In this document: positions 1 to 32,000 of the stretch, piece by piece
Numbering within the stretch: position 1 is the first letter of the stretch
Layout: every line of letters starts with the position of its first letter
Source: Vibrio algivorus
GTDB lineage: Bacteria; Pseudomonadota; Gammaproteobacteria; Enterobacterales; Vibrionaceae
DNA length: 32,000 nucleotides
Assembly (NCBI GenBank): GCA_002218005.2
Contig: AP018679.1
Strand: one strand, 5' to 3'
Notes under the pieces: model-generated
Database searches by the model: none
Seen by the model: the letters and a program-made list of their open reading frames with translations, nothing else
What the model was told of the DNA's origin: nothing
Translations under genes and position numbers: made by a program

Positions 1-232
1 ATACTGTTGTTTTACCACAGCCAGAAGGACCTAAAATAGTTAAGAACTCACCATGATTAACATTAAGATCTAGGTTTTCAATGATGGACTTGCCATCAAA
101 ACTTTTGCTGATACCAGTTAGTTGGATAACGGTAGAAGTTTGAATAGATTCAACGTTCAATTTCTGTATTTCTCCCAAGTAAAGAACAGCGCTGTTAGAC
201 ACAAAAATTTGAGGGCGAATCATAGTCGCCAT
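1..232 (-). CDS. potA: ABC transporter ATP-binding subunit, N-terminal fragment (PotA-like spermidine/putrescine importer ATPase); the rest of the gene lies beyond the window start
   Basis: Minus-strand translation from ATG 232 (alternative ATG 223) reads [77 protein letters not shown]. The Walker A GPSGCGKT sits in a context typical of PotA. The gene is truncated by the window edge, so it is absent from the ORF track. The start codon is uncertain. Confidence 0.7.
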
Positions 233-456
233 TAAGTGTAATTCATAGCATTTTTTGCCATGAAGTGAGTAATTATCCTCTATTCAGATCTGATATATAC
301 CCAACTAACTTCAAGATGCGAGTTTCAGCAAGATTAAAACAATCGTTTATTAATCTACGCTTTTACAAAATGAAATAGACACAAACTCGCATATTGGGGT
401 GTCTTGAGTATAATGAGCCACAATTATGCTAGTTAGAGATCCTGGATCCCCGTTTT

Positions 457-1269
457 ATGAATGATAAAGTAGAAAAAGAGTTTAATGTCGGTGGTAATAT
501 AGATACCGCACTATCAGGACAATACGAACTAAAAGCAGCCAACATCATTAAAGAAGCCTGGCAACTTACAACAAAAAACTTCTTGTCATTTTCACCGACA
601 ATTGTTGTTTTAATTATCTTACAAATAGCGATCTTTATGATTGCTTTAAAGTTGCAACTAGGGGATACCAGCATCCTCTTTACTTTACTTGATGGTAGTG
701 CAGATTCCACTCAAATTGAAAGTATCATTCAATCTGTCATCGTAGCCAATTTTAGCTACGAAATTATCAGTGCGCCATTGTATGCTGGTGTTTGTTTAAT
801 GGCGATGAGCCACGCCACTGGTTTTAAAACCAAAACCAACCATATTTTTAAAGGGTTACACTTTACTATCCCTGTGATGCTAGTCACTCTGATGGGGTTA
901 ATACTTCAAGGGTTAGCTGGGGCAATCTTACCTTTCCTATCTTTATATATTTCAATGGCTTTTAGTAACTCTGTTTTTCTCGTGTGTGAAAAAAGAATGA
1001 CACCTATGCGGTCGTTATTACTGTCTTTCCGTGCGGTTAATAAGAAGCTTCTAACCGTCGCGGCCGTTTATGCATTGATTCTCGTAATGTTTTTTGCAGC
1101 GGCTCTTTTCTATGGGATAGGCTTTATTCTTGTATTGCCATTTTTCTTCCATGTTAAAGGCATTATCTACCGCGATATGTTTGGAATTAGAATGAAAGTA
1201 ATCAACTCAGGTGGTAACGGGACGCCTCCTAATAACAATAATAAACAATCACAGGTATTTGACGCATGA
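457..1269 (+). CDS. polytopic inner-membrane protein, function unknown
   Basis: 270-aa ORF with several long hydrophobic segments. Its stop overlaps the next start (ATGA at 1266-1269), suggesting an operon with the two downstream genes. Confidence 0.65.
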   Translation: MNDKVEKEFNVGGNIDTALSGQYELKAANIIKEAWQLTTKNFLSFSPTIVVLIILQIAIFMIALKLQLGDTSILFTLLDGSADSTQIESIIQSVIVANFSYEIISAPLYAGVCLMAMSHATGFKTKTNHIFKGLHFTIPVMLVTLMGLILQGLAGAILPFLSLYISMAFSNSVFLVCEKRMTPMRSLLLSFRAVNKKLLTVAAVYALILVMFFAAALFYGIGFILVLPFFFHVKGIIYRDMFGIRMKVINSGGNGTPPNNNNKQSQVFDA

Positions 1270-2051
1270 AGAAAAAAATCATTATGACCTTAGCGATTCT
1301 TTCGTTTTGGGCCGTTTACTATTTTCAAAACCACTACAATCAGCAACCTGATACAAGCAAGGAACAAACAACTGAGAGCGTACCTAAAGCGCCAGTGCCG
1401 GTTGACGATGTCCAACTAAAAAAACAAAAATTCTTTGATGCGCTTCGCCCTGGGGTTATAAAAGAAAATGATCGTGTTGTGAAAGAGCGTCATGACCTAT
1501 TGGATATTAAAAAACAGTTTGAAGATGGTGATCTAACATCTGTGCCATCAAAGGCAAAGAAACTTGCTGAAGATTATGAATTAGATATTCCTGAAACAGG
1601 GATTAATGAAGCATGGTTAGATACGATGTTAAATCGCGTTAATGTTTTGCCTCAGGCTCTTGTGCTAACTCAAGCGGCGAATGAATCAGCATGGGGAACG
1701 TCACGTTTCGCGCAAGAAGGAAATAACTTTTTTGGACAATGGTGCTATGTGGATGGTTGTGGTTTAGTACCTTTGCACCGTGTAGAAGGAGCAACTCATG
1801 AAGTGGCGAAATTCGACTCTCCGCAAGAATCTATTCATGCATATTTTATGAATGTGAACCGTAATAATGCTTATAAAGAACTTCGTGATATCAGAGCGAA
1901 ATTATCCGGCAATGAGCAAGATTTAAAATCTGAAGCAACGGCACTAGAGTTAACAAACGGCTTGCTTAGTTACTCAGAGCGTGGACAAGATTACGTCGAT
2001 GATCTTCAATCGATGATTAAGCATAACTCTGAGTTTTGGACGGATAAATAA
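1266..2051 (+). CDS. bax: Bax-like protein with a FlgJ-type N-acetylglucosaminidase domain
   Basis: N-terminal membrane anchor or signal sequence. The segment LTQAANESAWGTSRFAQEGNNFFGQWCY matches the catalytic region of the glucosaminidase (Bax/FlgJ C-terminal) family as I remember it. Confidence 0.7.
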   Translation: MKKKIIMTLAILSFWAVYYFQNHYNQQPDTSKEQTTESVPKAPVPVDDVQLKKQKFFDALRPGVIKENDRVVKERHDLLDIKKQFEDGDLTSVPSKAKKLAEDYELDIPETGINEAWLDTMLNRVNVLPQALVLTQAANESAWGTSRFAQEGNNFFGQWCYVDGCGLVPLHRVEGATHEVAKFDSPQESIHAYFMNVNRNNAYKELRDIRAKLSGNEQDLKSEATALELTNGLLSYSERGQDYVDDLQSMIKHNSEFWTDK

Positions 2052-2707
2052 TGGTTAACATTCGTCGTATTGGATTGGTCGCAACGTTATGTGCTTCCGT
2101 TTTATCATTACCTGCGTATGCCCAACAGTATCGTTTTAATTACTCTAAGCTCTATACACAGATGAAGAACAATCTTGAAGAAGGTCATCCCGATGTAAAA
2201 GTCGCGTTCTTTTTTCAAGAGCATAAAACTTCACGTTTATGTAAAATTGATAAAGCTTGGATGGAAAAAGATAAACATTACGAAGAATTTGTTATTCCAC
2301 CATCTCAAGAACTTATTGTGCCACTTGATGACAATTTGAGACAGGTTGGCCCTTTAGTCTATGTGAATGCAGAGCAAGGCAAAACCTGTGACTTCTCTAT
2401 GGTTGTGATGACTAAACAGCCGCTTTCCGGTGAAGTTTCTTATCAAGATATTGAGCAATTATTGCCACAAATGAGCAAGATGCTTGATGATTTAGGTGGG
2501 ATGTTTTCAAGTTGGTTTGCACCTAAAGTAATAGGTCTCACATTCGAGTTTGATGGAGTAAAGCAAAGCGCTATCCAAACCTCTAAAGGCAATACGTTCT
2601 CAATAGATAACGGAAAAGCTAAAGTGAACTTAGCTGACCTTTCTAAAAATGAATCCTTATTACTCCCACAAACCACTTTTAGGGTATTGCCTTTACTCGA
2701 AAAGTAA
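2051..2707 (+). CDS. exported protein of unknown function (signal peptide ...LSLPAYA/QQ)
   Basis: 218-aa ORF. Its start overlaps the stop of the upstream gene (TAATG), it has a clear Sec signal peptide, and it is followed by a strong terminator. Confidence 0.6.
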   Translation: MVNIRRIGLVATLCASVLSLPAYAQQYRFNYSKLYTQMKNNLEEGHPDVKVAFFFQEHKTSRLCKIDKAWMEKDKHYEEFVIPPSQELIVPLDDNLRQVGPLVYVNAEQGKTCDFSMVVMTKQPLSGEVSYQDIEQLLPQMSKMLDDLGGMFSSWFAPKVIGLTFEFDGVKQSAIQTSKGNTFSIDNGKAKVNLADLSKNESLLLPQTTFRVLPLLEK

Positions 2708-2744
2708 TCAATCTCAGATTAATCAGTGAAGTAGTTTGTAAGAT

Positions 2745-2787
2745 AAAAAAGAGCCGAACAATATCAAAAATTGTTCGGCTCTTTTTA
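2745..2787. terminator. bidirectional rho-independent terminator between convergent genes
   Basis: Perfect 12-bp stem AGAGCCGAACAA (2750-2761) / TTGTTCGGCTCT (2771-2782), with an A-run on the left and a T-run on the right. Confidence 0.75.
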
Positions 2788-2810
2788 TTTTAGTAGTACA
2801 GGATTTGGTA

Positions 2811-3764
2811 TTAAATATTCGTTATATCAAGCTGTAAGCTAGGATCAAACTCAATGGCATCTTCTGATGGTACTGAGTTTTCAGGTAATGTTTCTTTATC
2901 AAAACCAATATCACCGCCATTAATTACGCCGGAATCTCGGTCAATAGATTTAAAATCAAATAAATTATAATCGGCTAAGTGGCTAGGGACTACATTTTGC
3001 ACTGCTTTAAACATTGTCTCAATACGTCCAGGGAAACGCTTATCCCATTCGTTAAGCATTTGTTTAATGTTTTGTCGCTGTAGGTTAGGTTGTGAGCCAC
3101 ATAAATTACAAGGAATAATAGGATAATCACGCATCGCAGAAAACTTAATGATGTCTTTTTCACGGCAATAAGCGAGAGGGCGGATCACTACATGTTCACC
3201 ATTATCCGACACTAATTTAGGCGGCATTGCTTTCATTTTCCCGCCATGGAACATATTTAAAAATAGCGTTTCTAAGATATCGTCGCGGTGATGACCAAGT
3301 GCAATTTTGGTTGCTCCGATCTCATTAGCTGTACGGTATAAGATACCACGACGTAAACGAGAACAAAGAGAACAAGTCGTTTTACCTTCAGGGATCTTAT
3401 CTTGAACGATAGAATAAGTATCTTCTTCAACGATTTTATATTCGATACCTAGAGATTCAAGGTAAGCAGGTAAAATATGATCAGGAAAACCTGGTTGCTT
3501 TTGGTCTAGGTTAACCGCTACAAGCTCAAAATTGACAGGCGCACTTTTTTGTAAGCTCATTAGGATCTCTAGCATAGTAAAGCTGTCTTTACCGCCAGAG
3601 AGACACACCATGATACGGTCGCCATCTTCAATCATATTAAAGTCAGCAATAGCTTGACCTGTATTACGACGAATACGCTTCTGTAACTTATTGAAATTAT
3701 ACTGCTCAGCTTTATTTCTTGCTGTTTGCTCAAGTTCTTCAACAGTATTTTGATCTGAATTCAT
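2811..3764 (-). CDS. ttcA: tRNA 2-thiocytidine(32) synthetase TtcA
   Basis: PP-loop motif SGGKDS, plus [10 protein letters not shown] and CNLCGSQ cysteine motifs. Length of 317 aa is typical. Confidence 0.92.
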
Positions 3765-3873
3765 GGTGATTTGCCTTTACTGATCTCAAGAGATGCTTGA
3801 TGGTGCTGCCAAGTGCCTATATTAAAGCTCATAGACACTGCATAAATAAAGGCCGTATCATACCCACAAATGA

Positions 3874-3903
3874 CAAAAGAGCAACACTCGAAAGGGTTGC
3901 TCT
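3874..3903 (-). terminator. rho-independent terminator downstream of uspE
   Basis: 8-bp stem AGAGCAAC (3878-3885) / GTTGCTCT (3896-3903). It is followed on the minus strand by TTTTGTCATTT. Confidence 0.5.
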
Positions 3904-3942
3904 AGCCGTTTGGTATCCAATTTAATGGCTTACAATTAACAT

Positions 3943-4881
3943 TTAATTGGGATCGAGTGGACTAATAAAGCCTTCTGGTTTCAATGCCAAAACATCACAA
4001 TTTATCTTATCAATAACGTTCTCTGCTGTATTACCAATAAATACAGCAGATAGACCTGTTCTACCTGTTGTCCCTAAAATAACTAAGCCAACATCAAGCT
4101 CTTTGGTTGCTTTTGGAATAACATCCTCTGGTAAACCTTCATTGACTCTCGTATGCTCTTCATCAATACCATACTTTTGACGTAACGCTTTCATTGCCGT
4201 TAAGTGAAAACCACGAACAGCGTCAGTATAAGAGGTCGGATCAAACTCCGGCAGTTCTACCGTAATATTCGCAGGTGTAACAGGGTAGGAGTTAACAAGA
4301 AATAGCTCGGCATTCAGTTGTTTAGCAAATTTCAATCCTTGGTCTACCATACTTTCATTAAGAGCGGTATGGGTGGTATTTTCTGAACCAACATGAACAG
4401 ATGCAATGATATTACCATTGATAGGCCAATCATGATTTTTAACAAGTAGCACTGGGCATGGGCACTTACGTAATAAATGCCAATCTGTAGGAGTAAAGAA
4501 TACCGACTCAAGAGCATCATGCTGACGAGTGGCTTTTAAGACAATATCATGGCCACCAGAAAACACTTCACCAATAATGGCTTCATATGGGCGATGGTGC
4601 CAAACAACTTTAATATTAAGTTCAACGTCATCTTTCAAATAAGGTTGGGCTACTTCTTTCATCCATTCTTCACGTTGCTGAATAACGCCACGTCTCATTG
4701 CATCCCGCTCTTCAGAAGATAGCATGGATGTCATATCGTATGAAAAATCATAAATAGATAGAAAAAAAGTGATTGGAGCAGGATTGGGCAGGTCTCGTAC
4801 AATTTGAAATGCACGCGCTAATGCTGATTGTTCAACATTATTAACATCAGCTACCACCAAAATGTTTTTGTATGAATTCAT
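3943..4881 (-). CDS. uspE: universal stress protein E (tandem Usp domains)
   Basis: 312 aa with two Usp-like halves (N-terminal ILVVAD..., C-terminal GLVILGTTGRTGLSAVFIGNTAE). It lies next to fnr, as in E. coli. Confidence 0.88.
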   Translation of the reverse strand: MNSYKNILVVADVNNVEQSALARAFQIVRDLPNPAPITFFLSIYDFSYDMTSMLSSEERDAMRRGVIQQREEWMKEVAQPYLKDDVELNIKVVWHHRPYEAIIGEVFSGGHDIVLKATRQHDALESVFFTPTDWHLLRKCPCPVLLVKNHDWPINGNIIASVHVGSENTTHTALNESMVDQGLKFAKQLNAELFLVNSYPVTPANITVELPEFDPTSYTDAVRGFHLTAMKALRQKYGIDEEHTRVNEGLPEDVIPKATKELDVGLVILGTTGRTGLSAVFIGNTAENVIDKINCDVLALKPEGFISPLDPN

Positions 4882-4906
4882 AATAAGCTCTCCCTTTCTT
4901 AACTCA

Positions 4907-4928
4907 TTTGATCTTACGATAGATCAAA
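4907..4928. promoter_or_regulatory. perfect 8-6-8 palindrome in the uspE upstream region (candidate operator)
   Basis: TTTGATCT tacgat AGATCAAA, 26-47 bp upstream of the uspE ATG. The half-sites look like FNR/CRP TTGAT/ATCAA, but the spacing is 10 rather than 4. Confidence 0.3.
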
Positions 4929-5051
4929 GTATACCAAGGGTACAACATGCCTAGATTTTGATTCTTTCAGCAAAAGAAATCCGTTGGTACTAGATTAACT
5001 TTAGCTGAATTTGGAGATAATTATTAGTGACATAAGCTTGATTTTGGAAAG

Positions 5052-5085
5052 AAAAAAGCCGCTAAGTATAAAAACTTAACGGCTT
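5052..5085 (-). terminator. rho-independent terminator downstream of fnr
   Basis: Stem AAGCCGCTAAGT (5056-5067) / ACTTAACGGCTT (5074-5085) with one mismatch. It is followed on the minus strand by a T6 run (A-run 5052-5057 on plus). Confidence 0.55.
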
Positions 5086-5110
5086 AATCATTGATTAATT
5101 ATCGAATTTT

Positions 5111-5857
5111 TTATTCTTCAGCAAAACCAGCCAGTTTTTGCAGTGCGTCATGGTCGATGATAGTAATGTACTTACCTTTAACGCTCAGAATATCGCTCTT
5201 TTGGAAACGGCCAAGTAAGCGACTAATCGTTTCAACCGTTAATCCTAGGTAGTTACCAATATCTCCACGAGTCATTGTTAGACGGAATTCACGAGGCGAG
5301 AAGCCACGTTGTGAGAATCGAGTTGATAAACTATATAAGAATGCAGCTAAACGTTCTTCTGCATTCTTTTTAGACAATAACAAGATCATGTCTTGATCGC
5401 CTTTGATTTCATTACTCATTAAACGCATGATTTGCTGGCGCAATTTTGGCATTTGTCCTGAAAGTTCATCTAAAGTTTCATAGGGAATTTCACAGACCAT
5501 TGAAGTTTCTAATGCTTGGGCAAAACTTGGGTGAGCATTGTTATTAATTGCGTCAAAACCAACTAAATCACCAGCCAGATGGAACGCAGTAATTTGTTCG
5601 TCACCTTGCTCTGTGATGGTGTAACTTTTTATCGTACCAGAACGAATTGCATAGAGCGATTTTAGTTCATCACCCGCTTTAAAGATTTCTTGGCCTTTTT
5701 GAACCGGCTTTTTTCGCTCGATAATTTCATCAAGTTGATCCAATTCATTTTCATTTAATGAAAACGGAATACATAATTGGCTGATACTGCAGTCTTGACA
5801 ATGGATGGCACAGCCACCTGATTGGACTCGTTTCGTTTTTGCGTTATCTGAAATCAT
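5111..5857 (-). CDS. fnr: fumarate/nitrate reduction transcriptional regulator FNR (CRP/FNR family, 4Fe-4S sensor)
   Basis: N-terminal cysteine cluster [14 protein letters not shown], a cNMP-binding-like fold, and a C-terminal HTH ([15 protein letters not shown]). Confidence 0.95.
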
Positions 5858-5877
5858 AAAATACCGAGCAGTTTTAA

Positions 5878-5891
5878 TTGATATACATCAA
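5878..5891. promoter_or_regulatory. consensus FNR box TTGAT-N4-ATCAA upstream of fnr (autoregulatory site)
   Basis: The sequence TTGATATACATCAA is an exact match to both FNR half-sites. It lies 21 bp upstream of the fnr ATG. Confidence 0.7.
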
Positions 5892-5950
5892 TATTTTATC
5901 ACTCCATACTACTAAAGGACAGCAGAAAATCATCAGACATAACAGTTATA

Positions 5951-6622
5951 TTACAGTAAGCGGATAACTCCTTGATACAACTGGAATAAGGCGTAAGCCA
6001 GTAAAGCTGCGGCGCCAAGACGTCTAAAAAGCAAAGATTGCACTAGTTGATTGAACTGAGTCGCACTCACTCCAACCGCTAACATCAATGGTAGGGTACC
6101 TAAGCCGAATGCCAGCATGATCAAAGCGCCATTTAGAGAATTCCCAGCCGCTGCCGACCAAGTTAGCATAGAATAGACTAGGCCACATGGAAGCCATCCC
6201 CAAATGAAACCAAATGGAATAGCGTAAATAGGATGCTTAATAGGAAGTAGCTTTTGACCGAATGGTGCAATATATTTCCAAAGCTTTTGACCTACTTTTT
6301 CTATCCATATCAGCCCATTCCACCATTGCCCAATATATAAAGCCAATAACAACATGAATACAGCAGATAAAAGACGTAACCAATTGAGTGGGGAGTTGAT
6401 TCCAGAGTAGGACGAAATGGTTGAAATGGAGCCACCAATTATCGCTCCAATTAAAGCATAACTAGATAAGCGACCCATGTTATAAAAAAGAGGATTTAAC
6501 CATTGTCTCTTTGTTGACACTTGCCCTAGGTTCATTAAAGAAGCGATACCACCACACATTCCCATGCAGTGGCCAGCGCCTAATAAACCGATTAAAAAAG
6601 CCGCTAACCAATCTGAACTCAT
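5951..6622 (-). CDS. DsbD_2/TauE-like polytopic membrane protein associated with the cco assembly cluster
   Basis: 223 aa and very hydrophobic, with the motif GAGHCMGMCGG near the N-terminus. Its start overlaps the ccoS stop (ATGA). Confidence 0.75.
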   Translation of the reverse strand: MSSDWLAAFLIGLLGAGHCMGMCGGIASLMNLGQVSTKRQWLNPLFYNMGRLSSYALIGAIIGGSISTISSYSGINSPLNWLRLLSAVFMLLLALYIGQWWNGLIWIEKVGQKLWKYIAPFGQKLLPIKHPIYAIPFGFIWGWLPCGLVYSMLTWSAAAGNSLNGALIMLAFGLGTLPLMLAVGVSATQFNQLVQSLLFRRLGAAALLAYALFQLYQGVIRLL

Positions 6623-6813
6623 AGGGGCTTATCTTTTTTTTCAACAGGCTCAACAACCTTATCATCAAGATCATCGTTGTCATCAAATAAAATACTATGC
6701 CCTTGACGATCGAGATCATCAAATTGATCCGTTTTTACCGCCCACATAAACAAAGCGACGGCGATACAAACAAATATGATGGCTATTGGAATTAACAAAT
6801 ATAAGCTGGCCAT
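6619..6813 (-). CDS. ccoS: cbb3-type cytochrome oxidase maturation protein CcoS/FixS
   Basis: 64 aa with a single TM helix followed by the acidic QFDDLDRQGHSILFDD tail characteristic of CcoS. It sits immediately downstream of ccoI. Confidence 0.85.
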   Translation of the reverse strand: MASLYLLIPIAIIFVCIAVALFMWAVKTDQFDDLDRQGHSILFDDNDDLDDKVVEPVEKKDKPL

Positions 6814-6826
6814 TTAAAGAACCTTA

Positions 6827-9217
6827 TTACTTCAACAATCTAAGTGAGTTGGTCACCACAATAATAGAACTTGCAGACATACCAATAACGGCAAAATAAG
6901 GAGCAATGAACCCCATGACAGCCAATGGAAGAATTAAGGCATTATAGCCTAGCGCCCAAGCTAAATTTTGTCGAATAATACTACGAGTTTGAATGGCAAG
7001 CTCTCTAGCTTCAAGTACTTTATCTAGTCTATCGCCAAGTAGAACCATATCTGCAGATGATTTTGCCACATCTGAGCCACTACCCATAGCAACCGAAAGG
7101 TGAGCTCCCGCTAGAGTTGGTGCATCATTAATTCCATCACCGATCATTAATGTGACGTCTTTTTTATTAAGAGACTGTAGATAAGCTAACTTATCCTCAG
7201 GTTTTGCTGAACATTGATATTGAGTAATCCCCAAAGCTAAAGCAACTTTTTGAGTATTTAACTTTGAATCTCCTGTCAGTAGGGTGATGTCAATATTGGC
7301 TTCTTGTAATTGCTCAACAAAACTGAGGCTTTCTTTACGTATAGGGTCGGTATACTCAAAACGTGCAATCAAACGGTGATTACAAGATAAATAAACTGAA
7401 GACGCTTGTGATTGCTCTAATTCTTTTCCGTCAGTATTTAAGGCAAAGGGTAAAGTTCCAATATGCCAATTATCATTTAAATACTGTCCAGAGACACCAG
7501 AGCCTATAACATTAGAAACATTTTCTATTATGACTTTTCCTGATGAATATTTCTGGAATGCTTTTGAGATTGGGTGGTTAGCATGTTGCTCTAACGCTGC
7601 TGCAATCGCTAATACTTGAGAGTTCGTAAACTGACTATCTAAAAGCTCTGTATCACTAATCTCAATATTACCTTCTGTCAGAGTGCCTGTTTTATCCAAT
7701 ACAATATGCTTCACTTGGCATAAGGTTTCAAAGACATGGCCTTTACGTAATAAAATACCTAGGCTTCCCAGTTTCGAAGTTGAGCAAGTCACTGCGGTAG
7801 GAGTGGCAAGAGATAAGGCACACGGACAAGTTGCTACGAGGACAGACAGCATGATCCAAAATGCTTCGTCTGGTCGATGCTGATGCCAATACAACCAAGT
7901 GGCTCCAGCGATTACAAGAATGACCGCAACAAAATACTTAGCAACGTGATCGGCAATTTCTGCGATTTTAGGTTTTGATAGCTGGGCTTCATCTTGCAAC
8001 CTAACAATATTTGAAATGACAGAATCGGCCTTGTGGCAAGTGACTTCCAATTCAAAGGATTCACCAACATTCATCGTACCTGCATAAACAAAATCATGGT
8101 GCTGCTTTAACACGGGTATCGATTCTCCAGTTAGCATCGATTCATCAACTTGTGTAGCACCAACGACAATCTGTCCATCGGCAGGAATATGCTCTCCGGG
8201 TAACACTCGAATCACATCGCCAATGGCTAAACTTCGGACCGGGATCTGGCTGCCATCTAACTTCCTTGCCATCGCTGGTACTAATTTCAATAAATTTGCG
8301 CTGGCGGTTGCCGCTTTACGGCGTGCTCGCATCTCTAAAAAACGACCAACTAATAAAAAGAAAGTGAACATGGAAATGGATTCGAAAAACACTTCACCTT
8401 TGCCTGCCAAGGTAGCCCATAAACTTGAGACATAAGCAAAAATAAGTGCAATAGATACAGGTACATCCATACCTAGTGTCTTGGCCTTTAAACTTCGCCA
8501 AGCGTTGATGTAAAAAGGTTGAGCTGAATAGAGTAGTACTGGTGTTGCGAAGATCAAACTGACAACTCTTAAAAACTGTTTAAACTCACTATCAAGATCT
8601 GAGAACACTTCAAAATAAAGTGCGATAGCAAGCATCATGACTTGCATTGTTGCTAAGCCGGCAACACCTAAACGATAAAGATATTGCTTCATCATTTGAT
8701 GATAGCTTTCTTCATGTTGATTAGGCTCAAATGGTGCGGCTTTATATCCTAATTGATGGATGTTTTTTAATAACTCACTTAAGTGAATTTTAGAGTCATC
8801 CCAACGTAATATTGCCCGATTGGTAGTGATGTTAACTCGAATTAAAATAACACCGGAGTAGGCCATTAACTGCTTTTCAATAAGCCACGCACAAGCAGCA
8901 CAAGAAACACCATCGAGTGACAATGTAACTTCGGATGTATCTTCAGTCTGTCGAACAAACTCTTTCTGCACGTCTTCATTATCATAATGGATGAGCTTTT
9001 GTAGCTGCTCAGGGACAAGGTCTACTTTTTCAGCAGGAGTCGTACGATATTGATAATAAGAAACTAAACCACTCTCTACGATAGTCTGTGCAACAGATTG
9101 ACAGCCTGGGCAACACATAGGGCGAAGCTGCCCCAGGATTTCAACGTTAAAGTTGGTATTAGTAGGTACATCATCATTACAGTGATAACACACTTGATGC
9201 GTTGAACAAGCAGACAT
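6827..9217 (-). CDS. ccoI: copper-translocating P1B-type ATPase CcoI/FixI
   Basis: N-terminal Cys-rich region and an HMA-like domain, plus the TGES, CPC (ATCPCAL), DKTGTLT and GDGINDAP motifs. Confidence 0.92.
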   Translation of the reverse strand: MSACSTHQVCYHCNDDVPTNTNFNVEILGQLRPMCCPGCQSVAQTIVESGLVSYYQYRTTPAEKVDLVPEQLQKLIHYDNEDVQKEFVRQTEDTSEVTLSLDGVSCAACAWLIEKQLMAYSGVILIRVNITTNRAILRWDDSKIHLSELLKNIHQLGYKAAPFEPNQHEESYHQMMKQYLYRLGVAGLATMQVMMLAIALYFEVFSDLDSEFKQFLRVVSLIFATPVLLYSAQPFYINAWRSLKAKTLGMDVPVSIALIFAYVSSLWATLAGKGEVFFESISMFTFFLLVGRFLEMRARRKAATASANLLKLVPAMARKLDGSQIPVRSLAIGDVIRVLPGEHIPADGQIVVGATQVDESMLTGESIPVLKQHHDFVYAGTMNVGESFELEVTCHKADSVISNIVRLQDEAQLSKPKIAEIADHVAKYFVAVILVIAGATWLYWHQHRPDEAFWIMLSVLVATCPCALSLATPTAVTCSTSKLGSLGILLRKGHVFETLCQVKHIVLDKTGTLTEGNIEISDTELLDSQFTNSQVLAIAAALEQHANHPISKAFQKYSSGKVIIENVSNVIGSGVSGQYLNDNWHIGTLPFALNTDGKELEQSQASSVYLSCNHRLIARFEYTDPIRKESLSFVEQLQEANIDITLLTGDSKLNTQKVALALGITQYQCSAKPEDKLAYLQSLNKKDVTLMIGDGINDAPTLAGAHLSVAMGSGSDVAKSSADMVLLGDRLDKVLEARELAIQTRSIIRQNLAWALGYNALILPLAVMGFIAPYFAVIGMSASSIIVVTNSLRLLK

Positions 9218-9226
9218 TTTTACGCC

Positions 9227-9706
9227 TTAATCAAGTAAAACAGTTGGTGTTTTGCTAGGAAATGCGACTTTTCCTTGGATAATCCATTCTTGGTTATGTG
9301 GCTCTAGTTTAATGAACCAAGGGCCTTCTAACGGTGTATCTAAACTAAGTCGATAATTACCATTAGCATCAGAACTAAGAGTTCGTTCGAAATCACGATC
9401 AGGGAGGGTTCGATGAGTAAATGAAACCTTTAAAGCTGGGTAAAGCTCGAGCTTTCCTTTATCTAACTTGAAGCTCACACCTCTAGGGGTTGAAATGACA
9501 CTAGCATTAAGTTTGAAACCTTTTGCGACATGTATTCTAGTCAGATCGACATTAATTCCTTTTCCTTCTTTATAATAATTTTCAGAAACCAAATCGACGC
9601 TATTTTTCGTGAATAGGCCAAGGGTAACGAAACTACCTGTGACAGCACACATAGGAAGGAAAATTAAAAACCAAGGCCAGAATTGTTTGTACCAGGGCTG
9701 TTGCAT
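9227..9706 (-). CDS. ccoH: FixH/CcoH family cbb3 oxidase assembly protein
   Basis: N-terminus MQQPWYKQFWPWFLI followed by a TM helix, typical of FixH. It is positioned between ccoP and ccoI. Confidence 0.8.
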   Translation of the reverse strand: MQQPWYKQFWPWFLIFLPMCAVTGSFVTLGLFTKNSVDLVSENYYKEGKGINVDLTRIHVAKGFKLNASVISTPRGVSFKLDKGKLELYPALKVSFTHRTLPDRDFERTLSSDANGNYRLSLDTPLEGPWFIKLEPHNQEWIIQGKVAFPSKTPTVLLD

Positions 9707-9740
9707 AGGGTTCTCACAAATAAAACGAAATAGATATAAG

Positions 9741-9767
9741 AAAAAACAGCCCCAAAATGGGGCTGTT
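9741..9767 (-). terminator. rho-independent terminator after ccoP
   Basis: 9-bp stem AACAGCCCC (9745-9753) / GGGGCTGTT (9759-9767). It is followed on the minus strand by a T-run (9741-9746 on plus). Confidence 0.65.
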
Positions 9768-9782
9768 AAACCACTTAATGTA

Positions 9783-10775
9783 TTATTGGGCAGGCTCTGA
9801 TTGAGTTTGGTTACTCAAACTCCAGACATAAGCACCAACAAGGTGAACTTTATCATCACCTAAGATATTACTCCAAGCAGGCATCACACCTTGACGACCA
9901 TACTGAACAGATTCAGTGACATCTGCGCGAGAATCGCCAAACAGCCAATCATTATCCGTCAGATCCGGTGCACCAAATGCTGGGTTACCTTTGCCGTCAG
10001 TACCATGACAAGCCGCACAAGCTGCAAAGCGTACTTTACCAGCTGCAGCTTCACGTGAGTTAACTTTACGTCCAGATAAGCTCAATACATAACTTACTAC
10101 TTCACGTACACCATCATCACCAAATGTTTCTCCCCATGCAGGCATCGCACCTACACGACCATGGCGAATAGTAGTTAAGATAGCCTCAGGCTCACCACCG
10201 TACAACCAAGCATCGTCGGTTAAATTAGGGAAACCTTTGAAACCACGAGCATCAGATCCATGACACTGAGAACAATTTTGCAAAAATAAATTTTGTCCTA
10301 CGCGTAAGGCGTCTGGATCTGAAGCAATTTCAGGTAATGTACGGTATGCAGTACCTTCAGAGTTATAAGCTAGGCGCTTAAACGACTCACCGTAAAATTT
10401 ATCGGCATCATCTAACTCTTTTGCATATTGATCTAACTGCTGATTATCTTGTGAAGCTTTAATTGATGCTTCCATTTCTTCAACAGATTTAACTTGCTGC
10501 GCAGAGCTCGTCCAACCTAGAAGGCCAGGGTAATTACCTAAACCTGGGAACAAAGCTAAATAAACAGCAGCAAAGATAAATGTTGAGAAGAATAAGTAAG
10601 TCCACCATTTTGGAAGTGGGTTGTTTAGCTCACGAATACCATCGTATTCATGCCCCATATCCGCACCTTCTTCTACGCCCATTTTATCTTTTAGACACCA
10701 GATTAAAATAGCCGCAATACCAAAGATTGTGCCCAGTGTAATTACGGTAATCCAAACACTCCAGAATGTAGTCAT
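9783..10775 (-). CDS. ccoP: cbb3-type cytochrome c oxidase subunit III, dihaem CcoP
   Basis: N-terminal TM helix and two haem-c motifs, CSQCHG and CAACHG. Confidence 0.93.
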   Translation of the reverse strand: MTTFWSVWITVITLGTIFGIAAILIWCLKDKMGVEEGADMGHEYDGIRELNNPLPKWWTYLFFSTFIFAAVYLALFPGLGNYPGLLGWTSSAQQVKSVEEMEASIKASQDNQQLDQYAKELDDADKFYGESFKRLAYNSEGTAYRTLPEIASDPDALRVGQNLFLQNCSQCHGSDARGFKGFPNLTDDAWLYGGEPEAILTTIRHGRVGAMPAWGETFGDDGVREVVSYVLSLSGRKVNSREAAAGKVRFAACAACHGTDGKGNPAFGAPDLTDNDWLFGDSRADVTESVQYGRQGVMPAWSNILGDDKVHLVGAYVWSLSNQTQSEPAQ

Positions 10776-10954
10776 TACTGCATTCCTCCCTGTTTTTTAT
10801 CGGATTCAACTGGCGGCTCATCATCAAAGATGATATTCGCAGCTTCATCAAAACGAGACTGGCGGCTTTTGCTTCCATAAGCCCACCATACAACACCACA
10901 AAAGCTGATGAATAAAACAAGGGTCCAGATACTATGAACGGTTACGATATCCAT
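10775..10954 (-). CDS. ccoQ: cbb3-type cytochrome c oxidase subunit IV, CcoQ (59 aa; below the ORF-track size cutoff)
   Basis: Hand translation: MDIVTVHSIWTLVLFISFCGVVWWAYGSKSRQSRFDEAANIIFDDEPPVESDKKQGGMQ. There is a GGAGAGAG SD 3 nt upstream, and the stop overlaps the ccoP start (TAATG). It has a single TM helix and sits in the classic position between ccoO and ccoP. Confidence 0.85.
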   Translation of the reverse strand: MDIVTVHSIWTLVLFISFCGVVWWAYGSKSRQSRFDEAANIIFDDEPPVESDKKQGGMQ

Positions 10955-10964
10955 ATCTCTCTCC

Positions 10965-11588
10965 TTATTTCATCGAGTGGCCAAGCGATTGAAGATAGGC
11001 AACTAAAGCATCTAACTCTGTTTTGCCTTCAACATCTTTTTTCGCATTAGCAACTTGCTCATCAGTGTACGGCACGCCGAAATCATCACGGAACAACTCA
11101 AGTTTTTGTTGAGTATATTCGCCGGTTAGTTTGTTTTCTGCCAACCACGGATAGCCCGGCATGATCGATTCTGGCACCACTTCACGAGGGTCGATTAAAT
11201 GGACACGATGCCATTCATCAGAATAACGTCCACCTACGCGAGCAAGGTCAGGGCCAGTACGCTTAGAGCCCCATAAGAAAGGATGTTCCCATACTGACTC
11301 ACCTGCAACAGAGTAGTGACCATAACGCTCAGTTTCCGAACGGAATGGACGAATCATCTGACTGTGACAAACACTACAACCTTCACGGATGTAGATATCG
11401 CGTCCTTCCATTTCAAGCGCTGAATATACTTTTAAATCTTCAACTGGCTCAGTCGTTTGCTTTTGGAATATTAGCGGAGTGATCTCAACTAATGCGCCTA
11501 AGCTAATACCAAAAACCATTAAAATTGCCAATAGACCGACGTTCTTCTCGACTATTGAATGGCGATTCTTATTCGAACTCATATTCAT
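10965..11588 (-). CDS. ccoO: cbb3-type cytochrome c oxidase subunit II, monohaem CcoO
   Basis: N-terminal TM helix, a single CSVCHS haem motif, 207 aa. Confidence 0.93.
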
Positions 11589-11594
11589 AGCCTC

Positions 11595-13025
11595 CTATAA
11601 AGCCGGTTGAGGAATAGCTTTTAAGCTTTCCTTTGGCGCAGAAATAGTTTTGTATGTGTTGTAAGCCATCAACAACATACCAGATACAATGATCACACCA
11701 CCAATAAAACGAACTAAGTAGAATGGGTGAGAAGCTTCAACTGTTTCAACAAAGCTATAAGTTAATGTGCCATCAGCATTAACTGCACGCCACATCAAAC
11801 CTTGCATTACACCTGAAATCCACATAGCCACGATATACAGCACGGTGCCGATAGTCGCAAGCCAGAAGTGAACATTGATAAGTTTGATTGAGTACATACG
11901 CTCTTGACCAAATAACTTAGGAATCAAGTGGTATAGAGAACCAATGGTAACCATTGCAACCCAGCCTAATGCACCTGAATGCACGTGACCAATTGTCCAG
12001 TCAGTATAGTGAGATAACGCATTAACCGTCTTAATAGCCATCATTGGGCCTTCAAAGGTAGACATACCGTAGAAAGACAGTGAAACAATCAAGAAGCGTA
12101 GAATTGGATCGTAACGCAGTTTATGCCAAGCACCAGATAACGTCATAATACCGTTGATCATACCGCCCCAAGAAGGAACAAATAAGATCACAGACATCAC
12201 CATACCTAATGACTGAGTCCAGTCAGGTAAAGCAGTGTAATGAAGGTGGTGTGGACCGGCCCAAATATAAAGGGAAATTAAACCCCAGAAGTGCACGATC
12301 GATAAACGGTAAGAATAAACTGGGCGCTCAGCTTGTTTTGGTACAAAGTAATACATCATACCCAAAAAGCCTGCAGTTAATAAGAAACCAACTGCATTAT
12401 GTCCATACCACCATTGAACCATGGCATCGACAGCACCAGAATAAATCGAATAAGATTTACCTAATGAAACTGGAATAGCCATACTATTCACGATATGCAG
12501 TACCGCAACAGTTAGTATAAAACCGCCAAAGAACCAGTTAGCAACATAAATATGGGATGTATTTCTTTTGATTAAAGTACCAAAGAAAACAATTGCATAA
12601 GCAACCCAAACAATCGCAATGGCGATATCAATAGGCCACTCTAGTTCTGCATATTCTTTACTGGTTGTATAGCCCAAAGGTAGTGAGATCACGGCGGCCA
12701 AAATAATGGCTTGCCAACCCCAAAATGTAAACGGAACTAACAAACCACCGAATAGGCGAGTTTTACACGTTCTTTGTACAACATAATAAGAACATGCGAA
12801 TAGGGCACTTGTACCAAACGCAAATATTACCGCATTTGTATGTAATGGACGTAAACGGCTGTACGTCAACCACGGCGTATCAAAGTTAAGCTGTGGCCAA
12901 ACTAATTGAGCGGCAATTAATACACCCACACTCATACCAACAATACCCCAAAGTATGGTAACCAGGGTGAATTGACGTACGACTGTGTAGTTATAATTAT
13001 GCTCAAGCTGATGTTCTTGGCTCAT
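11595..13025 (-). CDS. ccoN: cbb3-type cytochrome c oxidase catalytic subunit I, CcoN
   Basis: Twelve or more TM helices and conserved His ligands (for example [23 protein letters not shown]). I prefer the ATG at 13025 (GGAAG 8 nt upstream) over the ORF-track TTG at 13040. Confidence 0.93.
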
Positions 13026-13244
13026 CTTGAATGCTTCCAATATTATAATTAACTACATAGCATCAACACGAAAATAGTGTTGTAATGTCACCCAAACACA
13101 TATCATCAACTGATTAAAAATAAGTCGATAACAATGGTTTTCAATAAAAGTAACATTTTCGTTGCCTACTATACCTGACATGCGAACAGGTTATATAGGT
13201 AAATTAGTAAAAATTTGAAGTAAGTTGCATAGGATAAAGTTGTA

Positions 13245-13658
13245 ATGGCAGCAGAGAAACTCACCAAAGCAAGACTTGTACAAATACTCATCATATTCAG
13301 TGTATTAGCCACTGCATTTACGTGGCGAACATTTCAACACCAACCACAGAAAAAAACTGATACGGTATGCCAAATAGACCAAAGTTGTACAATAAAAGTC
13401 GATGATATAGAGCTTTCAATACTCTTTGAAAGAGAAACTGATGATTTGCTTACGATCTCTGTTCAATTAATTGATAGTAAAAAGAAAACACAGTTACAGG
13501 ACTTGGCTTTAAATTCTTATGTCATACTTGATAATAAAAATCATCAACTAGAACAACGAATGAACATCAAAACGGGGTTAGACATAGATAACTCACGTTG
13601 GTCGATTTCGACACTAAATGGAGATATACACTGGATAACTTTAAACATTCACAATTGA
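13245..13658 (+). CDS. hypothetical membrane-anchored protein
   Basis: 137-aa ORF divergent from ccoN, with one N-terminal TM helix (LVQILIIFSVLATAFTW). I recognised no family motif. Confidence 0.45.
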   Translation: MAAEKLTKARLVQILIIFSVLATAFTWRTFQHQPQKKTDTVCQIDQSCTIKVDDIELSILFERETDDLLTISVQLIDSKKKTQLQDLALNSYVILDNKNHQLEQRMNIKTGLDIDNSRWSISTLNGDIHWITLNIHN

Positions 13659-13808
13659 TTTATCTCGAAACATCATTGAGATTGAAAACGAGCATATAAT
13701 GATATCTGTTTGGTATACAAAAGGGGCCATTTAGTTAATCATCCTAAAAATACAAAATAAGGCACTTGATAAAACAATCATGGAAAATTCCACATACAGC
13801 CACATTTC

Positions 13809-13836
13809 ATTTAACATAATATACGTAATGCGCACT
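13809..13836. other. dif: dif, the 28-bp XerCD chromosome dimer resolution site (host XerD arm and 6-bp central region joined to a phage-derived XerC arm)
   Basis: ATTTAACATAA TATACG TAATGCGCACT. Its reverse complement, AGTGCGCATTA CGTATA TTATGTTAAAT, is near-identical to E. coli and V. cholerae dif as I remember them. It lies exactly at the left prophage boundary. Confidence 0.9.
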
Positions 13837-13837
13837 A

Positions 13838-15274
13838 TTAGATTGGTAAAATTGCATCCATATTGGGTAAGTCATTTCTCGATTTATTTGGTTGCATTGA
13901 ATTAGCCAGGTCTGTGATTGGATTGTTAACCTGGTCGCCAAAATCATTTGGTGTTTTTCTCATGTCACACGTCAGGAACTTACGAACGCCAGCTGTATTC
14001 ATTTCAACTAAACAATAATCTAAAACCTTAAATTGATAACCCATCTTTTCTAGCATTGAGTTATAAACATAAGATTCAGAGCCATCAGTCATTGTTTGTT
14101 TAAATACGATTGTTGGTATCACTTTTGTATCTGTTATTTTCAAACTGATGCCGCCTACATATACATTGGTAACATCAAATGGCCAAAGTTCAGGAACAGT
14201 GTTTACGCTGCGATTATTAAAAAACGGCTCACCACTCTCAGACAAAAGGCGACTATCATGAACATCATCAATCTGTACATTACGTATCTTAGAATCGGTT
14301 TTATCCATTGGTAAAACTTGGTTATTGGTTTGGCCAGTTTGGTTAACGGTTTGATTAGAATTGATATCCTGTGTTGAATCATCAGAATTATAACGTTGAT
14401 ACGCATCGATGCCCCCATAAATGACATAAAGAATTGAACAAAGCCCTAGCAACATTACTAAGACAAATTTGAAATTTGATAATGGACTAGAAGCAAGTCC
14501 TGATTTTGTTGTTTTGCCCGTTACTGTTGATTTATAAAGAAGATGAACCGCAAGAGGAACTTTAACCCGTCTACACTCTTCAGGCTTTGGACTGTTAAAG
14601 CTCGTTGCGTTTGGGTCATGTTCATACAATCTAGGTTTGCGCTTTGTGAAAAAAAACGAATCTTTAGATTTATGATGTATGGCAACCTCAGCACATGAAC
14701 GAACTTCAGTAGATAACTTTTTAATATTGGGTGTAACGAAAGTAATATCCCAGTTAAAGTGACGGTGTCTTGATATCGATTCTTCAAACGTTGGAGGTAA
14801 TCGAATGAGCCCATTATCATCAAATAAAGTTTCCCCTGAATCATCAATATCAATAGTTGATTCATCTGGTTTATAAGCCTCTAAAACACGGTTATAAAAA
14901 TCTGGATACCAGTCAGGCAAACCCTCTTTAAACTTTTCCAAACCTTGATATGTATTCTTAGCCATATCAAAGCCGACCGTTTTAGAATATATGTCCTGAC
15001 ATTCATCAATGATCATATAAGCGCCCATAGGCATCCAGTTGTAGAAGTTCTGCCACATATAACGGCCAGATTCAGTAAGCGAATAGATTTTTATAATTTT
15101 GGCTGATGGTGGAAATCGCTCACCTAGACGTTTTTCAATAGTTTCAACACTTTCCATACCTTGTATGTTTGTGACAACAACACGACCATTTCTAAGCGCA
15201 GGTAGTAAATCAAACCATACAGCGGTAGCTGACTTGTAAGAACCATTGGCACCATGACGAATTTTAACAGCCAT
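13838..15274 (-). CDS. Zot/pI-family phage assembly ATPase (gene I equivalent)
   Basis: Walker A-like GANGSYKS, Walker B MIIDEC, and WDITFVTP (compare Ff pI WDIIFLVQ). A central TM helix (FKFVLVMLLGLCSILYVIYGGI) is followed by an approximately 190-aa periplasmic C-terminal part. The stop codon lies 1 nt from the XerC arm. Confidence 0.88.
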   Translation of the reverse strand: MAVKIRHGANGSYKSATAVWFDLLPALRNGRVVVTNIQGMESVETIEKRLGERFPPSAKIIKIYSLTESGRYMWQNFYNWMPMGAYMIIDECQDIYSKTVGFDMAKNTYQGLEKFKEGLPDWYPDFYNRVLEAYKPDESTIDIDDSGETLFDDNGLIRLPPTFEESISRHRHFNWDITFVTPNIKKLSTEVRSCAEVAIHHKSKDSFFFTKRKPRLYEHDPNATSFNSPKPEECRRVKVPLAVHLLYKSTVTGKTTKSGLASSPLSNFKFVLVMLLGLCSILYVIYGGIDAYQRYNSDDSTQDINSNQTVNQTGQTNNQVLPMDKTDSKIRNVQIDDVHDSRLLSESGEPFFNNRSVNTVPELWPFDVTNVYVGGISLKITDTKVIPTIVFKQTMTDGSESYVYNSMLEKMGYQFKVLDYCLVEMNTAGVRKFLTCDMRKTPNDFGDQVNNPITDLANSMQPNKSRNDLPNMDAILPI

Positions 15275-15276
15275 AA

Positions 15277-15684
15277 TTAAGACCCCATGAAATCTAGAAC
15301 AAATCGAGTAACCATTGCTTCAACGATTCGGGTTAAACCAACAAAAATTCCATATTGATTCATCAAGCCTTTTTGCTGTGTTGAAAGACCTGAAAAAGCA
15401 TCATTAAGAAGTGAATCGAGGGAAAGATTTTGCATAAGTGAAATAGCTACACCATAAGCAAATTGAATAGATTCAAGCTGTAATTTGAGCTTAATAATCA
15501 CGCAATATTCAATGATGTAAGCGAACATTTGTTGAAAAAATGTAGGGGCATAACTGAAAAAATCACCAACATAATCCCCAATATCAACAAAATAACCAAT
15601 GATTGAGTTTTCTTCTTCTGGAGTAGCTGCATAAGTGCCAGACGAAAAAAACAAAAGTAAAAACGGAATAAAAAGGATCTTCAT
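15277..15684 (-). CDS. minor coat protein, gene VI positional equivalent (hydrophobic)
   Basis: 135-aa hydrophobic protein between the gIII-like and gI-like genes, separated by only 1-2 nt intergenic gaps. The assignment rests on position and hydrophobicity only. Confidence 0.6.
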   Translation of the reverse strand: MKILFIPFLLLFFSSGTYAATPEEENSIIGYFVDIGDYVGDFFSYAPTFFQQMFAYIIEYCVIIKLKLQLESIQFAYGVAISLMQNLSLDSLLNDAFSGLSTQQKGLMNQYGIFVGLTRIVEAMVTRFVLDFMGS

Positions 15685-15685
15685 C

Positions 15686-17089
15686 TTATCGTCTCCTTAC
15701 GATAATAATTGAAAAGGCAACCAGTGAACAAAGAGCAATGATTGCGGTAGAAATTAAGCTTGAATTATCAGACCAATATGAATTAGAAGTGCTAACAGTC
15801 CCCCATCTACCAGATAGAGTTATATTTTCATCAGAATAAGAACCTCCAGAGAAAGACGGAGCAATGTTTAAGTCAGTTTTAAACTGATTTATTTTGTCTT
15901 GAATCTGTTGAGTTAAATCATCTTTTTTCTGAGATAACTCGGCGAACTTTGAAGAATCAAAGACAGTAGAAAAATGATTCGATTGGGTGAAGTCCGGCAA
16001 ATCTCCAAACGGTGTTTTATTACAGTCTGGGTATTCTGGATTTTTATCACAAAATGATTTATTCATTTCATTTTCTATATTGTCTAAGTGCTTATTGGTT
16101 TGCGTAGTTCCTGAGAGTTGTTGACCAAGTTTCTTATTGATTTCTGTCTGTTGACCAAGTTGAGCTTTATAAAGTTTATTGTTCTGGTCAGATTTGGAAT
16201 CATAATTAGTAATAAACTCTTTCATTTTATGATTCATATTTTCAAGGTGTTGATTGGTAATAACCGCTTCTTTGTAAAGTGCATTATCCCCCTCGGTTAA
16301 ATTTGGGTTATCGCTAAGACTTGATGAATCTGGATTTTGATTAGGGTCATCCGTGAAAGGTGTATCAGAGTTATTACATAAATCGATACCTAATTCACAA
16401 GGATTAGGGTTTGAATTTAAATCATCAGGATTAGTAGATTCTTCTGGAATTTCTTCAGGCGGTGTTTCTGGAGGTAAAGCACACTCTTCATTTTCAGGAT
16501 TACAAATAGGTGTTTCTGGATTAGTTTCAGATTCACAAGTTAAACCCTGTATGCAATCTTTTTTATCATAATTACATGAAGTACTAACATCAGGTGAATT
16601 ATTTGACTCATTATCAACACAAGACCAATTAAAAACAGTTTCATAAAAAGAACTATTAGGATTGTTTAATTGACATGAATATTGTTCATTTTGAAATTGT
16701 TTTTGAATAGATGAATCGGAACAAAAAGTTGGTTCAATCTGACATCGACCATCAGAAGTTTCAACTGGATGAGTAGCAGGACAACCAGAAAAAGGAGAAA
16801 AAGAACCGTCATAGGCTGCTATTCTCACATTAGCAGAAGTAGCTTTGCACCAAATGCCATTCGAAACAACTTGAGGATTATCCAAACAAAGTTCTGTATC
16901 AAGTGAAGATAAATAGGGTAAACATAATGAATGTGGTTTGGATGAAAGATAAGTATCAAAATAAACAGGTTCACTTTTATAAAACGTACAACGGGCTTTT
17001 AAAATTACTTTATCAACTGTTTCAGCCTTAACGGGAATCGTATAAATATTAGAAAATACAAAAACGAAAAATAATAAAATCCATTTCAT
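15686..17089 (-). CDS. pIII-like minor coat / host-adsorption protein
   Basis: Signal peptide, a Cys-rich N-terminal domain, a Pro/Glu/Asn/Asp-rich low-complexity linker, and a C-terminal TM anchor ending in RRR (LISTAIIALCSLVAFSIIIVRRR). It occupies the gene III position. Confidence 0.8.
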   Translation of the reverse strand: MKWILLFFVFVFSNIYTIPVKAETVDKVILKARCTFYKSEPVYFDTYLSSKPHSLCLPYLSSLDTELCLDNPQVVSNGIWCKATSANVRIAAYDGSFSPFSGCPATHPVETSDGRCQIEPTFCSDSSIQKQFQNEQYSCQLNNPNSSFYETVFNWSCVDNESNNSPDVSTSCNYDKKDCIQGLTCESETNPETPICNPENEECALPPETPPEEIPEESTNPDDLNSNPNPCELGIDLCNNSDTPFTDDPNQNPDSSSLSDNPNLTEGDNALYKEAVITNQHLENMNHKMKEFITNYDSKSDQNNKLYKAQLGQQTEINKKLGQQLSGTTQTNKHLDNIENEMNKSFCDKNPEYPDCNKTPFGDLPDFTQSNHFSTVFDSSKFAELSQKKDDLTQQIQDKINQFKTDLNIAPSFSGGSYSDENITLSGRWGTVSTSNSYWSDNSSLISTAIIALCSLVAFSIIIVRRR

Positions 17090-17095
17090 AAGATC

Positions 17096-17119
17096 AAAAA
17101 AAGGGGCAATTAAGCCCCC
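17096..17119 (-). terminator. rho-independent terminator between the coat-gene block and the gIII-like gene
   Basis: The minus strand reads GGGGC TTAATT GCCCC followed by T7. This corresponds to the Ff terminator after gene VIII. Confidence 0.7.
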
Positions 17120-17136
17120 TCTCCTATAGTTAAAAA

Positions 17137-17229
17137 TTAATGTGTTTGAATGCCTGAAACAAAACCATAAATAAAGCTCATGGAGGATGAGATACCAAAA
17201 ATGATTTCTACAGGCATTGACCCCATCAT
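17137..17229 (-). CDS. 30-aa hydrophobic protein (candidate pVII/pIX-like minor coat protein; below the ORF-track cutoff)
   Basis: Hand translation: MMGSMPVEIIFGISSSMSFIYGFVSGIQTH. The ATG abuts the gVIII stop (TAAATG) and the ORF is followed by the terminator. Size and hydrophobicity resemble Ff pVII/pIX. Confidence 0.45.
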   Translation of the reverse strand: MMGSMPVEIIFGISSSMSFIYGFVSGIQTH

Positions 17230-17442
17230 TTACTTATTTAACCAACGAATAAGAAGACCCGCACCAAAGCCGATTGCAGCAACCGAAATAACGCCAGCAA
17301 CTACAAGAGTATAGTTTGCAGAAGAATCTGTAACCGCAGCATTAATATCAGTAGCGTAATCAGCAGCGAACGCAGTAGATGAAGCAGCAATAGAAGAAAC
17401 TACAGCACCAGTTTTTAGAGCAATGTTTTTAAAAGTTTTCAT
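17230..17442 (-). CDS. major coat protein (pVIII-type)
   Basis: Signal peptide ending AFA/AD. The approximately 44-aa mature part has an acidic N-terminus, a hydrophobic core (LVVAGVISVAAIGFGAGLLI) and a basic C-terminus (RWLNK). Confidence 0.88.
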   Translation of the reverse strand: MKTFKNIALKTGAVVSSIAASSTAFAADYATDINAAVTDSSANYTLVVAGVISVAAIGFGAGLLIRWLNK

Positions 17443-17466
17443 ATCAATATCCTATAAATAAAAAAA

Positions 17467-17670
17467 TTAAAGTTTGCTCATCCATCGTACGACTCGGCCA
17501 GCTCCATGACCAACGACAAACGAAAGTAAAAGATACCCAGAAACTTCCAGATATAGAGCTTTATCAAACACAAGGTTTGTTTGGGGAATGTCAGACGGTT
17601 CAAGCAAAATATAACCCTGACAAGTGTCATAGGTATCAGTTGTGACCTGACCATCTAACAAACATTTCAT
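17467..17670 (-). CDS. small phage protein with a C-terminal TM helix and basic tail (candidate minor coat protein)
   Basis: 67 aa. The C-terminus GYLLLSFVVGHGAGRVVRWMSKL resembles the coat-protein C-terminus. Its start overlaps the upstream stop (ATGA). Confidence 0.6.
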   Translation of the reverse strand: MKCLLDGQVTTDTYDTCQGYILLEPSDIPQTNLVFDKALYLEVSGYLLLSFVVGHGAGRVVRWMSKL

Positions 17671-17861
17671 ATATGACTCTCAAAAATTCCTAGTTCACGA
17701 ACACGCTTTAAATCAAGGACTTCGTTTGAACCGCAATCTTCACAAGAAATATCACCAATTAAAGAGCAGTCATTATCAGACCTAAATAACTGCCAATTGA
17801 TAGAAGATGAATCACAACAAGTACAAACTAAATCATCATCCTTTAAAGCAAATAAAGTCAT
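17667..17861 (-). CDS. Cys-rich 64-aa phage protein (zinc-ribbon-like CxCC...C...CxxC)
   Basis: MTLFALKDDDLVCTCCDSS...CSLIGDISCEDCGS. It is translationally coupled on both sides (TAATG with gV, ATGA with the next gene). Confidence 0.6.
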   Translation of the reverse strand: MTLFALKDDDLVCTCCDSSSINWQLFRSDNDCSLIGDISCEDCGSNEVLDLKRVRELGIFESHI

Positions 17862-18160
17862 TACGAAACCTTACTAAGTTGAGCCTGATTTACAGGAACT
17901 AATTTTAAGTTACGGTCGAACTCTAAGCGGTCGAACTGTCCAACCTTGAAAGAATCTTGGGTAAAATAATATTTACCCTCAGTGTATGCAGGTTGCCCTT
18001 CCTCAAGTGGAAGACGAAACTCAACAGGGAATTTACCGCCAGTATGAGCGTATGCAACTTGAGAATATAATTTCATCGCAGCTCGTTTATCATTTGCAGG
18101 CAGTTCGCGAACGTCTACCACTTCATTTTCTTTAAATACTTCGATAATTAATTGATTCAT
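17861..18160 (-). CDS. ssDNA-binding protein, Ff gene V homologue
   Basis: LEEGQPAYTEGKYYFTQDSFKVGQFDRLEFDRNLKLVP aligns with M13 gpV ...LDEGQPAYAPGLYTVHLSSFKVGQFGSLMIDRLRLVP (from memory). It is located directly after the replication gene. Confidence 0.88.
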   Translation of the reverse strand: MNQLIIEVFKENEVVDVRELPANDKRAAMKLYSQVAYAHTGGKFPVEFRLPLEEGQPAYTEGKYYFTQDSFKVGQFDRLEFDRNLKLVPVNQAQLSKVS

Positions 18161-18171
18161 TTTTTAATTCC

Positions 18172-18558
18172 TTATGCCACTAAGTGGATTACATTTTCAT
18201 CAAAACCATATAAACGGGAAATATCCCCTACTTTCTCTACATAATCAGACGGTCGCTGATTTGCGAAATCTATTTCAATAACTTGAAGTAATGGAACGAC
18301 ATTATCTTTTCCATTGCCTTGTAAATTCTGTAATTGAGCTTTGGAGAAACCCGCCTTAAGCAAAAGATTTAAATTATCGTAAAAAGTACTACTAGAACTA
18401 AAGGTATCTTTAACTGCATTGTAACCATCAGATACCAATGAACGATAAAAACGAAAAACTCTATCGGCCTTTGAATATGACATATTTCCTTTAGGTGTTA
18501 CTTTTACATAAATTGACTTTAAATTTGTATAAACTTCATCATCATTAAATATATTCAT
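18172..18558 (-). CDS. candidate nested gene X-like product (in-frame internal start within gII, 128 aa)
   Basis: Internal ATG at 18558 (Met304, MNIFNDDEV...) is preceded by AAGGGG 6 nt upstream. It aligns with the M13 gene X start (MNIYDDSAV). Confidence 0.45.
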   Translation of the reverse strand: MNIFNDDEVYTNLKSIYVKVTPKGNMSYSKADRVFRFYRSLVSDGYNAVKDTFSSSSTFYDNLNLLLKAGFSKAQLQNLQGNGKDNVVPLLQVIEIDFANQRPSDYVEKVGDISRLYGFDENVIHLVA

Positions 18559-19467
18559 CTTTTGCCCCTTAAGCGCATCTAACAACGGGCTGTACGCTCT
18601 TAACCATATATCTTTAATTAAACAGGATTTGTTTTCTTTTTCATATTTAACTTGATACTTAATAGCATCAATTAATTTTTTAGGTACTTCAAATTCATCT
18701 AAATATCTACGCTTTGCACTAGCTTCAAACCTAACAAGATTGCGAGCATAATTAATTAAAAAAGGGTCACTCATTACATCAATAACTTTATCGTATTCTT
18801 TTGAACCTTTTTCTTTAAGTGAGCGCAATTGATCTAATTGTCTTTTGAATTCAAAATATTTTAAATAAACCTTTCTATCAACATGGCGTGAATTCTTAGA
18901 AAAATATGCGGTAGTCTCATACTCATTACGAACACTAGATCGCATTTGTTTATTTGAAATATTCTTAAGCTGATTAATAACCTGCTTTGACATATCTTCA
19001 TTTTTAACACGAGCAGAATAAGTGCAATCGACACAATCCAAAGTAGCGTTTGGGATATCTAGCATGTTATAGAAATCAGAATAAGCATTAAGCAAGCACA
19101 TCATCATTTCAGTTGAACCATTCAAAATTGACGTTGAACCATAAACATTATGGCCCTGAATAATTTTGGCCGGACTCGCTTTTAACTCTACACAAGCATC
19201 ACGAAGCGGAGTTCCTTGAAAAATCTTAAACGCCATACCAGTAAAGGAAGTAGCTAAACTCTGATAAGGATGACGCAAGTCAGTAACTTCAAAACCGTCA
19301 TTGCGTTCGTTGCCAGTAAAATGAACAGATTTAGCTTCAAGACCTACACCACGAGAAGAACATTCCTTCAAATCAACATAACGAACGCACTGACCAGTAG
19401 CCGTCTGTTGAGTTTGAAGAAGATATTCTTCTTTAAACGGTATAGAGATTTTAAGCATATCAATCAT
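18172..19467 (-). CDS. rolling-circle replication initiator, Ff gene II homologue
   Basis: MIDML start, plus ...FTGMAFKIFQG...VELKASPAKIIQGHNVYG...LVRFEASAKRRYL...MNIFNDDEV...VVPLLQVIEIDFANQRP. These parallel M13 gpII (MIDMLVLRLPF..., VEIKASPAKVLQGHNVFG, LVRFEARIKTRYL, MNIYDDSAV, from memory). Confidence 0.9.
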   Translation of the reverse strand: MIDMLKISIPFKEEYLLQTQQTATGQCVRYVDLKECSSRGVGLEAKSVHFTGNERNDGFEVTDLRHPYQSLATSFTGMAFKIFQGTPLRDACVELKASPAKIIQGHNVYGSTSILNGSTEMMMCLLNAYSDFYNMLDIPNATLDCVDCTYSARVKNEDMSKQVINQLKNISNKQMRSSVRNEYETTAYFSKNSRHVDRKVYLKYFEFKRQLDQLRSLKEKGSKEYDKVIDVMSDPFLINYARNLVRFEASAKRRYLDEFEVPKKLIDAIKYQVKYEKENKSCLIKDIWLRAYSPLLDALKGQKMNIFNDDEVYTNLKSIYVKVTPKGNMSYSKADRVFRFYRSLVSDGYNAVKDTFSSSSTFYDNLNLLLKAGFSKAQLQNLQGNGKDNVVPLLQVIEIDFANQRPSDYVEKVGDISRLYGFDENVIHLVA

Positions 19468-19480
19468 AAAGGTAACTTTG

Positions 19481-19555
19481 TCACAAGTGATTTAGATTAT
19501 AAATTAATACATCATCACATGTGACAATGCAAGAAAAGATACAAATAACTTGTGA
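19481..19555. promoter_or_regulatory. divergent promoter/operator region: three copies of the palindromic motif TCACA(A/T)GTGA
   Basis: TCACAAGTGA at 19481-19490, the perfect palindrome TCACATGTGA at 19515-19524, and ACTTGTGA at 19548-19555 (reverse orientation, 8/10). Spacing is 34 and about 31 bp. A minus-strand TATAAT lies at 19496-19501, between the first two sites. Confidence 0.5.
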
Positions 19556-19599
19556 TGAAGTTACAATGTTATGAAGTGACTCGAAATTAAGGAGGCAAA

Positions 19600-19758
19600 A
19601 TGCCCACTCTAAGACTTGATGAAAAAAGATGGCGAGAGATTGAAAAAAAAGCCGTTGATATGACTATAAAGACACAAAAACCTGTAACGGTACCAGAAGT
19701 AATAAAGGCCGTACTAGATAAATGCTTAAAAGAATTGAAACCAGAAGATCTAAAGTAA
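19600..19758 (+). CDS. 52-aa ribbon-helix-helix-like transcriptional regulator, divergent from gII (RstR-position analogue; below the ORF-track cutoff)
   Basis: AAGGAGG SD 4 nt upstream of the ATG. Hand translation: MPTLRLDEKRWREIEKKAVDMTIKTQKPVTVPEVIKAVLDKCLKELKPEDLK, a short N-terminal strand followed by two helices. It is the only plus-strand gene in the phage and lies between the origin and gII. Confidence 0.6.
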   Translation: MPTLRLDEKRWREIEKKAVDMTIKTQKPVTVPEVIKAVLDKCLKELKPEDLK

Positions 19759-19775
19759 ATTCCGAAATCCGGACA

Positions 19776-19804
19776 AGAGTACACTATTAAAGATAGTGTA
19801 CTCT
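19776..19804 (-). other. plus-strand replication origin hairpin with an Ff-type gpII nick motif
   Basis: The minus strand reads AGAGTACACTAT CTTTA ATAGTGTACTCT, followed by TGTCCGGATTTCGGA. The core CTTTAATAGTGtACTCTTGT matches the f1/M13 origin GTTCTTTAATAGTGGACTCTTGTTCC (from memory). The stem is 12 bp and perfect. Confidence 0.75.
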
Positions 19805-20037
19805 CCCTGCCTCCTTGCTCCTCCGCGCTCAGCTTTCGCTTGTGCGTCGCAATCGTCCGGTCGAGATAAAAATCATTTTAAAAGAGAAAAGAATTCTAGA
19901 GGATGAAGGTTTTTTCATCTAACTGGTATGTCATTTTTTTAACATACCCAGCTTTGGTGCGGTTAGTGACGGATGTCCTCCGAGCACTATGAGAATGTAA
20001 TTACTATGCAGTAGCTTTAGAATTCGGGTGGGCTGAT

Positions 20038-20149
20038 AGTTCGCATTACGGCCATTATGCTAAAGGCGCACTTCGTGCGGTCGCCAGTGCTGCGCAATGG
20101 TACTGACGACCACGCTTTCAACATAATGCCAGACTACGTAATGCGCACT
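20038..20149. other. attP region at the copy 1/copy 2 junction: two inverted dif-like sites able to fold into a forked hairpin
   Basis: Site A (20038-20065) is AGTTCGCATTA CGGCCA TTATGCTAAAG. Site B (20116-20149) has the reverse complement AGTGCGCATTA CGTAGTCTGGCA TTATGTTGAAA. The arms are complementary, the central regions differ (6 versus 12 nt), and the inner stem CGTGCGGTCG/CGACCACG extends the hairpin. Confidence 0.8.
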
Positions 20150-20150
20150 A

Positions 20151-21587
20151 TTAGATTGGTAAAATTGCATCCATATTGGGTAAGTCATTTCTCGATTTAT
20201 TTGGTTGCATTGAATTAGCCAGGTCTGTGATTGGATTGTTAACCTGGTCGCCAAAATCATTTGGTGTTTTTCTCATGTCACACGTCAGGAACTTACGAAC
20301 GCCAGCTGTATTCATTTCAACTAAACAATAATCTAAAACCTTAAATTGATAACCCATCTTTTCTAGCATTGAGTTATAAACATAAGATTCAGAGCCATCA
20401 GTCATTGTTTGTTTAAATACGATTGTTGGTATCACTTTTGTATCTGTTATTTTCAAACTGATGCCGCCTACATATACATTGGTAACATCAAATGGCCAAA
20501 GTTCAGGAACAGTGTTTACGCTGCGATTATTAAAAAACGGCTCACCACTCTCAGACAAAAGGCGACTATCATGAACATCATCAATCTGTACATTACGTAT
20601 CTTAGAATCGGTTTTATCCATTGGTAAAACTTGGTTATTGGTTTGGCCAGTTTGGTTAACGGTTTGATTAGAATTGATATCCTGTGTTGAATCATCAGAA
20701 TTATAACGTTGATACGCATCGATGCCCCCATAAATGACATAAAGAATTGAACAAAGCCCTAGCAACATTACTAAGACAAATTTGAAATTTGATAATGGAC
20801 TAGAAGCAAGTCCTGATTTTGTTGTTTTGCCCGTTACTGTTGATTTATAAAGAAGATGAACCGCAAGAGGAACTTTAACCCGTCTACACTCTTCAGGCTT
20901 TGGACTGTTAAAGCTCGTTGCGTTTGGGTCATGTTCATACAATCTAGGTTTGCGCTTTGTGAAAAAAAACGAATCTTTAGATTTATGATGTATGGCAACC
21001 TCAGCACATGAACGAACTTCAGTAGATAACTTTTTAATATTGGGTGTAACGAAAGTAATATCCCAGTTAAAGTGACGGTGTCTTGATATCGATTCTTCAA
21101 ACGTTGGAGGTAATCGAATGAGCCCATTATCATCAAATAAAGTTTCCCCTGAATCATCAATATCAATAGTTGATTCATCTGGTTTATAAGCCTCTAAAAC
21201 ACGGTTATAAAAATCTGGATACCAGTCAGGCAAACCCTCTTTAAACTTTTCCAAACCTTGATATGTATTCTTAGCCATATCAAAGCCGACCGTTTTAGAA
21301 TATATGTCCTGACATTCATCAATGATCATATAAGCGCCCATAGGCATCCAGTTGTAGAAGTTCTGCCACATATAACGGCCAGATTCAGTAAGCGAATAGA
21401 TTTTTATAATTTTGGCTGATGGTGGAAATCGCTCACCTAGACGTTTTTCAATAGTTTCAACACTTTCCATACCTTGTATGTTTGTGACAACAACACGACC
21501 ATTTCTAAGCGCAGGTAGTAAATCAAACCATACAGCGGTAGCTGACTTGTAAGAACCATTGGCACCATGACGAATTTTAACAGCCAT
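20151..21587 (-). CDS. Zot/pI-family phage assembly ATPase (copy 2)
   Basis: Translation identical to 13838..15274. Confidence 0.88.
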   Translation of the reverse strand: MAVKIRHGANGSYKSATAVWFDLLPALRNGRVVVTNIQGMESVETIEKRLGERFPPSAKIIKIYSLTESGRYMWQNFYNWMPMGAYMIIDECQDIYSKTVGFDMAKNTYQGLEKFKEGLPDWYPDFYNRVLEAYKPDESTIDIDDSGETLFDDNGLIRLPPTFEESISRHRHFNWDITFVTPNIKKLSTEVRSCAEVAIHHKSKDSFFFTKRKPRLYEHDPNATSFNSPKPEECRRVKVPLAVHLLYKSTVTGKTTKSGLASSPLSNFKFVLVMLLGLCSILYVIYGGIDAYQRYNSDDSTQDINSNQTVNQTGQTNNQVLPMDKTDSKIRNVQIDDVHDSRLLSESGEPFFNNRSVNTVPELWPFDVTNVYVGGISLKITDTKVIPTIVFKQTMTDGSESYVYNSMLEKMGYQFKVLDYCLVEMNTAGVRKFLTCDMRKTPNDFGDQVNNPITDLANSMQPNKSRNDLPNMDAILPI

Positions 21588-21589
21588 AA

Positions 21590-21997
21590 TTAAGACCCCA
21601 TGAAATCTAGAACAAATCGAGTAACCATTGCTTCAACGATTCGGGTTAAACCAACAAAAATTCCATATTGATTCATCAAGCCTTTTTGCTGTGTTGAAAG
21701 ACCTGAAAAAGCATCATTAAGAAGTGAATCGAGGGAAAGATTTTGCATAAGTGAAATAGCTACACCATAAGCAAATTGAATAGATTCAAGCTGTAATTTG
21801 AGCTTAATAATCACGCAATATTCAATGATGTAAGCGAACATTTGTTGAAAAAATGTAGGGGCATAACTGAAAAAATCACCAACATAATCCCCAATATCAA
21901 CAAAATAACCAATGATTGAGTTTTCTTCTTCTGGAGTAGCTGCATAAGTGCCAGACGAAAAAAACAAAAGTAAAAACGGAATAAAAAGGATCTTCAT
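21590..21997 (-). CDS. gene VI-position minor coat protein (copy 2)
   Basis: Translation identical to 15277..15684. Confidence 0.6.
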   Translation of the reverse strand: MKILFIPFLLLFFSSGTYAATPEEENSIIGYFVDIGDYVGDFFSYAPTFFQQMFAYIIEYCVIIKLKLQLESIQFAYGVAISLMQNLSLDSLLNDAFSGLSTQQKGLMNQYGIFVGLTRIVEAMVTRFVLDFMGS

Positions 21998-21998
21998 C

Positions 21999-23402
21999 TT
22001 ATCGTCTCCTTACGATAATAATTGAAAAGGCAACCAGTGAACAAAGAGCAATGATTGCGGTAGAAATTAAGCTTGAATTATCAGACCAATATGAATTAGA
22101 AGTGCTAACAGTCCCCCATCTACCAGATAGAGTTATATTTTCATCAGAATAAGAACCTCCAGAGAAAGACGGAGCAATGTTTAAGTCAGTTTTAAACTGA
22201 TTTATTTTGTCTTGAATCTGTTGAGTTAAATCATCTTTTTTCTGAGATAACTCGGCGAACTTTGAAGAATCAAAGACAGTAGAAAAATGATTCGATTGGG
22301 TGAAGTCCGGCAAATCTCCAAACGGTGTTTTATTACAGTCTGGGTATTCTGGATTTTTATCACAAAATGATTTATTCATTTCATTTTCTATATTGTCTAA
22401 GTGCTTATTGGTTTGCGTAGTTCCTGAGAGTTGTTGACCAAGTTTCTTATTGATTTCTGTCTGTTGACCAAGTTGAGCTTTATAAAGTTTATTGTTCTGG
22501 TCAGATTTGGAATCATAATTAGTAATAAACTCTTTCATTTTATGATTCATATTTTCAAGGTGTTGATTGGTAATAACCGCTTCTTTGTAAAGTGCATTAT
22601 CCCCCTCGGTTAAATTTGGGTTATCGCTAAGACTTGATGAATCTGGATTTTGATTAGGGTCATCCGTGAAAGGTGTATCAGAGTTATTACATAAATCGAT
22701 ACCTAATTCACAAGGATTAGGGTTTGAATTTAAATCATCAGGATTAGTAGATTCTTCTGGAATTTCTTCAGGCGGTGTTTCTGGAGGTAAAGCACACTCT
22801 TCATTTTCAGGATTACAAATAGGTGTTTCTGGATTAGTTTCAGATTCACAAGTTAAACCCTGTATGCAATCTTTTTTATCATAATTACATGAAGTACTAA
22901 CATCAGGTGAATTATTTGACTCATTATCAACACAAGACCAATTAAAAACAGTTTCATAAAAAGAACTATTAGGATTGTTTAATTGACATGAATATTGTTC
23001 ATTTTGAAATTGTTTTTGAATAGATGAATCGGAACAAAAAGTTGGTTCAATCTGACATCGACCATCAGAAGTTTCAACTGGATGAGTAGCAGGACAACCA
23101 GAAAAAGGAGAAAAAGAACCGTCATAGGCTGCTATTCTCACATTAGCAGAAGTAGCTTTGCACCAAATGCCATTCGAAACAACTTGAGGATTATCCAAAC
23201 AAAGTTCTGTATCAAGTGAAGATAAATAGGGTAAACATAATGAATGTGGTTTGGATGAAAGATAAGTATCAAAATAAACAGGTTCACTTTTATAAAACGT
23301 ACAACGGGCTTTTAAAATTACTTTATCAACTGTTTCAGCCTTAACGGGAATCGTATAAATATTAGAAAATACAAAAACGAAAAATAATAAAATCCATTTC
23401 AT
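21999..23402 (-). CDS. pIII-like adsorption protein (copy 2)
   Basis: Translation identical to 15686..17089. Confidence 0.8.
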   Translation of the reverse strand: MKWILLFFVFVFSNIYTIPVKAETVDKVILKARCTFYKSEPVYFDTYLSSKPHSLCLPYLSSLDTELCLDNPQVVSNGIWCKATSANVRIAAYDGSFSPFSGCPATHPVETSDGRCQIEPTFCSDSSIQKQFQNEQYSCQLNNPNSSFYETVFNWSCVDNESNNSPDVSTSCNYDKKDCIQGLTCESETNPETPICNPENEECALPPETPPEEIPEESTNPDDLNSNPNPCELGIDLCNNSDTPFTDDPNQNPDSSSLSDNPNLTEGDNALYKEAVITNQHLENMNHKMKEFITNYDSKSDQNNKLYKAQLGQQTEINKKLGQQLSGTTQTNKHLDNIENEMNKSFCDKNPEYPDCNKTPFGDLPDFTQSNHFSTVFDSSKFAELSQKKDDLTQQIQDKINQFKTDLNIAPSFSGGSYSDENITLSGRWGTVSTSNSYWSDNSSLISTAIIALCSLVAFSIIIVRRR

Positions 23403-23408
23403 AAGATC

Positions 23409-23432
23409 AAAAAAAGGGGCAATTAAGCCCCC
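23409..23432 (-). terminator. phage internal terminator (copy 2)
   Basis: Same sequence as 17096..17119. Confidence 0.7.
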
Positions 23433-23449
23433 TCTCCTATAGTTAAAAA

Positions 23450-23542
23450 TTAATGTGTTTGAATGCCTGAAACAAAACCATAAATAAAGCTCATGGAGGA
23501 TGAGATACCAAAAATGATTTCTACAGGCATTGACCCCATCAT
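23450..23542 (-). CDS. 30-aa hydrophobic protein (copy 2)
   Basis: Same sequence as 17137..17229. Confidence 0.45.
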   Translation of the reverse strand: MMGSMPVEIIFGISSSMSFIYGFVSGIQTH

Positions 23543-23755
23543 TTACTTATTTAACCAACGAATAAGAAGACCCGCACCAAAGCCGATTGCAGCAACCGAA
23601 ATAACGCCAGCAACTACAAGAGTATAGTTTGCAGAAGAATCTGTAACCGCAGCATTAATATCAGTAGCGTAATCAGCAGCGAACGCAGTAGATGAAGCAG
23701 CAATAGAAGAAACTACAGCACCAGTTTTTAGAGCAATGTTTTTAAAAGTTTTCAT
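23543..23755 (-). CDS. major coat protein (copy 2)
   Basis: Translation identical to 17230..17442. Confidence 0.88.
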   Translation of the reverse strand: MKTFKNIALKTGAVVSSIAASSTAFAADYATDINAAVTDSSANYTLVVAGVISVAAIGFGAGLLIRWLNK

Positions 23756-23779
23756 ATCAATATCCTATAAATAAAAAAA

Positions 23780-23983
23780 TTAAAGTTTGCTCATCCATCG
23801 TACGACTCGGCCAGCTCCATGACCAACGACAAACGAAAGTAAAAGATACCCAGAAACTTCCAGATATAGAGCTTTATCAAACACAAGGTTTGTTTGGGGA
23901 ATGTCAGACGGTTCAAGCAAAATATAACCCTGACAAGTGTCATAGGTATCAGTTGTGACCTGACCATCTAACAAACATTTCAT
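23780..23983 (-). CDS. 67-aa TM-tailed phage protein (copy 2)
   Basis: Translation identical to 17467..17670. Confidence 0.6.
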   Translation of the reverse strand: MKCLLDGQVTTDTYDTCQGYILLEPSDIPQTNLVFDKALYLEVSGYLLLSFVVGHGAGRVVRWMSKL

Positions 23984-24174
23984 ATATGACTCTCAAAAAT
24001 TCCTAGTTCACGAACACGCTTTAAATCAAGGACTTCGTTTGAACCGCAATCTTCACAAGAAATATCACCAATTAAAGAGCAGTCATTATCAGACCTAAAT
24101 AACTGCCAATTGATAGAAGATGAATCACAACAAGTACAAACTAAATCATCATCCTTTAAAGCAAATAAAGTCAT
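23980..24174 (-). CDS. Cys-rich 64-aa phage protein (copy 2)
   Basis: Translation identical to 17667..17861. Confidence 0.6.
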   Translation of the reverse strand: MTLFALKDDDLVCTCCDSSSINWQLFRSDNDCSLIGDISCEDCGSNEVLDLKRVRELGIFESHI

Positions 24175-24473
24175 TACGAAACCTTACTAAGTTGAGCCTG
24201 ATTTACAGGAACTAATTTTAAGTTACGGTCGAACTCTAAGCGGTCGAACTGTCCAACCTTGAAAGAATCTTGGGTAAAATAATATTTACCCTCAGTGTAT
24301 GCAGGTTGCCCTTCCTCAAGTGGAAGACGAAACTCAACAGGGAATTTACCGCCAGTATGAGCGTATGCAACTTGAGAATATAATTTCATCGCAGCTCGTT
24401 TATCATTTGCAGGCAGTTCGCGAACGTCTACCACTTCATTTTCTTTAAATACTTCGATAATTAATTGATTCAT
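24174..24473 (-). CDS. gene V-like ssDNA-binding protein (copy 2)
   Basis: Translation identical to 17861..18160. Confidence 0.88.
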   Translation of the reverse strand: MNQLIIEVFKENEVVDVRELPANDKRAAMKLYSQVAYAHTGGKFPVEFRLPLEEGQPAYTEGKYYFTQDSFKVGQFDRLEFDRNLKLVPVNQAQLSKVS

Positions 24474-24484
24474 TTTTTAATTCC

Positions 24485-25780
24485 TTATGCCACTAAGTGG
24501 ATTACATTTTCATCAAAACCATATAAACGGGAAATATCCCCTACTTTCTCTACATAATCAGACGGTCGCTGATTTGCGAAATCTATTTCAATAACTTGAA
24601 GTAATGGAACGACATTATCTTTTCCATTGCCTTGTAAATTCTGTAATTGAGCTTTGGAGAAACCCGCCTTAAGCAAAAGATTTAAATTATCGTAAAAAGT
24701 ACTACTAGAACTAAAGGTATCTTTAACTGCATTGTAACCATCAGATACCAATGAACGATAAAAACGAAAAACTCTATCGGCCTTTGAATATGACATATTT
24801 CCTTTAGGTGTTACTTTTACATAAATTGACTTTAAATTTGTATAAACTTCATCATCATTAAATATATTCATCTTTTGCCCCTTAAGCGCATCTAACAACG
24901 GGCTGTACGCTCTTAACCATATATCTTTAATTAAACAGGATTTGTTTTCTTTTTCATATTTAACTTGATACTTAATAGCATCAATTAATTTTTTAGGTAC
25001 TTCAAATTCATCTAAATATCTACGCTTTGCACTAGCTTCAAACCTAACAAGATTGCGAGCATAATTAATTAAAAAAGGGTCACTCATTACATCAATAACT
25101 TTATCGTATTCTTTTGAACCTTTTTCTTTAAGTGAGCGCAATTGATCTAATTGTCTTTTGAATTCAAAATATTTTAAATAAACCTTTCTATCAACATGGC
25201 GTGAATTCTTAGAAAAATATGCGGTAGTCTCATACTCATTACGAACACTAGATCGCATTTGTTTATTTGAAATATTCTTAAGCTGATTAATAACCTGCTT
25301 TGACATATCTTCATTTTTAACACGAGCAGAATAAGTGCAATCGACACAATCCAAAGTAGCGTTTGGGATATCTAGCATGTTATAGAAATCAGAATAAGCA
25401 TTAAGCAAGCACATCATCATTTCAGTTGAACCATTCAAAATTGACGTTGAACCATAAACATTATGGCCCTGAATAATTTTGGCCGGACTCGCTTTTAACT
25501 CTACACAAGCATCACGAAGCGGAGTTCCTTGAAAAATCTTAAACGCCATACCAGTAAAGGAAGTAGCTAAACTCTGATAAGGATGACGCAAGTCAGTAAC
25601 TTCAAAACCGTCATTGCGTTCGTTGCCAGTAAAATGAACAGATTTAGCTTCAAGACCTACACCACGAGAAGAACATTCCTTCAAATCAACATAACGAACG
25701 CACTGACCAGTAGCCGTCTGTTGAGTTTGAAGAAGATATTCTTCTTTAAACGGTATAGAGATTTTAAGCATATCAATCAT
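24485..25780 (-). CDS. gene II-like replication initiator (copy 2; nested gX-like start at 24871)
   Basis: Translation identical to 18172..19467. Confidence 0.9.
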   Translation of the reverse strand: MIDMLKISIPFKEEYLLQTQQTATGQCVRYVDLKECSSRGVGLEAKSVHFTGNERNDGFEVTDLRHPYQSLATSFTGMAFKIFQGTPLRDACVELKASPAKIIQGHNVYGSTSILNGSTEMMMCLLNAYSDFYNMLDIPNATLDCVDCTYSARVKNEDMSKQVINQLKNISNKQMRSSVRNEYETTAYFSKNSRHVDRKVYLKYFEFKRQLDQLRSLKEKGSKEYDKVIDVMSDPFLINYARNLVRFEASAKRRYLDEFEVPKKLIDAIKYQVKYEKENKSCLIKDIWLRAYSPLLDALKGQKMNIFNDDEVYTNLKSIYVKVTPKGNMSYSKADRVFRFYRSLVSDGYNAVKDTFSSSSTFYDNLNLLLKAGFSKAQLQNLQGNGKDNVVPLLQVIEIDFANQRPSDYVEKVGDISRLYGFDENVIHLVA

Positions 25781-25793
25781 AAAGGTAACTTTG

Positions 25794-25868
25794 TCACAAG
25801 TGATTTAGATTATAAATTAATACATCATCACATGTGACAATGCAAGAAAAGATACAAATAACTTGTGA
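25794..25868. promoter_or_regulatory. operator/promoter region (copy 2)
   Basis: Same sequence as 19481..19555. Confidence 0.5.
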
Positions 25869-25912
25869 TGAAGTTACAATGTTATGAAGTGACTCGAAAT
25901 TAAGGAGGCAAA

Positions 25913-26071
25913 ATGCCCACTCTAAGACTTGATGAAAAAAGATGGCGAGAGATTGAAAAAAAAGCCGTTGATATGACTATAAAGACACAAAAACCTGTAA
26001 CGGTACCAGAAGTAATAAAGGCCGTACTAGATAAATGCTTAAAAGAATTGAAACCAGAAGATCTAAAGTAA
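25913..26071 (+). CDS. 52-aa RHH-like regulator (copy 2)
   Basis: Same sequence as 19600..19758. Confidence 0.6.
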   Translation: MPTLRLDEKRWREIEKKAVDMTIKTQKPVTVPEVIKAVLDKCLKELKPEDLK

Positions 26072-26088
26072 ATTCCGAAATCCGGACA

Positions 26089-26117
26089 AGAGTACACTAT
26101 TAAAGATAGTGTACTCT
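26089..26117 (-). other. plus-strand origin hairpin (copy 2)
   Basis: Same sequence as 19776..19804. Confidence 0.75.
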
Positions 26118-26350
26118 CCCTGCCTCCTTGCTCCTCCGCGCTCAGCTTTCGCTTGTGCGTCGCAATCGTCCGGTCGAGATAAAAATCATTTTAAAAGAGA
26201 AAAGAATTCTAGAGGATGAAGGTTTTTTCATCTAACTGGTATGTCATTTTTTTAACATACCCAGCTTTGGTGCGGTTAGTGACGGATGTCCTCCGAGCAC
26301 TATGAGAATGTAATTACTATGCAGTAGCTTTAGAATTCGGGTGGGCTGAT

Positions 26351-26462
26351 AGTTCGCATTACGGCCATTATGCTAAAGGCGCACTTCGTGCGGTCGCCAG
26401 TGCTGCGCAATGGTACTGACGACCACGCTTTCAACATAATGCCAGACTACGTAATACGCACT
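26351..26462. other. attP-derived region and right prophage/host junction (phage XerD-like arm, 12-bp central region, host XerC arm)
   Basis: 26429-26462 reads TTTCAACATAA TGCCAGACTACG TAATACGCACT. The XerC arm carries A at 26456 where the other two copies carry G. Sequence to the right (AAAGTTGTAGG...) is unrelated to the phage. Confidence 0.8.
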
Positions 26463-26649
26463 AAAGTTGTAGGCGCAAAGTAGTAATATCACCTTTAACA
26501 AAGTTAACATATGGTACTTTCATCTTAGTTTTACTATACCGCCGACAATAGTTTGTAGGTTACTTATCAAGTGGTTGTGGAGATTTTATTGCATGGCGGC
26601 CTATTAGAACGATAACTATAATTTTAATCCATCACCTTTTAGTTACCAC

Positions 26650-26985
26650 CTAATGGCCTGTGCTGATGGTTAAACGTAATAACTTCTCAGGTGTATCATA
26701 GGCTATCTTTTGGTTTTTATACTTCTTCAATTCTTTCTTTGCGGCCTTACATACCAAGCTATTTCCATTAGCTCTAACTCGTTTAAGCTTGGCATATTTT
26801 TGATCTAGGTGATGCATTGATAACATGATCCTACATTCACCTTTTAAGTGTTTAGCGGAATTATCTACGGCTTTCTGTGCTTTTTCCTTGTAAAACTTCG
26901 CAACTTTATACCGTTGGCTATCATCGTAACTAAAGACTGATGGACTAATAATCAGTATACAAAAAAATATGGTGAATGGTTTCAT
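26650..26985 (-). CDS. small secreted Lys-rich protein (possible TolA/TonB C-terminal-like fold; weak call)
   Basis: 111 aa with a signal peptide (MKPFTIFFCILIISPSVFS/YD). The pattern GECRIMLSM...KLKRVRANGNSLVCKAAKKELKK loosely resembles the TolA/TonB_2 C-terminal domain signature. Confidence 0.5.
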   Translation of the reverse strand: MKPFTIFFCILIISPSVFSYDDSQRYKVAKFYKEKAQKAVDNSAKHLKGECRIMLSMHHLDQKYAKLKRVRANGNSLVCKAAKKELKKYKNQKIAYDTPEKLLRLTISTGH

Positions 26986-27197
26986 AGTTCTAATACCTTG
27001 ATTAATTTATAAAATCAAAGTTTTCACTGTTTCAATACTCATTATCAACTCTATTTCAATAGTTAGTCATGTTAACTTCAGATTTAAGAGGTTATTACAT
27101 TTTACGGAAATAATTGCGATAAACCTTCATATTACGGAACTTGTTGTTAAATCAAGGCTCTAAAGTCTCTAACACTTATTTTTAAATTGGAAACTTT

Positions 27198-27959
27198 ATG
27201 AAAAAGCTTATTTTACCTCTTGTACTTGCCACTGTGGCGCATAGTGCTACAGCAGCTAACACAGAAACGTTTACACCAGAACAAGAAGCAAGAATTGGTG
27301 AAATAGCAGCCCAATATCTCGCAGAACACCCTGAGTTTTTAATTAAAGCAAGTCAGAAGTTGCAGCAGAAGCAGTTAGAAGAACAAGCAAGCGCTCAAAA
27401 ATCAGCAGTTATAGCGAATAAAAATGCTTTAATTAACGATAAGACAACCCCTTTTACAGGCCCCAAAAACGCAAAAGTTAATGTTATCGAGTTCTTTGAC
27501 TACCAATGTATTTACTGTTATCGGATCTCTTCAACCATTGAATCTTTGCAGAAGCAATATCCAGATGTACGTTTTATCTTTAAAGAAACCCCCATTTTTG
27601 GTAACCGTTGGGAACCATCAAAATATGCTGCACAAATGGGATTAGAAATCTTTGCCCAAAAAGGCTCTGAGGCATATGAACAATATCATAATGGTATTTA
27701 TGCCAGTGGTTTAAACGAAGGTAAATTAACTAAAGCAGTTGTGAACACTCAAGCCAAAAATGCAGGTGTTTCATTCGATGAGTTTAAACCAACCGAAAGC
27801 TACCAAAAGAACTTACAACTATTTTCTCAACTTGGTTTTAAAGGTACACCAGCTTTAGTTGTCATGCCAACCGATGGAGCGACAACTGAAAATACTTACG
27901 TAATAAATGGCGCTGATGTGGCTTCATTAACGAATGCAATAAAAACCTTATCTAAATAA
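27198..27959 (+). CDS. DsbA-family periplasmic thiol:disulfide oxidoreductase (Com1/27-kDa-OMP-like, with an N-terminal helical extension)
   Basis: Signal peptide, thioredoxin-fold active site FFDYQCIYCY (CxxC), and a C-terminal GTPALVV motif. Confidence 0.82.
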   Translation: MKKLILPLVLATVAHSATAANTETFTPEQEARIGEIAAQYLAEHPEFLIKASQKLQQKQLEEQASAQKSAVIANKNALINDKTTPFTGPKNAKVNVIEFFDYQCIYCYRISSTIESLQKQYPDVRFIFKETPIFGNRWEPSKYAAQMGLEIFAQKGSEAYEQYHNGIYASGLNEGKLTKAVVNTQAKNAGVSFDEFKPTESYQKNLQLFSQLGFKGTPALVVMPTDGATTENTYVINGADVASLTNAIKTLSK

Positions 27960-27984
27960 AGAACAAGCCAAATAATGTAATTTG

Positions 27985-28015
27985 AAATAGCGAATTTAAC
28001 ACATTCGCTATTTTT
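27985..28015 (+). terminator. rho-independent terminator after the DsbA-family gene
   Basis: Stem AAATAGCGAAT (27985-27995) / ATTCGCTATTT (28003-28013), followed by additional T residues. Confidence 0.7.
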
Positions 28016-28331
28016 ATATGAAACAAACGTTACAGTGTAACCCATCATAGTTTAATTCCAGTAAAATAAGTCACAGTGTCACCTAGCGGTTTATCTAAAA
28101 TTATATCCACGATCGCTGACCTTTTATGTGTAATAAAATAACAAGTCAATTTTTAACCCTCACTTGACAGGTTGCTCACTTTCATTTTGTGGATAACATG
28201 TTAGTTAGTACTACAGAAAAACACTCCCTCCTGAAGTCAACATTAAATAACAAGTTAAATCAATGGGTTAATTTCCACAAAAATATCACTATTAGTTACG
28301 GTGTTACTTGTTGGGTAACTGTAATTGGCAC

Positions 28332-28358
28332 AAAAAAACCCACCTTCTTAGGTGGGCT
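28332..28358 (-). terminator. rho-independent terminator after maoP
   Basis: Stem CCCACCT (28339-28345) / AGGTGGG (28350-28356). It is followed on the minus strand by a T7 run. Confidence 0.7.
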
Positions 28359-28391
28359 TATTCGTAAAATTCAATTTAGCTTTTATAGACT

Positions 28392-28742
28392 TTAATCATC
28401 TAATAATAGATCGTCCGAATCACTATCATCATCGTCATACGATGACGCACTACCTTTTACTGTACTGCAGAGCGTATATGTTCGTTTACGCTGAGTTTTG
28501 TTTAAATACTTCTTCCAGCATTGAACATATTTATTAACAATCCCCTCTTCTCCTTCTTGTTGAAAAGCGGTAATAAACTCTTTCTCGTCATCATCTTCAG
28601 GAGTCAAGTTACCTTCGAATAGCCCCTGCATAGTTCGACCGTAATTCTCGAGGATTTGTGCTTCATTAATAGTAAATTCACCAGAGCGACTAAAGCCGCG
28701 TGCAAAGTGTTTATTATCAAAAAACTTTCCTAGATTTCTCAT
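28392..28742 (-). CDS. maoP: macrodomain Ori protein MaoP (YifE, DUF413)
   Basis: N-terminus MRNLGKFFDNKHFARGFSRSGEFTINEAQILENYG and an acidic C-terminal tail. It is divergent from hdfR, as in E. coli. Confidence 0.8.
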   Translation of the reverse strand: MRNLGKFFDNKHFARGFSRSGEFTINEAQILENYGRTMQGLFEGNLTPEDDDEKEFITAFQQEGEEGIVNKYVQCWKKYLNKTQRKRTYTLCSTVKGSASSYDDDDSDSDDLLLDD

Positions 28743-28916
28743 ATTTCAACTCTTTTACTGTGTTACTTGTATTTCAGCGAAAATAGGTGTTTATTGTCTA
28801 ACTGTACAACAAAAGATTTTGTTCAATTTAATAAAATTTTTTTATCATTTTGCGATATTCTTGTCTTTCATATTAGTCAAAGAATTAAACTTTTTTCAAA
28901 TCCTTTGAGGTGAACT

Positions 28917-29780
28917 TTGGATACAGAGCTATTAAGGACATTTTTAGAAGTAGGAAAGACGCGTCACTTTGGTCGTGCGGCAGAAAGTTTGTACCTAACT
29001 CAATCAGCGGTAAGCTTTCGTATACGCCAATTAGAGTCGCAACTAGGTAGTCCACTATTTTCACGTCAACGAGGTAATGTTCATCTCACTCCTGCAGGAG
29101 AAAGGTTGTTACCCTATGCTGAATCTATCTTACAAACCTGGGGGCGAGCTAGGCAAGATGTCTCTTTGAGTGAGAATTACATGGAGCAGATTTCCTTGGG
29201 GGCCTCCTCTAGTGTCTGGGAGCTAGGAGGTATTTCGGATTGGATAAATGAAAGCCATCAAGCTTTACCTGAAGTCGCATTCAGAATGGAGTCAGTCAGT
29301 CGTCAAGATATTGTACGTGCTCTATTAGAAAAAAGTATCGATATGGCACTATTAGGTGACCCACCTAAAGTAGAAGGATTTAAGTTGAAGCAGGTTGCGA
29401 GTTTCGAGTTTAAGTTAGTTTCAACTCAACCTGATGTAAACTTTAATCAACTTCCTTCGATTCCATTAGCTTACTTAGATTGGAGCACTCGTTTTTCTAT
29501 TGAGCATGCGAGAATTGCCGAGTTACAAAAAACACCTCTGTTACACGCATCTTCGAGCAATGTCATTGTTAAGTTTTTAAGTGCCAATGCGGGCCTGGCT
29601 TATTTACCAGAGCCTGTGGTATCTAAACATATTGATGATGGAAAATTATTTATTGTTGAAGATTCTCCAGTTATGGAACAGTCCTTATACCTCTGCTGGA
29701 ACGAAGACAACGATAAAGTTAATTTAATCAATCAATTAGCTAAAGTTCCATTCGAATTAAGGACACCTTCTGACGATTAA
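28917..29780 (+). CDS. hdfR: LysR-family transcriptional regulator HdfR
   Basis: TTG start with GAGGTG 6 nt upstream. MDTELLRTFLEVGKTRHFGRAAESLYLTQSAVSFRIRQLESQLG is near-identical to the E. coli HdfR N-terminus as I remember it. Confidence 0.85.
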   Translation: MDTELLRTFLEVGKTRHFGRAAESLYLTQSAVSFRIRQLESQLGSPLFSRQRGNVHLTPAGERLLPYAESILQTWGRARQDVSLSENYMEQISLGASSSVWELGGISDWINESHQALPEVAFRMESVSRQDIVRALLEKSIDMALLGDPPKVEGFKLKQVASFEFKLVSTQPDVNFNQLPSIPLAYLDWSTRFSIEHARIAELQKTPLLHASSSNVIVKFLSANAGLAYLPEPVVSKHIDDGKLFIVEDSPVMEQSLYLCWNEDNDKVNLINQLAKVPFELRTPSDD

Positions 29781-29889
29781 TAATTTTCATGCTGACATCA
29801 AAAAAACTTCGTTTTACTGTCACATTGTTATTACATAATCTTTGAGTTGTCTGAAAATACTTTAAGACGTTAGATGGTTGGATAGGAAC

Positions 29890-30066
29890 ATGAGCAACTG
29901 GGATAAGTGGTTAAAGAGTGATAGCTCTCGTTTGTCAGGTAAGAAGAACAGACGAGATTTCGATGATTATGACGGTGAGTTGGTTGAAAAAAGTAAATCA
30001 AAGCGTAAATCTCATAGAGATAAGCATCTTCCACGATCAGAGGACTTCGAAGACCGTTTGTACTAA
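29890..30066 (+). CDS. small highly charged basic protein, unknown function (58 aa from ATG 29890; the ORF track starts at TTG 29878)
   Basis: MSNWDKWLKSDSSRLSGKKNRRDFDDYDGELVEKSKSKRKSHRDKHLPRSEDFEDRLY. A strong terminator hairpin follows 14 nt downstream. The opposite-strand ORF 29870..30088 looks spurious. Confidence 0.55.
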   Translation: MSNWDKWLKSDSSRLSGKKNRRDFDDYDGELVEKSKSKRKSHRDKHLPRSEDFEDRLY

Positions 30067-30079
30067 TGTGTAATGAAAT

Positions 30080-30108
30080 AGAGGGCAATTAATGCCCTCT
30101 TATATTTT
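30080..30108. terminator. bidirectional terminator between the small basic protein gene and yoaH
   Basis: Stem AGAGGGCA (30080-30087) / TGCCCTCT (30093-30100). It is followed by TATATTTTT on plus and has an A/T-rich flank on minus. Confidence 0.65.
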
Positions 30109-30149
30109 TGTCAATTCTTTTAGTTATAGTGCCTTATAATTACTATAAA

Positions 30150-30305
30150 TCAGTCTTCTTTTTCTGCTTTTTTTTCACTACGAATTCGTTGGGCTACAAT
30201 CCTAATTGCTTCAGCAGTACTTATCCCTTGTTCCATTAGTTTTTGTATATCTTCGACTGCAGCTTGTTGCTCAGCATGGCTAAGTGTTGGTAAATCATCA
30301 AACAT
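30150..30305 (-). CDS. yoaH: UPF0181 family protein YoaH (51 aa; below the ORF-track cutoff)
   Basis: Hand translation: [51 protein letters not shown]. This closely parallels E. coli YoaH ([34 protein letters not shown]..., from memory). Confidence 0.75.
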
Positions 30306-30337
30306 ATTAGTTCTCTTTTAGAGTAATCGGCTTTGAA

Positions 30338-31198
30338 TTATTCAGAAATATCGAATGCTTTACTTATTATTTGCTTATCTTCAATAGTTATCGCACCTTG
30401 CCAACGTTTATGGGTAATAGAAACCCCCAGTAAATAGCGGTCAATCGGAAGATTAGTTTCAGGAACTTGGCTAGGATAATCAGATTCATACTGCTTATTC
30501 CAAACCTCTGCATAGTCCCCATCCACATCACCATAAAGTGCTACATCCATAACTGGTAATGGACAGTATCTATTCAACAAAGCAGTTTTATCGACAACCC
30601 AAGACTCCTTAGAACTCCATCTGACTGTCTGTTTACTCGTTGTATGAGTAAGTAAAACCCAACTTTCCCAATCTTCTCCCTCTTTTGTTTTTATTTTGAC
30701 TTTATAGAGTCCGGTATCTAACTGCGCATTTAAATCCACCTTTTGACGATATTGCCAATATTTATCATCAATTTTTTCAGGCGCCTCAACATTAGACATC
30801 AATACTTGCTCGGGCCATTGTACAAAAAGGATTTGATCGAGTTCTCTATCCGTTTGAGCATCAATTTCTAATCGATAACTTAAACGTCCTGGGCTTTGTA
30901 TTACTTGACGTTGGATAGCAAGTTTATTCAACCATGTTGGCAATTTTGAATGGTCAAAAGAACGACCACAATCTTTATCAAGTGCTTTTAATAACAGCTG
31001 ATCAAGATGACCTTTCATGTGCTCTTGTGGCTCTTGTTGCCAAGCTTGAATCATTGAATCAAAGCTTTCTTCAAGATGCCCTTCTAATAAAAACTTATGA
31101 GCATTGGTTAGCGAGGTTTGTTCAAGAAACCAGTCATTCGCCGCCCAAATAGGAGCGGCGAAAAGTGACAGTGTAATTAATGAGTATTTTAACTTCAA
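30338..31198 (-). CDS. periplasmic protein of unknown function, co-oriented downstream of the two-component genes
   Basis: 286 aa with the signal peptide MKLKYSLITLSLFAAPIWA/AN. I could name no catalytic motif. It may belong to a Vibrio DUF family, but that is unverified. Confidence 0.65.
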   Translation of the reverse strand: MKLKYSLITLSLFAAPIWAANDWFLEQTSLTNAHKFLLEGHLEESFDSMIQAWQQEPQEHMKGHLDQLLLKALDKDCGRSFDHSKLPTWLNKLAIQRQVIQSPGRLSYRLEIDAQTDRELDQILFVQWPEQVLMSNVEAPEKIDDKYWQYRQKVDLNAQLDTGLYKVKIKTKEGEDWESWVLLTHTTSKQTVRWSSKESWVVDKTALLNRYCPLPVMDVALYGDVDGDYAEVWNKQYESDYPSQVPETNLPIDRYLLGVSITHKRWQGAITIEDKQIISKAFDISE

Positions 31199-31211
31199 AA
31201 GAATATGCTCA

Positions 31212-31868
31212 TTAAGCTTTCATTTTGTAGCCAACACCGCGCAAAGTTTCTATTTTGATGCTAGGTATCTTCTGGCGTAACTGCAAAATATGTGTATCAA
31301 CGGTACGAGTTGTTGGGAAATGGTTATAGCCCCATACATGATCTAAAAGCTCATCTCGCGTAAACACTCGACCTAAATTACTTGCAAGGAAAACAAGCAG
31401 ATCAAACTCTGTACGAGTCATCACTATCATTTCCTCGCCAAATTTTACATCGCGAGTCGTTTTATCGATAAAAATATCACCTACTATAATAGTGTTGCCA
31501 TCTTCCTCAGCATCTGGTGAACGCAATTGTGCACGAATTCGCGCAAACAGCTCCGCTTCAGCAAATGGTTTAGTCAGGTAATCACTTGCACCAGCATCAA
31601 GGCCTGATACTTTATCTTTAACCGAAACTAAGGCTGTTAATAAAATAACAGGTACAGATTTAATATTTTTCCAATCATTTAGGAAAGTAACAGAATCACC
31701 ATCGGGTAATTGACGGTCTAAAATCACTAAGTCTGCTTTCCCCCATACGGATGCAACATCGGCTGCACGTTCAACATGCAAACACTCATAACCAGCTTGC
31801 TCTAAGCTGACCAATAGGCCATCAGCAAGATTGCGATCATCTTCAACGAGTAGCAGTGTCTGTTTCAC
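31212..31868 (-). CDS. OmpR/PhoB-family response regulator
   Basis: Receiver domain (LLLVEDD..., DLVILDRQLPDGD, ...LTALVSVKDKV) and a winged-helix C-terminus (TRTEFDLLVFLA..., LRGVGYKM). I prefer the GTG at 31868 (GGAG 7 nt upstream) over the ORF-track ATG at 31904, which would add a non-receiver extension. Confidence 0.85.
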   Translation of the reverse strand: MKQTLLLVEDDRNLADGLLVSLEQAGYECLHVERAADVASVWGKADLVILDRQLPDGDSVTFLNDWKNIKSVPVILLTALVSVKDKVSGLDAGASDYLTKPFAEAELFARIRAQLRSPDAEEDGNTIIVGDIFIDKTTRDVKFGEEMIVMTRTEFDLLVFLASNLGRVFTRDELLDHVWGYNHFPTTRTVDTHILQLRQKIPSIKIETLRGVGYKMKA

Positions 31869-32000
31869 AAGGAATCTCCAATTTAAATGTTGTCGGTGGG
31901 CCACTCAAGCTCAAAGAGCCACCCATTCGTGCAACCATCGATTCAACGATAGTTAATCCTAAGCCTAATCCGCTTTTGCTCACGAATGGTTTACGCAGTT
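31843..32000 (-). CDS. sensor histidine kinase, C-terminal fragment (HATPase_c G2 box); the gene starts beyond the window end
   Basis: Minus-strand translation reads ...LRKPFVSKSGLGLGLTIVESMVARMGGSLSLSGPPTTFKLEIPCETDTATR*. The stop at 31843-31845 overlaps the regulator start by 26 nt. Confidence 0.75.
   Translation of the reverse strand, partial: LRKPFVSKSGLGLGLTIVESMVARMGGSLSLSGPPTTFKLEIPCETDTATR

Follow-up and report, generated by a model that had tools for sequence, protein, structure and literature searches.

Two apparent copies of a filamentous phage genome lie end to end in the chromosome of Vibrio algivorus, which raises the question of whether they form a CTXphi-type tandem prophage from which phage could be produced. 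Within the 32,000 nucleotides analysed here (the window, from contig AP018679.1), positions 13822-26455 are an exact repeat with a period of 6,313 (2 x 6313 + 8 nt, 0 mismatches). We conclude that this 12.6-kb segment is probably a temperate inovirus of 6,313 nt present in two head-to-tail copies, placed in the manner of CTXphi at the chromosomal dif of V. algivorus.

An array of two identical units

Copy A (13826-20138) and copy B (20139-26451, a second complete unit on the minus strand), each 6,313 nt long, align with 0 mismatches, as a preliminary description of the sequence had proposed. Identity at this period extends from 13822 to 20142, and hence to 26455. Because the units do not differ, all open reading frames (ORFs) recur exactly; the alignment revealed no frameshift or stop, and every gene is intact in both copies. 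An exact duplicate of 6.3 kb cannot be a product of chance.

Gene content of the unit

Each unit is a complete minus-strand inovirus genome comprising gII/X, gV, small ORFs, gVIII, gIII, gVI and gI/Zot, together with a divergent 52-aa ORF. The earlier proposal of a full inovirus genome per unit is borne out by Pfam and PHROG matches to the N- and C-terminal domains of pII and to pV, pVIII, pVI and pI/Zot. The rolling-circle replication initiator gII (431 aa; 18172-19467 in copy A, 24485-25780 in copy B) matches PF05144 (E=4.6e-53) and PF05155 (E=2.7e-18), and its product is ~40% identical to IKe, PEar and Ff pII across 97% of its length. By analogy with the annotated gX of IKe, an in-frame gX of 128 aa probably starts at ATG 18558 (Met304), preceded by the Shine-Dalgarno-like aagggg. 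The single-stranded DNA (ssDNA)-binding protein gene gV (99 aa; 17861-18160 and 24174-24473) matches PF02303 (E=2.1e-17) and phrog_1199 (E=1e-28).

Two small ORFs occupy the gVII/gIX position (17467-17861 and 23780-24174), from which a gVII/gIX-type function is inferred. One, orf67 (17467-17670), matches phrog_969 (E=4.5e-15), and the other, orf64 (17667-17861), carries a zinc-ribbon-like CxxC...CxxC arrangement; their remaining matches were weak, sub-threshold ones to zinc fingers. The major coat protein gene gVIII (70 aa; 17230-17442 and 23543-23755) encodes a signal peptide, an acidic N-terminus, a hydrophobic core and a basic C-terminus, and matches phrog_1859 'major head protein' (E=6.7e-20). 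It is followed by a doubtful 30-aa ORF (17137-17229). A 467-aa protein (15686-17089 and 21999-23402) was assigned as a putative gIII-like adsorption protein from its position and size, together with a signal-like segment near the N-terminus and, at the C-terminus, a hydrophobic anchor with an RRR end; it gave no significant family match and is not conserved in relatives. The gVI-like minor coat protein (135 aa; 15277-15684 and 21590-21997) matches phrog_306 'Ace-like minor protein' (E=1.5e-22) and, just under the Pfam cut-off, DUF2523 (E=3e-4). Last comes gI, a Zot-like assembly ATPase of 478 aa (13838-15274 and 20151-21587; PF05707 Zot, E=5.7e-43; phrog_197, E=1.9e-67).

The 52-aa ORF runs divergently on the plus strand between the origin and gII (19600-19758 and 25913-26071), the position of rstR. 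It matches phrog_5219, a family of unknown function (E=2e-10), and homologues 69-71% identical stand in the same place and orientation in two relatives (L083 and L085). Its AlphaFold2 model has an extended N-terminus and two helices (pLDDT 70), with no match in Pfam, PDB sequences or PDB folds. Thus, of the regulator gene proposed earlier, the divergent ORF is present, and its location suggests a putative repressor.

Integration at dif

At the left junction, a canonical dif (13809-13836) comprises a chromosomal XerD arm (ATTTAACATAA, 13809-13819), the chromosomal central region TATACG (13820-13825) and a phage-derived XerC arm (TAATGCGCACT, 13826-13836). Vibrio sp. CK2-1 and the metagenome-assembled genome EC02-08 have the same 28-mer as an unoccupied dif, and it adjoins a different prophage in V. 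litoralis. In two conspecific V. algivorus genomes, L090 (GCA_007623795.1, called V. algivorus in PMC9679969) and L091, the flanking sequence is 98.3-99.6% identical to that of the window, and the 28-bp dif at the corresponding place is empty; the 12.6 kb is therefore an insertion exactly at dif. Junction composition and empty conspecific sites thus agree with the integration site first proposed.

The right junction (26429-26462, minus strand) is a hybrid site that joins the XerD arm of the phage site attP1 and a 12-nt central region to a different XerC arm. The preliminary description had taken this arm (26452-26462) for a third, 11-bp copy of the phage XerC arm; the arm is present, but it matches at 10/11 bases, reading TAATACGCACT with A at 26456, whereas the other two positions carry TAATGCGCACT. 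We take it to be the chromosomal arm that preceded integration. Empty-site XerC arms vary among conspecifics (TAATGCGAACT in L090, TAATGCGCATT in L091), and none of the empty sites of relatives matched the right-junction arm, so a mutation after integration is also possible. The junctions fit a crossover at the boundary between the XerC arm and the central region, and the different arm survives at the right junction only.

Intact attP1 lies at the mid-array junction (20116-20149). [quoted passage not shown] Inverted relative to attP1 and separated from it by 50 nt is attP2 (plus strand; 20038-20065 in copy A, 26351-26378 in copy B), with XerC arm AGTTCGCATTA, a 6-bp central region CGGCCA in place of the 12 nt of attP1, and XerD arm TTATGCTAAAG. 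For CTXphi-type IMEXs, the rules are an attP1 of 12 bp and an inverted attP2 of 5-7 bp (PMC4246890). As ssDNA, the (+) strand of attP1/attP2 folds into a forked hairpin (-29.8 kcal/mol, z = -4.5) in which the XerC arms pair, a 6-nt bulge follows and the XerD arms pair. Inverted equivalents of attP2 were found in relatives, and the arm pairing recurs in unconstrained folds of 7/7 related phages.

Ten ORFs of the unit were scanned against Pfam without a match to an integrase or XafT/DUF3653; lacking its own recombinase, the phage would use host XerC/XerD and so be an IMEX. The packaged (+) strand would be the minus strand of the window, and the stem of its attP1-attP2 hairpin would provide the duplex that XerC and XerD bind. 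By analogy with CTXphi, XerC would swap one strand pair between hairpin and dif at the boundary of XerC arm and central region, guided by the 4-nt identity CGTA, and replication would resolve the intermediate. Upstream of the phage this would leave a hybrid site whose spacer is 12 nt long; downstream of zot it would leave a canonical dif made of the phage XerC arm and the chromosomal central region and XerD arm, and a canonical dif is indeed re-formed there. Such a regenerated dif could accept a second copy, which would account for the array and for a mid junction that carries a XerC arm of phage type. Because attP1 and attP2 would both be unusable as Xer substrates in double-stranded DNA, the prophage should not excise; attP2 alone, whose 28 bp include a central region of 6 bp, may have some Xer activity in that form.

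Origins and predicted phage production

The (+)-strand origin (minus strand; 19761-19803 in copy A, 26074-26116 in copy B) consists of a hairpin, GAGTACACTAT-CTTTA-ATAGTGTACTC, with a predicted pII nick at CTTT^AATA, then TTGT and a second hairpin, TCCG-GATTT-CGGA. It can be aligned to the stem-loops annotated as the viral-strand origin in IKe (NC_002014 6554-6599). The origin core does not vary among 4 IMG/VR relatives, and compensatory changes maintain the second hairpin. The array thus holds two identical f1/IKe-type origins one unit apart, oriented to yield a 6313-nt circle with intact attP. Together with the inverted attP pair and the XerC-type junctions, this spacing agrees with the CTXphi tandem-array geometry recognized in the preliminary description.

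Integration of CTXphi-type IMEXs is irreversible, and tandem prophages give rise to phage by rolling-circle replication (PMC4246890). Here, pII would nick the copy B origin (26116-26074), and the displaced (+) strand would proceed leftward through gII to gI, the intact mid-junction attP1 and attP2, ending at the copy A origin (19803-19761) as a 6,313-nt circle equal to the infecting genome. Replication starting at the copy A origin would run into the chromosome, where no terminating origin follows. The array is therefore predicted to be production-competent; XerC-only catalysis, irreversibility and the output of ssDNA or virions are expected here by analogy with CTXphi. As the initiator is an Ff/IKe-type pII and not RstA, the host-factor requirements of CTXphi need not carry over.

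A real, CTXphi-type array could still be a stable passenger, silent or defective because it is repressed or lacks an export route or receptor. The unit carries no secretin gene and would depend on a host secretin for export; the window shows none. A putative divergent repressor is present, and CTXphi itself makes very few particles (PMC4246890). We nevertheless regard silence as unlikely, since neither copy has a damaged gene, the origin and attP are likewise intact as well as conserved, and the complete identity of the copies points to an element that is recent and active.

Less probable still is an assembly artefact or wrong copy number, such as one integrated copy accompanied by a free circular replicative form. 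The copy number of two comes from one assembly, and the copies are identical at every base, as a duplicated consensus would be. The Logan assembly of short-read run DRR129659 gives independent support for the repeat, its unitigs breaking precisely where the graph is predicted to branch: the phage is folded into one 6321-nt unitig (L001, window 13822-20142), while its neighbours begin at 26426 (26456-30; L002) and end at 13851 (13821+30; L092). The reads therefore hold a junction of phage end to phage start, circular or tandem; in this graph an array and a single prophage with a replicative form look alike, and copy number is not fixed. However, an assembler working from short reads would merge the copies or break off at them rather than write out both, so two copies in a contig of ~1.1 Mb imply long-range information. 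Perfect arrays also occur in closed genomes of four other species, and 95% of the CTX-II class described below is reported in arrays (PMC12715192). Additionally, if integration is of the CTXphi type, a replicative form itself requires an array or recent infection.

Reversible double-stranded integration of the VGJphi or TLCphi type at a single dif-like site, with excision possible and the array incidental to production, is very improbable. In its favour, many Vibrio inoviruses use this mode (PMC4246890), the sister species V. litoralis has a XafT-positive inovirus at the orthologous dif, and attP2 alone has a canonical 6-bp spacer. Against it, the junctions here fall at attP1, and a site with its 12-nt gap between the arms is reported not to be a Xer substrate (PMC4246890). 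A search for an acceptable XerD arm at 6-8 nt from the XerC arm of attP1 found none, and the ten ORFs scanned include no XafT/DUF3653 gene. All 7/7 relatives retain both the inverted second site and the ability of this site to pair with attP1. Finally, attP2 and the regenerated dif have opposite orientations, and recombination between the two would produce an inversion and not an excision.

Relationship to known phages

The CTXphi-type reading places the V. algivorus phage beside CTXphi of V. cholerae and the further CTXphi-type IMEXs RS1, Ypfphi and CUS-1phi. With CTXphi it shares the lack of an integrase, integration at dif, tandem arrays, inverted dif-like sites with 12-nt and 5-7-nt central regions, the (+)ssDNA hairpin, the crossover at the XerC-arm boundary, the re-formation of a canonical dif at the prophage 3' end, the origin-to-origin model of rolling-circle production, a Zot-type pI and the lack of a secretin gene. 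It differs from CTXphi in its Ff/IKe-type pII/pX (PF05144 and PF05155), its f1/IKe-like origin, a pV of PF02303 rather than RstB, the absence of ctxAB and a different, tiny regulator. Neighbouring CTX-like elements in two genomes (L094 and L097) have a Rep_trans initiator adjoining an RstB gene.

With the enterobacterial phages Ff (f1/M13/fd) and IKe, it shares pII/pX, pV and the order gII-gV-small ORFs-gVIII-gIII-gVI-gI, and both the nick hairpin and the second hairpin align with those of IKe. Unlike these phages, it lacks the gIV secretin, carries a small divergent regulator and has a Zot-type pI, ~35% identical to Vibrio phage Zots. Its integration at dif would proceed via a Xer hairpin, whereas the IKe record has gIV and no annotated attachment site.

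PMC12715192 (Commun Biol 2025) describes a 'CTX-II' class of Vibrio inoviruses without ctxAB or xafT, with a regulator and zot at its termini, a length of 6.7 +/- 0.7 kb and arrays in 75/79 cases (95%). The V. algivorus phage resembles it in being negative for CtxAB and XafT, in its termini and in its tandem arrangement, at 6.3 kb, and its junctions fit the motif published there, in which the spacers are 6 and 12 nt long; it would be CTX-II by the operational definition of that paper only. The text of the paper names neither V. algivorus nor the Rumoiensis clade, and a hairpin attP is not among its topics.

No close full-length relative of the 6,313-nt unit was found in the phage and plasmid collections or literature searched. 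Prophage relatives occur in V. mediterranei (CP033577; 2 copies), V. maritimus (CP090438; 4), V. cyclitrophicus (CP170010; 2) and Aliivibrio fischeri (JADOAV01; at least 2), and on five IMG/VR contigs. The arrays, in four closed genomes, are perfect tandems whose attP1-type junctions have spacers of 9-11 nt, and in each a canonical dif follows zot. As these four Vibrionaceae relatives and 95% of CTX-II share the tandem geometry, an array at dif is the usual state for a widespread Vibrio phage group, and the V. algivorus locus is a well-formed, ordinary example rather than a rarity. The relatives share a pII 65-72% identical, an identical origin core and the hairpin of attP1 with inverted attP2, whereas their structural genes have either diverged strongly or been replaced, with pI 28-35% identical and pIII not recognisably conserved. 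Their regulators are of the 52-aa type or helix-turn-helix types of 61-111 aa, and their units measure 6.2-9.4 kb; the cargo includes a transposase-like and an HU-like gene.

Results

A tandem inovirus array and its gene content

The element carried by the marine alginate degrader Vibrio algivorus is a previously undescribed member of the common CTXphi-type ('CTX-II') inoviruses among the integrative mobile elements exploiting host XerC/XerD (IMEXs), and has an Ff/IKe-type replicon. Positions 13822-26455 form an exact period-6313 repeat, in which base i equals base i+6313 for i = 13822-20142, amounting to two units plus 8 nt with 0 mismatches. This self-comparison bears out the two identical head-to-tail units proposed in the preliminary description (copy A, 13826-20138; copy B, 20139-26451), and every ORF of copy A recurs one unit downstream in copy B, as had been noted. 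A third, 11-bp XerC arm had also been placed at 26452-26462; an arm does lie there, but it is not an exact copy, reading TAATACGCACT against TAATGCGCACT at the other two places (10/11 bases).

Phage genes occupy the minus strand in a compact 6.3-kb block, with a 52-aa ORF on the opposite strand. The block encodes gII (431 aa; PF05144, E=4.6e-53, and PF05155, E=2.7e-18), with a likely gX starting in frame at Met304 of gII; the gV ssDNA-binding protein (PF02303); the small orf67 (phrog_969); the major coat protein gVIII (phrog_1859); gVI (phrog_306); and the gI/Zot assembly ATPase (PF05707, E=5.7e-43; phrog_197, E=1.9e-67). A gIII-like gene (15686-17089) encodes a 467-aa protein with a signal-like N-terminus and a C-terminal anchor, for which we found no family match. 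Between gV and orf67, orf64 (17667-17861 and 23980-24174) encodes a zinc-ribbon-like 64-aa CxxC...CxxC protein; its zinc-ribbon matches were weak and below threshold, and tblastn found no homologues in five IMG/VR relatives. Family matches to pI/Zot, pVIII, pV and pII on one strand within 6.3 kb agree with the earlier view of each unit as a full inovirus genome. A Zot ATPase and a block of coat, ssDNA-binding and rolling-circle initiator genes are the gene-level marks of Inoviridae, and on these genes the unit belongs to that family. Among the ten unit ORFs scanned, none matched a secretin, integrase, toxin or XafT/DUF3653. The zot gene ends 1 nt from the XerC arm; the opposite end of the unit holds attP, the origin and the 52-aa ORF.

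The 52-aa ORF, on the plus strand with the origin on one side and gII on the other, falls in an uncharacterised PHROG and occupies the same place in two relatives; its position suggests a regulator. It had no Pfam match at E<=10 and none by PDB sequence search. A single-sequence AF2 model (pLDDT 70) has an extended N-terminus and two helices, with no Foldseek match in the PDB; our guess is a ribbon-helix-helix repressor.

Replication module and predicted virion production

The pII protein is identical (100%) to an NCBI protein named from V. algivorus, and matches its counterparts in IKe, the Erwinia PEar phages and Ff at ~40% identity across 97% of its length. Its cognate origin (minus strand, 19803-19761 and 26116-26074) reads GAGTACACTAT-CTTTA-ATAGTGTACTC-TTGT-TCCG-GATTT-CGGA, and aligns base for base to the pair of stem-loops marked as the IKe viral-strand origin (NC_002014, 6554-6599). 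In four IMG/VR relatives neither the first hairpin nor its loop varies, unlike the neighbouring DNA; the second hairpin is kept through compensatory changes (TCCG/CGGA, TGCG/CGCA, TCTA/TAGA, TTGC/GCAA). We read this hairpin region as the putative pII nick site and origin, with the nick position predicted from Ff biology to fall within CTTT^AATA, near 19787/19786 of the minus strand.

A pII/pX replication protein with its (+) origin thus likens the unit to Ff/IKe phages (Inovirus / Lineavirus). By contrast, the IKe record includes gIV but lists no attachment site, whereas the V. algivorus unit has no secretin ORF and sits in dif. Since only the replication module is common to both, we do not file the element as an Ff/IKe member.

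Parts of this module also occur elsewhere. The 3,504-bp V. parahaemolyticus plasmid NC_012859.1 in PLSDB matches the unit only over pII/X and the ssDNA-binding gene (66% nucleotide identity, 1.4 kb), an 83-nt stretch of an 82-kb V. tapetis plasmid (NZ_LT960613.1, 648-730) is 84.5% identical to the origin region, and pII homologues lie on many Logan contigs of 2-3.5 kb. The latter suggest mini-replicons derived from the lineage of the V. algivorus phage.

In the production cycle we propose, displacement synthesis from the copy B origin would proceed leftward across every gene and the intact attP of the mid junction and end at the copy A origin, giving a 6313-nt circle equal to the phage genome; a start at the copy A origin would meet no terminator. 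This geometry fits the CTXphi tandem-prophage model. The overall reading in the preliminary description, a tandem inovirus in CTXphi-like array geometry, is supported by gene content, dif insertion, attP layout and origins. The V. algivorus phage is probably active; an array that is real, with this same geometry, but silent seems to us rather unlikely.

The phage junction in sequence reads

Wherever it overlaps the window, the Logan short-read assembly of DRR129659 agrees with it at 100% identity. One unitig equals 13822-20142, a second begins at 26426 and a third stops at 13851, and these breaks are the branch points required of a k=31 graph if reads join phage end to phage start. Because the breaks sit exactly at the predicted branch points, the end-to-start junction is present in the reads. 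This shows that the junction is real in DRR129659, and is compatible with either an array or a circular replicative form, at any copy number. An assembly artefact, or a single prophage accompanied by a replicative form, is nevertheless improbable as an alternative to the array, as the resolved long contig and the presence of like arrays in other closed genomes speak against it.

In the short-read assembly of this same strain, the array collapsed to one 6,321-nt unitig and the chromosome broke at dif, a concrete case of such arrays vanishing from draft genomes. Short-read assemblers collapse or break exact tandem repeats, and therefore copy numbers are systematically under-reported.

Attachment region and insertion at dif

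The phage has two inverted dif-like sites. On the phage (+) strand, the window minus strand, attP1 (20149-20116) lies just after gI and consists of XerC arm AGTGCGCATTA, a 12-nt central region CGTAGTCTGGCA and XerD arm TTATGTTGAAA; attP2 (20038-20065), with a 6-nt central region, is inverted relative to attP1 and lies 50 nt beyond it. As single-stranded DNA the region is predicted to form a forked hairpin, where XerC arms pair with each other, XerD arms do likewise and the surplus central nucleotides bulge (-29.8 kcal/mol, z = -4.5; 0/200 shuffles fold as well). Unconstrained ssDNA folds paired the XerC arms in all seven of the phages tested. This layout agrees with what has been published for the CTXphi attachment site, where a 12-bp attP1 and a 5-7-bp attP2 are inverted, work solely as folded (+)ssDNA and become irreversible in double-stranded form (PMC4246890).

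We located the junctions with the published Vibrio IMEX junction motif (PMC12715192), which matches the window at exactly three places. The left junction (13809-13836) is a canonical 28-bp dif with a 6-bp central region, the mid junction (20116-20149) is an intact attP1, and the right junction (26429-26462) joins the attP1 central region and XerD arm to a differing XerC arm. Four nucleotides adjoining the XerC arm, CGTA, are common to phage and dif. The suggestion that the phage integrated at dif is upheld by the canonical dif at 13809-13836 and by two other V. algivorus assemblies (GCA_007623795.1 and Logan SRR27362814) in which that site is empty. None of the ten unit ORFs scanned matches an integrase.

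These junctions have the make-up that XerC exchange at the boundary of the attP1 XerC arm and central region would be expected to leave. By analogy, catalysis would be by XerC only, with resolution by replication and no excision. Were a further copy to integrate into the regenerated dif, it would leave a phage-type XerC arm at the mid junction. The A at 26456 may derive from the ancestral chromosomal XerC arm, although this is borne out neither by sister species, which have G there, nor by the empty sites of conspecifics, where two other arms occur.

Insertion at dif without a recombinase, two inverted sites, a predicted hairpin and the junction make-up are all CTXphi-type features. VGJphi-type phages differ in using a single ~29-bp double-stranded attP with a 6-8-bp central region as crossover site, whereas here crossover is at attP1, whose spacer is 12 nt, and the sole 6-bp-spaced site, attP2, is inverted and off the junctions. 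TLCphi/'CTX-I' phages differ in having XafT (DUF3653) beside attP; no DUF3653 match occurs in the V. algivorus unit, as against one in a V. litoralis prophage at the orthologous dif. Reversible integration of the VGJphi or TLCphi type is thus highly implausible, contradicted by the 12-nt crossover spacer, the lack of XafT and the conservation of a second, inverted site.

The array lies between a ccoNOQP / ccoGHIS / fnr cluster on the left and an scsC/dsbA-like gene, a DUF413 gene and hdfR on the right. Flanks in SRR27362814 and in GCA_007623795.1, the latter assigned to V. algivorus (PMC9679969), are 98.3-99.6% identical to the window, and in both a plain 28-bp dif without phage lies between 137-aa and 111-aa ORFs. 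Because near-identical flanks enclose an empty 28-bp dif in these two assemblies, the 12.6 kb was inserted precisely at dif. The dif 28-mer is shared by sister species (CK2-1, V. litoralis and a MAG), whose flanks are 86-92% identical.

The orthologous dif of V. litoralis DSM 17657 is occupied by another inovirus of ~7.6 kb in opposite orientation (1495-9125 of its contig). It encodes an RstR-like HTH/DUF3693 protein, a 517-aa pII-type Rep (32% identical), an RstB-like protein and Zot, and its XafT-like DUF3653 gene adjoins a lone XerC arm, which puts it in the XafT-positive 'CTX-I'/TLC-like class.

The XerC arm and the next 7 nt differ in every V. algivorus strain compared (GCA_007623795.1, 10565-10600; SRR27362814, 10565-10640; window, 26452-26470), within flanks 98-99.6% identical. 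The three versions are TAATGCGAACT TAGTGTG, TAATGCGCATT AATAATG and TAATACGCACT AAAGTTG, beyond which conserved sequence resumes. Repeated IMEX traffic at this dif may have left its footprint in this variable segment. The GCA_007623795.1 arm, TAATGCGAACT, equals the attP2 arm, and we considered and rejected it as an excision scar: the orientation of attP2 is opposite to that of dif, and with only 24 arm variants allowed by the published motif the match is likely chance. Separately, SRR27362814 has a 19-nt direct duplication (GTAAGCGCAAAGTAGTAAT twice, ~10596-10640) beside its empty dif, single in the window and GCA_007623795.1.

Relatives and wider meaning

The proposed BLAST comparison with known phages, run on INPHARED and PLSDB, gave only short or partial DNA matches; we found no close full-length relative in either and assign the unit to no named phage. 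Among the papers listed by our literature search, none linked V. algivorus to filamentous phages. Leaving aside the identical V. algivorus entry, the closest pII homologues reach at most 74% identity, and homologues in the ~60-74% range are spread over >20 Vibrionaceae species.

Closed or long contigs of four relatives also carry arrays: two copies in V. mediterranei (period 6996), four in V. maritimus (period 9351; CP090438, 1804219-1853576) and two in V. cyclitrophicus (period 6221), each with 0 mismatches, and at least two in Aliivibrio fischeri (period 6792, 3 mismatches). In all four, junctions are of the attP1 type with spacers of 9-11 nt, and a canonical dif follows zot; the inverted attP2 was detected by motif in three, and not in V. 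cyclitrophicus. Among the relatives, pII is 65-72% identical, pI only 28-35% and pIII essentially unrelated (15686-17089 compared with five IMG/VR relatives). This points to a putative adsorption/assembly block swapped as a module, whose exchange probably tracks differences in host receptors.

A 2025 survey of 688 Vibrio genomes defined 'CTX-II' by the absence of ctxAB and xafT, termini with a regulator and zot, and a size of 6.7 +/- 0.7 kb, with 75/79 members in tandem arrays (PMC12715192). The V. algivorus unit fits this definition, with no toxin or DUF3653 match in ten ORFs, zot at one terminus and the 52-aa ORF, origin and attP at the other. The survey does not mention a hairpin, and we infer a link, not drawn there, between the array habit of 'CTX-II' and a CTXphi-type attP.

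The V. algivorus array is a clean non-cholera instance of the CTXphi strategy, which combines a hairpin attP with the hijacking of Xer and has tandem copies as its predicted production unit. Here that strategy is coupled to a well-understood Ff/IKe-type replicon, whose origin and predicted nick site can be read from sequence. It extends the CTXphi mechanism to a phage lineage of >20 Vibrionaceae species, and offers a mechanistic reason why nearly all 'CTX-II' prophages are arrayed; current understanding of IMEX biology is unchanged. Natural empty-dif strains of V. algivorus are possible phage recipients.

More tentatively, and with the balance of our judgement against it, a Vibrionaceae-wide lineage combining the Ff/IKe-type replicon with a CTXphi-type hairpin attP might depend on arrays for reproduction, the perfect (0-mismatch) 2-4-copy arrays in five species being continually rebuilt in-cell. 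Rolling-circle ssDNA made by an array would re-integrate into the adjacent regenerated dif. If so, copy number would be dynamic and self-amplifying, and near-universal 'CTX-II' arrays would be a requirement of the mechanism and no side effect of superinfection. The varied XerC arms (with ~7 nt) at the empty dif of otherwise 99.5%-identical V. algivorus strains would then be traffic scars, and such scars would imply an as yet unknown loss route for 'irreversibly' integrated copies.

Two of the relatives carry further DNA at their arrays. Upstream of the two phage copies in V. mediterranei (CP033577) are tandem ~2,020-bp units (4849-9054 of the extracted contig), each with the same attP1/attP2 pair and 246-aa and 100-aa ORFs and no structural genes; the unit resembles a satellite IMEX that has its attachment site in common with the phage. 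Farther out is an RstA (Rep_trans) / RstB element. In V. maritimus, each 9,351-bp copy carries as cargo a 454-aa transposase-like gene (HTH_28/HTH_32) and an HU-like DNA-binding gene.

Follow-up and report, generated by a model that had tools for sequence, protein, structure and literature searches.

How does a phage without an integrase enter a chromosome? For CTXphi, the answer involves a fold in single-stranded DNA as much as it involves an enzyme. CTXphi carries two attachment sites—attP1, with a 12-bp spacer, and attP2, with a spacer of 5-7 bp—that lie inverted about 90 bp apart, and neither is usable as a duplex (the 12-bp-spacer attP1 is published as Xer-incompetent in that form); the two fold together in the phage (+) ssDNA, where XerC alone exchanges one pair of strands and replication completes an irreversible integration (PMC4246890, PMC3089051). 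The specificity of CTXphi integration is determined by homology in the XerC-proximal part of the spacer (PMC4246890). Beside CTXphi stands a published class of Vibrio inoviruses, named "CTX-II" (Commun Biol 2025), that have neither ctxAB nor xafT and that end with zot; they measure 6.7 +/- 0.7 kb, 94.9% of them are in arrays, their integrated genome begins with rstR, and their att sites follow the motif NYKNWMCATAA(N)6-12TAATRYGHABY (PMC12715192).

In this paper, we are concerned with one stretch of DNA, 32,000 nucleotides of Vibrio algivorus (GCA_002218005.2, AP018679.1), which we call the window, and with what three junctions within it say about how two phage copies came to lie there. We consider it very probable that these are a tandem pair of identical 6.3-kb CTXphi-type, integrase-less IMEX prophages in a ccoN-linked dif, put there by the XerC-mediated integration of folded ssDNA. 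The case is built from what can be read in sequence: positions, the identity of the copies, hairpin potential, homology to the CTXphi attP, empty sites and parallel junction patterns in other species.

Read directly on the plus strand, the left junction (13809-13836) is ATTTAACATAA-TATACG-TAATGCGCACT, a canonical 28-bp dif that matches the Vibrio consensus ATTTAACATAA(N)6TAATRCGHASY (PMC12715192). The middle junction (20116-20149) is TTTCAACATAA-TGCCAGACTACG-TAATGCGCACT and the right, or far, junction (26429-26462) is TTTCAACATAA-TGCCAGACTACG-TAATACGCACT, both of 34 bp and both with a 12-nt spacer. An earlier note on this DNA had described just such a canonical dif at the left, two 12-bp-spacer junctions and a G/A difference among them, and our reading agrees with it to the base. 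Five matches to a loose dif motif (CATAA-N6-12-TAATRYG) lie in the window, where 0.24 would be expected and none of 100 shuffles reaches five; three of them are these junctions, and the other two lie on the opposite strand, at 20042-20059 and 26355-26372, in places to which we shall return.

Between the junctions, the repeat has a period of 6313 bp. The first prophage unit (13837-20149) adjoins the regenerated dif and the second (20150-26462) is distal to it; each is 6313 bp long, each has all of its inovirus genes on the minus strand, and the two are 100% identical. Put another way, 13822-20142 equals 20135-26455, 6321 bp without any difference, and in 6328 bases compared the sole mismatch is G at 20143 against A at 26456; the left site also has G, at 13830. 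If the copies integrated sequentially, the first unit would be the more recent insertion and the second the older. On the minus strand, the middle junction reads AGTGCGCATTA-CGTAGTCTGGCA-TTATGTTGAAA, an intact phage attP1 with its phage XerC arm, 12-nt spacer and G at 20143, and the far junction joins a different XerC arm, AGTGCGTATTA (the plus-strand A at 26456), which we attribute to the target dif, to a 12-nt spacer and an XerD arm that are those of the phage. The left dif, also read on the minus strand, has a host XerD arm (13809-13819), a host spacer (13820-13825) and a phage-derived XerC arm (13826-13836).

The genes are those of an inovirus, and not the ones that CTXphi would lead one to expect. 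The terminal gene, at 13838-15274 (copy 20151-21587), encodes a pI/Zot-like assembly ATPase (PF05707, E 5.7e-43; phrog_197) whose stop codon comes to within 1 bp of the XerC arm and thus leaves no room for xafT. Upstream of it on the minus strand come a pVI/Ace-like minor coat protein (15277-15684, copy 21590-21997; phrog_306, E 1.5e-22, with DUF2523 below its curated cut-off); a putative pIII-like receptor-binding minor coat protein (15686-17089, copy 21999-23402), so called from its size and its position between the coat gene and pVI, with no significant family match in Pfam or PHROGs; the major coat protein (17230-17442, copy 23543-23755; phrog_1859, E 6.7e-20); the pV ssDNA-binding protein (17861-18160, copy 24174-24473; PF02303, E 2.1e-17; phrog_1199); and pII with a nested pX, a rolling-circle initiator of the Ff/IKe type (18172-19467, copy 24485-25780; PF05144, E 4.6e-53; PF05155, E 2.7e-18). 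This pII shows an identity of about 40% to IKe, Erwinia PEar and M13-like pII over 97% of its length, of 65-74% to proteins encoded by prophages of many Vibrio species and of Aliivibrio, and of 100% to a protein recorded under the name Vibrio algivorus; it matches 56 phage records, none under a Vibrio organism name. Divergent from pII, on the plus strand at 19600-19758 (copy 25913-26071), is a conserved 52-aa ORF in the rstR position, with a palindrome beside it (19776-19804) and with a 69-98% identical ORF in the same place in most relatives; it has no Pfam match, and its AlphaFold model, of low confidence (pLDDT 66), has an extended N-terminus and two helices. We regard it as a candidate repressor at the start of the integrated genome.

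We compared 10 ORFs of one unit with Pfam and PHROGs (all eight coding-strand ORFs of at least 60 aa and two others, where both strands have 23 ORFs of at least 50 aa) and found no recombinase or integrase, only inovirus replication, coat and assembly families; nor did these scans yield a Rep_trans, RstB or toxin gene. A megablast search of 50,697 phage records with the whole unit gave no match, and exact-pattern scans for attP1 in viral contigs and metagenomes gave none either, so that no free or otherwise-integrated copy of the phage came to light in them.

The host locus can be seen both occupied and empty. To the left of the prophages lie ccoNOQP and a 137-aa ORF; to the right lie a 111-aa ORF, a ScsC/DsbA-like gene (a look-up of this neighbor found nothing on record), DUF413, a LysR regulator, UPF0181 and DUF2861. 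In two prophage-free conspecific loci, L001 (GCA_007623795.1) and L002 (SRR27362814), with flanks 98.3-99.8% identical to those of the window, the 137-aa and 111-aa genes are neighbors, the flanks are contiguous and one 28-bp dif lies exactly at the insertion point. Because both loci hold a single uninterrupted dif at the same position, the prophages sit exactly in dif, as the earlier note had said. The left dif of the window has the XerD arm and 6-bp spacer of these two empty sites and the XerC arm of the middle junction. An array of a related prophage in V. cincinnatiensis occupies the same neighborhood, from DUF2861/UPF0181 to ccoN. In V. cholerae N16961, the cco operon (VC1439-1442) is close to the CTX/dif1 region (VC1456-1465), and by this comparison the V. 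algivorus site would be the dif of chromosome 1. The KOPS octamer is absent from the window and the GC skew has no flip at 1-kb resolution, which at a scale of 32 kb is uninformative as to the terminus.

Where, then, did the exchange take place? The left site has the host spacer and host XerD arm together, and the far site combines the phage versions of both. Each spacer has thus stayed with its own XerD arm, which puts the exchange on the XerC side, at or to the left of the fourth spacer nucleotide, and we rejected an XerD-side exchange on the same grounds; this placement holds whatever the origin of the G/A polymorphism. The sequences thus support a layout of target XerC arm, phage spacer and phage XerD arm, then phage, then phage XerC arm, host spacer and host XerD arm. 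Phage and host share TACGTAAT plus arm, 15 bp in all, and the G/A difference trims this interval to 8 bp: TACGTAAT itself, at 13822-13829 on the minus strand, common to all three sites and bounded by informative differences at its left (13821 A vs 20134 C) and its right (the G/A site, 13830/20143/26456). By established Xer biochemistry, XerC would be expected to cleave between 13825 and 13826, at ATTA^CGTA (PMC4246890). The phage spacer is CGTA followed by GTCTGGCA and the host spacer is CGTA followed by TA, so that homology exists only beside the XerC arm, with none on the XerD side; five relatives also have spacer homology with dif on the XerC side alone. The earlier note had proposed a single XerC-catalyzed exchange at the border of XerC arm and central region, within TACGTAAT, and had used the G/A difference to map it. 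The interval agrees with ours and the position is borne out by the segregation of the spacers; the polymorphism narrows the interval, and the spacers alone already place the exchange on the XerC side.

What that account lacked was the partner. Each 12-nt-spacer site has, 50 nt inside it and in the opposite orientation, a second dif-like site, AGTTCGCATTA-CGGCCA-TTATGCTAAAG (plus strand, 20038-20065, with a copy at 26351-26378); both had been overlooked. Here, attP1 (20116-20149) aligns with attP1 of CTXphi and the inverted site with its attP2: in blastn, a segment consisting of attP1 and the loop finds many CTXphi records, at the place where they annotate attR (82% over 76 nt, E 1e-9), and the alignment can be carried across the loop as far as attP2 if an internal gap of about 42 nt, relative to CTXphi, is allowed. 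Judged by sequence, the attP hairpin region is homologous to that of CTXphi, not merely analogous.

The region also folds. The forked attP(+) hairpin covers 20036-20151 on the minus (coding, presumed packaged) strand, with a loop of ~50 nt; as DNA, the minus strand of 20030-20157 has a predicted fold of -29.8 kcal/mol (z -4.83; 0 of 200 shuffles are as good), in which 10 of the 11 positions of the XerC arms are paired, the XerD arms are paired and a 6-nt bulge, TAGTCT, stands out; the fold of the plus strand is poorer (z -3.07). The same architecture, with co-varying arms, is found in six relatives from at least five Vibrio species; all seven family members whose attP region we examined, this phage included, have the inverted partner, and the co-varying arms pair in six. 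On the coding strand, attP1 runs from XerC arm to spacer to XerD arm, and the ends of the prophage are at attP1 and not at attP2; both features would fit the integration of ssDNA, in which a folded (+) strand is cleaved, provided that the packaged strand is the coding (minus) strand. We presume this from gene orientation; to our knowledge, it is so in all characterized inoviruses. As in CTXphi, it is most likely the folded (+) ssDNA that recombines, and what the earlier note took for a "12-bp central region" in a junction site is in our reading not a duplex recombination site at all but one strand of a forked hairpin.

What this phage shares with CTXphi is the following: no integrase; an inverted pair of attP1 (12-nt spacer) and short-spacer attP2; a forked hairpin in the (+) strand; junctions at attP1; homology to dif on the XerC side of the spacer only; one regenerated dif beside attP1 and attP2 sites expected to be dead; a tandem array; and a small divergent ORF upstream of the replication gene, with zot at the other end. 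Unlike CTXphi, however, this phage has pII/pX/pV (PF05144, PF05155, PF02303) in place of RstA/RstB (Rep_trans), has no ctxAB, has a hairpin loop about 42 nt shorter in the alignment, has CGTA in place of TGT as its XerC-proximal spacer, which fits the host spacer CGTATA, and lives in V. algivorus. The replication module is unrelated, and therefore, this is not CTXphi proper (Affertcholeramvirus). It fits the published CTX-II class by its sequence traits—CtxAB-negative, XafT-negative, zot-ended, 6.3 kb, in tandem and with att sites that match the class motif—with the difference that its genome-start repressor is here only the candidate 52-aa ORF, and every trait of a CTX-type IMEX that sequence can reveal appears to be present.

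Other known systems match less well. VGJphi- and TLCphi-type IMEXs also use dif and the host XerCD and have no integrase. VGJphi-type elements, however, rely on one duplex attP, whose spacer is of about 7 bp, and their integration is reversible; that type was rejected for the 12-nt spacer here, at the far junction too, and for the inverted partner site. TLCphi-type elements have a degenerate XerD arm, an XerD-first exchange and XafT, whereas the present phage has a well-conserved XerD arm (TTATGTTGAAA), an XerC-side exchange and no extra ORF after zot, and they were rejected too. In gene order (pII-pV-coat-pIII-pVI-pI) and genome size (about 6.4 kb), the resemblance is to the Ff/IKe phages (M13, fd, IKe and PEar), from which this lineage differs in its CTX-type attP module and in the arrays of prophages that it forms at dif across Vibrionaceae. 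The classic Ff/IKe phages, which replicate as episomes, are not known to integrate, and we have counted the Ff/IKe-like replication module against our own best explanation.

That explanation would run as follows. The phage (+) ssDNA (minus strand of the window) would fold between the inverted attP1 (12-nt spacer) and attP2 (6-nt spacer) into a forked hairpin, in which paired XerC and XerD arms flank a bulged center. Host XerC, presumably acting alone, would cut the attP1 strand and the top strand of dif at the border of arm and spacer, ATTA^CGTA, and swap one pair of strands, an exchange that would be stabilized by the 4 nt CGTA common to attP1 and the host spacer CGTATA; replication would then turn the resulting pseudo-Holliday junction into a linear insertion. 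The far junction (26429-26462) would retain the XerC arm of the target dif, and the regenerated dif (13809-13836) would take the phage XerC arm. A second copy entering the regenerated dif, or an equivalent origin of the array, would yield an all-phage middle junction, and the G/A difference would reflect two origins, with G belonging to the phage arm and A to that of the dif first hit. The left site, a regenerated dif with a 6-bp spacer that evidently accepted, or at least adjoins, the second copy, is predicted to function as a dif and to be open to further IMEXs; the sites with a 12-nt spacer, the right junction included, are predicted to be dead as duplexes. By analogy with CTXphi, the tandem array would let phage ssDNA be made by rolling circle from the origin of one unit to that of the next, so that the G of the middle junction would be packaged and the A of the far junction never.

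Integrated relatives from four species, whose sites we tabulated on the phage (+) strand, show that the window does not stand alone. A tandem array of V. cincinnatiensis, at the same locus, has the far junction AGTGCGCATTA-TGTGGCGCGTCA-TTATGTTGAGG, a middle junction with the arm AGTACGCATTA and the spacer and XerD arm of the far junction, and the regenerated dif AGTACGCATTA-TGTAGG-TTATGTTAAAT; this is the junction pattern of the window at another arm position. Single copies in two strains of V. alginolyticus have the far-junction arm AGTTCGTATTA and the regenerated dif arm AGTGCGCATTA, and a third strain has this far arm and its flank in front of another kind of IMEX, one whose spacer is 7 nt long. 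Arrays in both species thus repeat the pattern, an odd arm being found at the far junction and that of the phage in the regenerated dif, and in every case tabulated, the first 2-4 nucleotides of the attP1 spacer equal those of the host dif spacer. VGJphi- and TLCphi-type IMEXs are often in the same arrays; there are, for example, Rep_trans elements beside the relatives in L023, L026 and L027, and a Rep_trans IMEX in L023 has a 7-nt site of the VGJ kind.

Could the pattern have come about in some other way? Tandem identical 6.3-kb repeats are hard to assemble, and one might worry that the duplication and its G/A difference are artifacts of repeat assembly or polishing. A separate short-read assembly, DRR129659, makes this a very faint prospect: of its unitigs anchored in the unique flanks, the one on the right (L003) has A at the right junction and the one on the left (L013) has G at the left junction, and its 6321-bp unitig L019, from ATTACGTA to ATTACGTA, ends exactly at both branch points. 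Because both alleles and the same branch points recur there, the polymorphism is real and no assembly artifact of the window; DRR129659, which might be the same strain, bears on alleles and branch points and not on copy number. It is also very unlikely, if a little less extravagant, that the phage integrates as a dsDNA replicative form through the 34-bp site alone, in the manner of VGJphi, with the inverted site irrelevant, a route that the earlier note had implicitly assumed. The junctions are indeed located at the 34-bp site, and XerC-side exchange of a duplex attP is established for VGJphi-type phages (PMC4246890), but CTXphi attP1, which has the same 12-nt spacing, is reported to be unsuitable for Xer recombination as a duplex (PMC4246890), integration of the VGJ type uses a 7-bp spacer and yields two sites that are compatible with Xer, unlike what we see here, and the inverted partner, with its homology to CTXphi attP2, recurs in all seven family members examined, with co-varying pairing in six.

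A more searching question, for integration by a folded strand as we propose it, is whose allele is G and whose is A. The all-phage middle junction carries G, and in the hairpin the attP2 base that faces arm position 7 is complementary to G, whereas A would add a mismatch; for both reasons, G is the phage allele. That A belongs to the target dif that was hit first is less secure. The earlier note had predicted an ancestral A and had named prophage-free relatives as the test, and the test went the other way: G is present in all four empty sites, with plus-strand XerC arms of TAATGCGAACT (L001) and TAATGCGCATT (L002) in conspecifics and of TAATGCGCACT in two related species (L004 and L010), and an A-bearing ancestral dif was not found in the conspecific empty loci examined (L001 and L002). 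This is the outcome that the note had named as refuting, but we do not think it decisive. Three V. algivorus strains have three XerC arms (TAATGCGAACT, TAATGCGCATT and TAATACGCACT), and the reconstructed empty site of the window strain differs from L001 at 16 positions over about 2 kb, six of them within a 13-bp hypervariable patch that takes in the outer XerC arm and the 6 bp adjoining it. With a different arm in each strain, inside so variable a patch, relatives say little about the ancestral arm of this one. One of these loci, L002, also has a 19-bp duplication. A at the polymorphic position is a known variant of Vibrio dif, the R of the consensus TAATRCG (PMC12715192), and the predicted A-bearing 28-mer occurs exactly in Vibrio sp. 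F74 (L005). The predicted empty site of the window strain is ATTTAACATAATATACGTAATACGCACT; a metagenome scan for the window-type right flank (…CGCACTAAAGTTGTAGG… / …ACTAAAGTTGTAGG…) joined to an XerC arm with either G or A gave no matches, and a genome-collection scan with a dif half-site returned seven other Vibrio records, none of V. algivorus, which inform only the spectrum of XerC arms. Within the phage family, attP1 shows both alleles (L017 and L028 vs L014 and L016), as does CTXphi at the same arm position 7, where attR has AGTGCGCATTA (KF664568.1) and the free attP1 has AGTGCGTATTA (PMC3089051), a C/T difference. A hairpin mismatch as the source of G/A is ruled out, the sole mismatch between the XerC arms being at arm position 4 and not 7. 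Suppose instead that the target dif had G and that A at 26456 arose by point mutation after integration (C to T on the minus strand), in which case the polymorphism would be uninformative on the position of the exchange. The G in all four empty sites from this species and its closest relatives would then need no explanation, the far junction, predicted to be non-functional, would be free to drift, and the change is a transition. We nevertheless find this unlikely. There are zero substitutions between the units over 6313 bp, and the right flank of DRR129659 is 100% identical over 1738 bp, so little time has passed since integration, and we estimate the chance of a change in one particular 11-bp arm at no more than 1%. 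No two V. algivorus strains seen, moreover, share an XerC arm, A is among the standard dif alleles of Vibrio, as noted above, and the far-junction arms of V. cincinnatiensis and V. alginolyticus are also unlike their phage arms, at other positions.

Taking A, then, as the probable mark of the dif first hit, what are we to make of a dif arm that changes from strain to strain? XerC-side exchange explains the phage arm in a regenerated dif; it accounts neither for the variation among strains of the host-side arm and the next 6 bp nor for the 19-bp duplication of L002. A tentative possibility, to which we would give a minor share of belief, is that the XerC arm of V. algivorus dif is a rolling record of past IMEX traffic, the arm being overwritten at each integration and later loss of the prophage, although such integration is held to be irreversible, leaving behind the arm and a few phage nucleotides. 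If so, one would understand why at least six of the 13 positions of the patch differ among three conspecific strains, against ~0.5% in the flanks, and why some "host" flanks resemble phage ends. The flank of the window has AAAGTT and the phage in L014 has AAGGTT, which are alike, and the empty site of Vibrio sp. CK2-1, AAGGTGTA, resembles the phage end AAGGTGTG of V. mediterranei.

The accepted model of CTXphi integration is left unchanged by all of this, and the locus is a fresh example of a well-known mechanism. What it adds is reach. The integration strategy of CTXphi, with a DNA-homologous attP hairpin, would extend to a widespread Ff/IKe-like lineage in the dif arrays of Vibrionaceae, and its attP spacer would have been re-tuned to a different host dif, with CGTA instead of TGT. 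The attP hairpin module may move between unrelated replication backbones, the RstA type of CTXphi and the pII type, and be re-tuned to the dif spacer of each host. Arm polymorphisms in three species lend XerC-side exchange outside V. cholerae a support drawn from sequence alone. In practical terms, these junctions could help in annotating the borders of IMEXs, and the phage could offer a simple, non-cholera system in which to study the integration of ssDNA.

Among strains of V. algivorus, a patch of 13 bp at the dif site is hypervariable. It takes in the XerC arm's outer 7 nt and the 6 nt beyond it, in a neighborhood where the flanking sequence differs by only about 0.5%. The patch reads ACGCACT AAAGTT in the window (26456-26468), GCGAACT TAGTGT in the prophage-free locus L001 (4585-4597) and GCGCATT AATAAT in the second prophage-free locus, L002, where it is followed by a 19-bp duplication (GTAAGCGCAAAGTAGTAAT; patch and duplication together, 4585-4616). 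The current understanding of Xer strand exchange offers no explanation for this hypervariability.

At the ccoN-linked dif, the spacer is CGTATA in V. algivorus versus TGTAGG in V. cincinnatiensis (L021, 15370-15397), so that the spacer at this syntenic locus varies by species, and the spacer of the phage attP1 site tracks that of its host in these two species. V. cincinnatiensis has a second dif elsewhere (L008/L009), whose spacer is CGTATA (given as TATACG on the opposite strand). The 28-mer that an earlier note had predicted to be the ancestral site (ATTTAACATAATATACGTAATACGCACT) has an exact match in Vibrio sp. F74 (L005, 3436-3456 region). A scan of genome contigs with a 21-nt dif half-site matched seven Vibrio records and no V. 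algivorus record, although the window and L001 both contain the 21-mer; a different assembly may serve as the species representative, or the stretch may be masked.

What company do the relatives of this phage keep? Phages with a pII-type replication initiator occur within mixed IMEX arrays in V. mediterranei, V. cyclitrophicus and V. alginolyticus. The V. mediterranei array (L025/L026, CP033577.1) holds at least three pII-type copies and an RS1-like Rep_trans/RstB element, as well as repeated units of about 2 kb coding for a MarR-like protein; in V. cyclitrophicus (L027/L028) and V. alginolyticus (L023), the pII-type phage is adjoined by a Rep_trans inovirus. A further pII homologue (P0064, 67% identical) lies on a 6.6-kb contig attributed to a Flavobacteriaceae MAG, probably a mis-binned contig of a Vibrio-type inovirus.

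Divergently transcribed from pII is a conserved 52-aa ORF (19600-19758 and 25913-26071, plus strand), adjoined by a 29-bp palindrome (19776-19804 and 26089-26117). The ORF is 69-98% identical in most relatives and matches no family, and its predicted structure (two helices and an extended N-terminus) is of low confidence. We regard ORF and palindrome as a candidate repressor and operator, occupying the position of rstR.

The attP hairpin module of the window (20030-20157, minus strand) is homologous to that of CTXphi (L029, KF664568.1, 390-560), with 82% identity over 76 nt and a likeness that reaches through the hairpin loop, whereas the replication modules, pII here and RstA in CTXphi, are unrelated. 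In the V. cincinnatiensis relative, the attP1 spacer and XerD arm are one base away from those of CTXphi. Such homology despite unrelated replication modules, together with this one-base difference, suggests that the attP module passes from one inovirus backbone to another.

Follow-up and report, generated by a model that had tools for sequence, protein, structure and literature searches.

A predicted Ff/IKe-type viral-strand origin in a tandem filamentous prophage at the dif site of Vibrio algivorus

The viral-strand origin of the Ff phages (f1/M13/fd) is located on the sense strand, in an intergenic region upstream of gene II, and the nick is made in the loop of a hairpin. Mapping in fd/f1 placed this nick in the hairpin A1 loop, between nt 5781 and 5782; the gpII-binding repeats beta, gamma and delta of fd are positioned 3′ of it, and f1 gpII was found to require a supercoiled substrate (PMC11765958). 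The homologous segment of IKe (Lineavirus) is annotated as 'viral-strand origin stem loop' (X02139). Ff is strictly episomal, and so is IKe, which encodes its own secretin. CTXphi, on the other hand, integrates at dif, forms tandem copies and leaves a regenerated dif on the zot side. Its attP is masked in the duplex so that it is not excised, and phage production depends on the tandem arrangement (PMC4439123, PMC8265649). An origin upstream and another downstream of the genome, together with RstA, proved necessary and sufficient for the formation of CTXphi circles (PMC8265649), and replication of this phage depends on HU and UvrD. Tandem integration at dif has also been reported for UPphi901 and other Enterobacterales inoviruses, which are closest to IKe/I2-2 and, by implication, of the gpII type (PMC7307601), so that an Ff/IKe-like phage in a dif array is already on record. 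In addition, a survey of Vibrio inoviruses describes 'CTX-II' phages of 6.7 ± 0.7 kb that occur in tandem, carry a regulator and zot as terminal genes and lack ctxAB; 95% of the Vibrio inoviruses with rstR and zot termini were present in tandem arrays, and the passages searched gave no account of replication origins or initiator families (PMC12715192). Tandem prophages are known both from inoviruses integrated at dif in Vibrio and from IKe-like phages.

Here we report on a 50-nt element from Vibrio algivorus that is very probably the core (+) viral-strand origin of a 6.3-kb filamentous phage, present in two tandem copies at the dif site of this bacterium. The window, by which we mean the whole stretch of 32,000 nt that was analysed, contains, as assembled, a prophage array on the minus strand (13822..26455) in which a 6,313-nt unit occurs twice in identical form, head-to-tail, with an additional overlap of 8 bp. 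Positions 13822..20142 and 20135..26455 were 100% identical over 6,321 nt, with a period of 6,313 nt. At the zot end of the array, a regenerated dif with a 6-nt spacer (AGTGCGCATTA-CGTATA-TTATGTTAAAT) was found at 13809..13836 on the minus strand, and at the far end (26429..26462, minus strand) the host XerC arm AGTGCGTATTA was joined to the central region of the phage attP. The site between the copies and the one at the far end both read AGTGCG(C/T)ATTA-CGTAGTCTGGCA-TTATGTTGAAA, with a 12-nt spacer. The Vibrio dif-like motif published in the above survey (PMC12715192) matched all three junctions, namely at 13809 with a 6-nt spacer and at 20116 and 26429 with 12-nt spacers.

The attP region at the copy-2/copy-1 junction (20037..20150, minus strand) folded in (+) ssDNA into a forked hairpin of ~110 nt, the stems of which carry XerC-arm-like and XerD-arm-like sequences. 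This junction was homologous to the CTXphi attP over ~100 nt, including the loop GTCGTCAGTACCATTGCGC.AGCACTG. Both the fold and the homology fit the proposal of a first-pass annotation of this DNA that the released genome would include a reconstituted attP hairpin. The elements of CTXphi-type integration are present in the sequence: an attP that folds from two inverted dif-like half-sites, a site predicted to be masked at one array end and a regenerated dif at the opposite one.

Each unit represents the complete genome of a small filamentous phage, encoded on the minus strand and with all phage ORFs intact. The gene order was attP - IG - ori - 52-aa ORF (reverse) - pII/pX - pV - two small ORFs - pVIII - pIII - pVI - Zot/pI, which is the same as that of CTXphi (attP - intergenic region - ori - divergent regulator - initiator ... 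zot). The gene V homologue, encoding an ssDNA-binding protein, was located at 17861..18160 on the minus strand (Pfam Phage_DNA_bind, E = 2.1e-17), the major coat protein gene belonged to PHROG 1859, the gene III position was occupied by a 467-aa ORF, and the pVI-like protein matched DUF2523. In the divergent position that rstR takes in CTXphi, between the origin and gene II, a 52-aa ORF was present on the plus strand (19600..19758 in copy 1, 25913-26071 in copy 2), the stop codon of which abuts the second inverted repeat described below. It matched PHROG 5219 of unknown function (E = 2e-10) and had no Pfam match even at E = 10; that its product might be a ribbon-helix-helix protein is only an impression. 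Related phages encode an HTH repressor at this position. When the whole 6,313-nt unit was compared by megablast with 50,697 phage records, no match was obtained; the likeness to known phages is confined to the proteins and the origin core. With its 6.3 kb, its tandem arrangement, its terminal regulator and zot genes and its lack of ctxAB, the phage resembles the 'CTX-II' inoviruses, while the UPphi901 group belongs to a different host clade. A DNA search of E. coli chromosomes for UPphi tandem prophages with the IKe origin region returned only plasmid-labelled records. No Rfam families or tRNAs were detected in the window, and no XafT homologue stood out in a general scan of the phage ORFs.

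The origin element itself reads AGAGTACACTATCTTTAATAGTGTACTCTTGTCCGGATTTCGGAATTTAC from 19804 to 19755 on the minus strand, and the same 50 nt recur from 26117 to 26068. The letters of the first occurrence, AGAGTACACTAT-CTTTA-ATAGTGTACTCT-TGTCCGGATTTCGGAATTTAC, had been read exactly in the first-pass annotation, where a match to the f1 origin in all but one position was noted. Alignment with the M13 record V00604 (...GGAGTCCACGTTCTTTAATAGTGGACTCTTGTTCCAAACTGGAACAAC) confirmed this motif: the core CTTTAATAGTGTACTCTTGT was identical at 19 of 20 positions to the Ff nick motif TCTTT^AATAGTG.ACTCTTGT, the single change being G to T. Since the left arm carries the complementary change of C to A, the stem pair is preserved. 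A search of the window with the M13 20-mer, allowing up to three mismatches, returned two sites only, where 0.01 were expected from 100 shuffles. In ssDNA, the region folded into a 12-bp stem with the 5-nt loop CTTTA and a 4-bp stem with the 5-nt loop GATTT. The energy of this two-hairpin fold was -13.7 kcal/mol (z = -6.5), a value equalled by none of 200 shuffled sequences.

The first hairpin, which we refer to as the nick hairpin (AGAGTACACTAT-CTTTA-ATAGTGTACTCT), spans 19776..19804 in copy 1 (minus strand) and is homologous to the origin hairpin of M13 and IKe. An identical hairpin was indeed present where a copy-2 origin had been placed before, at 26089..26117 (minus strand), offset by 6,313 nt; this would be the start for chromosomal synthesis. 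By alignment to the fd/f1 nick, pII is predicted to cut at CTTT^AATA, between 19789 (T) and 19788 (A) on the minus strand in copy 1 and, by homology, between 26102 and 26101 on the minus strand in copy 2, 6,313 nt away. The motif, which fits the conserved nick sequence TYT^AATRGT, shares its strand with the phage genes and was found in a non-coding region upstream of pII, with 322 nt between the nick and the pII start. As in Ff, the nick would lie in a hairpin loop, on the sense strand, between genes and upstream of gene II. The stem, however, is longer than that of Ff (12 versus 8 bp, with one compensated pair), and a divergent small ORF separates the origin from gene II, where Ff has no gene; moreover, the algivorus phage is integrated, unlike the episomal Ff and IKe. 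The hairpin of IKe, GAGTCCACTAT-GTTTA-ATAGTGGACTC, shares the additional TAT/ATA pairs with the one described here.

As in Ff, an inverted repeat follows at the same offset after the hairpin. This second repeat (IR2, TCCG-GATTT-CGGA) is located at 19761..19773 in copy 1 and, in identical form, at 26074..26086 in copy 2, both on the minus strand, and it takes the position of the f1 beta/gamma gpII-binding repeats. Its sequence is unrelated to that of Ff (TCCG/CGGA versus TGTTCC/GGAACA). In IKe, the inverted repeat has 6-bp arms (GTTGCA/TGCAAC) around a loop of 3 nt and occupies the same 15-nt frame. In the algivorus phage IR2 is weak, with 4 bp and an outer G/A mismatch that is common to many natural variants among the IMG/VR matches listed. 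It is credible only because its position is conserved and because it covaries in relatives. Since this variable repeat occupies the place of f1 beta/gamma, it is likely to serve as the pII binding and specificity element. The gene II proteins of IKe and Ff are reportedly not interchangeable despite near-identical nick hairpins, which fits a division of labour between the hairpin for catalysis and IR2 for specificity.

On the 3′ side of the nick hairpin, no third repeat resembling delta was identified. The AT-rich enhancer of f1, domain B with its IHF region, likewise had no recognisable counterpart: the 3′ flank of the origin is the antisense of the conserved 52-aa ORF, and nothing in it aligned. 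In f1, domain B is dispensable when gpII is altered or abundant, and it is therefore not a defining part of the origin core.

The predicted initiator is a gene II homologue of 431 aa, encoded on the minus strand at 18172..19467 (copy 1) and 24485-25780 (copy 2), with Pfam matches to Phage_CRI (4.6e-53) and G2P_X_C (2.7e-18), the two domains of the Ff initiator family. NCBI lists it as WP_089124409.1, 'phage/plasmid replication protein, II/X family [Vibrio algivorus]'. Over 97% of its length it shared 39-41% identity with the gpII proteins of IKe, the Erwinia PEar phages and Ff, the value for IKe pII being 40.6%; the closest deposited initiators were only ~40% identical, and none of them came from a Vibrio phage. 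In an alignment of 10 proteins, the invariant tyrosine was Tyr201, corresponding to Ff Tyr197, the residue that Asano and colleagues reportedly identified in 1999 as linking Ff gpII covalently to the nick. An in-frame start at Met304, preceded by AAGGGG and with the Shine-Dalgarno-like sequence AAGGGGCAAAAGATG upstream, would yield a pX equivalent of 128 aa (18172..18558, minus strand), and it aligned with the start region of Ff pX. By its domains and alignment, pII is a genuine member of the gpII/gpX family. Upstream of gene II, a promoter-like site (GTCACA-18-TATAAT; 19496..19525, minus strand) matched 10 of 12 consensus positions, a consensus match only.

A CTXphi-type (ig-1/RstA) origin was considered as well and rejected, since both the initiator family and the intergenic sequence differ. 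RstA is a Rep_trans protein (PF02486), a family other than that of pII, and BLASTP against the pII of the window showed no detectable similarity (E = 5.6). Neither the origin hairpins of CTXphi nor the G^T nick site resemble the algivorus phage origin in sequence, and the intergenic regions of the two phages aligned only over attP. Having a CTXphi-like attP together with an Ff-like replication module, the algivorus phage is, on grounds of homology, a mosaic.

The same origin element was also found in M13, IKe, the Pseudomonas phages 42-1 and NEU2023, the Acinetobacter phage M02, several inoviruses from saliva or cloacal samples, and relatives of the algivorus phage. A gapless alignment of 15 origins, from Ff/IKe to Vibrio and Pseudomonas phages, was used to assess covariation. 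The origin of an Aeromonas phage was left out of it, its loop being 1 nt longer, and so was PEar6, even though its pII is among the closest: its record contains an f1-like flank, but the nick hairpin and the origin core are missing. Across the 15 origins, 93% of the cells paired, compared with 33-48% when the 3′ partners were slid by 1-3 columns, and changes on both sides of six pairs were seen in 36 cells versus 11 ± 2.7 in shuffles. Helix 1 paired in 90.6% of the cells, and three of its pairs changed on both sides, namely 9/25, 12/22 and 8/26, the last of which occurred as A-T, C-G and G-C. Helix 2, i.e. IR2, paired in 97.8%, with three consecutive pairs that each occurred in three types. 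Positions T16, T18, A19, A20, T21, G23 and T24, corresponding to T-T^AAT-GT, were invariant. The inverted repeat stood in a 15-nt frame at constant offset in all 15 aligned origins, which agrees with the earlier suggestion that the second small repeat has the position of the gpII-binding region. Judged by alignment, the 50-nt element is homologous to domain A, the core of the Ff/IKe origin. The adjacent initiator gene, the nick sequence, its place in the loop of a conserved palindrome and the location upstream of gene II all accord with an origin core of this type, and the element is a clear further example of a textbook origin rather than a new kind of element. We hold it to be highly probable that the element functions as a pII origin.

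Eight contigs encode a pII 66-72% identical to that of the algivorus phage: two from named Vibrio, one MAG labelled Flavobacteriaceae and five from IMG/VR. The 29-nt hairpin GTACACTATCTTTAATAGTGTACTCTTGT was exactly conserved in all seven whose contig reaches the site. IR2, however, differed among these seven and yet was internally complementary in each, as in GTCTAA-ATA-TTAGAC, GTTTCA-TTT-TGAAAC and GTGCG-GATTT-CGCAC. In a wider survey, an exact-pattern scan of IMG/VR showed that at least 120 contigs carry the motif. Among the IMG/VR matches listed, IR2 with all four inner pairs was present in 63 of 71 unique origins, versus 2 of 284 slid controls. A pII homologue was encoded at 112 of 117 of the loci among these listed matches, and the pII gene lay downstream on the same strand for 115 of 122 listed origins, at a median distance of 420 nt. 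This conservation is what one expects of an origin and initiator conserved as a module. We did not find the Vibrio-type origin motif in print in the literature searched. The analysis provides precise predictions of origin and nick position for filamentous prophages of a marine Vibrio group. Moreover, the Ff/IKe origin core has been conserved almost base for base across initiators that diverged to 30-40% identity, and only the adjacent inverted repeat varies, a rule that may be useful for annotating inovirus origins and for predicting initiator specificity.

How such an origin may act can be outlined from the Ff and CTXphi systems. The gpII-family protein would bind the duplex at the variable IR2, open the conserved 12-bp hairpin and cut the sense strand at CTTT^AATA with Tyr201. 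The 3′-OH would then prime rolling-circle synthesis, with extension by host enzymes. On arrival of the fork at the next hairpin copy, pII would make a second cut and seal the displaced strand into a circle. The conserved hairpin with T-T^AAT-GT would thereby serve as both catalytic and termination site. On the free replicative form, the next hairpin copy is the same origin. On the chromosome, synthesis would start at copy 2 and end at copy 1, releasing one unit-length (+) circle with no need for excision. The sense strand of the phage is the minus strand of the window, and synthesis from copy 2 would therefore head to lower coordinates, toward copy 1.

The geometry of the array suits such a reaction. 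Two identical origins are present in direct orientation, upstream and downstream of a complete genome and 6,313 nt apart. As the first-pass annotation had calculated, the path from the copy-2 nick runs through the genes of copy 2, crosses the attP junction and meets the copy-1 origin after exactly one genome of 6,313 nt. Since the origins are direct repeats flanking a CTXphi-like attP, origin-to-origin synthesis would yield a single 6,313-nt circle that carries attP; by arithmetic from the predicted nicks, and with the mechanism taken from CTXphi (PMC8265649, PMC4439123), the (+) ssDNA product would correspond to 19789..26101 on the minus strand. The frequency of tandem arrays among Vibrio inoviruses with rstR and zot termini, given above from the survey, fits the need for a second origin. 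By analogy with CTXphi, we consider origin-to-origin synthesis to be the probable main release route, albeit with less confidence than we place in the origin itself. If it operates here, the CTXphi mechanism would be independent of the RstA family, which would extend known biology without being a surprise.

The strongest competing explanation accepts the origin as genuine and lets it drive the free replicative form, while chromosomal release would occur by RecA-dependent recombination between the copies, or not at all. To our knowledge, origin-to-origin production from the chromosome has been shown only for RstA of CTXphi, and there is no demonstrated case of a gpII-family initiator working on tandem origins in a chromosome. 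This absence of a precedent speaks for recombination, as do the 6,321 nt of complete identity, which make an ideal recombination substrate, and the dependence of f1 gpII on supercoiled DNA (PMC11765958). Arguing against it are the CTXphi-like attP with its 12-nt spacer in the duplex and the CTXphi gene order, the finding that CTXphi circles need just two origins and an initiator (PMC8265649), and the prevalence of arrays in the Vibrio survey (PMC12715192). In addition, related phages show a mosaic boundary at the origin, as would be expected if hybrids form at origins. On balance, we regard release by recombination, or the lack of release, as rather unlikely, and origin-to-origin synthesis remains our preferred reading.

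Far less probable is that the element is the remnant of an origin in a prophage that has become defective, or that it arose artificially, through vector contamination with an f1 ori or a mis-assembled duplication. It is true that the f1 ori is common in vectors, and that a short-read assembly gave the same phage as a single 6,321-nt contig. However, the likeness to f1 extends over only ~30 nt with unrelated flanks, the exact Vibrio-type hairpin is common to the seven independent contigs of relatives, and the intact phage ORFs, the identity of both copies and the precise dif/attP hybrid junctions do not suit a relic or an artefact. We give the least credence to the idea that the palindromes are transcriptional signals, either a terminator for the convergent 52-aa ORF or zot read-through or a repressor operator: the stop codon of this ORF (19756-19758) does abut IR2, and on the minus strand a simple scan did pick out IR2 and the T-rich tail as terminator-like, but on the plus strand hairpin 1 is followed by CCCTGCC and not by a T-run, the hairpin with the CTTTAATAGTG motif also occurs in Ff/IKe, where no gene is present and where the IKe segment carries its origin annotation, and the motif tracks the gpII gene in the 112 of 117 contigs among the IMG/VR matches listed, while the adjoining regulator varies between the 52-aa ORF and HTH proteins. 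Both vector contamination and a role as terminator or operator were rejected, and we take chance, vector contamination and a purely transcriptional role to be ruled out by the covariation together with the origin-initiator pattern in IMG/VR.

Comparison of related phages pointed to the origin as a place where sequences change partners. Among the IMG/VR matches listed, 279 + 16 pairs had one 150-nt flank of the origin that was at least 85% identical and another that was at most 60% identical, versus 0-11 such pairs of listed matches when the pivot was shifted by -500 to +800 nt. In most of these listed matches, divergence set in either immediately after the second repeat, on its 3′ side (+35), or with the first base of this repeat (+17). 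The pairs are not independent of one another, and exchange of immunity modules is an alternative to nick-mediated hybrids; hence, we treat this mosaic boundary as a lead and not as a result.

A more tentative idea, to which we give less weight than to origin-to-origin release, is that gpII-type origins consist of two parts, a near-universal nick and termination hairpin and a freely varying inverted repeat that serves as the private address of the initiator, and that mixed dif arrays may let a pII that started at its own origin finish at the origin of a neighbour. It is based on the identity of the hairpin in the seven relatives and in a co-resident satellite-like element with a pII that is only 23% identical. 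If it is true, chimeric or satellite circles could arise, and the origin would be a preferred crossover for the exchange of modules. This could also explain how a CTXphi-type attP came to be joined to an Ff-type replication module. Irrespective of this idea, the modularity of the algivorus phage indicates that a CTXphi-like integration site can combine with an Ff-like replication module.

Arrays with several gpII-type origins were also seen elsewhere. One of them (L088) contained three such origins at a spacing of 6,197 nt, and two others (L077 and L074) contained two origins each, with different second repeats. In Vibrio sp. 10N.261.45.E2, a 3.7-kb unit with dif-like sites at its bounds is located upstream of a full phage. 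Besides its origin, this unit encodes an HTH regulator, a pII of only 369 aa, a homologue of gene V and a further ORF. The short pII of this unit is only 23% identical to the pII of its neighbour, and its origin has an identical nick hairpin and a different second repeat.

Among the matches listed for the IMG/VR loci carrying the origin motif (L025-L141), the origin marks a sharp boundary in mosaic structure. When the pivot was placed at the origin, 295 discordant flank pairs were found, in which one 150-nt flank was at least 85% identical and the other at most 60%; these pairs are non-independent of one another, and the corresponding counts at pivots shifted by -500 to +800 nt ranged from 0 to 11. 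For these same listed matches, the offset from the nick at which divergence set in was mostly +35 or +17. The origin core is retained and the regulator is exchanged among the window phage and its relatives. At the rstR position the window phage has a 52-aa ORF on the plus strand (19600-19758 and 25913-26071), which belongs to the function-unannotated PHROG 5219 and has no Pfam family, whereas its relatives encode HTH_3 repressors of 112-152 aa at this place.

A satellite-like unit of 3.7 kb with dif-like sites at both bounds was found in Vibrio sp. 10N.261.45.E2 (L009, 2728-6441), immediately upstream of a full filamentous prophage, an arrangement like that of RS1 beside CTXphi. Besides a gpII-type origin, it has genes for an HTH regulator and a short, 369-aa pII, a homologue of gene V and an ORF of 146 aa. 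The nick hairpin of this unit is the same as that of the adjoining prophage and the second repeat is different, while the pII proteins of the two share only 23% identity.

The attP of the window phage (20037-20150, minus strand) is homologous to that of CTXphi (L023, 447-560) over ~100 nt, and the two have in common a half-site with a 12-nt spacer and the loop GTCGTCAGTACCATTGCGC.AGCACTG. The window phage thus resembles CTXphi in its attP, but its origin and initiator are of the Ff type, so that its modules for integration and for replication differ in ancestry. Separately, we observed a palindrome, GGTATGTYA(5-7)TGACATA(CC), on the minus strand of its intergenic region (19917-19946 and 26230-26259), which also occurs in CTXphi ig-1 (L023, 622 and 3347) and in one relative (L013, ~6276). 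The palindrome might act as a signal for packaging, as a minus-strand origin or as a site for protein binding.

In the deposited genome of Erwinia phage PEar6 (MT901800, 6150-6608), the f1-like sequence that precedes the origin (GGTGATGGTTCACGTAGTGGGCCATCGCCCTG...) is present and the nick hairpin itself is missing; its absence could stem from a deletion in nature, from use of another origin or from a gap in the assembly. Very small E. coli plasmids of 2.1-2.3 kb (H44-H48) carry a 53-nt segment matching the core of the IKe origin, and the E. coli 'plasmid' records H41/H43, of 14.5 and 18.3 kb, are IKe-like genomes of multimer size; no chromosomal match to the IKe origin region was found among the E. 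coli records.

Two or three gpII-type origins are also present on other viral contigs. Those of L088 (1132, 7329 and 13526) lie in a tandem repeat, 99.97% identical and spaced by 6,197 nt, and those of L077 (4407 and 11619) and L074 (95 and 5821) differ in their second repeats and form heterologous arrays. In a short-read assembly (Logan DRR129659; L016, 6,321 nt), the identical phage is reduced to one unit plus an 8-bp ATTACGTA overlap, and the contig ends exactly at the attP/dif crossover. Such collapse is the typical way in which these tandem arrays disappear from assemblies.

Follow-up and report, generated by a model that had tools for sequence, protein, structure and literature searches.

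A probable CTX-type folded attachment site in a tandem filamentous prophage at dif of Vibrio algivorus

The closest described relatives of the locus analysed here are the CTX-type IMEX, whose listed members are CTXphi, RS1, Ypfphi, and CUS-1phi (PMC4246890). In the CTX model, two sites with centres of different length, attP1 (12 bp) and attP2 (5–7 bp) (PMC4246890, PMC3089051), anneal in the (+) single-stranded genome. XerC alone then exchanges one pair of strands with dif, directed by homology beside the XerC arm, and the resulting junction is left for replication to resolve. One side regains a functional dif, which permits tandem insertions, while the other is masked in duplex DNA, so that there is no excision; phage DNA is produced by rolling-circle replication over the tandem copies (PMC4246890, PMC3089051, PMC4439123, PMC5357621). 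A tandem prophage is accordingly a prediction of CTX biology (PMC4439123). The forked hairpin of attP1 and attP2 goes back to Val et al. 2005 and Das et al. 2010, as summarized in review passages (PMC3089051, PMC4246890).

Other IMEX classes take different routes. The VGJphi type (VGJ, VEJ, VSK, fs2, f237) likewise comprises integrase-less Vibrio filamentous phages that act XerC-first at dif, but these carry a single 29-bp duplex attP with a 7-bp centre, leave both prophage ends Xer-competent, and integrate reversibly (PMC3089051, PMC5357621). The TLC type is recognized by a degenerate XerD arm, a centre identical to that of dif, and XerD-first exchange. We rejected the TLC type for the present locus, as its XerD arm, TTATGTTGAAA, is well conserved, its centre is not that of dif, and the crossover lies on the XerC side. 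Substrates said to form by single-strand folding, acted on by a tyrosine recombinase and followed by replicative resolution, are also shared with CUS-1phi and Ypfphi of E. coli and Yersinia and with integron attC (PMC3089051, PMC4792948). These differ from the present case in their hosts and, for integrons, in the recombinase (IntI) and the site family, and no sequence similarity of the attP described below to CUS-1phi, Ypfphi, or integron attC was detected.

We analysed a stretch of 32,000 nt from Vibrio algivorus, referred to throughout as the window. The host assignment agrees with the proteins flanking the element, which exact look-ups place in V. algivorus. The element it carries is a 6.3-kb, apparently integrase-less filamentous phage of this species, present in tandem at dif. 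Base-for-base identity runs from 13822-20142 to 20135-26455, and the ORFs from 13838 to 19784 repeat at an offset of 6313 nt. The two copies and the genes of copy 1 are as follows.

13826..20138, minus strand: prophage copy 1, 6313 bp
13838-15274, minus strand: zot/pI (Zot/pI assembly ATPase), copy 1
15277-15684, minus strand: pVI/Ace-like gene, copy 1
15686-17089, minus strand: pIII-like gene, copy 1
17230-17442, minus strand: major coat protein gene, copy 1
17861-18160, minus strand: ssDNA-binding protein gene (Pfam Phage_DNA_bind), copy 1
18172-19467, minus strand: pII-type Rep gene (Pfam Phage_CRI and G2P_X_C), copy 1
19600-19758, plus strand: divergent 52-aa ORF, copy 1
20139..26451, minus strand: prophage copy 2, identical to copy 1

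The gene order (rep, ssb, coat, pIII, pVI, pI) is that of Ff/IKe-group inoviruses, a likeness confined to the backbone. Ff/IKe phages are non-integrative, lack dif-like sites, and encode a secretin. No recombinase family was matched among the nine ORFs scanned in the 6.3-kb unit, and megablast of the whole unit against deposited phages returned no match. The host genes xerC and xerD lie outside the window. Between rep and the divergent 52-aa ORF lies an AT-rich dyad (19465-19569) that is probably a promoter/operator palindrome, not an RNA gene. An Rfam search of 19300-20400 gave its sole match there, to a plant miRNA-precursor model on both strands (24.8 bits against a threshold of 84), and found no family at attP.

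The attachment region occupies the junction between the two copies.

20038..20149, minus strand: complete attP region (site B, 50-nt spacer, and site A), where prophage copies 1 and 2 meet
20038..20065, plus strand: site A, AGTTCGCATTA-CGGCCA-TTATGCTAAAG, whose complement would be the bottom strand of the folded site
20066-20115: attP spacer of 50 nt between site A and site B
20069..20077, minus strand: fork mini-hairpin 2, CAC-GAA-GTG
20078..20112, minus strand: fork hairpin 1, with an 11-bp stem, TGGTCGTCAGT/ACTGGCGACCG, and a 13-nt loop, ACCATTGCGCAGC
20116-20149, minus strand: site B as a whole, AGTGCGCATTA-CGTAGTCTGGCA-TTATGTTGAAA
20116-20149, plus strand: site B in plus-strand letters, CTTTCAACATAA-TGCCAGACTACG-TAATGCGCACT
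20116..20126, minus strand: XerD-binding arm of site B, TTATGTTGAAA, well conserved
20127..20138, minus strand: 12-nt central region of site B, CGTAGTCTGGCA
20139..20149, minus strand: XerC-binding arm of site B, AGTGCGCATTA, which would be the top strand of the folded site

A preliminary description of this region had reported two inverted dif-like sites 50 nt apart, and both their sequences and their coordinates are correct; an inverted-repeat finder recovers the same two arm pairs. The arm pattern GCATTA-N5-13-TTATGYTRAA matches four times in the window, against 0.01 expected. In site B the XerC arm, AGTGCGCATTA, is identical to the arm consensus of the dual-site family described below, and the first four nucleotides of the centre, CGTA, match the host dif centre, CGTATA. 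Between CGTAGTCTGGCA and CGTATA, four nucleotides agree next to the XerC arm, and there is no agreement next to the XerD arm. The earlier statement that neither site has a proper 6-bp centre homologous to dif needs to be divided: the centre of site A, CGGCCA, does have 6 nt, and only its CG is in common with the host dif centre. With centres of 12 and 6 nt, neither site is predicted to be a suitable duplex substrate. The stretch 20038-20149 was rejected as free phage genome, being the internal junction of a tandem prophage pair. Two ORFs called over the hairpin, of 53 aa (20057-20218, plus strand) and 66 aa (20060-20260, minus strand), were dismissed as mechanical because they span conserved non-coding structure and the zot stop and lack family support.

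Folding of the gene-sense (minus) strand of 20030-20155 as ssDNA gave −29.8 kcal/mol, compared with −17.95 ± 2.62 for shuffled sequences (z −4.52), and none of 200 shuffles was equally stable, so the region passes the folding check that the preliminary description had proposed. The plus strand folds more weakly (−25.8 kcal/mol, z −2.97) because the G.T pairs turn into A.C mismatches there. In the predicted structure the CG and CA of the 12-nt centre pair with the 6-nt side and TAGTCT is bulged out, which is the 6-nt bulge that had been anticipated. The arms had been credited with one or two mismatches; this holds for the XerC arms, with a single G.A, and fails for the XerD arms, where two G.T wobbles and a terminal A.C add up to three non-Watson-Crick positions. 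An inner stem does extend the hairpin and is longer than had been stated: the spacer folds into a hairpin of 11 bp, whose loop has 13 nt, and a 3-bp mini-hairpin with a GAA loop, closed by GCG/CGC, and because it yields two hairpins the predicted structure is forked. The minimum free energy structure is a small fraction of the minus-strand ensemble, and the attP stem is weaker than that of CTX (−29.8 versus −48.4 kcal/mol). For the CTXphi attP the same tool returned, besides that energy, a z of −8.6 and a structure that is likewise forked at its top and whose bulge, of 5 nt, falls on the attP1 side.

The proposed likeness to the CTXphi attP(+) is borne out both by this common fold design and by nucleotide homology that includes the inner hairpin. 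A sensitive blastn search with a 126-nt attP query against 50,697 phage records matched 46, and the best 30 of these 46 are all CTXphi or pre-CTX attP/ig-1 sequences (82% over 76 nt, E 2e-10). The alignment to CTXphi shows conservation of both arms (XerC and XerD), of the 12-nt centre with its GGCA end, and of fork hairpin 1, whose shared form is GTCGTCAGT-ACCATTGCG..AGC-ACTGRCGRC; the second fork hairpin of CTX (~40 nt) is absent in the window, with mini-hairpin 2 in its place. Both attPs have two inverted dif-like sites, a 12-nt site-1 centre with the same GGCA end, a site-2 centre of 6–7 nt, a bulge on the site-1 side, and homology to dif only at the XerC side. They also agree in position, between the last gene for morphogenesis or cargo on one side and a small divergent ORF followed by rep on the other, in the structure of the product (one prophage end with a new dif, the other with masked sites), and in the tandem prophage. 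They differ in the spacer, which is ~90 nt in CTXphi and 50 nt in the window phage, and in the start of the centre, which is TGTG in El Tor CTX (dif1, TGTATG) whereas the window has CGTA, matching the V. algivorus CGTATA. At position 9 of the XerD arm the window has an A-T pair, whereas most family members have a conserved A.G mismatch.

This homology does not extend to the backbone. CTXphi has RstA, RstB, and RstR, whereas the window phage has an Ff/IKe-type pII Rep with an ssDNA-binding protein and no toxin genes. Its Rep is 39–41% identical to pII of IKe, of Erwinia PEar phages, and of Ff, and similarity to CTXphi RstA was not seen, with no CTXphi or pre-CTX record among 56 tblastn hits. 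The window phage is not a member of the CTXphi lineage (Affertcholeramvirus), because the defining RS2 module (rstR-rstA-rstB) is absent. Since its Rep belongs to another family than RstA, the replication-linked steps are not simply transferable from CTX. Judged by its sequence, and in function by analogy, the site belongs with the attachment sites of CTX-type IMEX; it adds a further case of a mechanism already described, which it leaves unchanged. An exact scan of species-representative genomes with the 18-mer GTCGTCAGTACCATTGCG gave 13 hits, where we estimate that ~17 chance matches would be expected in 596 Gb. Real attPs were present only at those in V. anguillarum DSM 21597 and V. cholerae ATCC 14035, and the remaining 11 of the 13 were rejected as attP for lack of dif-like arms.

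The outer ends of the array read as follows.

13809..13836, minus strand: regenerated 28-bp dif, AGTGCGCATTA-CGTATA-TTATGTTAAAT, at the left end of the array
26351..26462, minus strand: right-end attP copy, with site A unchanged
26429-26462, minus strand: right-end hybrid site B, AGTGCGTATTA-CGTAGTCTGGCA-TTATGTTGAAA

The left-end dif consists of the phage XerC arm, the host centre, and the host XerD arm, and is the only full 28-bp dif within the window. At the right end the 12-nt centre and XerD arm of the phage follow a host XerC arm, AGTGCGTATTA (26452-26462), which differs from the site B arm by one SNP; the adjoining site A is intact. Empty dif sites are found in two related assemblies, one of V. 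algivorus (GCA_007623795.1; L001) and one assembled from a Logan read set (L002); in both, the two flanking genes are adjacent and dif is uninterrupted, with centre CGTATA and XerD arm TTATGTTAAAT. Read from the array ends together with these empty sites, the ancestral dif of the window strain was AGTGCGTATTA-CGTATA-TTATGTTAAAT, with arms identical to those of V. cholerae dif1 (PMC3089051, Table I). The crossover is confined to 8 nt, ATTACGTA, across the boundary between XerC arm and centre. The recombined site is the one with the 12-nt centre (site B), which reads XerC-centre-XerD on the gene-sense strand, and the junctions match what would be the expected product of an XerC exchange at site B on that strand.

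The tandem arrangement could in principle be an assembly decision. An independent short-read assembly from a read set of the same strain breaks exactly at ATTACGTA and collapses the unit to one contig of 6321 nt; both junction contigs are also present in it. GC skew over the window shows no clear sign change at dif and is uninformative at this scale. As a separate observation, the XerC arm of dif varies among three related assemblies, being AGTGCGTATTA in the window (26452-26462), AGTTCGCATTA in L001 (6583-6593), and AATGCGCATTA in L002 (~6583-6593), with centre and XerD arm constant. Earlier Xer-exploiting elements, each replacing that arm, may have left these differences behind as footprints.

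Related phages allow the pairing between the two sites to be assessed by its evolution. The contig L079 is a circular metagenomic contig of 6977 nt (Logan assembly, 30-nt terminal overlap) whose Rep is at least 90% identical to that of the window. Its attP reads AATGCGCATTA-TGTAGTTTGTCG-TTATGTTGAAA ... TTTAGCATAA-CGGCCA-TAATGCGCACT and is predicted to adopt the same forked structure with a 6-nt bulge (−26.8, z −4.25). Twelve stem pairs differ between L079 and the window, and half of these (6/12) are double changes of the compensatory kind: the two ends of the central region contribute one each (C-G to T-A and A-T to G-C), and hairpin 1 and the mini-hairpin two each.

Scanning IMG/VR with a pattern for site-1-like sequences yielded 54 loci with ~41 distinct dual-site variants, whose site-1 centres have 9–12 nt, site-2 centres 6–8 nt, and spacers 49–130 nt. 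Covariation was counted in 39 variants at four central-region pairs only; pairing statistics for the XerC and XerD arms were left out because site 2 had been located by its complementarity to site 1, a step in which the centre pairs played no part. These central pairs are paired in 91% of cells, compared with 64.5% in shuffles, a value that none of 500 shuffles reached, and 40 cells carry double changes, compared with 11 in shuffles; slid registers give central-region pairing of 28–58%. Over the whole stem on the gene-sense strand, G.T cells outnumber A.C cells by 89 to 18 (~5:1), as would be expected if this strand does the folding. By comparison across relatives, the compensatory changes in L079 and the family-wide covariation show that the pairing of site A with site B is itself under selection. 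Covariation of the two centres points to a hairpin, as two duplex sites 50–130 bp apart would have no reason to covary there.

The survey also places dual-site attPs beside both RstA-type and pII-type Rep genes, which suggests that the site travels as a module. L061, from IMG/VR, and L079, both from uncultivated Vibrio-type inoviruses, share with the window a 49–50-nt spacer, a hairpin 1 with the ACCATTGCG..AGC loop, and mini-hairpin 2. L061 differs in its RstA-type Rep (77% to CTX RstA), and L079, which is of the pII type, differs in a centre that starts TGTA, as if for a dif1-like target, and in an extra SET-domain gene. This gene, an ORF of 221 aa at 5902-6567 on the opposite strand, lies between zot and attP of L079, in the cargo slot held by ctxAB in CTXphi. 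No description of L061 or L079 was found in the literature searched. Many IMG/VR loci contain tandem arrays of dual-attP elements (L047, L040, L045, L046, L062, L068, and L009); L047 has four 3.1-kb units (882-10253) that are possibly an RS1-like satellite. In V. anguillarum DSM 21597 (L027) two different dual-site attP regions lie ~1 kb apart on a single contig (~500-800 and 1600-1760), which suggests an array of distinct CTX-type elements. The paper on V. anguillarum VAIphi reports only "a single attP" (PMC7412436), whereas L027 has clear dual sites.

Other explanations of the locus have to be weighed against this evidence. If the phage were of the VGJphi type, its double-stranded replicative form would recombine with dif by way of a single duplex dif-like site, both the hairpin and the second site would be incidental, and excision would be possible. 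The junction letters do formally fit a duplex XerC-only exchange at site B, the spacer of site A has the normal 6 bp, and the gene set (pII-type Rep, ssDNA-binding protein, Zot) is unlike the RS2 module of CTX. However, site A is not the site that was used, and the site that recombined has a 12-bp centre, which in CTX is no duplex Xer substrate (PMC4246890). Because the right-end site keeps this 12-bp spacer, attL and attR would not both be Xer-competent, unlike those of VGJ (PMC5357621). The window phage thus departs from the VGJ type in its two sites, its 12-nt centre, and a right end predicted to be non-competent, and its homology is to the CTX attP and not to the 29-bp VGJ site, ACTTCGCATTA-TGTCGGC-TTATGGTAAAA (PMC3089051). 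Covariation of the centres, seen in the family and between the window and L079, would moreover have no rationale for two independent duplex sites, and we consider a VGJphi-type route improbable.

The hairpin might instead serve mainly as another single-strand signal, for packaging or as a complementary-strand origin as in Ff, with the dif-like arms secondary. It is the first structured element after zot, and Ff phages carry their packaging hairpin in the intergenic region that follows the last morphogenesis gene; in addition, the hairpin 1 loop, ACCATTGCG..AGC, stays the same on unrelated backbones although its stem covaries, which hints at sequence-specific recognition that would have nothing to do with Xer. 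Yet the prophage ends show recombination exactly at the XerC arm/centre boundary of site B, so the attachment function is real, and any further function of the fork would come on top of its part in attP and not in its stead. With no Rfam family matched at attP either, we regard this account as very improbable. That the region is a chance inverted repeat or an assembly artefact without function can draw on no more than the general frequency of short palindromes, and the tandem is not verifiable from the window alone. Such an account is contradicted by the excess of arm-pattern matches (4 versus 0.01) and the 0/200 shuffles that fold as well, by the homology to the CTX attP, by the empty site in a related strain, and by the recovery of the 6.3-kb unit with both junction contigs in the independent read-set assembly; its probability is negligible.

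We propose that the region is, with high probability, the attP of an integrase-less filamentous phage that integrates at dif by the CTX-type route, through Xer recombination of folded ssDNA. At the level of sequence all predictions of the CTX model are borne out, in that the 12-nt site is the one recombined, the strand sense is as expected, CGTA is shared on the XerC side only, a regenerated dif and a hybrid site flank the array, and the prophage is in tandem. From homology to CTX we infer an ssDNA substrate and irreversibility, and likewise catalysis by XerC alone with resolution by replication. The packaged strand in known inoviruses is the one with the sense of the phage genes, here the minus strand of the window. 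On this strand site B would anneal to the complement of site A to create one duplex Xer site. Its XerC and XerD arms would enclose a centre with 12 nt on one side and 6 nt on the other, held by 2 bp at either end with 6 nt bulged out, and a small fork would cap the stem. Host XerC and XerD would bind this folded site and the chromosomal dif, AGTGCGTATTA-CGTATA-TTATGTTAAAT; XerC would cut both top strands between arm and centre and swap them, and the shared CGTA would stabilize the joint. As the XerD side lacks homology, the reaction would halt at a pseudo-Holliday junction, which replication would convert into prophage. One end would gain a working dif able to take the next copy, and hence give rise to the tandem, while the other would become a 12-bp-spaced duplex site unusable by Xer, so that the prophage would not be expected to excise. 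Rolling-circle replication over the tandem would then supply new phage DNA.

Two further elements accompany these attachment sites. The loop ACCATTGCG(N1-2)AGC (window 20089-20101, minus strand) is invariant in CTXphi, pre-CTX, the V. anguillarum prophage, L061, L079, and the window; among the loci with this loop (L005, L006, L009, L021, L027, L061, and L079) the stem below it shows compensatory substitutions. An invariant loop on a covarying stem suggests that the fork hairpin 1 loop is recognized sequence-specifically. Most other dual-site attPs (31 of 42 variants) have a different spacer with a GTGGGCG block. Some 155–220 nt 3' of site 1 lies a near-perfect palindrome, GGTATGTYA-(A/T)5-7-TGACATAC, found in the window at 19925-19947 and 26238-26260 with one G.T in its stem, and common to CTX/pre-CTX ig-1 and to RstA-type and pII-type phages. 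Its presence alongside two unrelated families of Rep makes a role as a Rep-specific nick site unlikely. A bolder idea, which we put forward as speculative and rather unlikely, is that a portable cassette moves between RstA-type and pII-type backbones and comprises the pair of dif-like sites, fork hairpin 1 including the invariant loop, and the GGTATGTYA-A5-7-TGACATAC palindrome, the loop having a second sequence-specific single-strand function. Candidates for such a function would be the packaging signal or the complementary-strand origin of CTX-like phages.

Our data suggest that the ssDNA-hairpin route of integration is not peculiar to CTXphi or to V. cholerae. A homologous attP occurs in a phage of a different replication family from an environmental marine Vibrio, and public viral contigs contain ~40 variants of the dual-site design, which occur with either Rep backbone. 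The start of the phage centre tracks the centre of the host dif, with CGTA in the window and TGTA in L079, and the opposite limb compensates, a natural illustration of the published compatibility rule. With its compact 50-nt spacer, the window attP is a small natural attP(+) that could be a minimal substrate for work on Xer/ssDNA recombination. The interest of the locus is modest and mainly for specialists, and lies in what it says about the spread and modularity of the CTX solution.
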